In this document: positions 1-45,821 of the stretch, piece by piece
How the letters are laid out: the number at the start of each line of letters is the position of its first letter
How positions within the stretch are numbered: the first letter of the stretch is position 1
NCBI GenBank assembly: GCA_964395025.1
Contig: CAYMZP010000001.1
Coordinates: forward strand, 1-45,821
Length of the DNA: 45,821 nt
From: an uncultured Candidatus Saccharibacteria bacterium
GTDB lineage: Bacteria > Patescibacteriota > Minisyncoccia > Phycocordibacterales > Phycocordibacteraceae
Reading direction: 5' to 3'
The notes under the pieces: model-generated
Told to the model about the DNA's origin: nothing
Databases searched by the model: none
Seen by the model: only the letters and a program-made list of their open reading frames with translations
Program-made: the position numbers and the translations under genes

Positions 1-237
1 AAGCACGTCAGAGAGAGGTGCTTCGGCTAGCACTTTTGCGGTAGGAAAGCGCTTCAGCCATGCACGGTAGTACGGAATAACTCGGTCTACTTGTGTTTGT
101 TGAAGCATAATTTCGGAGACTAAAATCCGATATGCATTTTTAGTCTTTCGCCACGGAAGTGTATGGCGTCCGTGCGTTTTGTAGAAAGAAAAAACGTGGC
201 GACGAAACCGTGCAATATCAGAACTGGTATACGACAT
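1..237 (-). CDS. mutY: A/G-specific adenine DNA glycosylase MutY, N-terminal 79 codons (gene runs off the left edge)
   Basis: The minus-strand frame is open from the ATG at 237 to the window edge. It translates to MSYTSSDIARFRRHVFSFYKTHGRHTLPWRKTKNAYRILVSEIMLQQTQVDRVIPYYRAWLKRFPTAKVLAEAPLSDVL, which carries the MutY/HhH-GPD N-terminal signature (LPWR...SEIMLQQTQV...FPT..LA.A). It is absent from the ORF track because there is no stop codon inside the window. Confidence 0.7.
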   Translation of the reverse strand, partial: MSYTSSDIARFRRHVFSFYKTHGRHTLPWRKTKNAYRILVSEIMLQQTQVDRVIPYYRAWLKRFPTAKVLAEAPLSDVL

Positions 238-907
238 CTTTCCGTTCCACTACTACTTTCCACCCACGTTTTTGTGCGTGTGCAAACAATTTTTTGTTTG
301 GGTTAAACGCAATAGGGGTATCAACAAGCGTAAGCATGGGGATGTCACTTTCCGTATCCCCGACACCCACAGAACCGGTAAGCGTGAGTCCTTCTTTACG
401 CACCGCTCTTCGCAGAACCGCCGCTTTATTACGTATCAAGTCTTCATCTTCTACTTTGCCGGTAAACTTCCCTTGCGCATTGGTTTCATAGAAAAAGCCA
501 TAGCTCTTGTCAAAACCAAAATCAAAACCAAATACATCAACAATAAACCGTGGAGAGTGAGAGATGGCAAGTAAAAAGTATCCTTTTTTCTTGAGACGAC
601 GCACTAAATCTCGTGTGTAGCGGTACACGCGATTTTTCTTTTGTTTCAAAAGCTTGGCGCTTATCGCATCAGCTGTATCAAAAGAAACTCCTTTGATGTG
701 CGCACGAAACATAGCCACTGCATTACGCACGTACGCTTCGTAGTCTCCTTTTCTATCAAGCCAGCGTACCCGCTCTTTTTCGTACATGCGACGTGCTCCC
801 TGTGGGAATACGCCGTCTTCTATAAGAACTTCTACAAGCTCAAGAAAAAGAGAAGAGCGGAAAATGGTCCCGTCTATATCAAATACTGCTACGGGTTTTT
901 TCTTCAT
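218..907 (-). CDS. HAD-superfamily hydrolase (subfamily IB, SerB-like phosphatase)
   Basis: 229 aa. Motif I DxDGT is present (VAVFDIDGTIF), as is a C-terminal GDTESDIPML motif. The size is typical of HAD-IB. Confidence 0.8.
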   Translation of the reverse strand: MKKKPVAVFDIDGTIFRSSLFLELVEVLIEDGVFPQGARRMYEKERVRWLDRKGDYEAYVRNAVAMFRAHIKGVSFDTADAISAKLLKQKKNRVYRYTRDLVRRLKKKGYFLLAISHSPRFIVDVFGFDFGFDKSYGFFYETNAQGKFTGKVEDEDLIRNKAAVLRRAVRKEGLTLTGSVGVGDTESDIPMLTLVDTPIAFNPNKKLFAHAQKRGWKVVVERKDVVYQF

Positions 908-939
908 ACACCCATAGTATCGCGAAGCATAAAAAGAAG

Positions 940-1200
940 AAGGCGCCCCCTAAAAGAGAGACGCCGAAGGTGTGGCCGTATGGCCGAAATAGGTGGCGCT
1001 GACCGCAGGGCAGGGTGTTCCCCGTTTTTACCCAAAGTATGTGCCTCAGCGGGAGGGTTGGTGTTCATGACCAAGTTCCGGGGAATGGAACCTACTCACG
1101 ATCATCCAAGCATGCTCCACAGCGTTGGCTTTCGGGCTCCTTGCAAGGCACCCCAAACCCATCGAGGCGGTCAGCGCACTAAGAGAAAGTACTCCTCCTG
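940..1200 (+). ncRNA. Candidate structured RNA, possibly a long-form (Bacillus-type) SRP RNA
   Basis: 300-nt GC-rich gap between two minus-strand CDS with no credible ORF (track ORF 641..1378 is low-complexity). Long-range helices are GTGGCGCTGACCGC (993-1006) with GCGGTCAGCGCAC (1167-1179) and GTGCCT with AGGCAC, giving a rod-like fold. From memory there is local similarity to the B. subtilis scRNA: GUGGCCGU near the 5' end, and UUCAUGA..CCA..UCCGG..GGAA at the apex. The helix-8 motif is imperfect. Boundaries and strand are uncertain. Confidence 0.35.
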
Positions 1201-1210
1201 TCCCGTCCTG

Positions 1211-1909
1211 TCAACTAGCACGCACCCAACGGTCTTTTGCTTTTGGCCAAAGCTTTGTAAGCGGATGTTCACTGCAGTCATGTGGGCGCGCCTTACACAC
1301 ATAGCGCCCATAAAGCACAAAGCCGTTGTTGACGTACTTCCAGTCTTTTTTGGGAATAAGGGTTTCAAGATCTTTTGAAATTTTCGTGAGATCAGTGTGC
1401 TTCGTCAGGTCAAAACGAAGCGCAAAACGCTTCACGTGTGTGTCAGTAGGAATCCCTTCAAATATGCCGTAGAGCTCACCTAAGACCACATGTGCTGTTT
1501 TATACGCCACACCTTGCAAGGTAATGAGTGCTTCTTCGGTGTTTGGTACTTTACTGTCGTACACATCTTGTATGCGCTTTGCGGAGGCAATGATGTGTTT
1601 TGCTTTATTTCTATGAAACGATATGGACGAGATTTCTGTATCAAACGTTCTATAATCTGCCTCCGCAAAGTCACGAACGGTTTTATATTTCTTCCAGAGT
1701 ACAGCGGTTACTTTGTTCACCTGTTTGTCGGTGGTCTGCGCAGAAAGCATCACGGACGCAAGAAGCTGAATCGGGGTACGGTAGTTAAGTTCAGTTTTAG
1801 GCTCTTGGTACGTACGTTTCAGATATCGCACCAAAAGGCGCGCACGCGCTTCCCGTGCACTCCCTTTTCTAGCTCTTTTAGAACTCTTCTGCGTCACGAC
1901 CAAATGCAA
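1211..1909 (-). CDS. nth: Endonuclease III (HhH-GPD DNA glycosylase/AP lyase)
   Basis: 232 aa. LLASVMLSAQTTDKQVNKVT and LQGVAYKTAHVVL (HhH) are typical of Nth. The start is non-ATG (TTG at 1909 or GTG at 1897). Confidence 0.85.
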   Translation of the reverse strand: MHLVVTQKSSKRARKGSAREARARLLVRYLKRTYQEPKTELNYRTPIQLLASVMLSAQTTDKQVNKVTAVLWKKYKTVRDFAEADYRTFDTEISSISFHRNKAKHIIASAKRIQDVYDSKVPNTEEALITLQGVAYKTAHVVLGELYGIFEGIPTDTHVKRFALRFDLTKHTDLTKISKDLETLIPKKDWKYVNNGFVLYGRYVCKARPHDCSEHPLTKLWPKAKDRWVRAS

Positions 1910-3026
1910 ACCGATACGCCAAAGATGCTATAGCGCCTGCCGCAACTGCGGTCAGCACTGAAACAACGACCGTACCAATGAGAGGAATCAACCCAATCAC
2001 CGCAAGAAGTGCTGCGCCAGCAACGGCTGCTTTCCAAGAAACATGGGTGCGTTTAAACACGCGAGCCACGTGCGCTCCCACCAAAATTCCAGCATACGCA
2101 TACGAAATAAGGAGGAGTAAGAGATAGAGCGCCGCAAGGATGAGGGCGACACCTGCGCCCACAAAAGAAAGTATGAGGAAGAGCACAAGAAGCGGAGTGG
2201 CAACCGCAACTGCAAATCCAAGAAGTGCGAGCAATACGAAACGACGAACTGAACGAGTCCACACGCGCGTCGTGATGTTATGTGTAAACACTGGGAAAAG
2301 CCCTGCGAGAAGTCCTGAAGCAACTACGCCTGCGACAATGCGCGTCAAGAGAAACAGTCCCGCTCCGGCAAGTGCAAACGTTTTTGCCTCTTCTTTTGAT
2401 GGAAGGAAAATTGAAGAACCGGTATATGAGACACCTCCTAGAATCTCTGCGGTTTCATGAATGTCGGCCTCCTGCGGTGCATCATACTCAAGCACTCCAG
2501 CAATTATGGTATTTGGAAGAACAGTCAGGTGATCCGACGCAACAATTTCAACATCACCGTCATATACGCCACCCAAGGTCACGCTACTTCCGTAAATAAC
2601 GGTACGTCCGGTAGAACCTCCCGTAACAGAAACAGTAACGCCTCCGATGCGAAGTTCGGCAGCACGTCCGGCGACTTCCACTGAACCACCAATCGCAAAA
2701 ATATCTCCACCCGCGTCTCCCGTAACAGAGATACGCGCACCAAATGCACGAATGTCTCCTTCCACGGGCCCACCTGCATCTATACCGCCACCCAAAAGAA
2801 GTAAATCTCCTGACACGGGGGCAAGGATAATCACGTCTCCTGCTGCTGCTACCGCGTCTCCAAGAATAGGTGCGGTGATGCGCACATCGGCTCCTGCAAG
2901 ATACGCATTACCGGTTGACGCCTCAGAAAGCGTAAGGGCCTCGTCAGCAACTACTGTCGCTGCCTGAAGGGGAGTTGAGAAGAGAAAAGCGGTAGAGAGG
3001 AGCGCGACAAAAAGGATGCGACTCAT
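1878..3026 (-). CDS. Membrane protein with a secreted Gly/Asp-rich beta-helix-like repeat domain (bactofilin-like repeats) and a C-terminal multi-TM domain
   Basis: Signal peptide MSRILFVALLSTAFLFSTPLQA. About 190 aa of short G-D-x repeats follow (GDAVAAAGDVIILAPVSGDLLLLGGGIDAGGPVEGDI...), then about 5 hydrophobic helices. No specific family recognised. Confidence 0.6.
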   Translation of the reverse strand: MSRILFVALLSTAFLFSTPLQAATVVADEALTLSEASTGNAYLAGADVRITAPILGDAVAAAGDVIILAPVSGDLLLLGGGIDAGGPVEGDIRAFGARISVTGDAGGDIFAIGGSVEVAGRAAELRIGGVTVSVTGGSTGRTVIYGSSVTLGGVYDGDVEIVASDHLTVLPNTIIAGVLEYDAPQEADIHETAEILGGVSYTGSSIFLPSKEEAKTFALAGAGLFLLTRIVAGVVASGLLAGLFPVFTHNITTRVWTRSVRRFVLLALLGFAVAVATPLLVLFLILSFVGAGVALILAALYLLLLLISYAYAGILVGAHVARVFKRTHVSWKAAVAGAALLAVIGLIPLIGTVVVSVLTAVAAGAIASLAYRFAFGRDAEEF

Positions 3027-3086
3027 ACGGGCATCCTAGCGCGATAAAAAAGAAGGAGCAAACCGCTCTTTGTTATACTGATAGGC

Positions 3087-3482
3087 ATGAACCCAAATGG
3101 AAAAACGGACGAAGAATGGAAAAAAGAGCTCTCTCCTGAAGCATATGAGGTGCTTCGTGAAGGGGCGACTGAGGCACCTTTTTCTGGTGCATATGTGAAC
3201 AACAAAGAAAAAGGAGAATATCGTTGCAAGGCGTGCGGAACACTCTTGTTTACCTCCGCCCAAAAGTTTGATTCTGGTACCGGATGGCCGTCGTTTACTG
3301 ACCCAGCTGTTATGGAAAATATCGGTACCCGTCACGACGACTCACACGGCATGAACCGTACTGAAGTGTACTGCAAAACATGTGGCGGACACTTAGGACA
3401 CGTCTTTAACGATGGACCGCAAGAAGCGGGAGGAAAACGCTACTGTATTAATTCCGTGTGCTTAGATTTTCAGAAAGAATGA
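3087..3482 (+). CDS. msrB: Peptide-methionine (R)-S-oxide reductase
   Basis: CKACGTLLF...GWPSF...CKTCGGHLGHVFNDGP...RYCINS are the SelR/MsrB zinc and catalytic Cys motifs. Confidence 0.95.
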   Translation: MNPNGKTDEEWKKELSPEAYEVLREGATEAPFSGAYVNNKEKGEYRCKACGTLLFTSAQKFDSGTGWPSFTDPAVMENIGTRHDDSHGMNRTEVYCKTCGGHLGHVFNDGPQEAGGKRYCINSVCLDFQKE

Positions 3483-4021
3483 AGTACGAAGTCGCACTAT
3501 TTGGTGGTGGCTGTTTCTGGTGCACTGAAGCGGTATTCAAAATGTTGAAGGGAGTTCGTTCAGTAGCGCCTGGATACGTGGGTGGGACAAAAGAAGACGC
3601 AACGTACGAGCGTGTTTCAACAGGAACCACAGGCCATGTAGAAGTAGTTCGTGTGGAATACGACCCGACCATGGTTGCATACCGAACACTTTTGACCATT
3701 TTCTTCGCTTCACATGATGCCACACAAGTGGGTGGGCAAGGAAACGATATTGGCCCTCAGTACCGTTCGGTGATTTTCACGACATCAGAACAACAAATGC
3801 AGGATGCTCGGTCATTTATTGCTGAACTCAATGCTTCAAGTACAGATGGGGACCCAATAACGACTACCGTTGAACCATTCGTAGAATTTTTCCCCGCCGA
3901 GAGTTACCATCAAGATTACTATGCAAAAAACCAAAATGCTGGTTATTGCCAACTTATCATTGCGCCGAAGCTACAGAAAGTGCAAAAGGAATTTGCAAAA
4001 CTTCTAGAACAAGAAAAATGA
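3479..4021 (+). CDS. msrA: Peptide-methionine (S)-S-oxide reductase
   Basis: MKYEVALFGGGCFWCTEAVF contains the GCFWC active site. The ATG at 3479 overlaps the msrB TGA (ATGA coupling), so the longer track start at 3458 is unlikely. Confidence 0.93.
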   Translation: MKYEVALFGGGCFWCTEAVFKMLKGVRSVAPGYVGGTKEDATYERVSTGTTGHVEVVRVEYDPTMVAYRTLLTIFFASHDATQVGGQGNDIGPQYRSVIFTTSEQQMQDARSFIAELNASSTDGDPITTTVEPFVEFFPAESYHQDYYAKNQNAGYCQLIIAPKLQKVQKEFAKLLEQEK

Positions 4022-4056
4022 AAAACACACAACCAAACGGTTGTGTGTTTTTCATT
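4021..4056. terminator. Bidirectional intrinsic terminator between msrA (+) and the DUF4383 gene (-)
   Basis: A-run, then ACACACAACC-aaac-GGTTGTGTGT (10-bp stem), then TTTTCATTTTT. Confidence 0.8.
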
Positions 4057-4066
4057 TTTAGTAGCC

Positions 4067-4447
4067 CTACATCATCGTCTGTGCCGACATTGCTTTTTTC
4101 TTTCCCATAAACGCAGCGCCAAGAAGCACTACGCCAAGCACGAGGTGCAACCAGTGGTCCGCAGCATTTACATGTACGAGACCAAGGAGCATACCTGAGT
4201 CTGGTGCCATAAGGAATCCAAGGACTGCGAGTATGAGATAGACCACGCCGAGAATCTTGAGCCACAAAGACGCGCCTCCAATCTTGGCAGATATGAGGAG
4301 TAGTACGCCAAAGAGTATGTGGACCACGTTGTGCATCATGTCTGTCTCAAAGATGCCATCCATCCCCACAATTGGGTTTGGAACAAATCCAAGTACCCCA
4401 ACGATGAGAAATACGATACCGAACAACAGTGCGACTTTCTTAGCCAT
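4067..4447 (-). CDS. DUF4383 family small membrane protein
   Basis: 126 aa with 4 TM helices. The N-terminus MAKKVALLFGIVFLIVGVLGFVPNPIVG is typical of DUF4383. Confidence 0.75.
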   Translation of the reverse strand: MAKKVALLFGIVFLIVGVLGFVPNPIVGMDGIFETDMMHNVVHILFGVLLLISAKIGGASLWLKILGVVYLILAVLGFLMAPDSGMLLGLVHVNAADHWLHLVLGVVLLGAAFMGKKKAMSAQTMM

Positions 4448-4667
4448 AGAGCGAAAGAAGGTTATGGAGGGTCATAAAGAGGACCCACTATAATTCTACC
4501 CCTTAGTATGACGGTTTAGGTGTTCATGTGGATAGCTCTTGGTAACCTATACAGCTATTAAAAAGTTATAGAAAACGGAGGGACAGGTCGTTGTAGAGCA
4601 AAAACAGAGACAGCACCGCTGTCTTGACGCATATGTTCTATGCGTCTTATCCATCACATTCCTTCGT

Positions 4668-4889
4668 ATGCCCATCTTCGCTGCGATTGGTATTGGGATA
4701 CTGATTCTTGTACTACAATCGCTTTCTCCCGAAGTTCTCTCTCAGGGTGAACACACGGTTATTTCGGTTTTGCGTACAGTTGAGGTCACCGCAGACACTG
4801 CCTCCTCACTTTCCGCATCCGCACACGAAGCTCCGTTTTCTTCTCTATTTGACCCACCTACGCTTCCTCGTGCACCGACTATCCGCTAA
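4668..4889 (+). CDS. Possible small membrane protein (hypothetical)
   Basis: 73 aa with a hydrophobic N-terminus (MPIFAAIGIGILILVLQSL). A hairpin follows at 4905-4926 (AGCCGGACA-tact-TGTCCGGCT). There is no clear SD and no homology recognised. Confidence 0.3.
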   Translation: MPIFAAIGIGILILVLQSLSPEVLSQGEHTVISVLRTVEVTADTASSLSASAHEAPFSSLFDPPTLPRAPTIR

Positions 4890-4979
4890 CACCCTTTCCA
4901 CCACAGCCGGACATACTTGTCCGGCTGAGTTATTTAAAAATGGCTTATTTACTTGCTATTTTAGGATTATGCAGAGGTG

Positions 4980-5008
4980 TTGACAGGAAACACTATACGT
5001 GATACAAT
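4980..5008 (+). promoter_or_regulatory. Near-consensus sigma70-type promoter
   Basis: TTGACA (4980-4985), 17-nt spacer, extended -10 TGaTACAAT (5000-5008). Confidence 0.6.
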
Positions 5009-5014
5009 GTATAC

Positions 5015-5204
5015 AAGCTAGTCGGGTGACTGCTTACGAGGCGACGCCAAGAAAGGAGCGCGCAAAAGAGTAAGGAGAGTCACCCCACGGCACAATTTCC
5101 GACAGGCATGGCGGAAGAAGTCGGTAGAAAGGAGCAGAGAGCGCAAAACCCGACTTCAGCCATCCCCTACAAAGCCCTCGCATCTCGCGAGGCGCTTTCT
5201 TTTT
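5015..5204 (+). ncRNA. Orphan ~190-nt structured RNA candidate (class not recognised)
   Basis: It starts about 7 nt after the consensus promoter and ends at the hairpin CCTCGC-atctc-GCGAGG plus CGCTTTCTTTTT (5176-5204). Internal helices are AGTCGGGT/ACCCGACT (closing), GGTGACT/AGTCACC, CTTAC/GTAAG and CCGAC/GTCGG. There is no ORF and no downstream plus-strand gene. Confidence 0.45.
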
Positions 5205-5631
5205 ATGTATAGGTGTTTGTTCCCTCTTCTTCCCTGCGGTTTATAGGCTCTTCTGGAAGTCCAAAGTAGTGACCAATTTCATGCCAGAGCGTCTCTTGCA
5301 CCACCTTTCGTACATTGTGTTTAAAGTCTCCGGTATGGTCATCTGTGAGCTCCATAGCTTCTTCAAGAATAGGGATCCTAAAAAGCGTAATGGTATCGGG
5401 CATGGTACCGCCCACACCGTAGTCACTTCCCCTCTCTGGAACTGGTATCCCCTGATATAACCCGAAAAGCGTTTCTCCGGGCAACAGGCCTTCACGCTCA
5501 CACACTTCTTCGCTCGGCTCGTCTTCCGTAAGAAGCGCGACATTTTTAAGTCCCGCTCGCCACTTTTCAGGAACAGCGTCCCATGCATTTAGTGCAACCG
5601 CCCTAAACTCCTCTTCAGTCATATGCTCCAT
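5203..5631 (-). CDS. Zn-dependent metallopeptidase family protein (Zincin_1/DUF1025-like)
   Basis: 142 aa, acidic, with a C-terminal HEIGHYFG (HExxH) motif. Confidence 0.75.
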   Translation of the reverse strand: MEHMTEEEFRAVALNAWDAVPEKWRAGLKNVALLTEDEPSEEVCEREGLLPGETLFGLYQGIPVPERGSDYGVGGTMPDTITLFRIPILEEAMELTDDHTGDFKHNVRKVVQETLWHEIGHYFGLPEEPINRREEEGTNTYT

Positions 5632-5674
5632 GTACGTTTAGTCTACACGAAAACATATTTCTCGTGAGCCACAC

Positions 5675-6298
5675 ATGTCTGGTATTATCAGGCGCATGTC
5701 CGAACTCCTTGGTCTAGACCTCATAGAACTTATACGTACTGCGGGTTACCTCGGCCTTTTTGCGATTGTGTTTTTGGAATCAGGTATACCCATTGGTTTC
5801 TTTTTTCCCGGAGACTCACTCTTATTCACCGCAGGACTCCTGTCTGCTTCAGGCATCTTTAATATTTTCATTCTTACTCCCCTACTCACGCTCGCCGCAA
5901 TACTCGGCGACAGTGCAGGGTACTGGATAGGAAAACGATACGGCAGAAAACTGTTTGCGAAAGAAAACGCCCGCATCCTTTCTGCGAAAAACTTAGCACG
6001 TACGGAAGCGTTCTACGCAAAGTACGGTGCACGCGCCATCATCATTGCACGCTTTGTTCCGGTGGTACGTACGTTCACGCCCATTCTCGCAGGAGTCGGC
6101 GCTATGCGCTACGGTACATTTCTTCGCTACAACGTCATTGGTGCAGTTCTCTGGGCTACCGGAGTGACGGTGCTTGGTTTTTTCCTCGGTTCTCTTATTC
6201 CAGATATTGACCGGTACCTAATACCAATCGTGATTGCAATTATTCTCCTTTCTCTAGTGCCTATTCTTTTTGAAGCACTCCGGGCACAAAAAAACTAG
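5675..6298 (+). CDS. DedA family (SNARE-associated/VTT domain) membrane protein
   Basis: LFAIVFLESGIPIGFFFPGDSLLFTAG and GKRYGRKLF are the DedA signature. Confidence 0.85.
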   Translation: MSGIIRRMSELLGLDLIELIRTAGYLGLFAIVFLESGIPIGFFFPGDSLLFTAGLLSASGIFNIFILTPLLTLAAILGDSAGYWIGKRYGRKLFAKENARILSAKNLARTEAFYAKYGARAIIIARFVPVVRTFTPILAGVGAMRYGTFLRYNVIGAVLWATGVTVLGFFLGSLIPDIDRYLIPIVIAIILLSLVPILFEALRAQKN

Positions 6299-6325
6299 AC
6301 CACCCGGTGGATGGTCTAGTTTTTC
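6295..6325 (+). terminator. Intrinsic terminator of the dedA-like gene
   Basis: CTAGACCA-(9-nt loop)-TGGTCTAG followed by TTTTTCT. The stop codon lies within the stem. Confidence 0.75.
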
Positions 6326-6335
6326 TCCTGCGTTT

Positions 6336-7019
6336 TTATTTCAACTCTGCTTCTATCAGTGCACTCACTTGTGCGTACGGTTGTGCTCCTGAAATAACTT
6401 GCTTCCCGATAATCGTGCTTGGCGTACCCGAGATACCGAACGATGCTCCCTCAGCTCGGTCGGCCTCAATAGCAGAAAGGTACTCGGCTTCATTATCCTC
6501 AATAAGGCTCGTAATGCGAGCCACGTCCATACCAAGTCCTGCAGTCAAGGCTTCTATAGATGCACGATCACCAAAACCTCCCTGTCCCTCATCCTGATTT
6601 TCCATCATTGCCGTGTGCCATTCGTAGTGACGCTCTGGGTACGCATCCCAAACAGCACGTCCAAAGAGTGCAGCAGTTTCTGAGTCAGGACCAAGGAATT
6701 GGAAGTCTTTAAAGATAATGCGTAGCTTGCCCGTCTTCACGTAGTTTTCGTTCAATTGCGCAACGGTTTCAAGCTCATACCGTTTACAAAACGGACACTG
6801 GTAGTCTGCCCATACTGCTATCGTCACTGGCGCATCCTGACTCCCAATGGAAGGTCCTTCCATTTCAACTTTTTTAATGTCTACCGTAGCAGGAGAAGGC
6901 GCGGAGGGTACGCCGTCACGACCAAACGCAAACGCGCCGGCAATAATAATAGCGCCAGCAAGTACCGCAAGCGGTGTGCCGTATTTTTCAAAAAACGATG
7001 ATGCAGGTGCAGTTTCCAT
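6336..7019 (-). CDS. DsbA-family thiol:disulfide oxidoreductase (membrane-anchored thioredoxin fold)
   Basis: CPFC active site (WADYQCPFCKRYE) and an N-terminal TM helix. The start is moved to the METAPASS Met because the longer ORF start (7112) lies inside the helicase terminator hairpin. Confidence 0.8.
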   Translation of the reverse strand: METAPASSFFEKYGTPLAVLAGAIIIAGAFAFGRDGVPSAPSPATVDIKKVEMEGPSIGSQDAPVTIAVWADYQCPFCKRYELETVAQLNENYVKTGKLRIIFKDFQFLGPDSETAALFGRAVWDAYPERHYEWHTAMMENQDEGQGGFGDRASIEALTAGLGMDVARITSLIEDNEAEYLSAIEADRAEGASFGISGTPSTIIGKQVISGAQPYAQVSALIEAELK

Positions 7020-7081
7020 AGATATATAAGGTCCGTAATAGTGTGCGGACAGTATACCCTGAGATTTGCGCTTATCCACAA

Positions 7082-7116
7082 ACGCATGAGGGAGGCCATT
7101 AGCCTCCCTCATGCGT
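7082..7116 (-). terminator. Terminator hairpin downstream of the DEAD-box helicase
   Basis: Perfect 15-bp stem ACGCATGAGGGAGGC / GCCTCCCTCATGCGT with a 5-nt loop, flanked by A/T runs. Confidence 0.65.
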
Positions 7117-7135
7117 TTCCCTTTTGTAGGGTTTC

Positions 7136-8467
7136 TTACCCTGCGTACGCAGGAATAAACGTGAGTGCTTTACCGGTACGTCCCGCACGACCCGTACGAC
7201 CAATACGGTGCGTGTAGTCTTCATACGTTGCAGGCAAGTCGTAGTTGATGACGTGCGAAACTCCTGAAATATCAAGACCTCGTGCTGCCACGTCTGTTGC
7301 TACGAGCACACGCACATGATCTCGCTTAAAGAGTGTGAGTGCTTTCTGACGCTTGCCATGCGTTTTGTCTCCGTGAATAGACTCCGCAGGAATTCCTGCG
7401 CGGGCCAAGTCGCGAGCCAAACGCTCCACTCCGTGCTTCGTGCGTCCAAATACCAACACTTTATCCATAGTCTCATCTCCTTTTATCAAAGAAACGAGAA
7501 CCTCAAACTTGTGTTCGTGTGCACCAATGCGTACTACATCTTGGTCAATGGTTTTTGCTGTGTCGCGTGTTTTAACTGAGATGCGTACTGGATCTTTTAG
7601 GAAATCACCAATCAACCGCTCAATGTCGCGTGACATGGTAGCGGAAAAGAAAAGCGTATGGCGCTCTTTCGGCATCTTGCCAAGAATGAAACGCATATCT
7701 TCAATGAAACCCATATCAAGCATGCGGTCTGCTTCATCCAGCACCACCGTGGTGAACTCACGGAAATCAATTTCGCGACGCTCCTCAAGGTCTTTAAGAC
7801 GACCTGGGGTTCCAATGACAAAGGCAGGGTTTTTACGAAGCACACGAATTTGTGGCTCGATGGAGGCACCACCAACACACACCACCGCATTCAGCATCAA
7901 CTGTTTTGCAAAACCCCAATACTCTTGCTCAATCTGTATTGCAAGCTCGCGCGTTGGCACCATAACAAGCACACGCTGGTCCTGACCAAGTGCTTTATAT
8001 TTGAGCACTTTATCAATAAGTGGAATAAGGAAGGTTGCCGTTTTTCCCGTACCCGTGTTTGCAAGTCCGACAATATCGCGTCCCGTGAGTACTTCTGGAA
8101 TAGCCTTATCCTGAATAGGCGTTGGCTTTTCGTACCCTTTTGAAGCGATATTTTTCTTCAGGCGCTCATCAACGGGAAAATCAGAAAAAGCATGAGTAGG
8201 CACGAAGACTTCTTCGGGCTCCCCTTTCACTGCTTTATTTACGAGCTTTGAAAGGTCAATCGGCATTTCTTGGACATTGCTACGGCGTCCGCCGCGACTA
8301 AAGCCACGTCCGCGTGAGGGCGCACCTCTATAGCCACCTGCATCCCTGCGGTCGTCGCGACGAGGGCCACCCGAACGGGAGCCTCCGCGTTTTGCAAACT
8401 TTGCATATCCCGGACGATCTCCTAGATCGTTACGAGAGTTTTTACGCACAATATACGTCGTAGTCAT
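7136..8467 (-). CDS. DEAD-box ATP-dependent RNA helicase with an N-terminal Arg/Gly-rich extension
   Basis: Q motif, AxTGTGKT (NTGTGKTATF), VLDEADRML (DEAD), SAT and HRIGRTGRAG motifs. The ATG at 8467 is preferred over the GTG at 8497. Confidence 0.9.
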   Translation of the reverse strand: MTTTYIVRKNSRNDLGDRPGYAKFAKRGGSRSGGPRRDDRRDAGGYRGAPSRGRGFSRGGRRSNVQEMPIDLSKLVNKAVKGEPEEVFVPTHAFSDFPVDERLKKNIASKGYEKPTPIQDKAIPEVLTGRDIVGLANTGTGKTATFLIPLIDKVLKYKALGQDQRVLVMVPTRELAIQIEQEYWGFAKQLMLNAVVCVGGASIEPQIRVLRKNPAFVIGTPGRLKDLEERREIDFREFTTVVLDEADRMLDMGFIEDMRFILGKMPKERHTLFFSATMSRDIERLIGDFLKDPVRISVKTRDTAKTIDQDVVRIGAHEHKFEVLVSLIKGDETMDKVLVFGRTKHGVERLARDLARAGIPAESIHGDKTHGKRQKALTLFKRDHVRVLVATDVAARGLDISGVSHVINYDLPATYEDYTHRIGRTGRAGRTGKALTFIPAYAG

Positions 8468-8705
8468 CTTAGTTGCAGGCGCAACTAAAATCTTCACCTG
8501 CTTCGTTGCTCGCTCCGGTCCTCCCTCGCAGTAGATTTCTACAGTTCGGTTCGGTCCTCGCTCACGCCTCGCATCTGAGAGATTTTCGAGTGCGCCTTAG
8601 AGAGTTGTAAGGCAATCGTCTCGAGAGTTTCTGGGCCGATGATACTCTTGACGGCCAAGTCTTGAGCAATCTCTCAAGACAACACTTGTAGAAACGATTA
8701 CTCCT

Positions 8706-8733
8706 ATTATAGCAGATACTCCCACAAACGCAA
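8706..8733 (-). promoter_or_regulatory. Candidate promoter for the helicase (implies a ~230-nt leader)
   Basis: On the minus strand: TTGCGT (8733-8728), 16-nt spacer, TATAAT (8711-8706). Confidence 0.45.
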
Positions 8734-8742
8734 GGGGTGTTA

Positions 8743-9411
8743 CTAAGACGAGCGTAGCGCTTTTTCTATTGCGCCAAACAACGCTCCCGAACCCACATAC
8801 CACATAAGGTGAAGCACAATGGCATAGTAGATACCCCCCGGAACAAAAATAAGGAGGTACGGGAGTATAAAACCACTGACCGCAGCGCATGCGGTAAAGT
8901 ACACGGCCCATACTGGCTTCATAGAAAGAAATAGATGGAAATGAAGTACGGCAAAACCAAATGCAAACCAAGGAACAAGGGTGGTAAACGGTACGCCAAA
9001 CCCTATGAGCATGAGTGCGAGAATGCCGAGTGTTGTTTGCTGGAATACAATGTCTCCTGTTTTAGAAAGGAGGTACCGTTCGTCAATCTGCAAAAAGGCT
9101 TGGTCCGGATAGAGTGCAGATAGGCGCTTTGCAACCATTCCTTCTTTAATAAGAATGCGGTACGCCCACGGAGTAAGTACGAACAGCACGAACAAGAAAA
9201 AGGTAACGGTGAGTATAGAGCCGGATGCAAAAAGCACGTGCGCGTACGGGAAGAAAATAAAACCAATAAGCAAGGTCATCACCAAAAAGTAGGTGAAGGT
9301 CAGTGCTGGATTCTTAATGAACGTCAGGTGGAGACGACGATTGAGTACGTAGATAAAACCCAGACGGTTTATAAGTGCGAGTGCACACAAAAAAGCGACT
9401 TGAAATGCCAT
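8743..9411 (-). CDS. Hypothetical polytopic membrane protein
   Basis: 222 aa with about 6 hydrophobic helices. No family recognised. Confidence 0.55.
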   Translation of the reverse strand: MAFQVAFLCALALINRLGFIYVLNRRLHLTFIKNPALTFTYFLVMTLLIGFIFFPYAHVLFASGSILTVTFFLFVLFVLTPWAYRILIKEGMVAKRLSALYPDQAFLQIDERYLLSKTGDIVFQQTTLGILALMLIGFGVPFTTLVPWFAFGFAVLHFHLFLSMKPVWAVYFTACAAVSGFILPYLLIFVPGGIYYAIVLHLMWYVGSGALFGAIEKALRSS

Positions 9412-9433
9412 ACGATATTAGTATACGCCGTGA

Positions 9434-11224
9434 CTAGGCAGAACGTTTTGCTTTTGCGCGCTCGGTTTCCGTAAGGAATTGCTTGCGCAAGCGAACTGAC
9501 TCAGGAGTAATCTCAAGATATTCGTCGTCCTGCATAAGCTCAAGACCACGCTCAATAGTGAGCAGGATAGGCGGAAAGAGATTGATTGCTTCGTCGTTAC
9601 CTGAAGAGCGAACGTTTGACTGGTTCTTCGCCTTCGTTGGATTCACCATCATTTCTTCGCCCTTTGAGGTATTCCCAACCACCATACCTTCATACACCTC
9701 GGTTGCAGGGTTGATGTAGAGCACACCTCGTTCCTGAAGATACCAGAGCGCGTAGCCCAAGGACTTCCCTGTGATCATGGAAATCATAGAGCCTACCTGA
9801 CGCTTCTTAATTTCACCTGCGTACGGCTTGAAACCAATAACGCGCGAAGAGAGAATGCCTTCGCCCTTCGTATCAACCACAAAAACGTTCTTGTATCCAA
9901 GAAGTCCGCGTGTCGGTCCTTCAAATGTAAGGCGAACCGTGTCGTCAGTTTGCACCAAGTTCTGCATTACGAATGCACGGGTACCCAGCTTCTCAATGAT
10001 GGCACCTTGAAACTCGGAAGGGGTATCAATGATGACTTCCTCAAACGGTTCCATCTTCACGCCATTCTCTTCACGGATGATGACCTGTGGCTGAGAAACT
10101 TGCATTTCGTAGCCTGCACGACGCATGTTTTCAAGAAGGATAGCGATGTGAAGTTCTCCGCGTCCAGAAATCTTAAACATATCGGCAGAGGAAAAATCTA
10201 CCTTAAGCCCGACGTTCACTTGCAGTTCGCGCTCAAGATAATCGCGGAGCTGACGCGATGTGACGTACTTCCCTTCTTTACCTGCAAAGGGTGAGTTGTT
10301 CACGAGGAAATTCACCGTGATCGTTGGTTCATCAATCGCAATTGCAGGGAGCGGTGCAACGCTTTCATCAGTCGTGACGGTGTCGCCAATGTAGATATCT
10401 GGAAGTCCGGCAATAAGGACAATGTCTCCCGCCTCTGCCGTATCAGTCTCTACACGCTCAGTACCTTTGAAGGTAAAAATCTTCGTAAGTTTGCCGTTTG
10501 TGGCCGTGCCGTCAGGCTTTTTGAGAATGACATTCTGATTTGCCTGTACCACACCTTCATACACACGAGAAACAGCGATACGTCCAAGGAAATTGTCGTA
10601 GGCAAGATTAAACGCCTGAAGCTTCAGAGGTTTTGCGGTGAGTTCCGGAGAGGATGCTACTGGCACCTTCTCTAGGATTACGTCGAGGAGCGGAGAAAGG
10701 TCCTTGCGCTCATCAGCAAGATTCTTCATCGCGACGCCTTCGCGACCAATGGCATATACCACCGGAAAGTTCGCCTGCTCGTCGTTTGCGCCAAGTTCAA
10801 AGAAAAGTTCTAGGACCTGCTCTTCTGAGCGTGCACAATCTGCCGCCGGCTTATCTATTTTATTGAGGACTACGATAGGCTTGATGCCAAGCTCCAAAGA
10901 CTTCTTAAGTACGAAACGCGTCTGAGGCATGGGGCCTTCCTGCGCATCAACAATAAGGAGTACAGAGTCTATGGAACGAAGCACGCGCTCAACCTCAGAA
11001 CCAAAGTCCGCGTGGCCGGGAGTATCCACGATATTGATTTTCGTACCTTTGTACTCCACTGAGGTGTTCTTGGAGTAAATAGTAATGCCACGCTCCTTTT
11101 CAAGCGTATTTGAGTCCATTGAGGTACCCTCAGCGACCGCGCCAGTCTGCTTCATGATGGCGTCTGTGAGCGTGGTCTTACCGTGGTCCACGTGGGCGAT
11201 AATTGCAATGTTTCTAATCTCCAT
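9434..11224 (-). CDS. typA: Translational GTPase TypA/BipA
   Basis: [19 protein letters not shown] (G1), DTPGHADF (G3), NKID (G4). 596 aa with the BipA C-terminal domain. Confidence 0.95.
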
Positions 11225-11358
11225 AGGTAAAAGTTATGCGTGTGCGATGCATGCCCCGTAGTAAAACGAGTTCCGACGAGTTTTTACTGCGGGGTTTCTA
11301 ATTTCCATAGGCAAAGAGGCCGCGAGGCCTCTCATATACCACCACGATACGACGAATG

Positions 11359-13158
11359 CTACGCGCCGTCAATCTCTGTGCTGTCACCAACGAGGAAACC
11401 GCCTGCTTGTATTTCCCACAACTTTTTGTACAAGCTCCCTTCGTGACGTACGAGCTCCGCGTGCGTACCGCTGACTGCGATTTCCCCTCCTTCAATTACC
11501 AAGATTCGGTCCATGTGCATGACGGTAGAAAGACGGTGTGCAATTGCAATGACGGTTTTTCCTTTCATCAGATTTTTGAGCGCGTCTTGAATAAGAGATT
11601 CCGACTCCGAGTCAAGTGCTGACGTTGCTTCGTCAAGCACTAAAATGGGTGCGTCTTTCAAAATCGCCCGCGCAATTGCAATACGCTGGCGCTCGCCACC
11701 AGAGAGCTTCACCCCACGCTCCCCAACAAATGTGGCAAACCCATGCGGAGTGCGAGAAATAAAATCCATACAATGTGCTTGGCGTGCTGCCTCCTTCACC
11801 TCTTCATCAGTTGCGTCTCGTCTGCCGTAGCGAATATTTTCCATGAGGGTACGGTGGAACAACACCGGTTCTTGCGGTACGAATGCGATCGCTTCACGCA
11901 CACTATCTTGCGTGACATCTCGTATGTCGGTTCCGTCTATGCGTATTTGTCCTCCCGTAATGTCGTGGAGACGAAGGAGTAGTTTTGTAATGGTCGTTTT
12001 CCCTGCACCTGATGGGCCCACGAGCGCAACCTTTTCCCCTCCCGCAATAGAAAAAGACAAGGACGAGAGTACTGGCTTCCCTTTTGTAAATTCAAAGTCA
12101 ACCTCATGAAAATCTACTCTCCCTTCAGAAACAGAAAGTGTGTGTGCGTTTGGTGCATCAGTAATTTCATGAGGTGTCACTAGGATTTCCACCATTTCAC
12201 CTGCATCAGCAAACGCTTCACTAAAACTACGTACTTCGCGGTTGATGGCATACAACCGTTCAAACGTGGTTAAGAGGTACGACTGAATGAGCACAAAATC
12301 ACCAAGCGTTAAGAGACCTGCTTGCCAGAAATGAAATGCGCCATAGAGCATGCCGATATTGATGCCAAGCATAAGAAGACCAAGCACTCCCCACGCAAAT
12401 TCATCAGCATTCCAAATACGGAGCACGCTCTGGTACCAGCGACCGACCGCGGTACCAAACCGTCCATCTTCATGGTTGGTGCCCGCAAATACCGTAACCG
12501 TGGTGTGATTCCCAATCGCGTCCGCAAGTGCGCCCGTCAGGCGACTGTCCTCTTGTGCGCGCGCAGCACGGAGTGGGTTATTTCTTTTAATCAAAAAGAA
12601 CTGCACCACAAGAAAGACTGCAATCCAGATAGAAAATACAGCGCCAAGCACCCCATTTGCATGCGAGAGCACAATCGCAGCGCCACCAATAAAAAAGGCG
12701 GCGGGAAATAACTGCATCACTGCTGCGTCAAAAATGGTCTCGAACGCCTTTGAATATCGCCCAATGCGACGCGTTAGACTTCCCGCAAACTGATTTGCAA
12801 AGAATAGGTAGGAGTGGCGCAGTAAGTAGGTAAACGCATCTTCATATAAGTCACGCATTACGCGCGCGTCCATATATGTGAGGCACCAAAAATGGAGGCG
12901 TGCCACTACCCAGTTCACTGCAAGCAACATCACAATAATGAAGAGAATGCCTGGTAGTAGCGAAACGTTTGTGCCACTCGTTCCTTGCGCAAGCACATTG
13001 AAAAACTCTCGGAGATAGAGCGGAGAAATGAGCATAATGCTCTGGAACACAATCGCCGTGAGAATGATGCCGATGAGAAGGCGCGGATACTTGAGTGCCG
13101 ACCGTGCGTAGCGAGCGAGTGTTTCTTTTGTATAGAGTGTACGCACTTCTTTTTTCAT
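11359..13158 (-). CDS. ABC transporter, fused permease/ATP-binding (MsbA/multidrug exporter type)
   Basis: N-terminal 6-TM domain, Walker A GPSGAGKTT, signature LSGGERQR, Walker B ILVLDEATSALD. Confidence 0.9.
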   Translation of the reverse strand: MKKEVRTLYTKETLARYARSALKYPRLLIGIILTAIVFQSIMLISPLYLREFFNVLAQGTSGTNVSLLPGILFIIVMLLAVNWVVARLHFWCLTYMDARVMRDLYEDAFTYLLRHSYLFFANQFAGSLTRRIGRYSKAFETIFDAAVMQLFPAAFFIGGAAIVLSHANGVLGAVFSIWIAVFLVVQFFLIKRNNPLRAARAQEDSRLTGALADAIGNHTTVTVFAGTNHEDGRFGTAVGRWYQSVLRIWNADEFAWGVLGLLMLGINIGMLYGAFHFWQAGLLTLGDFVLIQSYLLTTFERLYAINREVRSFSEAFADAGEMVEILVTPHEITDAPNAHTLSVSEGRVDFHEVDFEFTKGKPVLSSLSFSIAGGEKVALVGPSGAGKTTITKLLLRLHDITGGQIRIDGTDIRDVTQDSVREAIAFVPQEPVLFHRTLMENIRYGRRDATDEEVKEAARQAHCMDFISRTPHGFATFVGERGVKLSGGERQRIAIARAILKDAPILVLDEATSALDSESESLIQDALKNLMKGKTVIAIAHRLSTVMHMDRILVIEGGEIAVSGTHAELVRHEGSLYKKLWEIQAGGFLVGDSTEIDGA

Positions 13159-13186
13159 ATGCGTAAGCGTAGCACGTGAAAATTTG

Positions 13187-14260
13187 TTACAGGTAATTTT
13201 TTATATTTGAAAGATGCTCTTGGTATGTGCGTGAACAATGAATACGACCGCGGGAGTCGTGCAGGTAGTACAAACAAGACGTCGGTTCAGGGTCAAGCAC
13301 TGCTTCAATTGACTCGGCAGACGGTGTTGCAATAGGAGCGGGCGGAAGACCTGTCACGTAGTACGTATTGTATGGAGACTCTATGTACTTGTCGTCTGGC
13401 TCTGGTGCGTGCCACCACCCCTCTTCCGGAGAACCCGTTACGTACTGCATTGTTGCGTCTGCCTGTAGCTTCATGCCTTGTGCAAGTCGGTTATGCAAAA
13501 TGCCAGCTACTAACCGTTTATCGGTACGCGAGGACTCTCGCTCCACAATTGATGCAAACGTAAGCACTTCCTTTAGGGAAAGATCACTGAGCGATACTCG
13601 TTCTAGAAATGGGTACAGCATCTCTTCAAACGTAGTGCGCATGCGAGCAGATGCGAGCGCAGGTTCAATATCAGATGGCATAAGGTACGTACCAGACGCA
13701 TACACTCCCTCTTCAAACGCCGGAAGCACCGCGCGTGCGCGTAAGTACTCCTCTTTTGATGCGTCGTTCCATGCAAATTCTTCGGCCAAATGTTCAACCA
13801 CTTCCTCTTTGCGTAATGCTTCTGGGATGACCACCCACGTGAGGTACGGACTCTCAGTCATCGTGCGTACCAACATCCATACGTCAAACGACGGAGCAAC
13901 TTGATATCCACCTTCTCCAATCTTGGGGGCTCCTGAAACCATCAGCGCAAGAACGAACGCGCCAGGGTGCCGTATAAATCCTTCTTTATGAAGCGCTGTG
14001 GCAATTTCTACAGGTGACTCTCCCGGCACCACCACAAACTCGCGAAGCGCCTGGTCGTGCGCATTTCGCGGACCAAAGATAAACGCATACAAGAGCGCGA
14101 GCGCCACTAACGCACCTCCAGCAATGAGAAAACTCTGGAAAAGCCAAGAAGGGGCCGCATCGCGGGACGATGGATTTTTTCTATTAGATACATCACCCAT
14201 AGTATTGTTCAACAGAGTATACCGGGTACTCATAAAACCGAAGTGATGCTGTTCTAACAA
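13187..14260 (-). CDS. mltG: Endolytic murein transglycosylase MltG (YceG-like)
   Basis: N-terminal TM helix. The C-terminal YceG signature is YNTYYVTGLPPAPIATPSAESIEAVLDPE...LYYLHD. The start is uncertain (Met 1, 10 or 21). Confidence 0.85.
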   Translation of the reverse strand: MLEQHHFGFMSTRYTLLNNTMGDVSNRKNPSSRDAAPSWLFQSFLIAGGALVALALLYAFIFGPRNAHDQALREFVVVPGESPVEIATALHKEGFIRHPGAFVLALMVSGAPKIGEGGYQVAPSFDVWMLVRTMTESPYLTWVVIPEALRKEEVVEHLAEEFAWNDASKEEYLRARAVLPAFEEGVYASGTYLMPSDIEPALASARMRTTFEEMLYPFLERVSLSDLSLKEVLTFASIVERESSRTDKRLVAGILHNRLAQGMKLQADATMQYVTGSPEEGWWHAPEPDDKYIESPYNTYYVTGLPPAPIATPSAESIEAVLDPEPTSCLYYLHDSRGRIHCSRTYQEHLSNIKNYL

Positions 14261-14280
14261 GCTAGAAAAAAGTTCGGTTC

Positions 14281-15831
14281 GTGTTACTATTCAGACAAAT
14301 GGTTGGTCCTGTTATGTCTCACCTGCGTGCAGTAGTACGCATTCTAGCTCGCCGTGTACACGCACTCTGGCGTCGTTTTAGACGACTATCTCCACGCATG
14401 CAGATACTCACGACAGCGCTCGTCATACTACTGGTGATCGTCTTCTTTGCAGTTGTACGAAACACAGAATCAACAGCGAGTGTGTCAGCAAACCGAACCG
14501 TAACTCTAGAGTCCATAGGAGCACTAGGTGGAGCACACGGAAGTAGTACCGTGCTTGGTACAGTACGTTCAATCACAGAAGCAGAGGTACTGGCTGAAAC
14601 AAGCGGTACCGTTCGAAGTGTGCATACACGTATTGGTGCAGAAGTGCCAAGTGGTTTTATTATTGCTGAACTTGAGAACGCATCTGAGCGTGCAGCAGTA
14701 CTCCAAGCAGAGGGCGCATACGATGCAGCAGTAGCGGCACAGTCTGCGACGTCTCTCACTGATGTACGTACCACGGCAGAAAACGTATACCGAGACGCGT
14801 TCAGCGACTTTGAAAATGTACTTGAGAATGGTGTGGATCTTTTCTTTGGTGGACCAACGGTCTACGGTCCAGACTTACTCATTAACCCAGGAAGTGTTGA
14901 TGGTATATATCTTTCCCAGGAACGCGCCTCCATAGACCGAGCTATGGACCAGTGGCGTAAAGAACTCTCTTCTATTTCAGAACGCGATCCTGCGGTCTTT
15001 TTAACCGAAGCAGAAACACTTGCGCGTACGATTGAGTCGTTTGGAAATACACTTGCGGAAGCGGCGTATAAATCAAATTCGCGTGCAACGACTGAGCAAC
15101 TCGCGGCATTCGCATCAGCACGAAGCACCATAAGCGGAATACTCGCATCACTCACCAATGCACGCACGCTCTACCGAAGTGGCGCAACTACTTCCACCGC
15201 ATCTACTGAAGCAGGCGTAAAGTCTGCACTTGGCACCTTGCGTCTTGCGCAAGCAACGCTTGAAAAAACACTTATACGCGCGCCTATTGGCGGAACCATA
15301 AACTTCCTCCCTATGCGCGTCGGTATGTACGTAACCGGACTCTCACATGTAGCAACTGTCGCACAAAATGGCGCGCTTGAAGTAACGGCGTTTGTATCTG
15401 AAGATGAGCGCGATCTTCTTGCAGTTGATATGCAGGTCTCTCTTGGTGAAGGTGCTACCGGTACCGTGACTTCTATTGCGCCAGCGCTTGACCCAGTAAC
15501 TAAACGCATAGAGGTGCGCATTACAGCTAATGCAGAGAGCGGTATTACCAATGGACAATCGGTACGCGTTGGCATTCCTTCAAGCACTCTAGAAACGGTT
15601 ACCGGCACATTCCTTCTCCCTTTGACTTCTGTAAAACTTCGCGCAAGCGACCGTGTTGTGTTTTCGGTAGATGAACAATCACGGCTCGTGGCGCATGCGG
15701 TCACACTCGGTGAGGTGCGTGGTGACCGCGTGGAAGTACAGACTGACCTTTCACCTCTCCTTCGTATCGTGACAGATGCACGTGGCCTTGCTGAAGGCGA
15801 GACGGTGTCCGTACAAGAGGTACTGCCATGA
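14281..15831 (+). CDS. Efflux RND transporter periplasmic adaptor (HlyD/MFP family)
   Basis: N-terminal TM helix, coiled-coil middle region, RAPIGGTINF beta-barrel motif. ATGA overlap with the RND pump. The start is uncertain (14299, 14314 and 14398 are alternatives). Confidence 0.8.
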   Translation: MLLFRQMVGPVMSHLRAVVRILARRVHALWRRFRRLSPRMQILTTALVILLVIVFFAVVRNTESTASVSANRTVTLESIGALGGAHGSSTVLGTVRSITEAEVLAETSGTVRSVHTRIGAEVPSGFIIAELENASERAAVLQAEGAYDAAVAAQSATSLTDVRTTAENVYRDAFSDFENVLENGVDLFFGGPTVYGPDLLINPGSVDGIYLSQERASIDRAMDQWRKELSSISERDPAVFLTEAETLARTIESFGNTLAEAAYKSNSRATTEQLAAFASARSTISGILASLTNARTLYRSGATTSTASTEAGVKSALGTLRLAQATLEKTLIRAPIGGTINFLPMRVGMYVTGLSHVATVAQNGALEVTAFVSEDERDLLAVDMQVSLGEGATGTVTSIAPALDPVTKRIEVRITANAESGITNGQSVRVGIPSSTLETVTGTFLLPLTSVKLRASDRVVFSVDEQSRLVAHAVTLGEVRGDRVEVQTDLSPLLRIVTDARGLAEGETVSVQEVLP

Positions 15832-18800
15832 CACGGCTATGGAGCTTCTTTCTTAATAAGCACCACTTCACTGTACTAGTGGCGGTGGTACTGTCCCTCG
15901 CCGGCACATACGCAGTGCTTGCTATTCCCAAAGAATCTTCTCCTGAAGTACAAATCCCTGTTGGTATAGTTACAACGATACTTCCTGGCGCTTCTGCAGA
16001 AGACGTAGAGCGACTCGTGACGAATCCTATTGAAGACCGGGTGCTTGGTATTGAACGCGTTTCAAAAGTAACCTCGTCTTCAGGAAATGGTGTCTCGGTT
16101 ATTACCGTTGAGTTTGATGCATCTGCAGACATACCAACCTCTATTGATCTATTGAAAGATGAAGTAGATTCAGCACGACCCGAACTTCCGCAAGAAGCAG
16201 AAGACCCGGTAGTCTCTGATGTCAACTTCGCAGACCAGCCAATTATTCTTGGTTCCGTTGCAGGCAACGTTCAGCCTGCAGAACTTACGGAACTTGCACG
16301 AGAGCTCCAAGATGAGCTTGAGCGCGTACAAGGAGTCTCCTCAGTCTCACTATCTGGTATACGTGCACGTGAAGTTTCAGTGGTTATTGAGCAAACGAAA
16401 CTTGCACAGTACGGTCTCTCTGTTTCTGACGTCACAAACGCCATACGTCTTTCAGGTATCGCATCCCCTATTGGATCTCTCGTCACAAACGACGTGCAAT
16501 ACGCGGTACGACTTGAGGCAGGCATTACGACTACCGACGAAGTGGCGAGTATCGCTCTCCCGAGCAAGGGTACACCGTTATACCTGCGTGACGTTGCTGG
16601 TGTTATAGACGGTCTTGAAGACCCGGTGACGCTTTCTCGCGTCTCAGTAAACGGCACACCTTCCTCCCCGGCACTCACCTTTTCTGTGTTTAAAAGCCGT
16701 GGCGGAAATATTGTTGAAACAGGAGATGCCGTAAAAGAACGGCTCGCGGAGCTTGGCGAAACTACTCTTGCAGGCACAAGTGTTGTTTTTTCATACGATG
16801 CTGCGGACGAGGTGAAACATGACTTAACAAAACTCACACGTGTAGGGCTTGAGACTGTTGCGCTCGTGATGATTATGCTTTTACTCACACTCGGTTGGCG
16901 TGAATCGCTTGCTGCAGCTCTCTCCATCCCTCTTTCATTTCTTATTGCATTCATTGGTCTCTATGCGTCAGGGAACACCATAAACTTCGTCTCACTCTTT
17001 TCTCTTATTCTTGCGATTGGCATATTAGTGGACACGGGCATTGTGGTCGTGGAAGCAATACATACGCGACTTATTGCATACGGGAATAAACGTCAAGCAG
17101 CGCTCGCCACCATTAAAGAGTACGCGTGGCCTCTTACTGCCGGAACGCTCACCACTGTTGCAGTATTTGTACCGCTCTTCTTCCTCTCAGGAATTATGGG
17201 GAAATTTGTGGCGTCTATTCCTTTTACCGTGATTTTCGTTTTGCTCGCATCTATTTTTGTCGCCCTTGCACTCATTCCACTCTTTTCACTGTATATCGTA
17301 CGACCGACGCTCTCTTCTTTTGAAGCACGCCAAGAACGATACAACGAGCGTGCAAAAGAGTGGTATCAAGGCATATTGCGTGGACTGTTGTCTGACAAAA
17401 AAGCACAGAATCGTGTCTTGTGGGCCATGGGATTCCTTTTTATTGTTGCGCTCGCACTTCCTGCAACAGGCGCAGTACAAAGCGTTTTCTTCCCGAACGA
17501 AGATATGGACTTTATCTATGTGGAAGTTGAAAAACCGTATGGCACTGCACTGACCGCTACCGACCTCTCAGTCCGTGAAGTGGAGGAACTCTTGTATACC
17601 GATACAGATATAGAGTCATTCGTGTCTGAAGTAGGAAGTGGTAACGCCTTCTCTGCTTCACCGCGCTCAGGTAGTCATGTGGGGAACGTCACTATAAATT
17701 TGAAGGAAGACCGTAAAGAAACAAGTGCGGAAATTGTCTCGCGTTTACGCGAACAGCTCTCGCGCATACCGTCAGCACGTATCACCGTCTCTGAACCAGC
17801 ATCAGGTCCGCCTTCTGGAGCGCCGTTTGTAGCGACGTTCTTCGGCAACGACCTCGCGCTCCTTGGTCAAACGGTAGACCGTGCTGCACAACTCTTGGAA
17901 GAGACCGGAGGTGCGGTAAACATCAACACCTCCACACGCGATAGTGGTCCAGAGTTTGTGATTGATTTAGATGGCGCAAAAGCTGCAGCGCAAGGTATTT
18001 CACCTGCACTCGTGGCAGAAACACTTCGTACCGCACTTTTTGGTACAACTGCTACAACTATACGTACACCAGAAACCGACATCGACGTCACCGTAAAGTT
18101 AGATTTAAACGCCAGCTACCGTGATCCTTCTGAAACAACACATGCAACCATAGATACGGTACGCACCCTCTTAATCCCCGGCATGGCGGGAAGCGTACCG
18201 CTCTCGACCATTGCAGATATTCGCTTTGAGGCAGCTGAAAGTGCTATTCGACATGAGGATGGAACACGTATTGCCACGCTCACATCCGAAATTACCGGTA
18301 ATCCGATAGCGGTATCAAACGAGTTTGAACGACACATGAACGACATGGGAGTACCCTCAGGCATCACCATGAAGATTGGCGGTGAAACTGAAGACGTCAA
18401 TCGTTCGTTTGCAGAAATGGGTATCGCGCTTCTTGCAGGTGCTGCACTTATGCTTGCTATTCTCGTACTTGAGTTTAATTCCTTCCGCCATGCCCTATAT
18501 CTTCTGCTCACTATCCCCCTTTCCCTTATTGGCGTAATGGTTGGGCTCTTAGTAACAGGACAACCACTTTCTTTCTCGTCCATGCTCGGCGTCATTGCGC
18601 TCGCAGGAGTGATTATCAACCACGCGATTATTCTTATGGATTCAATCGCACGTATAGGAAAAGAGCATAGCGGAACGCTTCAAGATATCGTAATAGAGGC
18701 TTCTGCTTCTCGTTTCCGACCTATCATACTTACCACCGCCACGACCGTTGTGGGTATGATTCCCCTTTCGTTTGCTTCTGCGCTCTGGGGACCACTCGCA

Positions 18801-18929
18801 TTTGCCATTATGTTTGGCCTGGCATTTTCTACCGTCCTCACACTTGTGATGATTCCTATCTTGTACTATCGCTGGCCCGGCAAAGAAGTAAGAGAAACAT
18901 TCCAAGAAAAAACATCCTACGGTTCCTGA
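15828..18929 (+). CDS. RND efflux permease (AcrB/AcrD/AcrF family)
   Basis: 1033 aa with a 12-TM topology and two large extracytoplasmic loops. The N-terminus FFLNKHHFTVLVAVVLSLAGTYA is typical of the ACR_tran family. Confidence 0.9.
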   Translation: MTRLWSFFLNKHHFTVLVAVVLSLAGTYAVLAIPKESSPEVQIPVGIVTTILPGASAEDVERLVTNPIEDRVLGIERVSKVTSSSGNGVSVITVEFDASADIPTSIDLLKDEVDSARPELPQEAEDPVVSDVNFADQPIILGSVAGNVQPAELTELARELQDELERVQGVSSVSLSGIRAREVSVVIEQTKLAQYGLSVSDVTNAIRLSGIASPIGSLVTNDVQYAVRLEAGITTTDEVASIALPSKGTPLYLRDVAGVIDGLEDPVTLSRVSVNGTPSSPALTFSVFKSRGGNIVETGDAVKERLAELGETTLAGTSVVFSYDAADEVKHDLTKLTRVGLETVALVMIMLLLTLGWRESLAAALSIPLSFLIAFIGLYASGNTINFVSLFSLILAIGILVDTGIVVVEAIHTRLIAYGNKRQAALATIKEYAWPLTAGTLTTVAVFVPLFFLSGIMGKFVASIPFTVIFVLLASIFVALALIPLFSLYIVRPTLSSFEARQERYNERAKEWYQGILRGLLSDKKAQNRVLWAMGFLFIVALALPATGAVQSVFFPNEDMDFIYVEVEKPYGTALTATDLSVREVEELLYTDTDIESFVSEVGSGNAFSASPRSGSHVGNVTINLKEDRKETSAEIVSRLREQLSRIPSARITVSEPASGPPSGAPFVATFFGNDLALLGQTVDRAAQLLEETGGAVNINTSTRDSGPEFVIDLDGAKAAAQGISPALVAETLRTALFGTTATTIRTPETDIDVTVKLDLNASYRDPSETTHATIDTVRTLLIPGMAGSVPLSTIADIRFEAAESAIRHEDGTRIATLTSEITGNPIAVSNEFERHMNDMGVPSGITMKIGGETEDVNRSFAEMGIALLAGAALMLAILVLEFNSFRHALYLLLTIPLSLIGVMVGLLVTGQPLSFSSMLGVIALAGVIINHAIILMDSIARIGKEHSGTLQDIVIEASASRFRPIILTTATTVVGMIPLSFASALWGPLAFAIMFGLAFSTVLTLVMIPILYYRWPGKEVRETFQEKTSYGS

Positions 18930-19945
18930 GGCCTGAATTGAATCGTGAGTTCCGGTAGTGCTACAGGTGAAGTAGGAATATCGTCTGTAGGGACAGCCAT
19001 GAGACTCATAGAAACGGTGTCGAGAGACTCTTCAGTAGCAACTTTGGCACTACGAGCAGTTGGTGCTTCTTCGGTAAATGTCATAACTACCTCTTGATCG
19101 GTTTTCCGTTTAACTACATCCGCAAAACGAAGTGTAGCAATAGTGCGCGTAGCTTCTTCAGCAATACGTACATAGGTTTCTACTGAAAATGTGTCATCTT
19201 CGGAGAACGCATCTACATCCGTAAGTGCTGTGGACAAAGAGCGTGCGAGTGTTTCCGCGGTTTCTTCGGTTTCTCTAGTCCACACTCCATCTTCAATTAC
19301 CGTGAGAAGCTGTTCAACTCGTTCGTATGCACTAGCACGCGCTTCTGTAACATTCTCTTCCGCAACTGACGGAACATAGGTATCTATACGTTCAATAATA
19401 TCTTCTATTGCACGTGCATGTTCTTCAGGAAGACTCGCAGCCTCTGCAGACAGAAGTGTACGGTGTGCTACACGGACGGTCTGTGCTTGTTTTGAAGCAA
19501 TGGGTGAAAGCGACACTGCGTGGGTAAATTCTTTTTCTGCTGAATCAACTGCATATGTCGCTCGTTCTTCAGAGAGTGAACCGGTCACTGCGAGAACTTG
19601 TGCTTCGCGCAACCGTTCTTCACCTAACGCAATGCGGAACTGTGCTTCGTTTTCTTTTCCAATAACAACCAAAGACAGGAGTGGCTCCGTAAGGGTACGT
19701 TTAACGCCATAGAGCGTGTCGCCGGGAATGGCATGACGTGCAGCATACGCACCCACTCCTCCACTACTAATGCACACGAGAAGAAGCACCGCGAAAACGG
19801 AGACGTAGCTCTGCCACAACACGCGCACATGTGTCGCCGTATGTGCGGGACGCATAAGAATCTGAGCACGCATGTATGCACGCTCCGCATCAGTGAGCGA
19901 GTACTCAGGTGTTTTTTTAATAGTGAGAAAATCGTTTGGGTTCAT
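18917..19945 (-). CDS. Anti-sigma-factor-like membrane protein (DUF5667 domain)
   Basis: Short cytoplasmic N-terminus, a single TM helix, then PGDTLYGVKRTLTE and a helical repeat ectodomain. There is a 4-nt overlap with the upstream ECF sigma gene. Confidence 0.6.
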   Translation of the reverse strand: MNPNDFLTIKKTPEYSLTDAERAYMRAQILMRPAHTATHVRVLWQSYVSVFAVLLLVCISSGGVGAYAARHAIPGDTLYGVKRTLTEPLLSLVVIGKENEAQFRIALGEERLREAQVLAVTGSLSEERATYAVDSAEKEFTHAVSLSPIASKQAQTVRVAHRTLLSAEAASLPEEHARAIEDIIERIDTYVPSVAEENVTEARASAYERVEQLLTVIEDGVWTRETEETAETLARSLSTALTDVDAFSEDDTFSVETYVRIAEEATRTIATLRFADVVKRKTDQEVVMTFTEEAPTARSAKVATEESLDTVSMSLMAVPTDDIPTSPVALPELTIQFRPQEP

Positions 19946-20448
19946 GGTGCGGGGGATGTATAGAGTGCACGAAGCTTGGTGAGTCCACGCTTCACGCGAA
20001 CTGAAATGGTGTTGGGTTTTTCGCCAAGAAGCTCAGCTACCTCTTGTATGGGATATCCTTCCACCAAATGCAGGGAAAGCGTAGTCCGATATGGTTCAGA
20101 GACCTGCGAAAGTGCACGAAGTGCACCGCGTGCCTCCGCATGTATTTCAGCGTCTGCGGAAACACCAACTGCTTCAAATGTGCCTTCTGGCAAATCACTC
20201 TCTACTACTGCTTTCTTTTTTTTGTAGTGGTCTTTTATGAGGTTGCGGGTCACCGTAAAAAGAAAGGCTGAGCCGTTTTCTATGCGTGTCTTTGGGCTTT
20301 GCATCCGTTCAAACACACGGGTAAACGCTTCTTGCGTGAGGTCTTTTGCCTCCTCACGAGAACTCGTTTTTGCGTAACAGAGACGAAATACCGCATCGGC
20401 ATGCGTGTCATAGAGCGCCACAAAATCGGTGTGGATCTGTTCTGTCAT
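19942..20448 (-). CDS. ECF-type RNA polymerase sigma-70 family factor
   Basis: Region 2 is DAVFRLCYAKTSSREEAKDLTQEAF. Region 4 HTH is YPIQEVAELLGEKPNTISVRVKRGLTKLR. The start is taken at the MTEQIH Met. Confidence 0.85.
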   Translation of the reverse strand: MTEQIHTDFVALYDTHADAVFRLCYAKTSSREEAKDLTQEAFTRVFERMQSPKTRIENGSAFLFTVTRNLIKDHYKKKKAVVESDLPEGTFEAVGVSADAEIHAEARGALRALSQVSEPYRTTLSLHLVEGYPIQEVAELLGEKPNTISVRVKRGLTKLRALYTSPAP

Positions 20449-20476
20449 AGTAGACGAAGGAGTGGCATATACATGA

Positions 20477-20974
20477 CTATGGCAACAGAGAACCCACGAG
20501 CGCACCGATGAGTATGGCAAGTCCTCCAATTATCACCATACGCGTTATGGAGCGGAAAAACGGCATGCGGGTGACGGCCGCCGCAGCCATACCAAGGAGC
20601 GCAAGCGCTAGCAATGCGCTCATAATAGAAAGTGGTAGTGCCTGCGTCGGCACGAAAAACATATACGGCGCGAGCGGAATAAATCCGGATACAAAATATG
20701 ACACGAACATAATCCCTGAAGCGATGTACGAATGCGTACCGCTTGTAGACTGTTGATTTTCGTATTCTTCGGCAGAAGACTCGGAGAGGAAGCTTCCCGC
20801 AGTCATAGAAAGTGCTTCTACAAAAATCAAAATGACCCCCGTTACGAAAATGTCTCCTCGTTCCATTCCTGCAATAGCAACTCCTGAAAGGAGTCCTACC
20901 GTAGAGACCAAGCTATCCTCTACGCCAAAAATGAAGTTGCGCACATACGCAGCGGGAAATACAAAGCGCTTCAT
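20477..20974 (-). CDS. VIT1/CCC1 family iron/manganese transporter
   Basis: FGVEDSLVSTVGLLSGVA motif and 5 TM helices. Confidence 0.8.
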   Translation of the reverse strand: MKRFVFPAAYVRNFIFGVEDSLVSTVGLLSGVAIAGMERGDIFVTGVILIFVEALSMTAGSFLSESSAEEYENQQSTSGTHSYIASGIMFVSYFVSGFIPLAPYMFFVPTQALPLSIMSALLALALLGMAAAAVTRMPFFRSITRMVIIGGLAILIGALVGSLLP

Positions 20975-21006
20975 ATGTCTATGGTAGCAAGGAACGGCAC
21001 TACGCC

Positions 21007-22191
21007 CTAGGTACTCGACTTCTTCCTACGCAGACTCTTTTTACGCTTTAACACGGTTTCTGCTTCATCAAGTTCCTCTTCAAACGAAGCCAAGAACTCG
21101 AGCTCTTCTTTGGTCAAAATGCGGTCTTCGCTTGCGTTTCTGATTTTTCGTACGTGCGTATTCAGGTCTTTTTTGAGAATATCGAAGACACGACGTGTCA
21201 CATCTCGCGCTTCGTTTTCACGTGCATGTATTTCGCGCGTCATTCTAAATAAGCGGTCAAAGCCTATCGCATGCAATACACCAAGGAGTCCAATACTTGC
21301 AAGTATCACCAGTGCGAAGAGTGCAAGATGTCCCACACCGAGCCATCCGAACATCCCTTTCCAGTCAGTACGTACTTCAAGTGGAAGGGTGTCTGACTCT
21401 GGACTAACACTTCCGTCTTCAGTAGTTACGCGCAAGCGAAGTGTGTATGAGCCAGCAGGAAGATGCTTTGCAAGCACAAATGCAAAGTCCCCCTCAGGTG
21501 CGCTGTATGCATATTCCGTATTGAGCAAGGAACCTCCTTGATATACCAAGAGCTCTACTACTCCTCTACCGTACGTGGTCCCACGAAGCGCAACCAAATC
21601 GTTGATACCCACTTCAGCGTCATAGTAGGTCACTTGTGGTGGTGTAGTAGCAGGAACGGTTGTATCCACCTCTTCATGTGGTGCTACCTCTACCGTTTCG
21701 GGTGCTTGTGGTTCGACCGGTGTAGTAAGGGATTCGGTAATAGTGTATGACGCGCTTCCTGTGCTTGTTAAAATGCTGGTCCCTTGTCCATCATTTGCCA
21801 ACACAGATGCATCAGAGAACGTCAGCGTGCCACTTCCCTCGCTCCGTGGCACAAGAACAAAACTAGCCACTTTTGCACCAGCACCTTGATACCCAGGATT
21901 CATCACGACACCCTCTAGCATAACCGTGTTTCCAGAAACCGTAGGTTGCTGTACCCAGAAATTCACCACCGACCCGACAGAAGAAGCAGACACAACGGTA
22001 AAACGTTCACTCGGCACCTGTATCTGTGCAGAAATAGCGTTCAGTGCTTGGTCTGTGCTTGCGGCATATACCGTTACCGTAAACGGCTTCCCTATGGTTT
22101 GCGTACCTGAAGAAGGAGAAAAATATAATGTTGCCGCACTCGCAGAGAACGGCATAGCAAAAATGAGTACAAGAAAAAGTACTATTTTCAT
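21007..22191 (-). CDS. Cohesin-like domain surface protein with a C-terminal TM anchor and a cytoplasmic coiled-coil tail
   Basis: Signal peptide MKIVLFLVLIFAMPFSASA. The cohesin-like N-domain reads LYFSPSSGTQTIGKPFTVTVYA...NFWVQQPTVSGNTVMLEGVV...LANDGQGTSI. An Ig-like middle domain, a TM helix and an ~85-aa charged tail follow. The ATG at 22191 gives an ATGA overlap with the upstream gene. Confidence 0.7.
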   Translation of the reverse strand: MKIVLFLVLIFAMPFSASAATLYFSPSSGTQTIGKPFTVTVYAASTDQALNAISAQIQVPSERFTVVSASSVGSVVNFWVQQPTVSGNTVMLEGVVMNPGYQGAGAKVASFVLVPRSEGSGTLTFSDASVLANDGQGTSILTSTGSASYTITESLTTPVEPQAPETVEVAPHEEVDTTVPATTPPQVTYYDAEVGINDLVALRGTTYGRGVVELLVYQGGSLLNTEYAYSAPEGDFAFVLAKHLPAGSYTLRLRVTTEDGSVSPESDTLPLEVRTDWKGMFGWLGVGHLALFALVILASIGLLGVLHAIGFDRLFRMTREIHARENEARDVTRRVFDILKKDLNTHVRKIRNASEDRILTKEELEFLASFEEELDEAETVLKRKKSLRRKKSST

Positions 22192-23027
22192 ACACGACGT
22201 TTCCTCCAGTATACCCGCCATACCACAACGCAAAGTATAAGGAGTGCAAAAACGAGTGCTGATACGACCGCAATTCCTGTATGACGACCGGCAACACGCG
22301 TCTCGATAAAGTTCCCAGCGTAATCATATGCACGCACTGAAAGTGGTACGAGCCCAAACCGGTCACGAACTGCATATAGATATCCTGTACGCTCCCACGC
22401 ACTTCTTCCTTCCTGCACTTCAAAATACGCAATGCCACTGTCTGCATCAAAACTGGAGATAATGAGTGACGGACGACCTTCAAGCACTCGTGTGTCACGG
22501 AACGATTGTACGTCAATGTACTCCGGCGGAGTGCGGTCAGTAGTAAATGTCCCTACGCGCTCTTCGGTCTGCATCAGCTCATCAGAAAGGGCAATGCGCG
22601 TACCTTTCCCATCATTCATGTATAGTGCAGCATCTGCAACGCGCACTTCTTCTACCGGTTTGTTTGTCTCAAAAGACAAGAGTGCACCAGGACCATGCAA
22701 TCCTTCTCCCGAACGGGCACTTCCTGTAAACCCTCCAGGAATAATACCGGCAAAGCGAATGGTGTTACCGGACGCGGTAGGTGTTTCGAGCCAATACGAG
22801 ATGATACTTCCACCCGTAAATACGGTAGGCACTGAGACGTCATCAGGAAGTGTTAGCGTTCCCTCAACAGCATTTATAGCAGTAGTTGTAGCTACGAGAT
22901 ATACAGAAACGCGAGATGTGGTATCACTACGCATTTCTTCCAATAAAAAAGTGGCGTGTACAAAAGAAGGCACACAGAGGAAACAGAGGAGAGAGAGTAA
23001 GAAAGTACGCATACTTAGTTGGTCCAA
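22188..23027 (-). CDS. Cohesin-like domain surface protein with a C-terminal TM anchor (paralog of the 21007-22191 N-domain)
   Basis: Has a signal peptide. INAVEGTLTLP...SYWLETPTASGNTIRFAGIIPGGFTG...MNDGKGTRI aligns with the neighbouring cohesin-like domain. The C-terminal TM helix ends in WRKRRV. Confidence 0.6.
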   Translation of the reverse strand: MDQLSMRTFLLSLLCFLCVPSFVHATFLLEEMRSDTTSRVSVYLVATTTAINAVEGTLTLPDDVSVPTVFTGGSIISYWLETPTASGNTIRFAGIIPGGFTGSARSGEGLHGPGALLSFETNKPVEEVRVADAALYMNDGKGTRIALSDELMQTEERVGTFTTDRTPPEYIDVQSFRDTRVLEGRPSLIISSFDADSGIAYFEVQEGRSAWERTGYLYAVRDRFGLVPLSVRAYDYAGNFIETRVAGRHTGIAVVSALVFALLILCVVVWRVYWRKRRV

Positions 23028-24103
23028 TGATACGCCATGATAGAAAAGTCCACGATATCAATCTTCCCGTCTCCAGAAAGACGCTCAGACTCATCCACGA
23101 CGAGCACCGATGAAAGCGGACGCTGATACCAATACGCGGCAATAGAAAAGTCTAAAATATTTACTCGGTTGTCTTTATTTAAATCCCCTTTCATGAGGAC
23201 CACTGAGGTCGCACCTGTTTGCGACACTATAAAATCCACCACCTTACTTTCAGCAGACACACGGGCTGAAAGTGCCGTTTGCGACTGTGCAGTATGGTCG
23301 CCGACCTCAAGAATGGAAGAGTTGAACTCTAAAAGGTACGTACCATTAGGGTCACTCGCTGCTGAGAAAAAGTGAGGTTCTTCTGAGTTCACTTCAAGTG
23401 TCACGGCACCAAACGGAACACTTTGTCCAAAAAACCGTACCGTATCTCCGCGACGCACGTCACGAGAAGAAACTGAAAGCGTAGGTGCTAAAAATATGCC
23501 TCCCACTTCCGTAGAAGACCCCTCGGTAAGAGTGATAGGAATAGAAAAGAGTGCGGAGCGACTTCCGCTTGCGTCCACACCCACAAGCGCAAGTGTATGA
23601 CTTCCCTCTGGAATGGAGAGTGTAATAGTAAATCGAGAATCAGGACCTGCTTCAGAGCGAACGACGAGTCTGTTATTTCTGTAGAGAAGCACACCACTTC
23701 GTGGATATGCATTTCCGGATAGTGTGACGGTTGCACGGTCACCTCCACCCCCTCCTCCACCACCTCCACCTCCGCCTCCGCCGCTACCTCCAGACGGTAG
23801 ATTCACTTCACTCATATCCGTAACACTGTCGCATCCCGGGTCGTTTGGATAATCGGTTAAAGAATCTCCGTCGTTATCTAAGCCGTCGCTACAAATGTAA
23901 ACTGGGTCGGTTTCATCATCATCAAGCACCGAAGAACAGCCCGGATCATCTGGGTAATCAGTAAGAGAATCTCCGTCATTATCGTTCCCATCAAGACATT
24001 CAGGAATAAAAACGGTCACCGATACACTCGTGGTATCCGCGTATAGGACGAGCGGTATAAGCACCGCACTCACCAACAAGAGGATGGCGCCGAAGCGCAT
24101 CAT
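23015..24103 (-). CDS. Secreted dockerin-domain protein with two CxDGxDNDGDSLTDYPxDPGC modules and a poly-Gly linker
   Basis: The C-terminus carries a duplicated dockerin Ca-loop/helix: GDLNKDNRVNILDFSIAAYWY and GDGKIDIVDFSIMAYHW. The N-terminus has a signal peptide, the two Cys-bounded Asp-rich modules and a long poly-Gly linker (GGSGGGGGGGGGGGGGG). Confidence 0.8.
   Translation of the reverse strand: MMRFGAILLLVSAVLIPLVLYADTTSVSVTVFIPECLDGNDNDGDSLTDYPDDPGCSSVLDDDETDPVYICSDGLDNDGDSLTDYPNDPGCDSVTDMSEVNLPSGGSGGGGGGGGGGGGGGDRATVTLSGNAYPRSGVLLYRNNRLVVRSEAGPDSRFTITLSIPEGSHTLALVGVDASGSRSALFSIPITLTEGSSTEVGGIFLAPTLSVSSRDVRRGDTVRFFGQSVPFGAVTLEVNSEEPHFFSAASDPNGTYLLEFNSSILEVGDHTAQSQTALSARVSAESKVVDFIVSQTGATSVVLMKGDLNKDNRVNILDFSIAAYWYQRPLSSVLVVDESERLSGDGKIDIVDFSIMAYHWTN
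23741..23797 (-). repeat. Coding (GGN)n tract (poly-Gly linker)
   Basis: The plus strand reads ACCTCCACCCCCTCCTCCACCACCTCCACCTCCGCCTCCGCCGCTACCTCC. Confidence 0.8.
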
Positions 24104-24993
24104 GTCCGTGCTACACGATTACGTTTTTTGAGTACCAAGAATGCAAAGATGCCAAGTATAAGCACAACGAGTATAGCGCCACCTCCTATGAGATACGGCA
24201 TAGCTTTCTCAAAAAATGTTTTTTCGTACACATTAAAAACGGTACGGAGTTCTCCCACCATACTGTTTCCTTCGTATACTTTTACATGTCCCCAGTATTC
24301 TCCAGGTGCAATGTAAATATCAAGTGGGAACACAACCTCAGAACCACCCTCAGAAAAAGCAGGGATTCTTTTTACTTCTCTATTTTCAGCATACGCGAGA
24401 CGGATTTCACCAAACTTGTTAAAGAGTTCGAATGTCACAGCGTCAGGTCCAGAGGGTACGTTACCGGTATTAGCAATATCAACTCGAGCACGCGGGTCTT
24501 CTCCTTCAGTAATATCTAGAATGTCTATTTGCTTGAGCGAAAACTCGCTTACGACTCCTTCACCAACTACCAAATCAAGCGTTACGAGTCCGCCAAGTGC
24601 AATCGCTACTTCGCCACCCTCATCAGCACGCTCGGGTACTGCCGTAATACGTATCTCTCCCCCATACACACCAAACGGTGCATCGTCGGGAACGTCTACC
24701 CGAATAACAAGGGGAAACTGTTGTACCCCTTTTGGAATGGTAATCGGACGACCTTGCGGGAAGGAAATCCAGGATGCGATTTCAGAGTTGACTTCGAGTT
24801 CTATCGGAATGTCTCTATCAGGGACTCCTTGTACCAAGTACACAATTCGCTCAAGTGAGATACCGCGCACTAACCGGTCTTCTTCAATAAGAGGCGGAGA
24901 AACACCAAAGCCTGCAAGCGCTACGAATGGGCCAGCAAAAAGTAGTGCAAAAAGCGTGAGGCCTAGTGCCGATGACGTGAAGAAAGTGTTCAT
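24100..24993 (-). CDS. Secreted two-Ig-like-domain protein with a C-terminal TM anchor (architecture reminiscent of DUF916/DUF3324 CscA-type proteins)
   Basis: Signal peptide, then two beta-rich domains (FGVSPPLIEE...GVYGGEIRITAV and DIANTGNVPSG...GEYWGHVKVY), then a TM helix plus KKRNRVART. There is a 4-nt overlap with the dockerin gene. Confidence 0.6.
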   Translation of the reverse strand: MNTFFTSSALGLTLFALLFAGPFVALAGFGVSPPLIEEDRLVRGISLERIVYLVQGVPDRDIPIELEVNSEIASWISFPQGRPITIPKGVQQFPLVIRVDVPDDAPFGVYGGEIRITAVPERADEGGEVAIALGGLVTLDLVVGEGVVSEFSLKQIDILDITEGEDPRARVDIANTGNVPSGPDAVTFELFNKFGEIRLAYAENREVKRIPAFSEGGSEVVFPLDIYIAPGEYWGHVKVYEGNSMVGELRTVFNVYEKTFFEKAMPYLIGGGAILVVLILGIFAFLVLKKRNRVART

Positions 24994-25015
24994 ACGCGCA
25001 AGCCTCCAATCATTC

Positions 25016-25951
25016 CTAGTCGGTCACTGCGGTGAAGGTGTTCTGTCCTGTATAGCTTCCCGGCGTCTGTCCGTTTGGAATACCAATACCCCAGAGCACG
25101 TCGTCGGTGACCGGAGTGGTGGTTGAGGTAGGTTTCGCCAACACCGTTTCAACAGTTACTGGAGTATTCGTGAGGTCAGTACCTGCACCGTACGTGAAGG
25201 AGTTGAGACTATACTCCTGCTGTTCTGCTTGGAGCGTGCTTCCTGCACATCCCGGGTAGTCCGTACACATATCATCACCTGAAAGCTCTGTATCAAGCGC
25301 ATTATTTCCAGTGTTTGTAATGGTCGTCGTTTGATTAGTTGCAGCTGTGTCAGCGTTTGCAGCTACAGAGCCAAATGCGATGGAAGAAGTGACGTTCAGT
25401 GCGTTCAGCGTATTCACTTCTATCGTTTGAGCAGTGTTTGTAGCAACATGAGAATCTGTTCCGTCCGTAGACGTTGCAGCAAACGACCAGATAGACGATG
25501 CGGATGCACCTGAGTCAGTTGGTGTTGCGGTATACCAGATACGGAAACCGCAGTCGTACTGTACGGACGTATCCCCGCCACCATCGCACGTATTGCCGGT
25601 CGTTGTTGCCACACACACAGAGGTGTAACAGGAGTTGCCGTTATACGAGCAACCACTACCACTATTTGCTGGAGAAGCGAGATAAAACTTTGAAGTAACC
25701 GACGTAATAGTGCTACAGCCGTTTGCATCAGTAACCGTTACCGTGCCAGTTGCGTTCACATAGGTATTCTCAGTCAATGTGACGTCTGAACCCCCGTGGA
25801 AACTTGCGGCAGACGTAACGGGAGCCGAGTTCCCAACAGTCACTGACGTAGAAGCAGTGTCTGCAAGCACAATGCTATACGCACAAAGCCCTGCAATCAC
25901 TAAAATAGTTGCAGGGATACATAGGTACGCAGGAACGCGGTAAACATTCAT
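25016..25951 (-). CDS. Secreted beta-rich protein, small paralog of the C-terminal two-domain module of the 1195-aa protein
   Basis: N-terminal hydrophobic signal or anchor. The segments VTLTENTYVNATGTVTVTDANG, IEVNTLNALNVTSSIAFGSV...ITNTGNNALD and C-terminal DDVLWGIGIPNGQTPGSYTGQNTFTAVTD all align with the large neighbour. Confidence 0.6.
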   Translation of the reverse strand: MNVYRVPAYLCIPATILVIAGLCAYSIVLADTASTSVTVGNSAPVTSAASFHGGSDVTLTENTYVNATGTVTVTDANGCSTITSVTSKFYLASPANSGSGCSYNGNSCYTSVCVATTTGNTCDGGGDTSVQYDCGFRIWYTATPTDSGASASSIWSFAATSTDGTDSHVATNTAQTIEVNTLNALNVTSSIAFGSVAANADTAATNQTTTITNTGNNALDTELSGDDMCTDYPGCAGSTLQAEQQEYSLNSFTYGAGTDLTNTPVTVETVLAKPTSTTTPVTDDVLWGIGIPNGQTPGSYTGQNTFTAVTD

Positions 25952-26024
25952 GGGTAAGTATTTAATGCTCTATATACACTAAAGTATACGGGCTTCATGC
26001 CTCACAAACAGGTGACTATCCCCA

Positions 26025-29000
26025 CTAGATGCCAGTGACTGCAGTGAAAGTATTAGTGCCAGTATATGAACCGGCGGGAGTGCCGTTTGGTACTCCCAGT
26101 CCCCAAAACACATCGTCACTCAAACTTCCTGCTTCAGAGTATATAAGCACTATGAGTCCTTGAAGGCCTAGCGCACCTGCACCGGCAACTATTGAAGAGC
26201 CAGAACCACGTCCACCACCTCCACCTCCGCCTCCACCGCCTCCATACTCGCCACCTATACCACCAGCACCACCACCACCTGCATCGCGTCCACCTCCGCC
26301 ACCTCCTCCTCCGCCCCCACCACTACCTACACTAGTCCACTCACTACCATCACCACCAGGGTCACCTGCCGTTGCTTGACCTCCTTCGTCTACAGAACCA
26401 GTACCAGCAGAACCTCCTGCACCACCACTTCCATTATTCCCTGCACCTCCTGTACCGCCATTACTACCGTTTGACGCGCCTCCAACAGAACCAGCTGTGC
26501 CTATGACACCATCTCCAGACGCACCTCCTGCACCTCCGCCTCCGCCTCCGCCAGATCCGCCGTCATTCCCTCCTGTACTTTGACCATTACCACCCGCTCC
26601 GCCTGAGTAAAGTGTGTCACCGACACCACTGCCACTTGCACCACCTCCACCGCCCGTAGTACCAGATCCACCACTTCCTCCTTTTGCAAGAAGCGTGCCC
26701 ATGCTTTCAAACCACGTATCGCCTCCAGCACTCCCTATACCACCCCCACTTCCAATGGAAATATCTATCGTATCGCTCGGCGTCAACGAATGGTTAGTGA
26801 GAATAGATATGGCACCACCACCTCCACCACCTCCACTATTACCACCGTTAGAACCATCACCATTTGCACCATTTGCACCCCCACCTCCCCCACCAATTAC
26901 AAAAATACTATTGTCACTTGAGTTCCAGTCTACCGGCACTTCCCACGTAGTTCCAGAAGTGAGAATCGTCATGACTTCTTCTCCCGTATCAGAAGTTCTC
27001 TGTGGAAGGGTAAGGTTGAAGGCGGTTGGCGTACCCGAAAGTGCGGTACCTCCACTTGAATAGGTAAATGCTGAGGCGCTATATTTTTGTTGCGATGCAA
27101 GAATGGAACCACTACCTCCGTCAGTCATAGCAATGCCAGAGAGTTGTGGGTCCATGTCCACATTTCCCGTGTTGGTTACCGTCGTCGATTGGTTTGTCGT
27201 ACCCGTATCGGTGTTCGCGTTCACTGTGCCATACGCAATCGTAGAAGTAACGTCGAGCGCCAAGAGAGATGCTACTTCTATGGTATCTACCGCCGGTGTT
27301 CCTGTTGCAGCACCGTCATAGGCGTGCATCTCGCAACTCCATGTGTCTGCAGAGTACGCACTGCCCGCGTCGGTGGCGTCTGCATAGTATTGAATGGGAA
27401 ATGTGCAGGTATACGTTTCGGAGTTACCAGCACCTCCCGAAGGAATGCACTCGCTGTCTCCGTAGAGTCGGTATAGGTTGTTATTGTCACTCGCGGAAGA
27501 TGTGCCAATAGATGTGCGATAGAAAAAAGCACCTACTCGCTCTATATCTTCATACCCGTTTGTATCCGTAGCTGTCCCTGAGCAGATCACATTTTTTGTG
27601 GTGTTTTCAGTGAGCGTTACAGAAACTGCACCAGAATCTACTGAAACTCCGGACACAATAGGGAGCGCGTTACTTCCCACTGCTCCTGTAGTAAGTTGCG
27701 GAATAACACTATACGCATCTAGTTCAGTTCCGTCGCTTTTCACCATGCGAAAACAATAGTCGGTTTCTGCCGGTGCACCGTTATCCGTCAAAGAAAAATC
27801 CCACTTTGCATCTTGATTGTCTGGCACATATGCTTCCGAATTACTGAAGGTATTCAATTCCTCGTACGTTTGATTCACAATCGTGTGTCCACTATGTGTT
27901 GGGTCACTGCCATTTGCTGTAAGCGCGTCTCCATCGGCGGGAGTGCCGTTGTCTTTATATGCAATTGCTGTTGCACCTGTCACATCCACATACGTTTCTC
28001 CTGAAAAGCCTATGTCGCAGGAACCTGACATGGGAGAAAATTGGAGTTTGAATGAATGTTCATCAATACCAGCACCCTCATCTATGTGCATGAGCATACG
28101 TAAACGCACATCATCTCCACCTGAGGCAAGCTCCGCAGGAGTGTCTTGTGCTGCAAGTGCTGAACCGACGTTAGTACTATTTGCGCCTTCGAAAAAGCGG
28201 TACGCAGATTGTGTGTACACGGCTAAATCTCTCACCGTATTCCCGTACAAGTCATTCCCTGTTGTTGCCGTAACATCATGGTAAAGCGCAAACAAACGTT
28301 GCGCAGAAGAGTTATCAATAGAAACAGCGCGGTGGTTGCGGTCGGTATCACTCGAGAGAAGATTGTCTATACTCCACGTACTTCCATCATCAGTAGACAC
28401 CGAGTAATACACATCGTTTGCCGTTGCCGACGCACCACGCGAATACACTACGTACAAATCACCGGTGTTTTGGTCTATGCCGATAGAAGAATCGGTAATG
28501 GCAGATGTGCCGTCCGTTGTGTTTGGCCAGGCGTCGGTTAGCTCTGCCCACGAGCTTCCGTTATATCGTGCCCCCCGCACCTCACTGGTATTTGTGGTGC
28601 CTGGTACATGTACATACGAAACGTAGAGATTGCTCGTAGTTAGATCTACCGTTCCCGATAATGCATGCGTATACGTGGTGCTGTCCGTAACACTCGAAGC
28701 GAGCGTCGTGAAGTTTGAAGACCAGCTATTTGCTGAATCGTCATACACTTTATATTCAACAACGTGTGCAGTGATGTCGTGAGAAACAAGCATCATGTCT
28801 CCCGCATCGTGGGTGGCATTGTCAGGGAGCGGTAACAGTACAATCGCATGCACAGCGTCTACGTCTGCCGTATCTCCGTCCCACGGGTTACTACCGGCGG
28901 AAGCCCAATTAGCGGTATTGGTACAATCGCTTCCATTTGGACATTTGTGTGCAAAGGTTGCCGGTGCGGTTGGTGCTGTTTCGTCTACCGTGATTGCATA

Positions 29001-29612
29001 CACATCACCATCAGTACCAACCGATATAGCAACATCATTATTGTTCGTGAGTGAACCCTGTGCTCCCGCAGAAGCAATGGTTACTTCGGTCGCAAGCGAT
29101 GTGTCATTCGAGGTATCAAACCGGTCATACATGATGTCGTCTGCAGTGCTGAAATATGCAATGTGTACATATGTCCCACTATTTCCTGGAGTCCATTGGT
29201 CATACCAAACACCCATAGAAACCCAAGTGCCGGCATCTATATCAGTTCCCGTTCCGCTCCAGCTCGTACCTCCGTCCGTTGACTTCTGATACGCAACGTC
29301 ATTGTCAGAATCTATATAAAATACGTAACAGACTGTGTCAGATGTACACACGACATTTTTCCCTGATTTTTGGTGACGAAGAATGGTGGTGTTGACGGTA
29401 GTGTCTATGGCTTGTTCAGCTGCTCGCGCACGATTGTACTGAAACGAATCTATAACAGATCCATCTTGTAATGCAAGCCACAGCTCATCCACCACATTGG
29501 CACGAACCGCATACTCCGCTACAAGCGCAATAGGTACTTGCGAAGCAAGAAAAGCACAGAGACATACAAGCGCGAGAGTATGGCTACGTAAAAAGCGAAA
29601 AAACCGTCTCAT
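26025..29612 (-). CDS. Giant secreted surface protein: BNR/Asp-box beta-propeller-like N-region, Ig-like domains and a glycine-rich inserted module
   Basis: Signal peptide. Asp-box repeats STDGGTSW and STDDGSTW. The central beta domains are shared with the 311-aa paralog. Residues ~880-1160 are Gly-rich (SGTTWEVP...VIGGGGGG...GLIVLIYS). The C-terminus is DDVFWGLGVPNGTPAGSYTGTNTFTAVTGI. Confidence 0.75.
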   Translation of the reverse strand: MRRFFRFLRSHTLALVCLCAFLASQVPIALVAEYAVRANVVDELWLALQDGSVIDSFQYNRARAAEQAIDTTVNTTILRHQKSGKNVVCTSDTVCYVFYIDSDNDVAYQKSTDGGTSWSGTGTDIDAGTWVSMGVWYDQWTPGNSGTYVHIAYFSTADDIMYDRFDTSNDTSLATEVTIASAGAQGSLTNNNDVAISVGTDGDVYAITVDETAPTAPATFAHKCPNGSDCTNTANWASAGSNPWDGDTADVDAVHAIVLLPLPDNATHDAGDMMLVSHDITAHVVEYKVYDDSANSWSSNFTTLASSVTDSTTYTHALSGTVDLTTSNLYVSYVHVPGTTNTSEVRGARYNGSSWAELTDAWPNTTDGTSAITDSSIGIDQNTGDLYVVYSRGASATANDVYYSVSTDDGSTWSIDNLLSSDTDRNHRAVSIDNSSAQRLFALYHDVTATTGNDLYGNTVRDLAVYTQSAYRFFEGANSTNVGSALAAQDTPAELASGGDDVRLRMLMHIDEGAGIDEHSFKLQFSPMSGSCDIGFSGETYVDVTGATAIAYKDNGTPADGDALTANGSDPTHSGHTIVNQTYEELNTFSNSEAYVPDNQDAKWDFSLTDNGAPAETDYCFRMVKSDGTELDAYSVIPQLTTGAVGSNALPIVSGVSVDSGAVSVTLTENTTKNVICSGTATDTNGYEDIERVGAFFYRTSIGTSSASDNNNLYRLYGDSECIPSGGAGNSETYTCTFPIQYYADATDAGSAYSADTWSCEMHAYDGAATGTPAVDTIEVASLLALDVTSTIAYGTVNANTDTGTTNQSTTVTNTGNVDMDPQLSGIAMTDGGSGSILASQQKYSASAFTYSSGGTALSGTPTAFNLTLPQRTSDTGEEVMTILTSGTTWEVPVDWNSSDNSIFVIGGGGGGANGANGDGSNGGNSGGGGGGGAISILTNHSLTPSDTIDISIGSGGGIGSAGGDTWFESMGTLLAKGGSGGSGTTGGGGGASGSGVGDTLYSGGAGGNGQSTGGNDGGSGGGGGGGAGGASGDGVIGTAGSVGGASNGSNGGTGGAGNNGSGGAGGSAGTGSVDEGGQATAGDPGGDGSEWTSVGSGGGGGGGGGGGRDAGGGGAGGIGGEYGGGGGGGGGGGRGSGSSIVAGAGALGLQGLIVLIYSEAGSLSDDVFWGLGVPNGTPAGSYTGTNTFTAVTGI
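26133..26975 (-). repeat. Glycine-rich coding module with long (GGN)n tracts
   Basis: Runs of CCACC/CCGCC/CCTCC on the plus strand (for example 26210-26330) encode G8-G12 runs. Confidence 0.75.
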
Positions 29613-29615
29613 ATA

Positions 29616-30602
29616 TTACTCCGAAGAAAAGAACTCGTACGAAATAGAAGCAACACGACGCATAAAATCTTCCGCATGTGCTTTGTTTTCATAAAAAGAT
29701 ACATCAGGCTTCCCCTCTATGAGCACCGTTATGAGATACGGGCGATCCTTGAGATACACAATGCCTGAATCGGAGTACACATTCAGGTCAATGTTCTCTC
29801 CATACTTATGCGGAAACGGCACACGCGTGCCAATGTCATGCGTAAGGAAGTCATCATATGATGACGCATCTAGCCAAGAAAGAATCATGCTGGAGTGTTC
29901 TCGCGTGAGGAAACTCGAGGTGTAGAGAGTTCGGAAAAACCGAGAATATTCTTTTGCACTCATGTGCCCGTCTGCGGAAAACAAGTCCTCAAGACCCAAG
30001 TCGTTCACTACTTGATCTACATCGTCTTGGTGCAGATTGCGTTTTAAAATGTAATACGCTGTGTTGTCCGACTCAGAGAGAAGCGCTTCAAGGAGTGTTT
30101 CCAAACTGAAGCGTGTACCAATAGGATATTCCGAGAGCGCATTCTCTTTGGAACCTGAGCGTCCATCGCGGTCTCCCTCAAGCAGTACGAGTTCGTTATG
30201 CAGATGCCACTCTCCATCCTCAATTTTTTTCATCACCGCAAGTGCGAGAGGCAGTTTTGCAAGTGACGCAGGAAAAATCTGATTCTCTGGGTGTATTGAA
30301 ACGTTCGCACCGGTATTAAGAAACTCAAGATATATAGAAACCCTTCCTTCAGTAAATGAGTCAGCAAGCTCGTTAAGTGTCGTTCGTAGCGGCTGAATGG
30401 TCACGAGAAAATCTTCTTGGGAAATAAAACTCCGTGCAGGGTCAATGAGCGGATAGGGGTTTTTGAATGAGTGCGTAGCATATGGACTGTTATGTAGTAT
30501 GTGCAGTACCCCCAGAGCTCCAGCAATACCCCAACCAAGCCAGAACAACATGTGTGGCATATACGTCACGATGCTTTTTTTCTTACGCGACGTGGTGCTC
30601 AT
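29616..30602 (-). CDS. Membrane-anchored serine hydrolase, class A beta-lactamase fold (Beta-lactamase2-like)
   Basis: N-terminal TM helix, SxxK (PASLAKLP), SDN (SESDNTAY) and a KTG-like HKYGE motif. Confidence 0.7.
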   Translation of the reverse strand: MSTTSRKKKSIVTYMPHMLFWLGWGIAGALGVLHILHNSPYATHSFKNPYPLIDPARSFISQEDFLVTIQPLRTTLNELADSFTEGRVSIYLEFLNTGANVSIHPENQIFPASLAKLPLALAVMKKIEDGEWHLHNELVLLEGDRDGRSGSKENALSEYPIGTRFSLETLLEALLSESDNTAYYILKRNLHQDDVDQVVNDLGLEDLFSADGHMSAKEYSRFFRTLYTSSFLTREHSSMILSWLDASSYDDFLTHDIGTRVPFPHKYGENIDLNVYSDSGIVYLKDRPYLITVLIEGKPDVSFYENKAHAEDFMRRVASISYEFFSSE

Positions 30603-32050
30603 ATGTTAATGATGTTTATTTGACAGGTAGTGAAAGAGTCGCGTCCATCGACGTCTTTCCGATAGATAACGGGAATACTCATTGAACCGCGCTGAGCCCC
30701 AGGAAGTGTGGTGATGTGTACCCGAAGAGAGTCTGTGCGCTCAGCACGCAAAAAACGATACGCATCATTTTCTTCAAACGTAAGGTCTATGCCATATGGC
30801 ATGCTACCGAGCTCCACGATTTCCTGACCCGTACTTGTGCCGTGTGTAAGCGACAACACAAACTCTCGAGATTCAGCGTCAGATACATCTATCACTTCCG
30901 GAAAGACACTACACAAGTGCGTTGCATTTGGATCAATAGTAAACACGCGCTCGTACGCACGAGGTGCGGGAAGTGCAGGAGTTTCTGTACTAATTTCTAC
31001 AATCACTGGCTCAACAGCTTCAGGAATAGTCACAAGTGTGAGTGATACTTCGGTAAGCGTAACGGTTACATCTTTCTCTGCCGACTCAGTAACTAGACGA
31101 ACTACGAGCCTTTCTAATTCGTTGGTATCACTAAGTTCAAGAGGAAAGGTGTGCACCCCTTCTTCCAGAGAAACAGAATCAATGTATGTCCAGACAGTAC
31201 CGTCTGTGGTGTACGAAAGCGCAACAACCGTTCCACCGCCTAACCCTAGAGGCTCTTCAATAAATACACTTTCGCCGAGTACGTCTCCGATAGTAGGGAC
31301 AACATCAACAGGTGGCTCTGGTGTGTGTTCAATGAGGGGGGAGTGTGCCTCGCTTACCGTTTCTTCAGATACATCATCAGGTGTTTCGTTGGTCTGTGCA
31401 AAAACAGACGGAATACCAAAAAACCAACGACTCACCGTTTCCGTGTTTTCTTCAAGAACTGCTTCCTCTATAGGAACACTCTCTTCTTCGGATGTGGGTA
31501 GCGGAGGAGGAGGTGAGGATACTTCTTCCGTAGACATTTCTTGATCTGCAACCACCTCTTCAGTAGTCTCAACGCCTGCAACTTCACCTTCTACTCCAGA
31601 ATCAACAGAAACAGGTTCTTCCAAAATAGGCGCACGTTCACTCTGAGGAAGTTCAGGTACGAGGGGTGTTGTTTCAGGCGTACGAGAAACCGAGAAAGAA
31701 AGGGCTAGTGTTGCGCTTGAAACCTCTTCTGGTTGCGAAAGAGCAAGTGCTGCAAAAGAACAAAACCATGTTTGTCCTAGTGATTTGGTACTCGGTAAGC
31801 CCGTATCAGTATCCCAATCGCCTGTACAGAGCACTGGCTCAAGAACCGTAGTATTGGCGAACGTGTGCCATTGTCTATACGCGAACGGAGCAAACGCAAT
31901 AAGAATTCCAGCGACTGTCACAATAACGGCAATTCGTACAAGCATGCGTATTGCATATGTCTTTTCAGCCATGCTTGGTCCTACATCAAAAGGACCCGCC
32001 GGAACATATCGTTCGCGCCGCTTCATATGTACTAAGTATACGGCGCGCAC
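30599..32050 (-). CDS. Hypothetical N-terminally anchored protein with an acidic/Pro-rich linker
   Basis: 483 aa. TM helix IRMLVRIAVIVTVAGILIAFAPF, a long E/V/S/T/P-rich linker, then a beta-rich C-terminal half. It is the first gene of the operon. The start could be 32050, 32026 or 31972. Confidence 0.55.
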   Translation of the reverse strand: MRAVYLVHMKRRERYVPAGPFDVGPSMAEKTYAIRMLVRIAVIVTVAGILIAFAPFAYRQWHTFANTTVLEPVLCTGDWDTDTGLPSTKSLGQTWFCSFAALALSQPEEVSSATLALSFSVSRTPETTPLVPELPQSERAPILEEPVSVDSGVEGEVAGVETTEEVVADQEMSTEEVSSPPPPLPTSEEESVPIEEAVLEENTETVSRWFFGIPSVFAQTNETPDDVSEETVSEAHSPLIEHTPEPPVDVVPTIGDVLGESVFIEEPLGLGGGTVVALSYTTDGTVWTYIDSVSLEEGVHTFPLELSDTNELERLVVRLVTESAEKDVTVTLTEVSLTLVTIPEAVEPVIVEISTETPALPAPRAYERVFTIDPNATHLCSVFPEVIDVSDAESREFVLSLTHGTSTGQEIVELGSMPYGIDLTFEENDAYRFLRAERTDSLRVHITTLPGAQRGSMSIPVIYRKDVDGRDSFTTCQINIINI

Positions 32051-32102
32051 AGCTTTTCATAGTCTCAATCAACACCCACCCTGTGCATGGTACGCTAGCT
32101 GT

Positions 32103-32555
32103 ATGGAATACCTCTACTGGATAGTGAACCAATTTAGTTTTAGCGGAAACAATGAATCATATTCTATGTACCGCGTATGGTACGAGACCCTTGAAAAACC
32201 ATTTTTTGCGCCCGAGCCGTGGGTGTTTGGTCTTGCGTGGGGCATTATTTATCCTCTTATTGCGCTAGCACTCCTATATACCCTGTATTTGTACCTGAAC
32301 AAACGTGTTCCGCTTGCATTCCTCGGAGTCTTTCTCTTAAACATGGCGCTCAACCTTACCTTTACCCCGACACTGGTCACCACACAAAACAACGGGCTCA
32401 TTTCCCTTCATATTGTGCTCGTGCTTGGTACGCTCACATGGCTGATGCTCGCATCGTGGCGTCGTTCAAAAGTGATATTTGTTCTCCTGATTCCCTACGT
32501 ACTCTGGGGTGCATTTGCTACGGTACTGCAACTTTCTATTACCGCACTAAATTAA
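32103..32555 (+). CDS. TspO/MBR family (tryptophan-rich sensory protein)-like membrane protein, short form
   Basis: WYETLEKPFFAPEPWVFGLAWGIIYPL...LIPYVLWGAFATVL matches the TspO core. The N-terminal 106 codons of track ORF 31785..32555 are antisense to the operon start and were rejected. Confidence 0.65.
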   Translation: MEYLYWIVNQFSFSGNNESYSMYRVWYETLEKPFFAPEPWVFGLAWGIIYPLIALALLYTLYLYLNKRVPLAFLGVFLLNMALNLTFTPTLVTTQNNGLISLHIVLVLGTLTWLMLASWRRSKVIFVLLIPYVLWGAFATVLQLSITALN

Positions 32556-32556
32556 A

Positions 32557-32587
32557 GAAAACGCGCGTCAGTACGACGCGCGTTTTC
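32557..32587. terminator. Bidirectional terminator between the TspO-like (+) and DoxX (-) genes
   Basis: AAA-ACGCGCGTC-agtac-GACGCGCGT-TTT. Confidence 0.75.
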
Positions 32588-32606
32588 TTAGTGAAATGAA
32601 TGCGCG

Positions 32607-33035
32607 TTATGCGCGCTTCTTCATCTTTGCATCAAGCGAGTACTTGCCTGCTCCCGTAATCATTACAGAGATACTGCCAGCAAGGATGAGCAAGATAAAC
32701 TCGTACCCTCCACCCGAAACAAAGAATCCCTTTCCGAGATGCACGGTCACGAGCGCAACAATAGCGACAATGGCGAGAATCTTTGCGGTCCAGTGTGTGA
32801 AGAGACCGAGGATAAGGAAGATACCGCCCACAAGCTCAGCCGCGATGAGGAGCACGGCAAACACGTCAGGCATCGGGAACCCGAGCATTGAGAGAAATCC
32901 TGACGTTCCAGAAACACCGCCCTCAAGCTTCTGCCATCCGTGCATAGCAAAAATGGCACCGAGCACGACGCGCAAGACAAGCGGAGCTACGGCACCCCAC
33001 TTTTCTGTGCACATGCAATTCATGAATTTTTTCAT
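32607..33035 (-). CDS. DoxX family membrane protein
   Basis: WGAVAPLVLRVVLGAIFAMHGWQKL is a DoxX motif, with 4 TM helices. The start could also be 33056. Confidence 0.8.
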   Translation of the reverse strand: MKKFMNCMCTEKWGAVAPLVLRVVLGAIFAMHGWQKLEGGVSGTSGFLSMLGFPMPDVFAVLLIAAELVGGIFLILGLFTHWTAKILAIVAIVALVTVHLGKGFFVSGGGYEFILLILAGSISVMITGAGKYSLDAKMKKRA

Positions 33036-33078
33036 AGTCAGTACGAGTACGTACATTAAATGGATAAGGTGCAGGAAT

Positions 33079-33121
33079 AGTATACCCCCACACCAATCAG
33101 ATTGGTGTGGGGGTATACCGC
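33079..33121. repeat. 43-nt repeat, copy 1, containing a perfect 19+1+19 palindrome
   Basis: AGTATACCCCCACACCAATC-A-GATTGGTGTGGGGGTATACCGC. Copy 2 at 42366-42408 differs only at the central base. Confidence 0.9.
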
Positions 33122-33122
33122 A

Positions 33123-33890
33123 TTAGCGTTCGCGCTCTCCTACTGATGAACCAAAGAGTAGCCGTTGTGCTGCTTGCCCTACTACTACCAACATAAGAGC
33201 GAAGAGTGCGAGACCTGCAATCATGGTGATACTTGCAATGAATTTTCCAAACACGGTCTGTGGCACCATATCGCCGTAACCAACGGTAGTAATGGTCACG
33301 ATGGCCCACCACATAGCGTCCGGAATCGTTGGGAAGTGTGTTTCTGGTAACGTCCCTTCTGCTGCATACATGAGGGTTGCAGAGAACGTCACGACAAGCA
33401 TGAGCGCAAAAAGGTATATTTCTATGTTCAGCCAGTGCACATGCTTCACAAATTGTGCAAACCGAGAGCGAGAATTTTTTGTGGGCGCAATAAAACGCAC
33501 CAAACGAAGTGTACGCAACAAACGCAGTATACGAAGAAGCCGCGCGACCCAAAAGAGTATCGGGCCGGGGAGCCCTACGGTCAGGTAGGCAATGAGACTG
33601 GGAACTAACGAAACTACGTCAATGATTCCGAACGCACTCGTAAGGTACCGAGTACGATTTGATGCAGAGTAAATACGCAAGAGATACTCACCTAGGAAAA
33701 AGAAGAGGAAGAATACCTCTAGATGGTTAAAAAGCGTGCCGTACGTAGCATCAAGTGACGGAACGCTTTGCAAAATTACTATTACCACTGAACATAAAAT
33801 AAAGAGGGAGATGAGATTATTGACAGGGAAAAATAGTTTTGACCTCTCGTCTTCAAATATGCGAGAAAGTGCCTTACGCAAACGGGACAT
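33123..33890 (-). CDS. Voltage-gated (6-TM, Kv-type) potassium channel
   Basis: S4 voltage-sensor Arg repeat RLLRILRLLRTLRLVRF and selectivity filter TTVGYGD. Confidence 0.85.
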   Translation of the reverse strand: MSRLRKALSRIFEDERSKLFFPVNNLISLFILCSVVIVILQSVPSLDATYGTLFNHLEVFFLFFFLGEYLLRIYSASNRTRYLTSAFGIIDVVSLVPSLIAYLTVGLPGPILFWVARLLRILRLLRTLRLVRFIAPTKNSRSRFAQFVKHVHWLNIEIYLFALMLVVTFSATLMYAAEGTLPETHFPTIPDAMWWAIVTITTVGYGDMVPQTVFGKFIASITMIAGLALFALMLVVVGQAAQRLLFGSSVGERER

Positions 33891-33911
33891 GACACCATGG
33901 TAGCACGCACG

Positions 33912-34454
33912 CTAGATGCTTCCCGCGAGCACGGCAATTGCAAATATACCAATCACGTTCATACAAAACGCAACGGGAAGGAGAATAGACAATCGTGTCT
34001 TCGTAAGACCGAGAAGCGCAAGACCGAACTCGTCAGGGAGCGGAGACGCAATAATGAATGCACCAACGACTGGGTAGACCCATCGCAAAAAGCCAAAGTG
34101 TGGAAGAGTAAAAAGTCTGAGGTGATGTTTTTTTAGAAAACGTCTCAAGTCGTCTGCAAATATGTCCCTCACAAAAAGAAAAAGAATGGCGTCGCCAATC
34201 ATGGCGCCAAACCCTCCCCATAGCGCAACGAGAATTGGCGAACCAATGCCCGAAAGTTCTGCAAGCACTACAGACGCAGGGCCGAGTGTAAAGACAGAGG
34301 TAAAAAAGATACCAGCGACAAAGCTTCCGAGTGCGACACGCTGTTCAAGAAGAGAAAGGGTATCTGCAATAAATCCAACGTGTGAGAGATATACCGCACC
34401 AAGAAGGGCGAAACCAATGATGACGAGGTCGCGATACAAGCGTTCTATGCGCAT
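33912..34454 (-). CDS. Hypothetical membrane protein (possibly VTT/YqaA-like)
   Basis: Multi-TM. The start is taken at MRIERLY to avoid overlapping the mgtC-like gene. Family assignment is weak. Confidence 0.5.
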   Translation of the reverse strand: MRIERLYRDLVIIGFALLGAVYLSHVGFIADTLSLLEQRVALGSFVAGIFFTSVFTLGPASVVLAELSGIGSPILVALWGGFGAMIGDAILFLFVRDIFADDLRRFLKKHHLRLFTLPHFGFLRWVYPVVGAFIIASPLPDEFGLALLGLTKTRLSILLPVAFCMNVIGIFAIAVLAGSI

Positions 34455-34458
34455 GTAC

Positions 34459-34890
34459 TTAGGACTCGTGACGACGATGTAAGTGCGGAATGCGTGGCGT
34501 AAGCGCTGAAACAACCGCAGCGATAATCGCAACCGTATAGAACCCAAACCCTATAGCCATGCCAATGCCGGCTGCCACCCAAAGTGATGCAGCTGTGGTA
34601 AGGTTTTTCACATTGCCTCCATCTTTAATGATGAGACCCGCCCCAAGGAAACCGATACCGGTTACCACCTGCGCAGCAATCCGTGAAGTTGAAGCTGGAT
34701 CAACCATAGCGGAAAGAAACGTAAACAACATCGCACCGGAAATTACGAGTGCATGGGTACTAATACCCGCATCTTTTCCTCTACTTTCTCGTTCTGCACC
34801 TATTACAAAACCAAGAATCACTGAAATAAGTAATCCAATCAGGAACTGGTATTCAAGCGGTCCAAAAAAGGTGTCTTGCATGCGCACCAT
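34459..34890 (-). CDS. MgtC/SapB family membrane protein
   Basis: GAERESRGKDAGISTHALV motif and a 143-aa MgtC N-domain. Confidence 0.85.
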   Translation of the reverse strand: MVRMQDTFFGPLEYQFLIGLLISVILGFVIGAERESRGKDAGISTHALVISGAMLFTFLSAMVDPASTSRIAAQVVTGIGFLGAGLIIKDGGNVKNLTTAASLWVAAGIGMAIGFGFYTVAIIAAVVSALTPRIPHLHRRHES

Positions 34891-34916
34891 AATAGCACCA
34901 CAAGAACTGAAAACGA

Positions 34917-35327
34917 TTATGGTTTTGCGTTTTCTTTGTGTACGGTTATTTCAGCAGTCGGAGAGAAAAGACCTTCAACGTCATATATAGATAGCCGGTC
35001 GTTCTCTGGGACCAATGAGATAACGCCTGACGCAGTGATGTAGTCCCCTGCAGAAAGTATAGGTGGAGTGGAAGAAAGCAATGCGAGGGAAAGACCATAA
35101 TTTACTCCTGCGTCGGTGCGTAGACCGAGCGTACATTCTTTGGTAGAAGGACCGTTCCCTTTGTGTGGTAAACAAACGAGCGTTCCCGAAAGAGTTGCTT
35201 GTCTTGGCTCTGTTTGTGCCGGAAGTACTTCACCCTGTTTTTCGTTGTAGATGTAGGTATTGAGCGCGTAAAACCCTCCAGCGAGTACGCCAAGAATAAT
35301 CGCGCAGATGAGTATCCACTTCTTCAT
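34917..35327 (-). CDS. Hypothetical N-terminally anchored secreted protein
   Basis: MKKWILICAIILGVLAGGFYAL signal or anchor. No family recognised. Confidence 0.5.
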   Translation of the reverse strand: MKKWILICAIILGVLAGGFYALNTYIYNEKQGEVLPAQTEPRQATLSGTLVCLPHKGNGPSTKECTLGLRTDAGVNYGLSLALLSSTPPILSAGDYITASGVISLVPENDRLSIYDVEGLFSPTAEITVHKENAKP

Positions 35328-35418
35328 ACAAGCATTCTACCGCATATGGATGAAATTGCTTTTTAAACATAATGTTTTATACATACAGGGAACTGAATCT
35401 TTGAAACGGGAGTCAAAA

Positions 35419-35934
35419 GTGCAACTCGTAAAACAGATAGATGACTTTCTCTTTGCGAAGTTTTTCCAACGGGCCACTGACTGGCTCGTTGAAAAACGAG
35501 ACACCAGCAACTATGCGGTCGCCAGTATCTGCATCACCACTGCTATCGCAGGCATACTTGGCTGGCTTCTTTCGGTTGGCTTCTCGCCAAGCATGTTCTT
35601 CTGCATCGCATCTGGATTCGTGTGGGGATTGGTATCTCGTCGATGTCAAGTCAAACATGAACTATGGGTAACCGACCGTCTACCGAGACCGGAGCCAATG
35701 CGCACTGCTTATCGCTCACGCACTCTCTCAACTGTAGTAGTGCTCTGTTTGCAGATTGACAGTCTTCTACTGTTTCTTGAAGGCATTCAGGGTCTTGCGC
35801 AGTATGCAATAAGCGTCGTGCGTGACATTGGTATTATCTCCTTCCTCTATTTCTACGCATGCACACCAAAACCGCGTAAACCGCAGGAGAAAGAGGAGGA
35901 AGTGCCTGCGGGCTACGCACCGCAAGCTTCGTAA
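35419..35934 (+). CDS. Hypothetical membrane protein
   Basis: GTG start 6-8 nt after GGGAG. There are 3-4 TM helices. The upstream part of track ORF 35308..35934 overlaps the neighbouring gene's start. Confidence 0.4.
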   Translation: MQLVKQIDDFLFAKFFQRATDWLVEKRDTSNYAVASICITTAIAGILGWLLSVGFSPSMFFCIASGFVWGLVSRRCQVKHELWVTDRLPRPEPMRTAYRSRTLSTVVVLCLQIDSLLLFLEGIQGLAQYAISVVRDIGIISFLYFYACTPKPRKPQEKEEEVPAGYAPQAS

Positions 35935-35953
35935 CGAGGGAACGTGCGTTCTA

Positions 35954-35987
35954 AACGGGCAGACTCCTACGTAGGAGTCTGCCCGTT
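35954..35987. terminator. Perfect 34-nt palindrome between convergent genes (terminator-like hairpin)
   Basis: AACGGGCAGACTCCTAC|GTAGGAGTCTGCCCGTT. Confidence 0.6.
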
Positions 35988-35993
35988 ACACGT

Positions 35994-36422
35994 TTATACC
36001 GCTATCGGACTTTCTACTTTCTTTTTGTTATACATACGCACGAGTAAGAAACCGACCACTGAAAGTACTCCCGTTAGGAATGCGCCCCAAAGCATATCTA
36101 CAACAGTGAGGAGTACCGGCCAATCTTGCAGTACCGCAAGGTTAGTCAGGTTATACGTCCCGTACGTAAGGAACCCGAGCAGTACACCGAGTGTAAGTGC
36201 GCGTTGCATTTTTTGAGAGCGAATTGCAGGAAGAACGGCAAATAGATAAACCCCGCCTGTGTAGAGAACATAGAAAATGAGAGCAGGAATTAGTCCAAAC
36301 CCTTCTCGGCGTAAATGACCAATGCCTTCATCATAAAAACCACCCATAATGACGCCAAGCCACAACAGGTCAAGCACAAGAAGAACAACAACTGAAATCA
36401 AAAAAGGTATGCCGAGTTTCAT
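35994..36422 (-). CDS. DUF2177 family membrane protein
   Basis: MKLGIPFLISVVVLLVLDLLWLGVIMGGFY is a typical DUF2177 N-terminus. Confidence 0.7.
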   Translation of the reverse strand: MKLGIPFLISVVVLLVLDLLWLGVIMGGFYDEGIGHLRREGFGLIPALIFYVLYTGGVYLFAVLPAIRSQKMQRALTLGVLLGFLTYGTYNLTNLAVLQDWPVLLTVVDMLWGAFLTGVLSVVGFLLVRMYNKKKVESPIAV

Positions 36423-36511
36423 ACAATGCCAATAAAGACTGAAGACGCAATCAAACCGAGTATGGCAAGCACTGCAAACACCGTTGCAATTACTTTAATC
36501 ATTTTTTGCAT
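36419..36511 (-). CDS. Possible 30-aa single-TM micropeptide
   Basis: MQKMIKVIATVFAVLAILGLIASSVFIGIV. Its TGA overlaps the ATG of the DUF2177 gene (ATGA). It is below the ORF-track size cutoff. Confidence 0.35.
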   Translation of the reverse strand: MQKMIKVIATVFAVLAILGLIASSVFIGIV

Positions 36512-36675
36512 AGAGACATAGTACCAGATGCCAGATATAGACAACTAAGGACTATACGCTACGATATATACGTGCAAAGAGGAGTCCCTCAGCGCACACC
36601 CCAAAACTCGCGCTCCACCCACTCCCCCTCAACGCACCTGGAGCGCACTGGTCGGCACCCTGTGCCGACCTTTTT

Positions 36676-36969
36676 TCATAAAAATGCGCAGTGGGCGGTG
36701 ACAGAGGAATGTTCGTAGAGACCCTCTTTTTTACGTACACTCGCTTTTATAGGAAGAAGGTAAGGTCCGTCTTTTGTAGGAAATAGGCTCGTTTCAAATG
36801 TGCTTGTGCCGAGTGTCACACGAACGCGAAGCGAGCCGAAACCGGCCCGTTTCTTCCCCTTTTGTGCTTCACGAAGTATTGCACCTTGCGCTTTTGTCGT
36901 AGGAAGGAAGTACCACGCAGAAGCTCCTTGCCACTTCCACAACTTCCCTTCTATCACTATCTTTTTCAT
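36676..36969 (-). CDS. DUF1905 domain protein
   Basis: WYFLPTTKAQ...GSLRVRVTLGTSTFETSLFPTKDGPYLLPIK matches the DUF1905 pattern. Confidence 0.7.
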   Translation of the reverse strand: MKKIVIEGKLWKWQGASAWYFLPTTKAQGAILREAQKGKKRAGFGSLRVRVTLGTSTFETSLFPTKDGPYLLPIKASVRKKEGLYEHSSVTAHCAFL

Positions 36970-37577
36970 ACAGCGACCAAGGTCTTTTTTCTAAACACTT
37001 TCCGGAAGACGAATAGTGCCAAAAGTAAATTCACTAAAAGTAGGTACACTTGGAATGCTGAGTTTTCTATATTCCATACCGGAATAGCTGGAATCGTGAT
37101 AACGACTCCAACGAACCCCATGAAATACGTAAATCCGGTTTCAGTCTCCGGAAACTTCCATGCTTTTATCAAAGTAGGAAGCGACGCAAAAAGGTCGGCG
37201 ATGGCAAAAAAGAGGATGGCGAGCCGTGCTGAGTCCGCAGCAAACCACAACAGAAGTGCGAAAACGGCAGTCGCGCCACAAAAGTAATCAAACCGAGTGA
37301 GTTTCCAGTACCCTTTCGGACTAAGAAAAGAAGCGAAGAAAACAATAAGGGGACCAAGCCCTGCTATGAAAATACGGGCGGTTGCCCAGATGTCTGCTTC
37401 AAGTGAAAGCGCTGCCGCCACTCCTGCAAGTGGTACCGAGCCCCACAAAAACCAAGAGACGCGGTTTGGCTTAGTCTTCCCTAGAATAGTGTTACGGATA
37501 TATGCAACAGAACCTATGAGACTGGTACCTACACTGATTATCACTAACCAGTGTTCCCACGGAAGGCCGTATATCAT
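36966..37577 (-). CDS. Hypothetical 6-TM membrane protein
   Basis: 203 aa and hydrophobic, with a 4-nt overlap with the DUF1905 gene. Confidence 0.55.
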   Translation of the reverse strand: MIYGLPWEHWLVIISVGTSLIGSVAYIRNTILGKTKPNRVSWFLWGSVPLAGVAAALSLEADIWATARIFIAGLGPLIVFFASFLSPKGYWKLTRFDYFCGATAVFALLLWFAADSARLAILFFAIADLFASLPTLIKAWKFPETETGFTYFMGFVGVVITIPAIPVWNIENSAFQVYLLLVNLLLALFVFRKVFRKKTLVAV

Positions 37578-37623
37578 GCTCTAGAGCATAGCAGTCTTTA
37601 CATGGCATACTAGGGGAAGCGGA

Positions 37624-38205
37624 TTGGCCCGCAAACTGGAAGAAACGGAGGCCGACATGTCCTTTACCATAGTTGAGTTCCTTGAAGGCTGTGTGGGCTC
37701 TTTCCGAGACCTTGTCATCAAAGAGCTGGAGCAAGACCCTGAGGACGAGCGCTTCTTTAGTTTGGAAATCACAAGCCCGGAACATACGGAATTTTCAGAC
37801 AAAGAAGATAGTGTATTCGTGGCCGTCAGCTGGTTTCCCGACGTGCGCATTCTCAACATTGCCATGTGGCAACCCATATCTACGTGGGGCATGGAAAGCG
37901 ACGAAGAAGCGCTGTCGTTTGCAAACAGTTTGAACGCGGGCGCGGACTCTGCCACGTTCCTTGCTGTCATCACTGCCGACATGCTCAACGACCCAGATGA
38001 AGAAGACGAGCCTGTCTCACTTTTTCGGATCCATGCTTCGCTCAAGGTTCCGAAAGACGTGGGAGAAGAATATCCCGTCTTTTTCCGTGAAGCGTTTTTG
38101 GAGACTCTCTACGACTTGCTCGCTGAAACTGCCAAGTACAGCGACGACGCAGTCAACTTCACTCGCGTGGAGATGGAGGAGAAGGCACCACGTCAACTCA
38201 ACTAA
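37624..38205 (+). CDS. Hypothetical acidic cytoplasmic protein
   Basis: 193 aa. No motif recognised with confidence (YbjN-like is only a guess). The start may be 37660. Confidence 0.45.
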   Translation: MARKLEETEADMSFTIVEFLEGCVGSFRDLVIKELEQDPEDERFFSLEITSPEHTEFSDKEDSVFVAVSWFPDVRILNIAMWQPISTWGMESDEEALSFANSLNAGADSATFLAVITADMLNDPDEEDEPVSLFRIHASLKVPKDVGEEYPVFFREAFLETLYDLLAETAKYSDDAVNFTRVEMEEKAPRQLN

Positions 38206-38308
38206 CGTCTCAACTACCTACATCATTGATGCCCCAGCTTTGTACGCTGGGGCATCGCTACGGCATACGGTATACTTTTTATATTACTTACTCATAGTTC
38301 TATTCAGC

Positions 38309-38761
38309 ATGAAGACCGTTGTATTAGTACTTATCGTTGTGCTTCTTGGTGCTCTCGGTTATTACGTCATTATGAAACCAAGTTCCGTACCATCGGAGAT
38401 ACCGGGGATGGAGATGGAAGCGGAAGAAATAGAAGAAGGTGCAGATTCTGGTGTTTCAGCAGAAGTATCTGTTGACCTAACCGGCGAACTCAAAGAGTTT
38501 GTAGTTGAAGGAGGTATGTTCTATTTCGCTCCTTCTCAAATGCAGGTAAACGTAGGCGACACTGTGCGCATCGTCTTTAAAAACAAAGAAGGCAAGCATG
38601 ACTTCGTCATTGACGAATTTAACGCTCGCACCGCAGTCATTGACGGCGGACAGGAAGAAACCATTGAGTTTGTTGCAACCAAAGCAGGCTCATTTGAGTA
38701 TTACTGCTCCGTAGGTAGTCACCGTGCAAACGGTATGGTGGGTACACTGACTGTTATATAA
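38309..38761 (+). CDS. Membrane-anchored cupredoxin (plastocyanin/azurin-like blue copper protein)
   Basis: N-terminal TM helix. Cu ligands are GKHDF (His) and YYCSVGSHRANGM (Cys-His-Met). Only the last 150 codons of track ORF 37961..38761 are used. Confidence 0.8.
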   Translation: MKTVVLVLIVVLLGALGYYVIMKPSSVPSEIPGMEMEAEEIEEGADSGVSAEVSVDLTGELKEFVVEGGMFYFAPSQMQVNVGDTVRIVFKNKEGKHDFVIDEFNARTAVIDGGQEETIEFVATKAGSFEYYCSVGSHRANGMVGTLTVI

Positions 38762-38774
38762 CAGGACTCTATAT

Positions 38775-38806
38775 AAAAACCGCCGTGCAAGGCACGGCGG
38801 TTTTTA
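38775..38806. terminator. Bidirectional intrinsic terminator
   Basis: AAAAA-CCGCCGTGC-aag-GCACGGCGG-TTTTT. Confidence 0.85.
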
Positions 38807-38819
38807 TATGTCCTCTCGT

Positions 38820-39299
38820 TCAATAGGGTCGTCCTGAGATGGAGGGCACGTAGGCAAACACATCAAAGTCTGGGTGGTTAAATTCCATGAGTTCATAGCC
38901 GTCTCTACCAATCATGTTGATATAGTCTGGATTTTGCTTCCGTTCTGCGTCACGAAAATCGGTGTAGTCTCCAACATCAAAATCAGCAGAACCCATGTGC
39001 GCTCGGTGTGGGTCTCTTTCGCGAATACGCACCCGCTTCAGTGGCCCCGCGCGAGTGCGAATAGGTTTTTTAAGAATAAACCTCGTACCGTGTGGAACTG
39101 GTTCAGCTTTCCCAAGTTCTGCCATGTACCCACAAAGTCGCTCATACTCCCCCGGCCGATGCGTGTAAAGCGTAAGATACGAAATGCGTAAATCGCGCCC
39201 GGTAATCCTTTGAATAAGCGTGCGTCCACGCGTTGCGACATACTTAATCGCACGCAACATCTGCGATTTACTGGTGAGCGGAATGCGATGAAACTTCAT
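38820..39299 (-). CDS. Hypothetical protein
   Basis: 159-aa ORF with normal composition. No family recognised. Confidence 0.45.
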   Translation of the reverse strand: MKFHRIPLTSKSQMLRAIKYVATRGRTLIQRITGRDLRISYLTLYTHRPGEYERLCGYMAELGKAEPVPHGTRFILKKPIRTRAGPLKRVRIRERDPHRAHMGSADFDVGDYTDFRDAERKQNPDYINMIGRDGYELMEFNHPDFDVFAYVPSISGRPY

Positions 39300-39341
39300 A
39301 CAAAATGCAGGTACAGTGACGTGTGCATTGCAATACTGTGC

Positions 39342-39734
39342 CTACTCGGTCACCTGACCATCAAAGTGTTCAGTGTCTGCTTCGGCGTCTGCTTTCGTGT
39401 TGTGTACCACACCATCACGATGGTGTGGAGGCATGTAGAGCGTATACAGCTTCATGGAATTACTTCCTGTATTAATGAGGTTGTGTGTAGCGCCCGCAGG
39501 TACAATAACGACGCTCCCGTCGGCAAGCTCGTGAGTGGTGCCATTTAAAATCGCGGTACCTGTACCTTGCTCAACTCGAAGAAACTGGTCCACATCATGC
39601 ACCTCTTCACCAATCTCTTCTCCAGGAAGTAACGACATTACAACGAGTTGACTGTGCGTATCGGTATATAAGACTGTCCGGAACGTGTCGTTTTCAAGTG
39701 CAAGTTTTTCTATATTGTGTACGTATCCTTTCAT
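39342..39734 (-). CDS. Cupin domain protein
   Basis: GEEIGEEVHDVDQFLRVEQG...VIVPAGATHNLIN are the two cupin motifs. The start is at MKGYVHN. Confidence 0.8.
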   Translation of the reverse strand: MKGYVHNIEKLALENDTFRTVLYTDTHSQLVVMSLLPGEEIGEEVHDVDQFLRVEQGTGTAILNGTTHELADGSVVIVPAGATHNLINTGSNSMKLYTLYMPPHHRDGVVHNTKADAEADTEHFDGQVTE

Positions 39735-39768
39735 ACTTGTATGGTACCAAGAACTTGTTCTATGTGCG

Positions 39769-40176
39769 CTATAGCATGAGCCCGAAGATAACTGCACCAC
39801 CCCAACCAATAACGGAGACGGCACCGCTTGAAAGCACGGAGATGCGCTCCATCATAGAGAGTTCTTTAAATTGTTTTTCCGAGGCAACCTTTGCGAGGGT
39901 TTCTATGTAAAAGGCGTTGATGAGGAGTGCGAGTATGAGTGTCATTTTTGCTAAGAACACAATATTACGCACCAGAAACTCACCGTACTCTATAAACATC
40001 AACCCTCCCGTAAGCAACAGACCTCCAATACCCACTGAAACTACAATATGCATCACATGGATAAACTTGGCAGGAAGTTTTTTAAAGACACCAAGAAGCC
40101 ATAAAACTCCAGAACCGTCAGAAATAATGACGAACAAAAGCGTGATGACTACGAAGGCAAGGTGAATATCTACCAT
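39769..40176 (-). CDS. Hypothetical 4-TM membrane protein
   Basis: 135 aa and hydrophobic. Confidence 0.5.
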   Translation of the reverse strand: MVDIHLAFVVITLLFVIISDGSGVLWLLGVFKKLPAKFIHVMHIVVSVGIGGLLLTGGLMFIEYGEFLVRNIVFLAKMTLILALLINAFYIETLAKVASEKQFKELSMMERISVLSSGAVSVIGWGGAVIFGLML

Positions 40177-40180
40177 ACCT

Positions 40181-40639
40181 TTATTCTAACGGACCGAGTA
40201 AGAAACTCGCGAGACGCGACTCGGCACTTCGGTCGCCATCATGCTGGTCTAAAAAATCTTTTGTACCGTCTTTTCCACAAAGTCCTGTGATGGCACTGCG
40301 CCCTCCGGGGTGACGACTTATCCAAGACGTGAGGTCGTATACATTCCCACTAATCACGGTCCAGCAACTTGAAGCTGAGGCATGCGCGCGAACATCGGGA
40401 AGTGTGTAGCCCGCACTTTCTTCCTCTACGGGAGCAGGTGTAGAAGTGGATGGAGTTTGTGGTGTGGAAATATCCTCTTCTTCCTCGGTTTCAGCGACTT
40501 CAATTTCCTCTTCCTCTGTAAGCTCTATTTCACTCTCATGTTCGATGGGCGCAAGGGTAAGACGCATATATCCGGCACCCGAAAGCACAAGTCCCACCAC
40601 GATGAGTACGAACGCAAGAAACGGCAAACGAATAGACAT
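40181..40639 (-). CDS. Membrane-anchored cytochrome b5-like heme/steroid-binding domain protein
   Basis: N-terminal TM helix, acidic linker, then CWTVISGNVYDLTSWISRHPGG...CGKDGTKDF. Confidence 0.8.
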   Translation of the reverse strand: MSIRLPFLAFVLIVVGLVLSGAGYMRLTLAPIEHESEIELTEEEEIEVAETEEEEDISTPQTPSTSTPAPVEEESAGYTLPDVRAHASASSCWTVISGNVYDLTSWISRHPGGRSAITGLCGKDGTKDFLDQHDGDRSAESRLASFLLGPLE

Positions 40640-40708
40640 TGAGAGGAAGTATACCTTAAAACCAAACAGCCTTGCGCGCTGGCCGTCTTATTCAATTTTC
40701 AAACCGTT

Positions 40709-41062
40709 TTAAAGTACTCCGCTAAGTACAAAACCCAGACTCACAAGTCCAAACACAAAAGCACACACCACCGCTCCCGACGCTAAATCTTTGCTACGGC
40801 CAATAGCTTCATCTTGTTCAGGATGTAGTTTTGTAAGAGCCACTTCTATGGATGTATTTTGAATCTCGGTAACAACGATAAAAAACCAACAAAATATCAA
40901 GAGAAGTAACTCTGGCGCAGAAAACGGTCCAAACAAAAAATATACGGCTGGTATTCCAATAATGCCGAAAACGACTGTTTCAAAACGAACAGCAAAGTCT
41001 TGTGTGAATGCGTACCTCAAACCCCTGAGCGGATGAGAAAGTCGTTTCAACCAGTACTTCAT
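40709..41062 (-). CDS. dgkA: Diacylglycerol kinase (DgkA family)
   Basis: GLRYAFTQDFAVRFE...EIQNTSIE...GRSKDLASGAV. Confidence 0.85.
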   Translation of the reverse strand: MKYWLKRLSHPLRGLRYAFTQDFAVRFETVVFGIIGIPAVYFLFGPFSAPELLLLIFCWFFIVVTEIQNTSIEVALTKLHPEQDEAIGRSKDLASGAVVCAFVFGLVSLGFVLSGVL

Positions 41063-41113
41063 TAAGAAATAGTATACCGTTAGCTGGCCGTCTTGTTCGA
41101 AGTTGGAACCTTT

Positions 41114-41551
41114 CTAGGGCTTTTTAAAGAAACCGTACGTCGCATATCCAAGCGCGAGAATCATTGCGGTAACCCAGAGGTAATAGCCTAAAAGAGGTTC
41201 AAACGAAATAAAATCCGTACGGCCATACATTCCCACATCAATCCTGTTGGTAGTAAATGGCTGCAGACTTACCAAGAGTGCCAGCACGGCAGTAATGAGA
41301 GCGACCTTCCGTGCCTCGAAGTCTTTCGCCACCAACGAAGCGATCAGGAGTGGATTCGCCAGCCAAGCAAACTGAAGAGGCAAACCAACGATTGGGAAGA
41401 AGTTCATGGTGCTCCATCCGAACAGAAGAATTTCCCACCCGCGAAAATCTCCACCACTATTCCATACTTGTCCTTCTCCCGATAAAGCAGGAAGCGCTAG
41501 TGAGATGCCATAGATTGCAAGAATTGCGAGACGAATCAGCCAGCCTTTCAT
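41114..41551 (-). CDS. Hypothetical membrane protein
   Basis: 145 aa with 4-5 TM helices. Confidence 0.5.
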   Translation of the reverse strand: MKGWLIRLAILAIYGISLALPALSGEGQVWNSGGDFRGWEILLFGWSTMNFFPIVGLPLQFAWLANPLLIASLVAKDFEARKVALITAVLALLVSLQPFTTNRIDVGMYGRTDFISFEPLLGYYLWVTAMILALGYATYGFFKKP

Positions 41552-41595
41552 ATATTTGAATATAGCAGATTATAGATAGACAGTGTGCACTAGTA

Positions 41596-41650
41596 GCTGC
41601 CAGACTAGGATTCGAACCGGAGAATAAACGGATTCAGAGTCCGTTGTCCT
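41596..41650 (-). pseudogene. tRNA-Gln 3' fragment (anticodon arm to acceptor 3' strand) with a disrupted T-stem
   Basis: Two identical blocks of 23 and 27 nt are shared with the intact tRNA-Gln. They are separated by GGAGA in place of TAG, which breaks T-stem pairing. No D-arm or 5' acceptor strand is present. Confidence 0.75.
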
Positions 41651-41697
41651 TGTTTCAAATGAGTGAGTGAAAGTAGAGCAGAGTCTTCCGTTCAGTG

Positions 41698-41768
41698 CTG
41701 CCAGACTAGGATTCGAACCTAGATAAACGGATTCAGAGTCCGTTGTCCTACCATTAGACGATCTGGCA
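41698..41768 (-). tRNA. tRNA-Gln (anticodon CUG), no encoded CCA
   Basis: Minus-strand cloverleaf: TGCCAGA-TC-GTC-TAATGGTAG-GAC-A-ACGGA-CTCTGAA-TCCGT-TTAT-CTAGG-TTCGAAT-CCTAG-TCTGGCA-G. U1-A72 and G73 fit bacterial tRNA-Gln. Confidence 0.85.
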
Positions 41769-41834
41769 GCACTGAACACAAGAACGGGAGTCAGCTCTAT
41801 TCTCAACGAGCGAATGCAGAAGCCAAAGCCTGCG

Positions 41835-41855
41835 TACCATTAGACGATTCTATCA
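41835..41855 (-). pseudogene. tRNA-Gln 5' fragment (degenerate acceptor strand plus D-arm)
   Basis: The minus strand reads TGATAGAATCGTCTAATGGTA, versus TGCCAGA-TCGTCTAATGGTA in the intact gene. Confidence 0.55.
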
Positions 41856-41857
41856 AT

Positions 41858-41882
41858 ATCAAGACCGCAGGAGCGGTCTTGA
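41858..41882 (-). terminator. Hairpin downstream of the DUF1761 gene
   Basis: The minus strand reads CAAGACCGC-tcct-GCGGTCTTG followed by ATATTGAT. Confidence 0.55.
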
Positions 41883-41924
41883 TGAGGGCACGATACTTGA
41901 AAAACGAGCCTATTTCAACCGTTC

Positions 41925-42338
41925 CTAGAACTGTGCGAGAACGAATCCCATTGCCATAAGCGCAACAAGATAGTATCCGGCATTGAGTGCCCAGAGTTTC
42001 CAAGACTTTCCTTCCCAAAGAAATGCACCGCTCGTTAAAGGAACGGCAAAACCAATCCAGTACCAGAACGCACCTTGAAGTGCTCCTTCTACGCCTTCTG
42101 TTCCCAAATACGCATTCCCGAACGCAATACCGTGCGCAAGCACATATGCCATAAGAAGTGCGGTGACCACACCCCCAAGTGAAGCGATGAGCGGTGAAAG
42201 CTTCATCTTCTTCATATCTTCCAGAGAAAGCCCTATGAGATGACGCCACATTTTCCCAAACAACGGTCCATACCAAATCCATCCAATAAGAAAGGACGCA
42301 ATGGCAGCACCAATAACAGCAGGGAGGCTCACAATCAT
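41925..42338 (-). CDS. DUF1761 family membrane protein
   Basis: MIVSLPAVIGAAIASFLIGWIWYGPLFGKMW is a typical DUF1761 N-terminus. The longer track ORF start (42437) would read through the palindromic repeat. Confidence 0.75.
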   Translation of the reverse strand: MIVSLPAVIGAAIASFLIGWIWYGPLFGKMWRHLIGLSLEDMKKMKLSPLIASLGGVVTALLMAYVLAHGIAFGNAYLGTEGVEGALQGAFWYWIGFAVPLTSGAFLWEGKSWKLWALNAGYYLVALMAMGFVLAQF

Positions 42339-42365
42339 GGTGAAGTAGTTACTTAGTATGGTTTC

Positions 42366-42408
42366 AGTATACCCCCACACCAATCTGATTGGTGTGGGGG
42401 TATACCGC
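42366..42408. repeat. 43-nt repeat, copy 2
   Basis: AGTATACCCCCACACCAATC-T-GATTGGTGTGGGGGTATACCGC, a 42/43 match to copy 1. Confidence 0.9.
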
Positions 42409-42465
42409 TTGCATATGGTCCTTTTGCTCGGTACCATACATACACAATCGAATACGTATCAAGAA

Positions 42466-42594
42466 GCAGGGAGAGCACTGGCTCAATGAACTGCTAGCAA
42501 CGTGCCGAAACGGTAACGTGCTCCATCCAGCCCTTCGGGGGAGATGCTTCTATCTAACGAATCGTCCCGCCTGAAGCGGGGCGATTCGTTGTTT
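42466..42594 (+). promoter_or_regulatory. SAM-I (S-box) riboswitch aptamer (42466-42547) with a terminator expression platform (42556-42594)
   Basis: GUAUCAAGAAGCAGGGAGAGCACUGGCUCAAUGAACUGCUAGCAAC...GUGCUCCAUCCAGC...GAGAUGC follows the SAM-I consensus. It is followed by AACGAATCG(T)CCCGC-ctga-GCGGGGCGATTCGTT-GTTT, upstream of metK. Confidence 0.8.
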
Positions 42595-42774
42595 AGAAAT
42601 TCAAGGAGCGAAGCGACTATGTAATTTCTTACCCCGCCACACACACATCAATACGCACAGCACCTAAATCCGATAGAAGACGCAAAAACGTGTAATGTAT
42701 TGTGACTTCAAGTTCATTTATGTGTGTCGGGTGCAAGATTTTCTAAACCCGCAGACTCGTTAACAAAATCTAGC

Positions 42775-43827
42775 ATGTTCCACCTTCTTTCCACATATAC
42801 AACCGAGAGCGTTACTTCAGGTCACCCAGACAAGGTCTGTGACCAAATGTCAGATGCAATTCTAGATGCCTGTCTCAAAGACGACCCAACTTCTCGCGTT
42901 GCAGTTGAGACGTTTGGAAGTCACGGCACGCTCATGATTGGCGGAGAAGTAACGACAAACGCAAAAGTAGACTACGCAGGTATCGCGAAAAAAGTATACG
43001 AAGACATTGGCTACACGGAACCGCTCGACATTCTTTCGCGCGTGGTAACCCAGTCAGGAGATATTGCTATGGGAGTTGATACCGGAGGCGCGGGTGATCA
43101 AGGCATTATGTACGGCTATGCAACAGACGAAACGCCAGAAATGCTTCCAAAAGGTGTCGTGCTCGCTCACGCACTTGCGCGAAAACTTGAAGCACTTCGA
43201 AAAGACGGCACGCTTCCCTACCTGCGCCCAGACGGTAAAACACAAGTCACGATTAAAGACGGAAGAGTGATTACCGCCCTCACCTCTACGCAACATGCTG
43301 AGGACGTGGAACAAGAAACCATTCGCAAAGATCTAATTGAACACCTTTTCACTCCGGTACTAAGTGACCTCTCTGGTATTGAAATCTTGGTGAATCCAAC
43401 CGGACGCTTTGTGCAAGGAGGATTTGAAGCGGACGCAGGTCTTACCGGACGAAAGATTATGGTAGACAGCTATGGCGGTCTCATGCCACACGGTGGCGGT
43501 GCATTCTCAGGAAAAGACTCTACGAAAGTAGACCGCTCAGCTGCATACATGTGCCGATTCGTTGCAAAGAACTTGGTTGCAAATGGCTACGCAAAGAAAG
43601 CGCTCGTGACGGTGGCATACGCCATTGGACGCGTTGAGCCAGTGATGGTGGAAGCGTATGACGGTGAAGGAAAAAACCTTTCCGACATTGTGAATAAACA
43701 CTTTGATTTCAAGCCAAAAGCAATCATAGAGCGCCTCGGACTTCGTCGCCCTATATTCCGCGAAACTGCTGCGTACGGACACTTTGGTGTTGAGGGTCGT
43801 CCGTGGGAAGAGGTAGTAAAGATTTAA
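42775..43827 (+). CDS. metK: S-adenosylmethionine synthetase
   Basis: TESVTSGHPDKVCDQMSDAILDA, GAGDQGIMYGYA and GGGAFSGKDSTKVDRS motifs. The ATG at 42775 is preferred over the GTG at 42724. Confidence 0.95.
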   Translation: MFHLLSTYTTESVTSGHPDKVCDQMSDAILDACLKDDPTSRVAVETFGSHGTLMIGGEVTTNAKVDYAGIAKKVYEDIGYTEPLDILSRVVTQSGDIAMGVDTGGAGDQGIMYGYATDETPEMLPKGVVLAHALARKLEALRKDGTLPYLRPDGKTQVTIKDGRVITALTSTQHAEDVEQETIRKDLIEHLFTPVLSDLSGIEILVNPTGRFVQGGFEADAGLTGRKIMVDSYGGLMPHGGGAFSGKDSTKVDRSAAYMCRFVAKNLVANGYAKKALVTVAYAIGRVEPVMVEAYDGEGKNLSDIVNKHFDFKPKAIIERLGLRRPIFRETAAYGHFGVEGRPWEEVVKI

Positions 43828-44387
43828 ACCGTATCTTTCTTTCTACGTTCAAGTTCGCGAGAAAGAAGTAAAATTCCCGCAATCGACAACACGTCGGAGA
43901 TTCCTCCCGTATCTACAAGGTTCAATGCTTCAGCAAGAGACATCTTTTTGAGAACAATTGATTCGTTTTGATCGGGGGTATTTTCTCCAAATGACAAACC
44001 TTCTGCCATATAGATACCGCAAACTGCGGGGGATATAAAATGACACACATGCGGAGTCCCAAGATGCGTCCAACGATTTGCGGTTATACCCGTTTCTTCA
44101 TGCAACTCTCGCTTTGCGGCAACAAGCATATCTTCCCCGGCATCAATACCCCCTCCCGCTATTTCTACAGTGCTTTTATTCAACGTGTAACGAAACTCTT
44201 CTATTAGGTAGATGTTTCCGTGTTCATCAATAGGAATGACTACTGCACCATCTTTTACATACAAAATTGTACAGGTACTTTTTTTGCCTGTGGGGGTAAG
44301 TACTTTGTCTTGTCGAAGTGAAATCCAAGCGTCTTTGTATACCGTACGACTTTTACGCACAGTCCATGGTCCACGTATTTCTTTCAT
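43824..44387 (-). CDS. NUDIX hydrolase (ADP-ribose pyrophosphatase-like)
   Basis: Nudix box GGGIDAGEDMLVAAKRELHEETGI. Confidence 0.85.
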   Translation of the reverse strand: MKEIRGPWTVRKSRTVYKDAWISLRQDKVLTPTGKKSTCTILYVKDGAVVIPIDEHGNIYLIEEFRYTLNKSTVEIAGGGIDAGEDMLVAAKRELHEETGITANRWTHLGTPHVCHFISPAVCGIYMAEGLSFGENTPDQNESIVLKKMSLAEALNLVDTGGISDVLSIAGILLLSRELERRKKDTV

Positions 44388-44388
44388 A

Positions 44389-45821
44389 CTATGCTTTTCC
44401 TGCTTTTGTTTTTACTGCCTTCAAAAAAGCAGTGAACAAAGGATGCGGAGCAAGTGGGCGTGCCTGAAGTTCTGGATGGAACTGTGTTCCAAGGAAAAAC
44501 GGATGCACGTCTTGCGGAAGCTCGGCTATTTCCATGAGCACGCCGTTTGGCGACTTGCCTGAAAAGACTATGCCTCCTTTTTCAAGCTGTTCAATGTATG
44601 CCGGATTGATTTCGTAGCGATGGCGGTGACGCTCCTCTACTTCACTTGCACCGTACGCTTCACGCGCAATAGTACCCTTTGAAAGCTCTGCGGTGTATAC
44701 ACCAAGACGCATAGTGCCCCCATAGTTCCCTTCTGCAATGACGTCTTTCTGTTCTGGCATCACATCAACAATTGGATGCGAGGTTGCCGGATTGATTTCA
44801 ACCGTGTGTGCTCCTTCTATCTGCAGTACGTTACGCGCGTACTCAATAACCGCAAGTTGCATACCATAGCAGAGACCAAAGTATGGGATTTTGTTTTCGC
44901 GTGCATAACGAATGGCGTGTATTTTTCCTTCAATGCCTGTCTCCCCGAAACCGCCTGGAACAATAATGCCGTCATATTCCGAAAGAGACTCCACCCCTTT
45001 GCCGTCCTGAAACTCTTTTGCATTTATCCAATCAATTTGTGGCTTCACGCCTACTTTCGCGCCGGAAAACTTTATCGCTTCAATCACTGAAAGATACGCA
45101 TCTGAAAGGACAAAGTCACCGGTATCAAAATACTTCCCTACAATACCAATACGCACGTTTGGTTCCGTAATCTTAATTTGTTTTACAAACTCTTCCCATT
45201 CACGCAGGTCTGCGCGCTTCTTAGGAAGGCCGAGGTGTTCAGTGAGCGCATCACCAAACTCATCTTTTTCAAAATTAAGAGGTACATCGTAAATACTTGC
45301 TACGTCAGGTGCAGAAATAATATGCTCTGAAAGCACATTGCACGAAACGGCAAGCTTTTCTTTGCGTCGTTCGTCCATAGGACCGGTTGAGCGCGCAATG
45401 ATGAAGTCCGGTTGAACACCATAAGAGTTTAGTTCACGTACGGCACTTTGCGTTGGCTTTGTTTTCATTTCGCCAAGTGTTCCCGGTACAGGAAGATAGG
45501 ACACCATGACAAATGCCACATCTTGCGGATGACGCATCTTCATCACTCTCGCTGCATCTATAAAAAGAGCGTTCTGGAAGTCACCTACTGTTCCGCCAAT
45601 TTCAATGACAGAAACTTGGCTTCCGTTATGCGCTGCTGCAGCTTCTATACGGCGTAGAATTTCATCTCGCACATGCGGAATAGCTTCCACACACTTTCCT
45701 CCATACTTGAGTGCGCGCTCGTTCTCAATAACCGTCTGATACACCATGCCAGAGGTCATGTAGTCTTCACTCCCTAAGTCACGCCCGAGGAAGCGTTCGT
45801 AGTTACCCATGTCTTGGTCCG
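44389..45821 (-). CDS. pyrG: CTP synthase, C-terminal ~477 codons (N-terminus lies beyond the right edge)
   Basis: DQDMGNYERFLG, the synthetase-domain remainder, and the GATase domain with GLCYGMQLAVIE and HRHRYE. The frame is open to the window end. Confidence 0.95.
   Translation of the reverse strand, partial: DQDMGNYERFLGRDLGSEDYMTSGMVYQTVIENERALKYGGKCVEAIPHVRDEILRRIEAAAAHNGSQVSVIEIGGTVGDFQNALFIDAARVMKMRHPQDVAFVMVSYLPVPGTLGEMKTKPTQSAVRELNSYGVQPDFIIARSTGPMDERRKEKLAVSCNVLSEHIISAPDVASIYDVPLNFEKDEFGDALTEHLGLPKKRADLREWEEFVKQIKITEPNVRIGIVGKYFDTGDFVLSDAYLSVIEAIKFSGAKVGVKPQIDWINAKEFQDGKGVESLSEYDGIIVPGGFGETGIEGKIHAIRYARENKIPYFGLCYGMQLAVIEYARNVLQIEGAHTVEINPATSHPIVDVMPEQKDVIAEGNYGGTMRLGVYTAELSKGTIAREAYGASEVEERHRHRYEINPAYIEQLEKGGIVFSGKSPNGVLMEIAELPQDVHPFFLGTQFHPELQARPLAPHPLFTAFLKAVKTKAGKA

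Follow-up and report, generated by a model that had tools for sequence, protein, structure and literature searches.

The window (the whole 45,821-nucleotide stretch of DNA that was analysed) carries a gene cluster that apparently encodes a previously undescribed cell-surface protein assembly of tiny Patescibacteria, without plant-degrading enzymes. In the reading that we consider probable, it is a conserved surface module of Paceibacteria-type Patescibacteria in which a cohesin-dockerin pair tethers one secreted protein (G6), with the products of genes G3 to G5 as a second sub-module. A literature search found no paper describing the cluster, in line with the initial annotation, which had not recognized the combination, and homologue searches bore out its placement of the organism among the Patescibacteria.

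Eight minus-strand ORFs, G1 to G8, were present in the ORF list where they had been placed initially, and the tight junctions claimed between them were exact when rechecked against the ORF coordinates. G1 and G2 overlap by 4 nt (30599-30602), G2 and G3 are separated by 3 nt (29613-29615), G3 and G4 by 73 nt (25952-26024), and G4 and G5 by 22 nt (24994-25015). G5 and G6 again overlap by 4 nt (24100-24103), G6 and G7 by 13 nt (23015-23027; alternatively a 2-nt gap, with the G7 start at the ATG at 23012), and G7 and G8 meet in an ATGA (22188-22191). The G8 ORF spans 21007-22233, with an ATG start at 22191. Genes and features are as follows:

30599-32050, minus: G1, N-anchored protein with acidic linker
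29616-30602, minus: G2, N-anchored serine hydrolase of Beta-lactamase2 fold (predicted)
30255-30266, minus: G2 motif SLAK (SxxK)
30063-30071, minus: G2 motif SDN
29799-29810, minus: G2 motif HKYG (KxG)
26025-29612, minus: G3, "large" paralogue, 1195 aa
29259-29282 and 28374-28397, minus: G3 Asp-boxes in the variable N-part
27723-28247, minus: G3 conserved middle region
26967-27722, minus: G3 module of G4 type, two beta-sandwiches
26133-26966, minus: G3 Gly-rich insert, window-specific
26028-26132, minus: G3 conserved last strands
25016-25951, minus: G4, "small" paralogue, 311 aa
25439-25819 and 25019-25399, minus: G4 Cys-rich beta-sandwich domains (AF2 model)
24100-24993, minus: G5, two Ig-like domains and TM helix
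24634-24912 and 24223-24600, minus: G5 Ig-like domains, after the signal peptide
24124-24210, minus: G5 C-terminal TM helix and basic tail
23015-24103, minus: G6, dockerin protein
23936-23998 and 23831-23893, minus: G6 acidic double-disulfide repeats
23741-23782, minus: G6 poly-Gly, followed by an Ig-like region
23018-23191, minus: G6 C-terminal dockerin
22188-23027, minus: G7, cohesin-family protein with C-terminal TM
about 22578-22940, minus: G7 cohesin-family domain, between signal peptide and Ig-like domain
22221-22277, minus: G7 C-terminal TM helix, short basic tail behind
21007-22191, minus: G8, cohesin-family protein with C-terminal TM
about 21742-22140, minus: G8 cohesin-family domain, after the signal peptide
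21337-21609, minus: G8 Big_13-like Ig domain
21265-21321, minus: G8 TM helix
21010-21264, minus: G8 conserved 85-aa cytoplasmic tail

A hydropathy scan showed that each of the eight products has a hydrophobic segment near its N-terminus, as expected from the claim that each bears a signal peptide or TM segment (signal peptide calls are from hydropathy only), and that G5, G7 and G8 also have a C-terminal TM helix. Downstream of G8 the same strand continues with VIT1, an ECF sigma factor and DUF5667, so the end of the cluster is not demonstrated as an operon boundary; a promoter and terminator scan gave no signal delimiting the gene unit.

The eight genes had been taken as one unit; the conserved core proved to be six, G3 to G8, namely large, small, G5, dockerin protein and two cohesin proteins (41 distinct Patescibacteria loci). 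Their order recurs in close and distant relatives, so that the conserved synteny anticipated in the initial annotation was found, and it is held in dozens of loci at identities down to about 31%, with differing flanks. Of 24 loci, 9 have G2 immediately upstream of the large gene, and only 4 have a G1 homologue beside the cluster. G1 is thus an accessory, lineage-restricted member. Translation probably begins at the ATG at 32026 or 31972; a TM segment at aa 36-54 (hydropathy) is accompanied by an acidic Glu/Pro/Ser-rich linker and then a C-terminal domain without assigned family, and the protein had no match in Pfam or NCBIfam. G2 is likewise a lineage-restricted accessory, with a predicted serine hydrolase fold. 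The earlier Beta-lactamase2 call was borne out by PF13354 (E=3.8e-36); against the NCBIfam class A beta-lactamase model it scored 60 bits (cut-off 200), and its SxxK, SDN and KxG motifs are kept in seven homologues.

Evidence for the tether comes from G6, G7 and G8. After its signal peptide, G6 begins with a mature N-terminal strand (ADTTSVSVTV, 24011-24040), and it also has an NCBIfam repeat match (NF033662). The dockerin claimed at its C-terminus scored 21.5 bits against Pfam Dockerin_1, just below the cut-off of 22.9; the claim holds at family level, where the C-terminal profile matches solved dockerins (2y3n_B, E=3.4e-8; 2yik, 4fl4 and 1daq) and both Ca-loop repeats are conserved in 15 aligned homologues. 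G7 and G8 are paralogues, as proposed (28% identity over 169 aa, E=2e-10), and G7 matches the G8 homologue of another locus, L001 (E=3.7e-12), with family HMM matches in 36 loci. Their description as cohesin-like stood for the family only: PF00963 matches 21 of 34 cohesin-family members, those checked being above the Pfam threshold and in the N-terminal domain, whereas the Pfam cohesin search of the window's own G7 and G8 gave no match. The N-domain of G8 is 43% identical over 148 aa to protein P0020, residues 27-156 of which scored 38.4 bits on Pfam Cohesin (cut-off 24.1), and a profile of the cohesin domain against the PDB matched cohesins only, at marginal values (E=0.03-0.08). Since G7 and G8 fall below Pfam detection and G6 below the cut-off, the cohesin and dockerin assignments rest on family-level evidence.

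Co-occurrence was scored in those 41 distinct loci where 2.5 kb or more of sequence follows G5 downstream. Dockerin and cohesin genes were both present in 36 and both absent from 5, and no locus had only one of the two, counts that overstate independence because the loci are phylogenetically related. Of 32 loci, 30 had two cohesin genes. The protein in the G6 position ends in its own TM helix in three distinct loci that lack a dockerin (L007, L024 and L074/L075, the last two being duplicates and counted once). An N-terminal strand and a membrane anchor are constant in G6-position proteins even without a dockerin. At L017 a single protein unites the N-part of G6 and a TM helix with a dockerin (hhalign 90%, E=1.4e-6) and a region of cohesin plus Ig type (hhalign 97.8%, E=7e-13). 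Joint presence or absence, replacement by a TM helix and the L017 fusion together make membrane tethering of G6 the most likely role of the cohesin-dockerin pair.

The remaining core genes encode the candidate second sub-module. The description of G5 as a C-anchored protein with two Ig domains was confirmed by an AF2 model (pLDDT 92) and its C-terminal TM helix, and its family comprises 2202 representatives at E<=1e-3. Foldseek ranks 2-3 were WxLIP structures of E. faecium (9i1y and 9i25_C, E=1.6e-8) with TM-scores of only ~0.3; similar scores were reached by PapD-type chaperones, by RbmA and by ciliary Ig pairs, and the modelled likeness to WxLIP is not specific. Distant G5 relatives have an SH3b domain added after a TM hairpin; as domains of this type are frequently wall-binding, their presence would be consistent with a role in envelope anchoring.

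G3 and G4 are paralogues, as had been noted, with 41% identity over 261 aa (E=7e-33) and 70% over the final 30 aa. In G4, the signal peptide precedes a conserved strand at the mature N-terminus (ADTASTSVTVGN, 25829-25864) and two sandwiches, and the protein has the C-terminal motif WG.G.P..GSYTG.NTFTAV; in its AF2 model (pLDDT 89) residues 28-44 are coil, outside both sandwiches. None of the 138 matches in its family has a Pfam domain, and the family alignment has two invariant Trp (W155, W287). All 46 of 46 loci have a G4-family gene upstream, and at least two such genes occur in 34 of 35. G3 comprises five regions, starting with the signal peptide and a variable N-part that is not conserved across loci; its Gly-rich insert has a weak Gly_rich_2 match (E=0.007). 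The BNR repeats claimed for G3 were partly upheld, as two Asp-boxes are readable (STDGGTSW, STDDGSTW) but Pfam BNR gave no match.

According to our preferred reading, all parts would be exported by Sec. G7 and G8 would be type-I membrane proteins, each with one cohesin domain outside the membrane, into which the G6 dockerin would plug, presumably in a Ca2+-dependent manner, thereby holding G6 non-covalently at the cell membrane. Membrane-anchored, two-Ig G5 would form the second sub-module with G4 and G3, through predicted contacts of G5 with the latter two; the outward-facing part of G3 would be the lineage-variable element, here an Asp-box region and the Gly-rich insert. The N-terminal strand of G4 and G6 probably joins the sub-modules by insertion into G5 or a G4-type module. 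The scaffold for displaying adhesins proposed in the initial annotation survives in part: cohesin membrane proteins and one dockerin are there, but the adhesin-like G3 and G4 have none, G6 being the only dockerin carrier in the cluster. Display would therefore need a second, conjectural link, either G5 or the N-terminal strand common to G4 and G6. The cluster as a whole may serve host attachment or substrate binding.

A different use of that strand, which we consider unlikely, would be a donor-strand surface filament. G4 would polymerise via its N-terminal strand; G3, with an acceptor module but no free N-terminal strand, would be the tip-capping adhesin; the G6 strand would end the fibre, its dockerin fastening the fibre to the G7/G8 cohesins; and G5 would be a membrane-bound, PapD-like holder. 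The motif AD[TS]xx[TV]SVTV is indeed common to the mature N-termini of G4 and G6 in ~20 loci, in the G4 model this stretch is the coil outside the sandwiches, the equivalent stretch of G3 is internal and not conserved, and strand and anchor persist in G6-position proteins after dockerin loss. Foldseek matches include FimH, CfaE, CsuE and AggA for G4 and FimC, CfaA and CsuC for G5. However, the G4 matches have E-values of only ~1e-4 and TM-scores in the range 0.25-0.34, and two-sandwich proteins of generic type, VPS26 among them, rank as high; the cluster has no usher-like or sortase-like gene, and the common motif may instead be a processing or binding signal.

That G3, G4 and G5 are very divergent true homologues of the wall-binding WxL/Csc cluster of Firmicutes, with cohesin-dockerin added later, seems to us decidedly improbable. 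Such clusters occur with WxLIP in Lactobacillales and Listeria (PMC10599100, PMC9772566, PMC1534035). Their logic matches the one here, being defined by a small protein that is the shared module only, a large one with this module C-terminal behind variable binding domains, and a third with signal peptide, two Ig domains and TM helix (PMC10599100, PMC9772566). WxLIP structures also rank high for G5. Furthermore, the G4 end motif YTGxNTFTAV loosely resembles what we take to be the WxL C-terminal motif. Yet PF13731 matched none of 44 G4-family members, and the suggested DUF916 and DUF3324 had no Pfam match in the window's products or in 92 (41 + 51) G5-family members. G5 lacks a conserved NQIDKxxxYFDLK motif, W155 and W287 of G4 lie in different domains whereas WxL domain motifs occupy adjacent strands, and the top 50 Foldseek matches of G4 held no chain described as WxL, with WxLIP 9i1y at ranks 30 and 49.

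That the cluster is a minimal, cellulosome-like system with enzymatic function is very unlikely. The G3 Asp-box region would be a sialidase-type glycosidase and G2 a hydrolase of host or environmental polymers, as the two Asp-boxes, the catalytic-type motifs retained in G2 and human sialidase-1 as sole PDB sequence match of the G3 N-part might suggest. That match has E=0.89 and derives from the Asp-box alone, however, and a Pfam glycoside hydrolase/BNR search was without match. The absence of glycoside hydrolases from the window's cluster, asserted initially, was thus corroborated by Pfam, and none was found in six large paralogues scanned from other loci. These paralogues carry LamG, Kelch, DUF2341 or DUF285 domains. 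The N-part of G3 is not conserved, its place being taken elsewhere by LamG, Kelch or DUF285; there is no dockerin on G2 or G3, the cohesin proteins have one cohesin domain apiece, and a CBM was not found. Finally, the notion that unrelated genes merely look like an operon through the dense one-strand packing of small genomes, to which same-strand housekeeping neighbors and unmarked ends might point, is scarcely credible, being contradicted by the conserved six-gene order, the joint gain or loss of dockerin and cohesin genes and the L017 fusion.

Compared with known systems, the cluster recalls the surface anchoring of cellulosomes by cohesin-dockerin pairs on the anchoring scaffoldins of Clostridia. 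G6 is similarly secreted, with a C-terminal dockerin of two Ca-loop repeats, and cohesins sit on envelope-anchored proteins encoded adjacently, the pair forming a predicted non-covalent tether. In contrast to those scaffoldins, anchoring here is by a C-terminal TM helix and not by SLH domains or a sortase signal, there is one cohesin per anchor, the single dockerin protein carries neither an enzyme nor a CBM, the system belongs to a Patescibacterium, and the modules in the window score below Pfam model thresholds. With WxL/Csc clusters it shares an adjacent, exported trio of small, large and two-Ig TM proteins (G4, G3, G5) and WxLIP among the best structural matches of G5; it differs in that G3-G5 lack WxL, DUF916 or DUF3324 sequence signals, the module common to G3 and G4 has two beta-sandwiches instead of one WxL domain, there is no LPxTG protein, and dockerin and cohesin genes are additional. 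Chaperone-usher pili (Fim, CFA/I, Csu) offer a two-Ig partner (FimC, CfaA, CsuC; here G5), a two-domain adhesin-like subunit (FimH, CfaE, CsuE; here G4) and an N-terminal extension strand on subunits, but here there is no usher, G5 is membrane-anchored and the structural matches are weak. CPR bacteria, to our knowledge, have no outer membrane. A 2009 survey by Peer et al. reportedly recorded cohesin- and dockerin-like modules, without assigned function, in non-cellulosomal organisms; the window likewise pairs the two without a cellulosome, but with defined partners in a constant setting of six genes, where their joint loss, the replacement by a TM helix and the fusion protein point to membrane anchoring as their specific role.

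The eight minus-strand ORFs at window positions 21007-32050 were recovered by the ORF listing exactly at the coordinates of the initial annotation, and all of the gene junctions quoted there proved correct, with ATGA-type overlaps at three. From the upstream-most gene, they are:

Genes of the cluster (window coordinates)
G1, 30599-32050, minus strand, 483 aa, acidic-linker protein
G2, 29616-30602, minus strand, 328 aa, Beta-lactamase2-fold protein
G3, 26025-29612, minus strand, 1195 aa, large paralogue
G4, 25016-25951, minus strand, 311 aa, small paralogue
G5, 24100-24993, minus strand, 297 aa, two-Ig transmembrane (TM) protein
G6, 23015-24103, minus strand, 362 aa, dockerin protein
G7, 22188-23027, minus strand, 279 aa, cohesin-family protein
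G8, 21007-22191 (start codon ATG), minus strand, 394 aa, cohesin-family protein

In a Kyte-Doolittle scan, each of the eight products had a hydrophobic segment at its N-terminus, and G5, G7 and G8 also had a TM helix at the C-terminus. G1 opens the run, with TspO upstream on the opposite strand. Downstream of G8, VIT1, an ECF sigma factor and an anti-sigma-like DUF5667 protein (18917-20974) begin only 32 nt past the gene and continue on the same strand, so the transcript may run on past G8; a consensus-based promoter/terminator scan was uninformative on operon limits, since promoter-like sites were fewer than in shuffles and a clear terminator was absent. The sigma/DUF5667 pair stays close to the cluster, in differing placement, in three related loci (L001, L004 and L006), and the three genes were rejected as cluster members because their position is inconsistent among these loci. 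An AcrB-type RND transporter with a HlyD-type partner (14281-18929) is also a neighbour of the cluster in L001 and L004; Patescibacteria are thought to possess a single membrane. Elsewhere in the window, the gene for S-adenosylmethionine synthetase (42724-43827) is preceded by a SAM riboswitch (42453-42550; 54 bits). A DsbA-like thioredoxin protein is encoded at 6336-7112 and may be relevant to the disulfides of the Cys-rich exported proteins (12 Cys in G3, 10 in G4 and 4 in G6).

Related loci were collected by scanning genomes with the G5 family (21 loci) and then metagenomes (54 more). The genome-scan loci came from Paceibacterota, Lloyd-, Staskawicz- and Spechtbacteria MAGs, along with MAGs titled "uncultured Candidatus Saccharibacteria bacterium". 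All ORFs were searched with HMMs built here, and duplicate loci were then removed. A G4-family gene precedes G5 in 46/46 loci with enough upstream sequence, and two or more G4-family genes, a large and a small paralogue, occur in 34 of 35. Downstream, a dockerin protein followed by cohesin proteins was found in 36 of the 41 loci with at least 2.5 kb of sequence past G5, and two cohesin genes in 30 of 32. Conserved synteny within Patescibacteria, as anticipated by the initial annotation, was thus evident in close and distant relatives, the same gene order recurring on contigs whose G8 homologues share 52% and 34% identity with the window's. The eight genes had also been read as one unit. A conserved core of six (G3-G8) stands, but a fixed set of eight was not borne out: directly upstream of the core, G2 occurs in 9/24 loci and G1 in 4/24. 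Together these counts describe a six-gene core with accessories rather than a fixed eight-gene system. Upstream of the large paralogue the window carries G1 and G2 only; some relatives (L001:1-4534, L004:318-4997, L006:2701-7320 and L040) have there a 486-aa protein, a GT2-like gene and the Beta-lactamase2 gene, along with a methyltransferase and two small membrane proteins. A search of the literature on cohesin or dockerin in Patescibacteria, CPR and Parcubacteria found no description of the cluster, and the Microsyncoccus paper is silent on it.

The C-terminal module of G6 is, by sequence comparison, a dockerin. Residues 305-362 comprise two tandem segments of about 22 residues, each a Ca-binding loop plus helix (DLNKDNRVNILDFSIAAYW and LSGDGKIDIVDFSIMAYHW), whose Asp and Gly positions are invariant across 16 homologues. 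Direct scoring against Dockerin_1 (PF00404) left G6 just under threshold (21.5 bits against a gathering cut-off of 22.9), with the first repeat alone aligned, but a profile of the G6-family C-terminal module spanned both repeats in its matches to solved dockerins (2y3n_B, E=3.4e-8; 2yik, 2e-6; 4fl4, 2.3e-6; 1daq, 6.4e-6). Across 19 homologues the module has the consensus GDLNxDxRVNLxDFSI...LNGDGKxxLxDFSI, and the family alignment gives a constant build: signal peptide, ADTxxVTVTV strand, one or two acidic repeats, poly-Gly, Ig-like domains and the dockerin module. G6 itself has two acidic double-disulfide repeats (NCBIfam) and is the cluster's only dockerin protein, the remainder consisting of these repeats and Ig-like domains. 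PDB searches with G6, G7 and G8 as single sequences returned noise, the poly-Gly of G6 matching scFv linkers.

The window's own G7 and G8 gave no match to the Cohesin HMM (PF00963) at E<=0.1, so the cohesin-like domains claimed for them did not pass this direct check; we accept both proteins as cohesin-family members at the level of the family, on the homology of their relatives. G8 (aa 7-150) is 43% identical to aa 13-157 of the relative P0020, which scores 38.4 bits with Pfam Cohesin (aa 27-156); a second relative, P0053, scores 33.9 bits, both above the gathering score and within the N-terminal domain. PF00963 matches occur in 21 of 34 aligned G8-family members. The G8 homologues found were all from Patescibacteria MAGs, many of them with PF00963 plus Big_13, and one is titled "cohesin domain-containing protein" at NCBI. 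G7 is paralogous to G8 (E=2e-10), and PDB searches with the cohesin-domain profiles reached cohesin structures alone, marginally (E=0.03-0.08). The similarity is limited to one N-terminal region in each protein, beyond which lie Ig-like sequence, a TM helix and a tail; the Pfam-positive relatives likewise have one Cohesin stretch each. Past its TM helix, G8 ends in an 85-residue charged tail (aa 310-394; window 21010-21264) that is probably helical, with a pattern, R..LT.EE...L..F...L..AE, conserved throughout the family alignment. This tail may link the surface assembly to something cytoplasmic.

The distribution of the two modules among loci suggests what they do together. Of the 41 loci, 36 carry both dockerin and cohesin, none carries either one alone, and five carry neither; by our own arithmetic, Fisher testing of this split yields about 1e-6, although the loci are related and independence is therefore overstated. 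Measured against the window's G5, the five both-absent loci span a wide range of identity (57%, 46%, 35%, 31% and 32%), which we read as more than one loss. In three of the five (L007:5847-6803, L024:10919-12262 and L074:2077-3357, the last duplicated as L075), the protein at the G6 position retains the N-terminal strand and ends with its own TM helix and a basic tail. The L007 and L024 proteins also contain a CarboxypepD_reg-like domain. In a further locus (L017:10957-12432; JAUSKB010000011.1), a single 491-aa fusion joins the N-part of G6 (strand and two acidic repeats) to the dockerin (hhalign 90%, E=1.4e-6), then to cohesin plus Ig (97.8%, E=7e-13; Pfam Cohesin E=0.0067), and closes with a TM helix at its C-terminus; no separate cohesin genes follow it. 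Joint loss, replacement by a TM helix and fusion are well-known comparative hallmarks of two parts acting as a unit. On this comparative evidence, the simplest reading is that the cohesin-dockerin pair holds G6 at the membrane. The co-occurrence counts and the L017 fusion also indirectly favour a putative Ca2+-dependent binding of the dockerin to cohesin.

The other half of the core is built around a paralogous pair. G4 is 41% identical to residues 631-876 of G3, and its last 30 residues are 70% identical to G3 1164-1193, so that a complete G4 module lies within G3, split before its last strands by a 278-residue Gly-rich insert. This insert (aa 883-1160; window 26133-26966) sits inside the last beta-sandwich and has a weak match to Gly_rich_2 (PF21722, E=0.007); BLAST with low-complexity masking on found no match to it in the other loci. 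With its G-rich Gly codons read on the minus strand, the insert would account for the strongly negative GC skew seen between 25 and 28 kb. The N-part of G3 contains two Asp-boxes (SxDxGxTW; aa 111-118 and 406-413); the BNR assignment made for G3 found no HMM support, no window protein matching Pfam BNR (PF02012), and a sialidase reading of the N-part was unsupported (no Pfam BNR/sialidase match, sialidase-1 at E=0.89 only). The G4 model (pLDDT 89) has two beta-sandwiches, with the mature N-terminus (residues 28-44) as coil, and its structural matches were weak and generic (E~1e-4; VPS26, FimH, CfaE, CsuE and SdrD). PDB searches with the G4 and G5 family profiles found nothing. In the large paralogue the G4 module is always C-terminal and the N-part varies among loci: of six large paralogues scanned, one has LamG, DUF2341 and Kelch, another has DUF285, and none has a glycoside hydrolase.

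Among the accessory products, the assignment of G2 to Beta-lactamase2 (PF13354) was secure (E=3.8e-36; 124.9 bits against a cut-off of 22). With its SxxK (SLAK), SDN and KxG (HKYG) motifs kept in seven homologues, G2 appears to be an active-looking serine hydrolase. The NCBIfam class A beta-lactamase equivalog was not reached (60.2 bits, cut-off 200), so the assignment is to the fold family only; beyond such sub-threshold matches, the NCBIfam scan of the window proteins added only the acidic double-disulfide repeat.

The two halves of the core have one visible link, a mature N-terminal motif (AD[TS]xx[TV]SVTV) common to G4 and G6 in about 20 loci, which suggests strand insertion into a common acceptor. 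The initial annotation had proposed a scaffold displaying adhesin-like proteins. Its membrane anchoring stands, but connection to the adhesin-like proteins needs a second joint, which is hypothetical. In one version of strand insertion, a donor-strand filament, the cluster would encode a new kind of CPR surface filament, built by N-terminal strand complementation, with a cohesin-dockerin joint attaching it to the cell. The shaft would consist of G4, with G3 at the tip as a variable adhesin and G6 at the base, its dockerin inserted into the membrane cohesins of G7 and G8; G5 would act as a membrane-bound holder or chaperone. We regard such a filament as improbable. It would differ from a chaperone-usher pilus, with its outer-membrane usher and periplasmic PapD-family chaperone, in that the cluster has no usher-like or PapD Pfam match and that G5 is membrane-anchored. 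If true, it would be the first assigned cohesin-dockerin role beyond enzyme assembly, and episymbiotic Patescibacteria would have in it a candidate organelle for host attachment.

The proposed tethering of G6 by the cohesin-dockerin pair carries its own interest. To our knowledge, cohesin-dockerin modules are widespread outside cellulosomes, almost none of them with a known job. Here, a constant gene neighbourhood across a large uncultured group, together with joint loss, TM replacement and fusion, points to a concrete role as the detachable membrane anchor of a surface assembly. A life attached to other cells is assumed for Patescibacteria, whose mode of attachment and surface biology are largely unknown. 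Being conserved, fully extracytoplasmic and equipped with a hypervariable large subunit (lectin-like, Kelch or DUF285), the cluster is a reasonable candidate for part of that attachment machinery.

Three known systems come closest: cohesin-dockerin anchoring of cellulosomes, the uncharacterised "non-cellulosomal" cohesin/dockerin modules and the WxL/WxLIP clusters. The earlier view of a membrane-anchored assembly distinct from a cellulosome was largely right. A cellulosome has dockerin-bearing carbohydrate-active enzymes, whereas Pfam and NCBIfam found no glycoside hydrolase, polysaccharide lyase, carbohydrate esterase or CBM in the eight products; its scaffoldin has several cohesins, whereas G7 and G8 each have a single cohesin-family region. 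Compared with cellulosomal cohesin-dockerin anchoring, the modules and the idea of tethering are the same, while anchor, cargo and host differ. What is new is this familiar protein-protein joint in a conserved, enzyme-free context in Patescibacteria.

WxL clusters of Firmicutes combine a small protein consisting of the shared module only, a large protein with that module C-terminal, behind binding domains, and a signal-peptide/two-Ig/TM protein (PMC10599100, PMC9772566). G3, G4 and G5 show the same logic, a small/large pair with a common C-terminal module next to a signal-peptide/two-Ig/TM protein. In the G5 model (pLDDT 92), a long TM helix accompanies two Ig-like domains; Enterococcus faecium WxLIP ranked second and third among the model's structural matches (9i1y_A, E=1.6e-8; 9i25_C, 2.6e-8), at TM-scores of about 0.3, with PapD-type chaperones, RbmA and ciliary Ig pairs matching alike. 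In sequence, G5 lacks the WxLIP motif NQIDKxxxYFDLK, and the suggested DUF916 (PF06030) and DUF3324 (PF11797) domains matched neither G5 nor the 41+51 family members, distant relatives included, so membership was rejected at the sequence level. WxL homology of G4 and G3 was likewise rejected on PF13731 (0/44 G4-family members), on the Foldseek matches and on Trp placement, the invariant W155 and W287 of G4 sitting in separate domains, unlike the two WxL motifs on adjacent strands. The G5 family is large: of 1.84 billion cluster representatives (50% identity), 2202 fall within it at E<=1e-3, and 1069 still do so at E<=1e-10. In 21 of 51 distant relatives scanned (P0400, P0436 and P0452 among them), a second TM helix is followed by a bacterial SH3 domain, which such a TM hairpin would return to the cell exterior. 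SH3b domains are often cell-wall-binding, and their presence here would fit envelope anchoring. As G3, G4 and G5 fail every WxL-family sequence test and the G4 Trp residues lie in different domains, we treat the likeness as one of architecture rather than membership. By analogy, the parallel with the Firmicute WxL clusters suggests a recurrent surface-complex design in single-membrane bacteria.

Follow-up and report, generated by a model that had tools for sequence, protein, structure and literature searches.

What relation does the glycine-rich region of a large predicted surface protein bear to a domain that this protein shares with its much smaller neighbor? The window (the whole stretch of 45,821 nucleotides that was analyzed) carries two adjacent, co-directional genes for which this question arises, both taken from the list of open reading frames:

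25016-25951, minus strand: small paralog, 311 aa
26025-29612, minus strand: large paralog, 1195 aa

The first-pass annotation had aligned the small protein with two separate segments of the large one, and both were recovered when the pair was compared by BLASTP. Residues 22-278 of the small protein match residues 631-876 of the large one (41% identity, E 7e-33), and residues 281-310 match residues 1164-1193 (70% identity, E 1e-10). The two segments are collinear; they are 2 residues apart in the small protein, while residues ~877-1163 lie between them in the large one. Similarity of this kind is far beyond chance and, as judged from the alignments, the C-terminal ~265 residues of the large protein are homologous to the whole of the mature small protein, encoded immediately downstream. 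The extent first given for the intervening stretch was also accurate, as nt 26133-26975 correspond exactly to aa 880-1160, and its quoted bracket, SGTTWEVPVDWNSSDNSIFVIGGGGGG ... GLQGLIVLIYS, is found in the large protein. In a multiple alignment with orthologs, the insert appears as a single gap block between “LPQRTSDTGE” and “LSDDVFWGLGVPNG”, and both the homology of the flanks and the point of insertion are well established.

The structure of the host module was derived from an AlphaFold2 model of the small paralog (pLDDT 93.9), in which the shared module consists of two seven-stranded beta-sandwich domains in tandem. The following features refer to this model and its mapping onto the large protein:

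aa 45-171 and 178-310 of the small paralog: the two sandwich domains (AlphaFold2 model)
25109-25138, minus strand: uninterrupted insertion loop of the small paralog, aa 272-281, AKPTSTTTPV, between strands 265-271 and 282-291 (ortholog alignment, AlphaFold2 model, loop census)
26028-26123, minus strand: last beta-hairpin of Ig-like domain 2 of the large paralog, aa 1164-1195, LSDDVFWGLGVPNGTPAGSYTGTNTFTAVTGI, pushed ~285 aa downstream by the insert (70% identity to small 281-310)
26124-26978, minus strand: nested insert, aa ~879-1163, TNF-like plus glycine-rich (Gly_rich_2-type) domain (AlphaFold2, Foldseek, profiles, phmmer)
26979-27287, minus strand: first five major strands of Ig-like domain 2 of the large paralog, aa ~776-878, ending in the “LTLPQRTSDTGE” linker (BLASTP, ortholog alignment, small-paralog model)
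27288-27674, minus strand: Ig-like domain 1 of the large paralog, aa ~647-775 (BLASTP to the small protein, mapped onto strands 45-171 of its model)

The terminal residues had been assigned to the same domain as the segment preceding them, and the model agrees: of the seven major strands in the second sandwich, they supply the final two (strands 282-291 and 304-310, pLDDT ~98), and they are contiguous with that segment in 185/188 homologs. As the terminal 30 residues are the last hairpin of domain 2, the loop that receives the insert is the one leading into this hairpin. The arrangement is that of a nested domain, the host being continuous in homologs and both flanks (strands 265-271 and 282-310) belonging to one sandwich of the paralog model. 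The insert has a beta-strand at each end and is joined to the host by the short linkers SDTGE and EAGS, so that the host sandwich can still close; its fold would probably remain intact with the insert present, closed by the two final strands, with the insert termini presumably adjacent in space and the insert protruding from one pole. Scans of the window proteins and of 112 small-family members gave no Pfam or NCBIfam match for the host family, which is a previously undescribed, Paceibacterota-specific family of tandem Ig-like proteins.

The same 30 residues could be taken for a separate, portable tag for sorting, docking, or anchoring, in which case the large protein would be a linear chain of a truncated Ig domain, a glycine-rich domain, and the tag, with no nesting at all. 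The motif does come after three different modules (in P0121, P0383, and P0335), no other stretch of the family is as well conserved (70–84% identity), and a similar pattern, “IP.G...G.YTG..T”, occurs in unrelated beta-sandwich domains. However, we consider a portable tag very improbable, given that the motif directly continues the domain in nearly all homologs, supplies two of the seven sandwich strands of the model at very high confidence, and was never seen without the preceding Ig part, the frame of P0383 running upstream into the Ig domain. In P0335, the motif is internal, with 230 residues beyond it, and is therefore not a C-terminal tag.

The insert itself, about 285 residues long with first strand EVMTIL and last strand LIVLIYS, is an autonomous folding unit. 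Modeled alone by AlphaFold2, it reached a pLDDT of 96.0 and a pTM of 0.92, with terminal strands at positions 3-8 and 277-283 and, between the strands at each end, long glycine stretches that are neither helix nor strand; its relatives in phmmer searches (n = 1613) match residues ~5-285 as one unit. An independent solenoid had been raised as a possibility for the glycine-rich part. Its independence and conservation are borne out, but the fold is a TNF-like sandwich with a glycine lattice and not a solenoid. It is likewise a folded module with a conserved bracket and not a disordered linker.

The fold class of the insert is that of phage tail fibers, a likeness that had been noticed from the letters alone and that several lines of evidence now support. 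Foldseek placed the insert model with the Pam3 fiber 7ypx_A (E 8e-7, prob 1.0), with prob 1.0 also for Pam3 7yfw_a and the Bxb1 tail tip 9d93 (TM 0.46-0.52 for this group of matches), and 183 viral models matched at E<=1e-3, many of them named glycine-rich domain or tail fiber. Matches to entries for the ALK glycine-rich domain (GRD) were weak (E 0.06-0.6, prob <0.35). At the sequence level, a profile of the insert family matched the Pam3 fiber sequences at E 5e-11, and the insert matched phrog_2683, a minor tail protein, at E 1.6e-4. Against the Pfam family PF21722 (Gly_rich_2, the glycine-rich domain of phage and bacterial proteins), the insert alone scored 16.6 bits (E 0.008; profile positions 4-146 of 226), below the gathering cut-off of 24.3. 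When ten insert relatives (phmmer E 1e-15 to 1e-30) were scanned, seven matched over essentially the full profile and four reached the cut-off, with up to 34.8 bits; membership of the insert in PF21722 thus rests on transitive homology. The tail-fiber protein gp24 of the myocyanophage Pam3 combines a TNF-like sandwich with a glycine lattice, its glycine motifs forming a four-layer lattice, and its variable distal tip has been proposed as the receptor binder (PMC9608196). Like Pam3 gp24, the insert is a glycine-rich beta-sandwich with a strand at either terminus. In its family alignment, conserved glycine blocks alternate with variable stretches, a pattern that corresponds to gp24, whose stem is conserved and whose receptor-binding tip is hypervariable (PMC9608196). 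A resemblance of gp24 to the TNF-like plus glycine-rich region of ALK/LTK was also reported (PMC9608196).

A tblastn search found no second copy of the module within the window. The closest database relative of the insert is P0179 (58% identical), and no donor was found. The glycine-rich domain also occurs in tandem with the same Ig module, upstream of it and not nested, in P0359, P0218, P0219, P0186, and P0199.

Variation at the loop among orthologs was observed directly. With the whole large protein as query, at least 58 matches were obtained, and masking of the glycine runs retrieved the family of the C-terminal module. Homologs with and without an insert, which the first-pass annotation had suggested looking for, both exist. 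The loop measures 0–12 residues in 185/188 homologs, and the three outliers are the window protein (291 residues), P0383 (383), and P0335 (216). The host modules of the orthologs, with an empty or a filled loop, are 72–84% identical to one another. The module in P0383 matches DUF2341 (E 1e-6) and Laminin_G_3 (E 6e-18), and the 216-aa module in P0335 has no Pfam match. P0383 is cut by a contig end, its frame remaining open, and P0383 and P0335 are each followed by a small paralog. The P0335 insert and the C-terminal extension of that protein have no significant similarity to each other. Conversely, P0122 (908 aa, L004) and P0329 (946 aa, L006) occupy the same syntenic position, lack the insert, and keep the hairpin, and some orthologs hold just the joined linkers “TDGGGGV” at the loop. 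P0364 carries an insertion of ~226 aa in another loop, in domain 1, and the hot spot is therefore preferred but not exclusive.

The nested glycine-rich form itself was found in this window alone (its own 90% cluster, with 1 member on 1 contig), and junction-spanning searches of genome and metagenome contigs gave only half-matches among the matches listed. Occurrence on a single contig is what would be expected if the assembly were chimeric inside the gene, an insert-less ortholog having been joined to a glycine-rich-domain gene of another genome in the metagenome, and the GC3 of the insert does differ from that of the rest of the gene (0.27 vs 0.42-0.44). However, 121 glycine codons, for the most part GGT or GGA, account for the GC3 gap. 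Such a chimera would moreover need two separate in-frame junctions that coincide exactly with domain boundaries inside a single loop of 10 residues, after which the correct last 32 host codons resume, and the same kind of nesting, with other modules in the same loop, is seen in two independent assemblies of other samples; an assembly artifact is accordingly an extremely remote prospect. A DNA alignment of the large gene with the insert-less ortholog of L004 ends at aa ~844, and the two are too diverged to reveal microhomology at the junction.

From its N-terminus, the large paralog comprises a signal or anchor, a propeller-like half with BNR/Asp-box repeats, a middle beta-rich region, and the C-terminal tandem Ig-like module with the nested glycine-rich domain; its own BNR motif is weak, and homologs of it carry PF13088. 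The pair belongs to a conserved six-gene surface cassette, the other members of which are:

21007-24993, minus strand: the four remaining cassette genes, downstream and co-directional (ORFs, weak family matches, synteny with L001-L008)

Of the four downstream proteins, three (297, 279, and 408 aa) carry a C-terminal TM helix, and the 297-aa one also has a signal peptide. The fourth, of 362 aa, combines acidic disulfide repeats with a dockerin-like end and contains a poly-Gly linker that matches scFv linkers. Pfam and NCBIfam scans of eight neighboring proteins, together with PDB sequence searches, gave no well-supported known function for the neighboring genes, and PDB sequence searches with the neighbors and the N-terminal half of the large protein returned nothing useful. 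A promoter and terminator scan of the cassette showed no excess over shuffled sequences. The cluster presumably resembles WxL loci, by analogy only.

Three known classes of surface subunit were considered for the pair and rejected. For a chaperone-usher pilin, Pfam and NCBIfam scans of the eight neighboring proteins gave no match to a PapD-like chaperone or an usher. For a sortase-assembled pilin, neither protein has an [LI]PxT[GAS] motif, and both end a few residues past the last domain strand. For TasA/camelysin and WxL/Csc proteins, Peptidase_M73, WxL PF13731, and DUF916/DUF3324 were unmatched in 112 small-family members at E<=1 and in the neighbors.

The small paralog starts with a signal peptide (helix 8-27), probably cleaved after A30, and its homologs (n = 138, all Patescibacteria/Paceibacterota) are about 310 aa long and conserve the segment DTASTSVTVGNSAP. 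The mature N-terminus (ADTASTSVTVGN) is at least 90% conserved, has valines in alternation, adopts a coil in the model of the monomer (aa 31-44), and is missing from large paralogs. This feature is among those that suggest a fiber, in which the small paralog would polymerize through strand donation from one subunit to the next and the large one would serve as tip adhesin through the shared Ig-like module, comparable to FimH/CfaE in chaperone-usher pili or to TasA and archaeal donor-strand fibers. The large protein does have the two-part look of a tip adhesin, with variable heads and a C-terminal module homologous to the adjacent small protein, neither protein has a cell-wall sorting motif, and the best Foldseek matches of the small protein include CfaE, FimH, CsuE, and PapG. 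These matches are weak, however (E ~3e-4, TM 0.2-0.39), and are of a kind common to any tandem Ig protein, as the same list also holds integrins, VPS26, RbmA, and MSCRAMMs. In the monomer model, each sandwich shows its seven major strands at very high pLDDT, so no missing strand is evident, and no chaperone, usher, sortase, or TasA/WxL family was detected among the neighbors or the 112 family members. The terminal G-x-Y-T-G-x-x-T strand, first likened to that of fimbrial subunits, turned out to be a generic last strand of Ig-like and accessory beta-sandwiches (best PDB sequence match a glycoside-hydrolase accessory domain, E 0.4) and is used intramolecularly in the AlphaFold2 monomer. A strand-exchange fiber therefore seems unlikely to us.

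The explanation that we regard as probable is that the large paralog is a modular secreted surface protein, most likely an adhesin, of a Paceibacterota (CPR) bacterium, in which an autonomous TNF-like/glycine-rich domain is inserted in an Ig-like loop that is permissive for binding modules. In the lineage of the window, a complete domain of this type would have been inserted in frame before the last hairpin of Ig-like domain 2. Its fold is the one used for receptor binding by the Pam3 tail fiber, mycobacteriophage minor tail proteins, and the ALK/LTK receptors, and the likely effect would be a second ligand-recognition head, with a conserved glycine lattice and variable segments between, on a scaffold common to the small paralog. 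A surface location of the large protein and a binding function of the insert are presumed, and the two paralogs may interact. Unrelated modules are found at the same loop in close orthologs, and the site would thus be permissive, with binding modules gained, and possibly exchanged, between strains. A more elaborate version holds that the loop is a natural “display socket,” into which the Gly_rich_2 domain, the DUF2341-LamG module, the 216-aa module, or the joined linkers “TDGGGGV” are swapped between strains, while the scaffold and the small paralog assemble together into a structure on the cell surface, the conserved N-terminal strand of the small paralog being one possible contact. We give this version only a small chance; if true, it would mean that episymbiotic CPR bacteria possess a modular system, built like a cassette, by which the specificity of adhesion is varied.

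Insertion of domains into the loops of scaffold domains is a known route to adhesins, and the fold of the glycine-rich tail-fiber domain is known as well. The novelty lies in how the two are combined and where: an undescribed pair of Ig-like hosts in which one loop is empty or holds any of three unrelated modules. The finding opens no long-standing question, and the function is one that we infer. It offers a dated, natural case of in-frame domain grafting at a site that points to the exposed end of a scaffold, and it suggests that bacteria with tiny genomes, probably host-dependent, vary their surface binding repertoire by exchanging modules, with a fold that phages use for recognition of the cell surface. 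The tolerant loop and its natural linkers could also be copied for protein engineering.

Among known systems, the closest is Pam3 gp24 (7YPX, 7YFW), to which the Bxb1 tail-tip proteins (9D93) and PF21722 are related. In gp24 as in the insert, the opening strand leads into GGGGGG, glycine blocks are conserved, and the closing strand reads “G.QG.I.I.Y.” However, the insert belongs to a cellular protein of a CPR bacterium, whereas the Pam3 domain sits on a trimeric phage fiber that has a helical shaft and a chaperone; the insert is nested within another domain, whereas the Pam3 domain is terminal; and it is longer (~285 aa vs ~200 aa) and so has more glycine motifs. The TNF-like plus glycine-rich (TG) region of ALK/LTK belongs to the same general fold class, with sandwich loops that run out into a lattice of polyglycine, but it is part of a eukaryotic receptor, its Foldseek matches are weak, and no sequence relationship to the insert is detectable. 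FimH, CfaE, CsuE, and PapG likewise join a variable head to a C-terminal Ig-like module homologous to an adjacently encoded small subunit; here, in contrast, scans of the neighbors found neither chaperone nor usher genes, there is no sign of an incomplete Ig fold, and TM-scores are only 0.25-0.39. In the pneumococcal pilus adhesin RrgA and in integrin I-domains, a ligand-binding domain sits in a loop of a beta-rich scaffold, and the host fold is completed by the strands on either side. The nesting described here is the same, with other host and guest folds and no sortase signal or isopeptide motif. Unlike those proteins, the close orthologs of the window family hold different guests in the same loop.

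The two paralogs are neighbours on the minus strand, and the larger is interrupted close to its C-terminus:

25016-25951, minus: small paralog, ORF of 311 aa
26025-29612, minus: large paralog, ORF of 1195 aa
26124-26978, minus: glycine-rich insert of ~285 residues, aa ~879-1163 of the large paralog, between the two BLASTP matches of the pair

The first-pass annotation described a small/large pair aligned in two segments split by a Gly-rich insert, and the ORFs and a BLASTP comparison of the pair agree with it: two collinear matches join large 631-876 to small 22-278 (E 7e-33, 41% identity) and large 1164-1193 to small 281-310 (E 1e-10, 70% identity). The insert, which starts ...MTILTSGTTWEVPVDWNSSDNSIFVIGGGGGG and ends ...GLQGLIVLIYSEAGS, reaches 55 glycines per 100 residues, and its 121 glycine codons explain why GC and GC skew deviate locally at 25-28 kb of the window.

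The small paralog has 138 database relatives, mostly about 310 aa, of which those with a named source all come from Patescibacteria or Paceibacterota metagenomes; no family in Pfam, NCBIfam or PHROG describes them. An AlphaFold2 model built from an alignment of 112 relatives (mean pLDDT 93.9, pTM 0.80) has these parts:

aa 8-27: N-terminal helix, read as a signal peptide
aa 28-44: conserved coil
aa 45-171: first beta-sandwich domain, seven major strands
aa 178-310: second beta-sandwich domain, seven major strands

The final 30 residues form strands 282-291 and 304-310 (pLDDT ~98), and so supply two of the second sandwich's seven strands rather than forming an appended motif, as was anticipated when the C-terminal segment was first assigned to the preceding domain. 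The large protein is interrupted at the position of residues 272-281, between strands 265-271 and 282-291. A reading of these 30 residues as a portable C-terminal tag is contradicted both by the model and by a census of the 188 homologs with both anchors identifiable, where the loop measures 0-12 residues in 185. The host module, a tandem of two Ig-like domains, is one evolutionary and structural unit.

The terminal strand had also been likened to that of fimbrial subunits, a likeness that did not hold. Foldseek matched the small-paralog model only to generic tandem-Ig structures in the PDB (CfaE, FimH, CsuE, PapG, integrins, RbmA, VPS26, SdrD; E 3e-4 or weaker, TM-scores 0.15-0.39), and a profile search of PDB sequences turned up only a glycoside-hydrolase accessory domain whose final strand has a similar pattern (E 0.4). 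The G-x-Y-T-G pattern is thus a common sandwich ending, not diagnostic of fimbrial subunits. Polymerisation of the two paralogs by strand exchange is a possible but less probable reading. In the model, the C-terminal strand on which this proposal was based stays within its own chain, fimbrial adhesins match only in the generic tandem-Ig manner, and Pfam/NCBIfam and motif searches for the defining genes and motifs of the chaperone-usher, sortase, TasA and WxL families found none among the neighbours, in the paralog pair or in the small-paralog family. A reasonable candidate for a donor or docking strand lies instead at the other end, in the conserved N-terminal ADTASTSVTVGN of the small paralog. 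Ala30-Asp31, after V-L-A, is nearly invariant and would be compatible with a signal-peptidase site. The predicted mature N-terminus, ADTASTSVTVGN(S/A)AP (aa 30-44; window 25820-25864, minus), has seven positions at least 90% conserved across 112 homologs, is coil in the monomer model and is missing from large paralogs.

Homologs with and without an insert, which the first-pass annotation had suggested looking for, both exist. The closest relatives of the large protein include P0122 (908 aa, 72% identical) and P0329 (946 aa), which share its N-terminal half and its place in the gene order, with a small paralog and a membrane protein of ~300 aa downstream (contigs L004, L006); in both, '...LPQRT..' is joined directly to '..I(S/T)D..WGLGVPNG..'. 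A search with glycine runs masked found 73 relatives of the C-terminal module, whose N-terminal parts are highly variable (315-984 aa). The three exceptions to the short loop are all large paralogs, with host modules mutually 72-84% identical:

Window large paralog: loop of 291 residues, Gly-rich domain
P0383 (contig L005, 26-1405): loop of 383 residues, DUF2341 and Laminin_G_3
P0335 (contig L008, 6001-8922): loop of 216 residues, no family match

The P0383 gene is truncated by the contig end, with its frame open upstream into the Ig domain, and is followed by a 310-aa small paralog; P0335 lies in the same synteny and continues for 230 residues after its hairpin. The three junctions are alike, with QRTSDTGEEV, QRTDDTVG and RRTDDSNG before the guest and SEAGS-LSDD, TGGGGT-ITDD and SGGGI-ISD, respectively, after it. 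Four proteins without insert (P0330-P0333) have 'TDGGGGVVTD' at the site, which looks like both linker halves joined. In P0364 (984 aa), a ~226-residue insertion (residues ~554-779) follows '...NLYRTGSS' in a loop of the first Ig domain; the scaffold therefore accepts guests at a second site, and the site before the last hairpin is preferred, not unique.

The nested Gly-rich form is a one-member cluster on one contig, and junction-spanning searches of genome and metagenome contigs gave no second copy among the matches listed. An assembly chimera is unlikely, as it would need two in-frame junctions inside one loop, and the same nested arrangement occurs with other guests in independent assemblies. 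The insertion is lineage-specific. In relatives (P0359, P0218, P0219, P0186, P0199) the Gly-rich domain precedes the same Ig module as an ordinary tandem neighbour, and so is a standard building block of these surface proteins; it was probably recruited from within the phylum, although no close donor was found. Another glycine-rich region upstream of this module, in P0142 (1601 aa, residues ~1000-1250), has beta-helix-like repeats ('GGSIQADGLGYRGG...') and is not of the Gly_rich_2 type.

The paralog genes belong to a compact cassette, conserved in relatives, whose genes all point the same way; it encodes, in order, a beta-lactamase-like protein, the large paralog, the small paralog, a signal-peptide/TM protein, a protein ending in a dockerin-like part and two proteins with TM helices at their C-termini. 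Gene content of this kind would fit a cell-surface assembly. The large-paralog start (29612) abuts the beta-lactamase-like stop (29616). Some close relatives (L001 6901-9925, L008 4592-8922) carry three extra small genes (~168, 157-160 and 139-141 aa) that separate the beta-lactamase-like gene from a large paralog lacking the BNR half. Such large paralogs have 540 aa in L001-L003 and 973 aa, with nested insert, in L008; those of the window, L004 and L006 have instead a ~630-aa BNR-type N-terminal half. The dockerin-like end belongs to a secreted 362-aa protein (23015-24103, minus) in which NF033662 (E 1e-7) marks two acidic double-disulfide repeats. This protein also contains 17 consecutive glycines, and its C-terminus matches PF00404 (E 3e-4) and 2y3n_B (E 0.04). 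The products of the next two genes (22188-23027 and 21007-22233), which end in TM helices, could be its anchors. After the cassette (18917-20974, minus; 15828-18929, plus) come a VIT1-family gene, an ECF-type sigma-70 gene, a DUF5667 protein and a 1033-aa ORF; the order is the same in L001/L003, where the large gene has PF00873 (ACR_tran, RND pump). The ECF-type sigma factor may regulate the surface cassette.

Outside the cassette the gene content is that of ordinary housekeeping: besides the ECF sigma factor gene adjoining the DUF5667 gene, the window carries CTP synthase, SAM synthetase, BipA, a DEAD-box helicase, YceG, ABC and RND transporters and one tRNA-Gln, and named homologs come from Candidatus Paceibacterota, Pacebacteria, Lloydbacteria and Parcubacteria. 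The window is chromosomal, from a CPR bacterium, and not phage DNA. What it holds is a glycine-rich binding domain of phage type inserted into an Ig-like scaffold of an undescribed family, whose loop houses different guests in close relatives, a finding that bears on protein evolution and CPR surface biology.

As a domain, the insert is complete. Queried with its 290 residues, a full HMMER search across 1.8 billion representative proteins found 1613 relatives at E<=1e-3, of which 341 also pass E<=1e-10, the closest 58% identical. In nearly all the best of them residues ~5-285 are matched as a single unit, which occurs anywhere along proteins of 120-2200 aa and in some relatives stands alone (~250-290 aa). 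Many top matches share the Patescibacteria-style opening 'FLTSGTSWTVPSDWNNSNNTIEVIGGGGGG'. The insert scores 16.6 bits against Pfam PF21722 (Gly_rich_2), under the 24.3 cut-off, its relatives cover all 226 profile positions and score up to 34.8 bits, and a PHROG of minor tail proteins matches at E 1.6e-4. The first ~30 residues of the domain recur at 69-71% identity in a Bdellovibrionaceae MAG (L010 3001-3093) and Afipia massiliensis (L011 3001-3078), unrelated Proteobacteria-type genomes that point to a wide spread of this subtype.

Modelled alone with AlphaFold2 from 47 relatives, the insert gave a mean pLDDT of 96.0 and pTM of 0.92, with strands at 3-8, 13-15, 25-30, 59-63, 72-76, 90-92, 98-100, 124-126 and 277-283 and long glycine stretches that are neither helix nor strand. 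The model describes an autonomous, conserved, folded domain of known type; a disordered linker is ruled out by this pLDDT and by relatives matching as one unit. The guest starts and ends with strands, and in a TNF-like jelly roll the opening and closing strands lie side by side, so its ends would be able to bridge a host loop of normally 4-12 residues. The last host hairpin is strongly conserved (70-84% identity), which argues that it would still close the sandwich with the insert present. If the seven strands simply alternate in direction, the loop would lie at the C-terminus pole, far from the first Ig domain. The N-terminal half of the large protein is BNR-type (a weak Asp-box match; PF13088 in homologs) and with the guest would give it two potential binding heads.

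Foldseek matched the insert to the cyanophage Pam3 fibre (7ypx_A: probability 1.0, E 8e-7, TM 0.46/0.52; also 7yfw_a), to Bxb1 tail-tip proteins (9d93, probability 1.0), weakly to human ALK glycine-rich-domain entries, and to 183 predicted viral structures (E<=1e-3), many annotated as glycine-rich domain, tail fibre or minor tail protein; the insert-family profile on its own picked out Pam3 fibre sequences (E 5e-11). The structural half of the first-pass annotation, a shared domain split by a folded insert, thus stands in both model and homologs, as does its phage tail-fibre likeness; the suggested solenoid gives way to a TNF-like, Pam3-type fold. The Pam3 unit is a TNF-like beta-sandwich whose strands run on into six loops, with twelve glycine-rich motifs in a four-layer lattice, and it is similar to S16 gp38 and ALK; its stem is conserved, and its variable distal tip is proposed to bind the host receptor (PMC9608196). 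The insert-family alignment, with variable stretches between invariant glycine blocks, is consistent with this description (PMC9608196).
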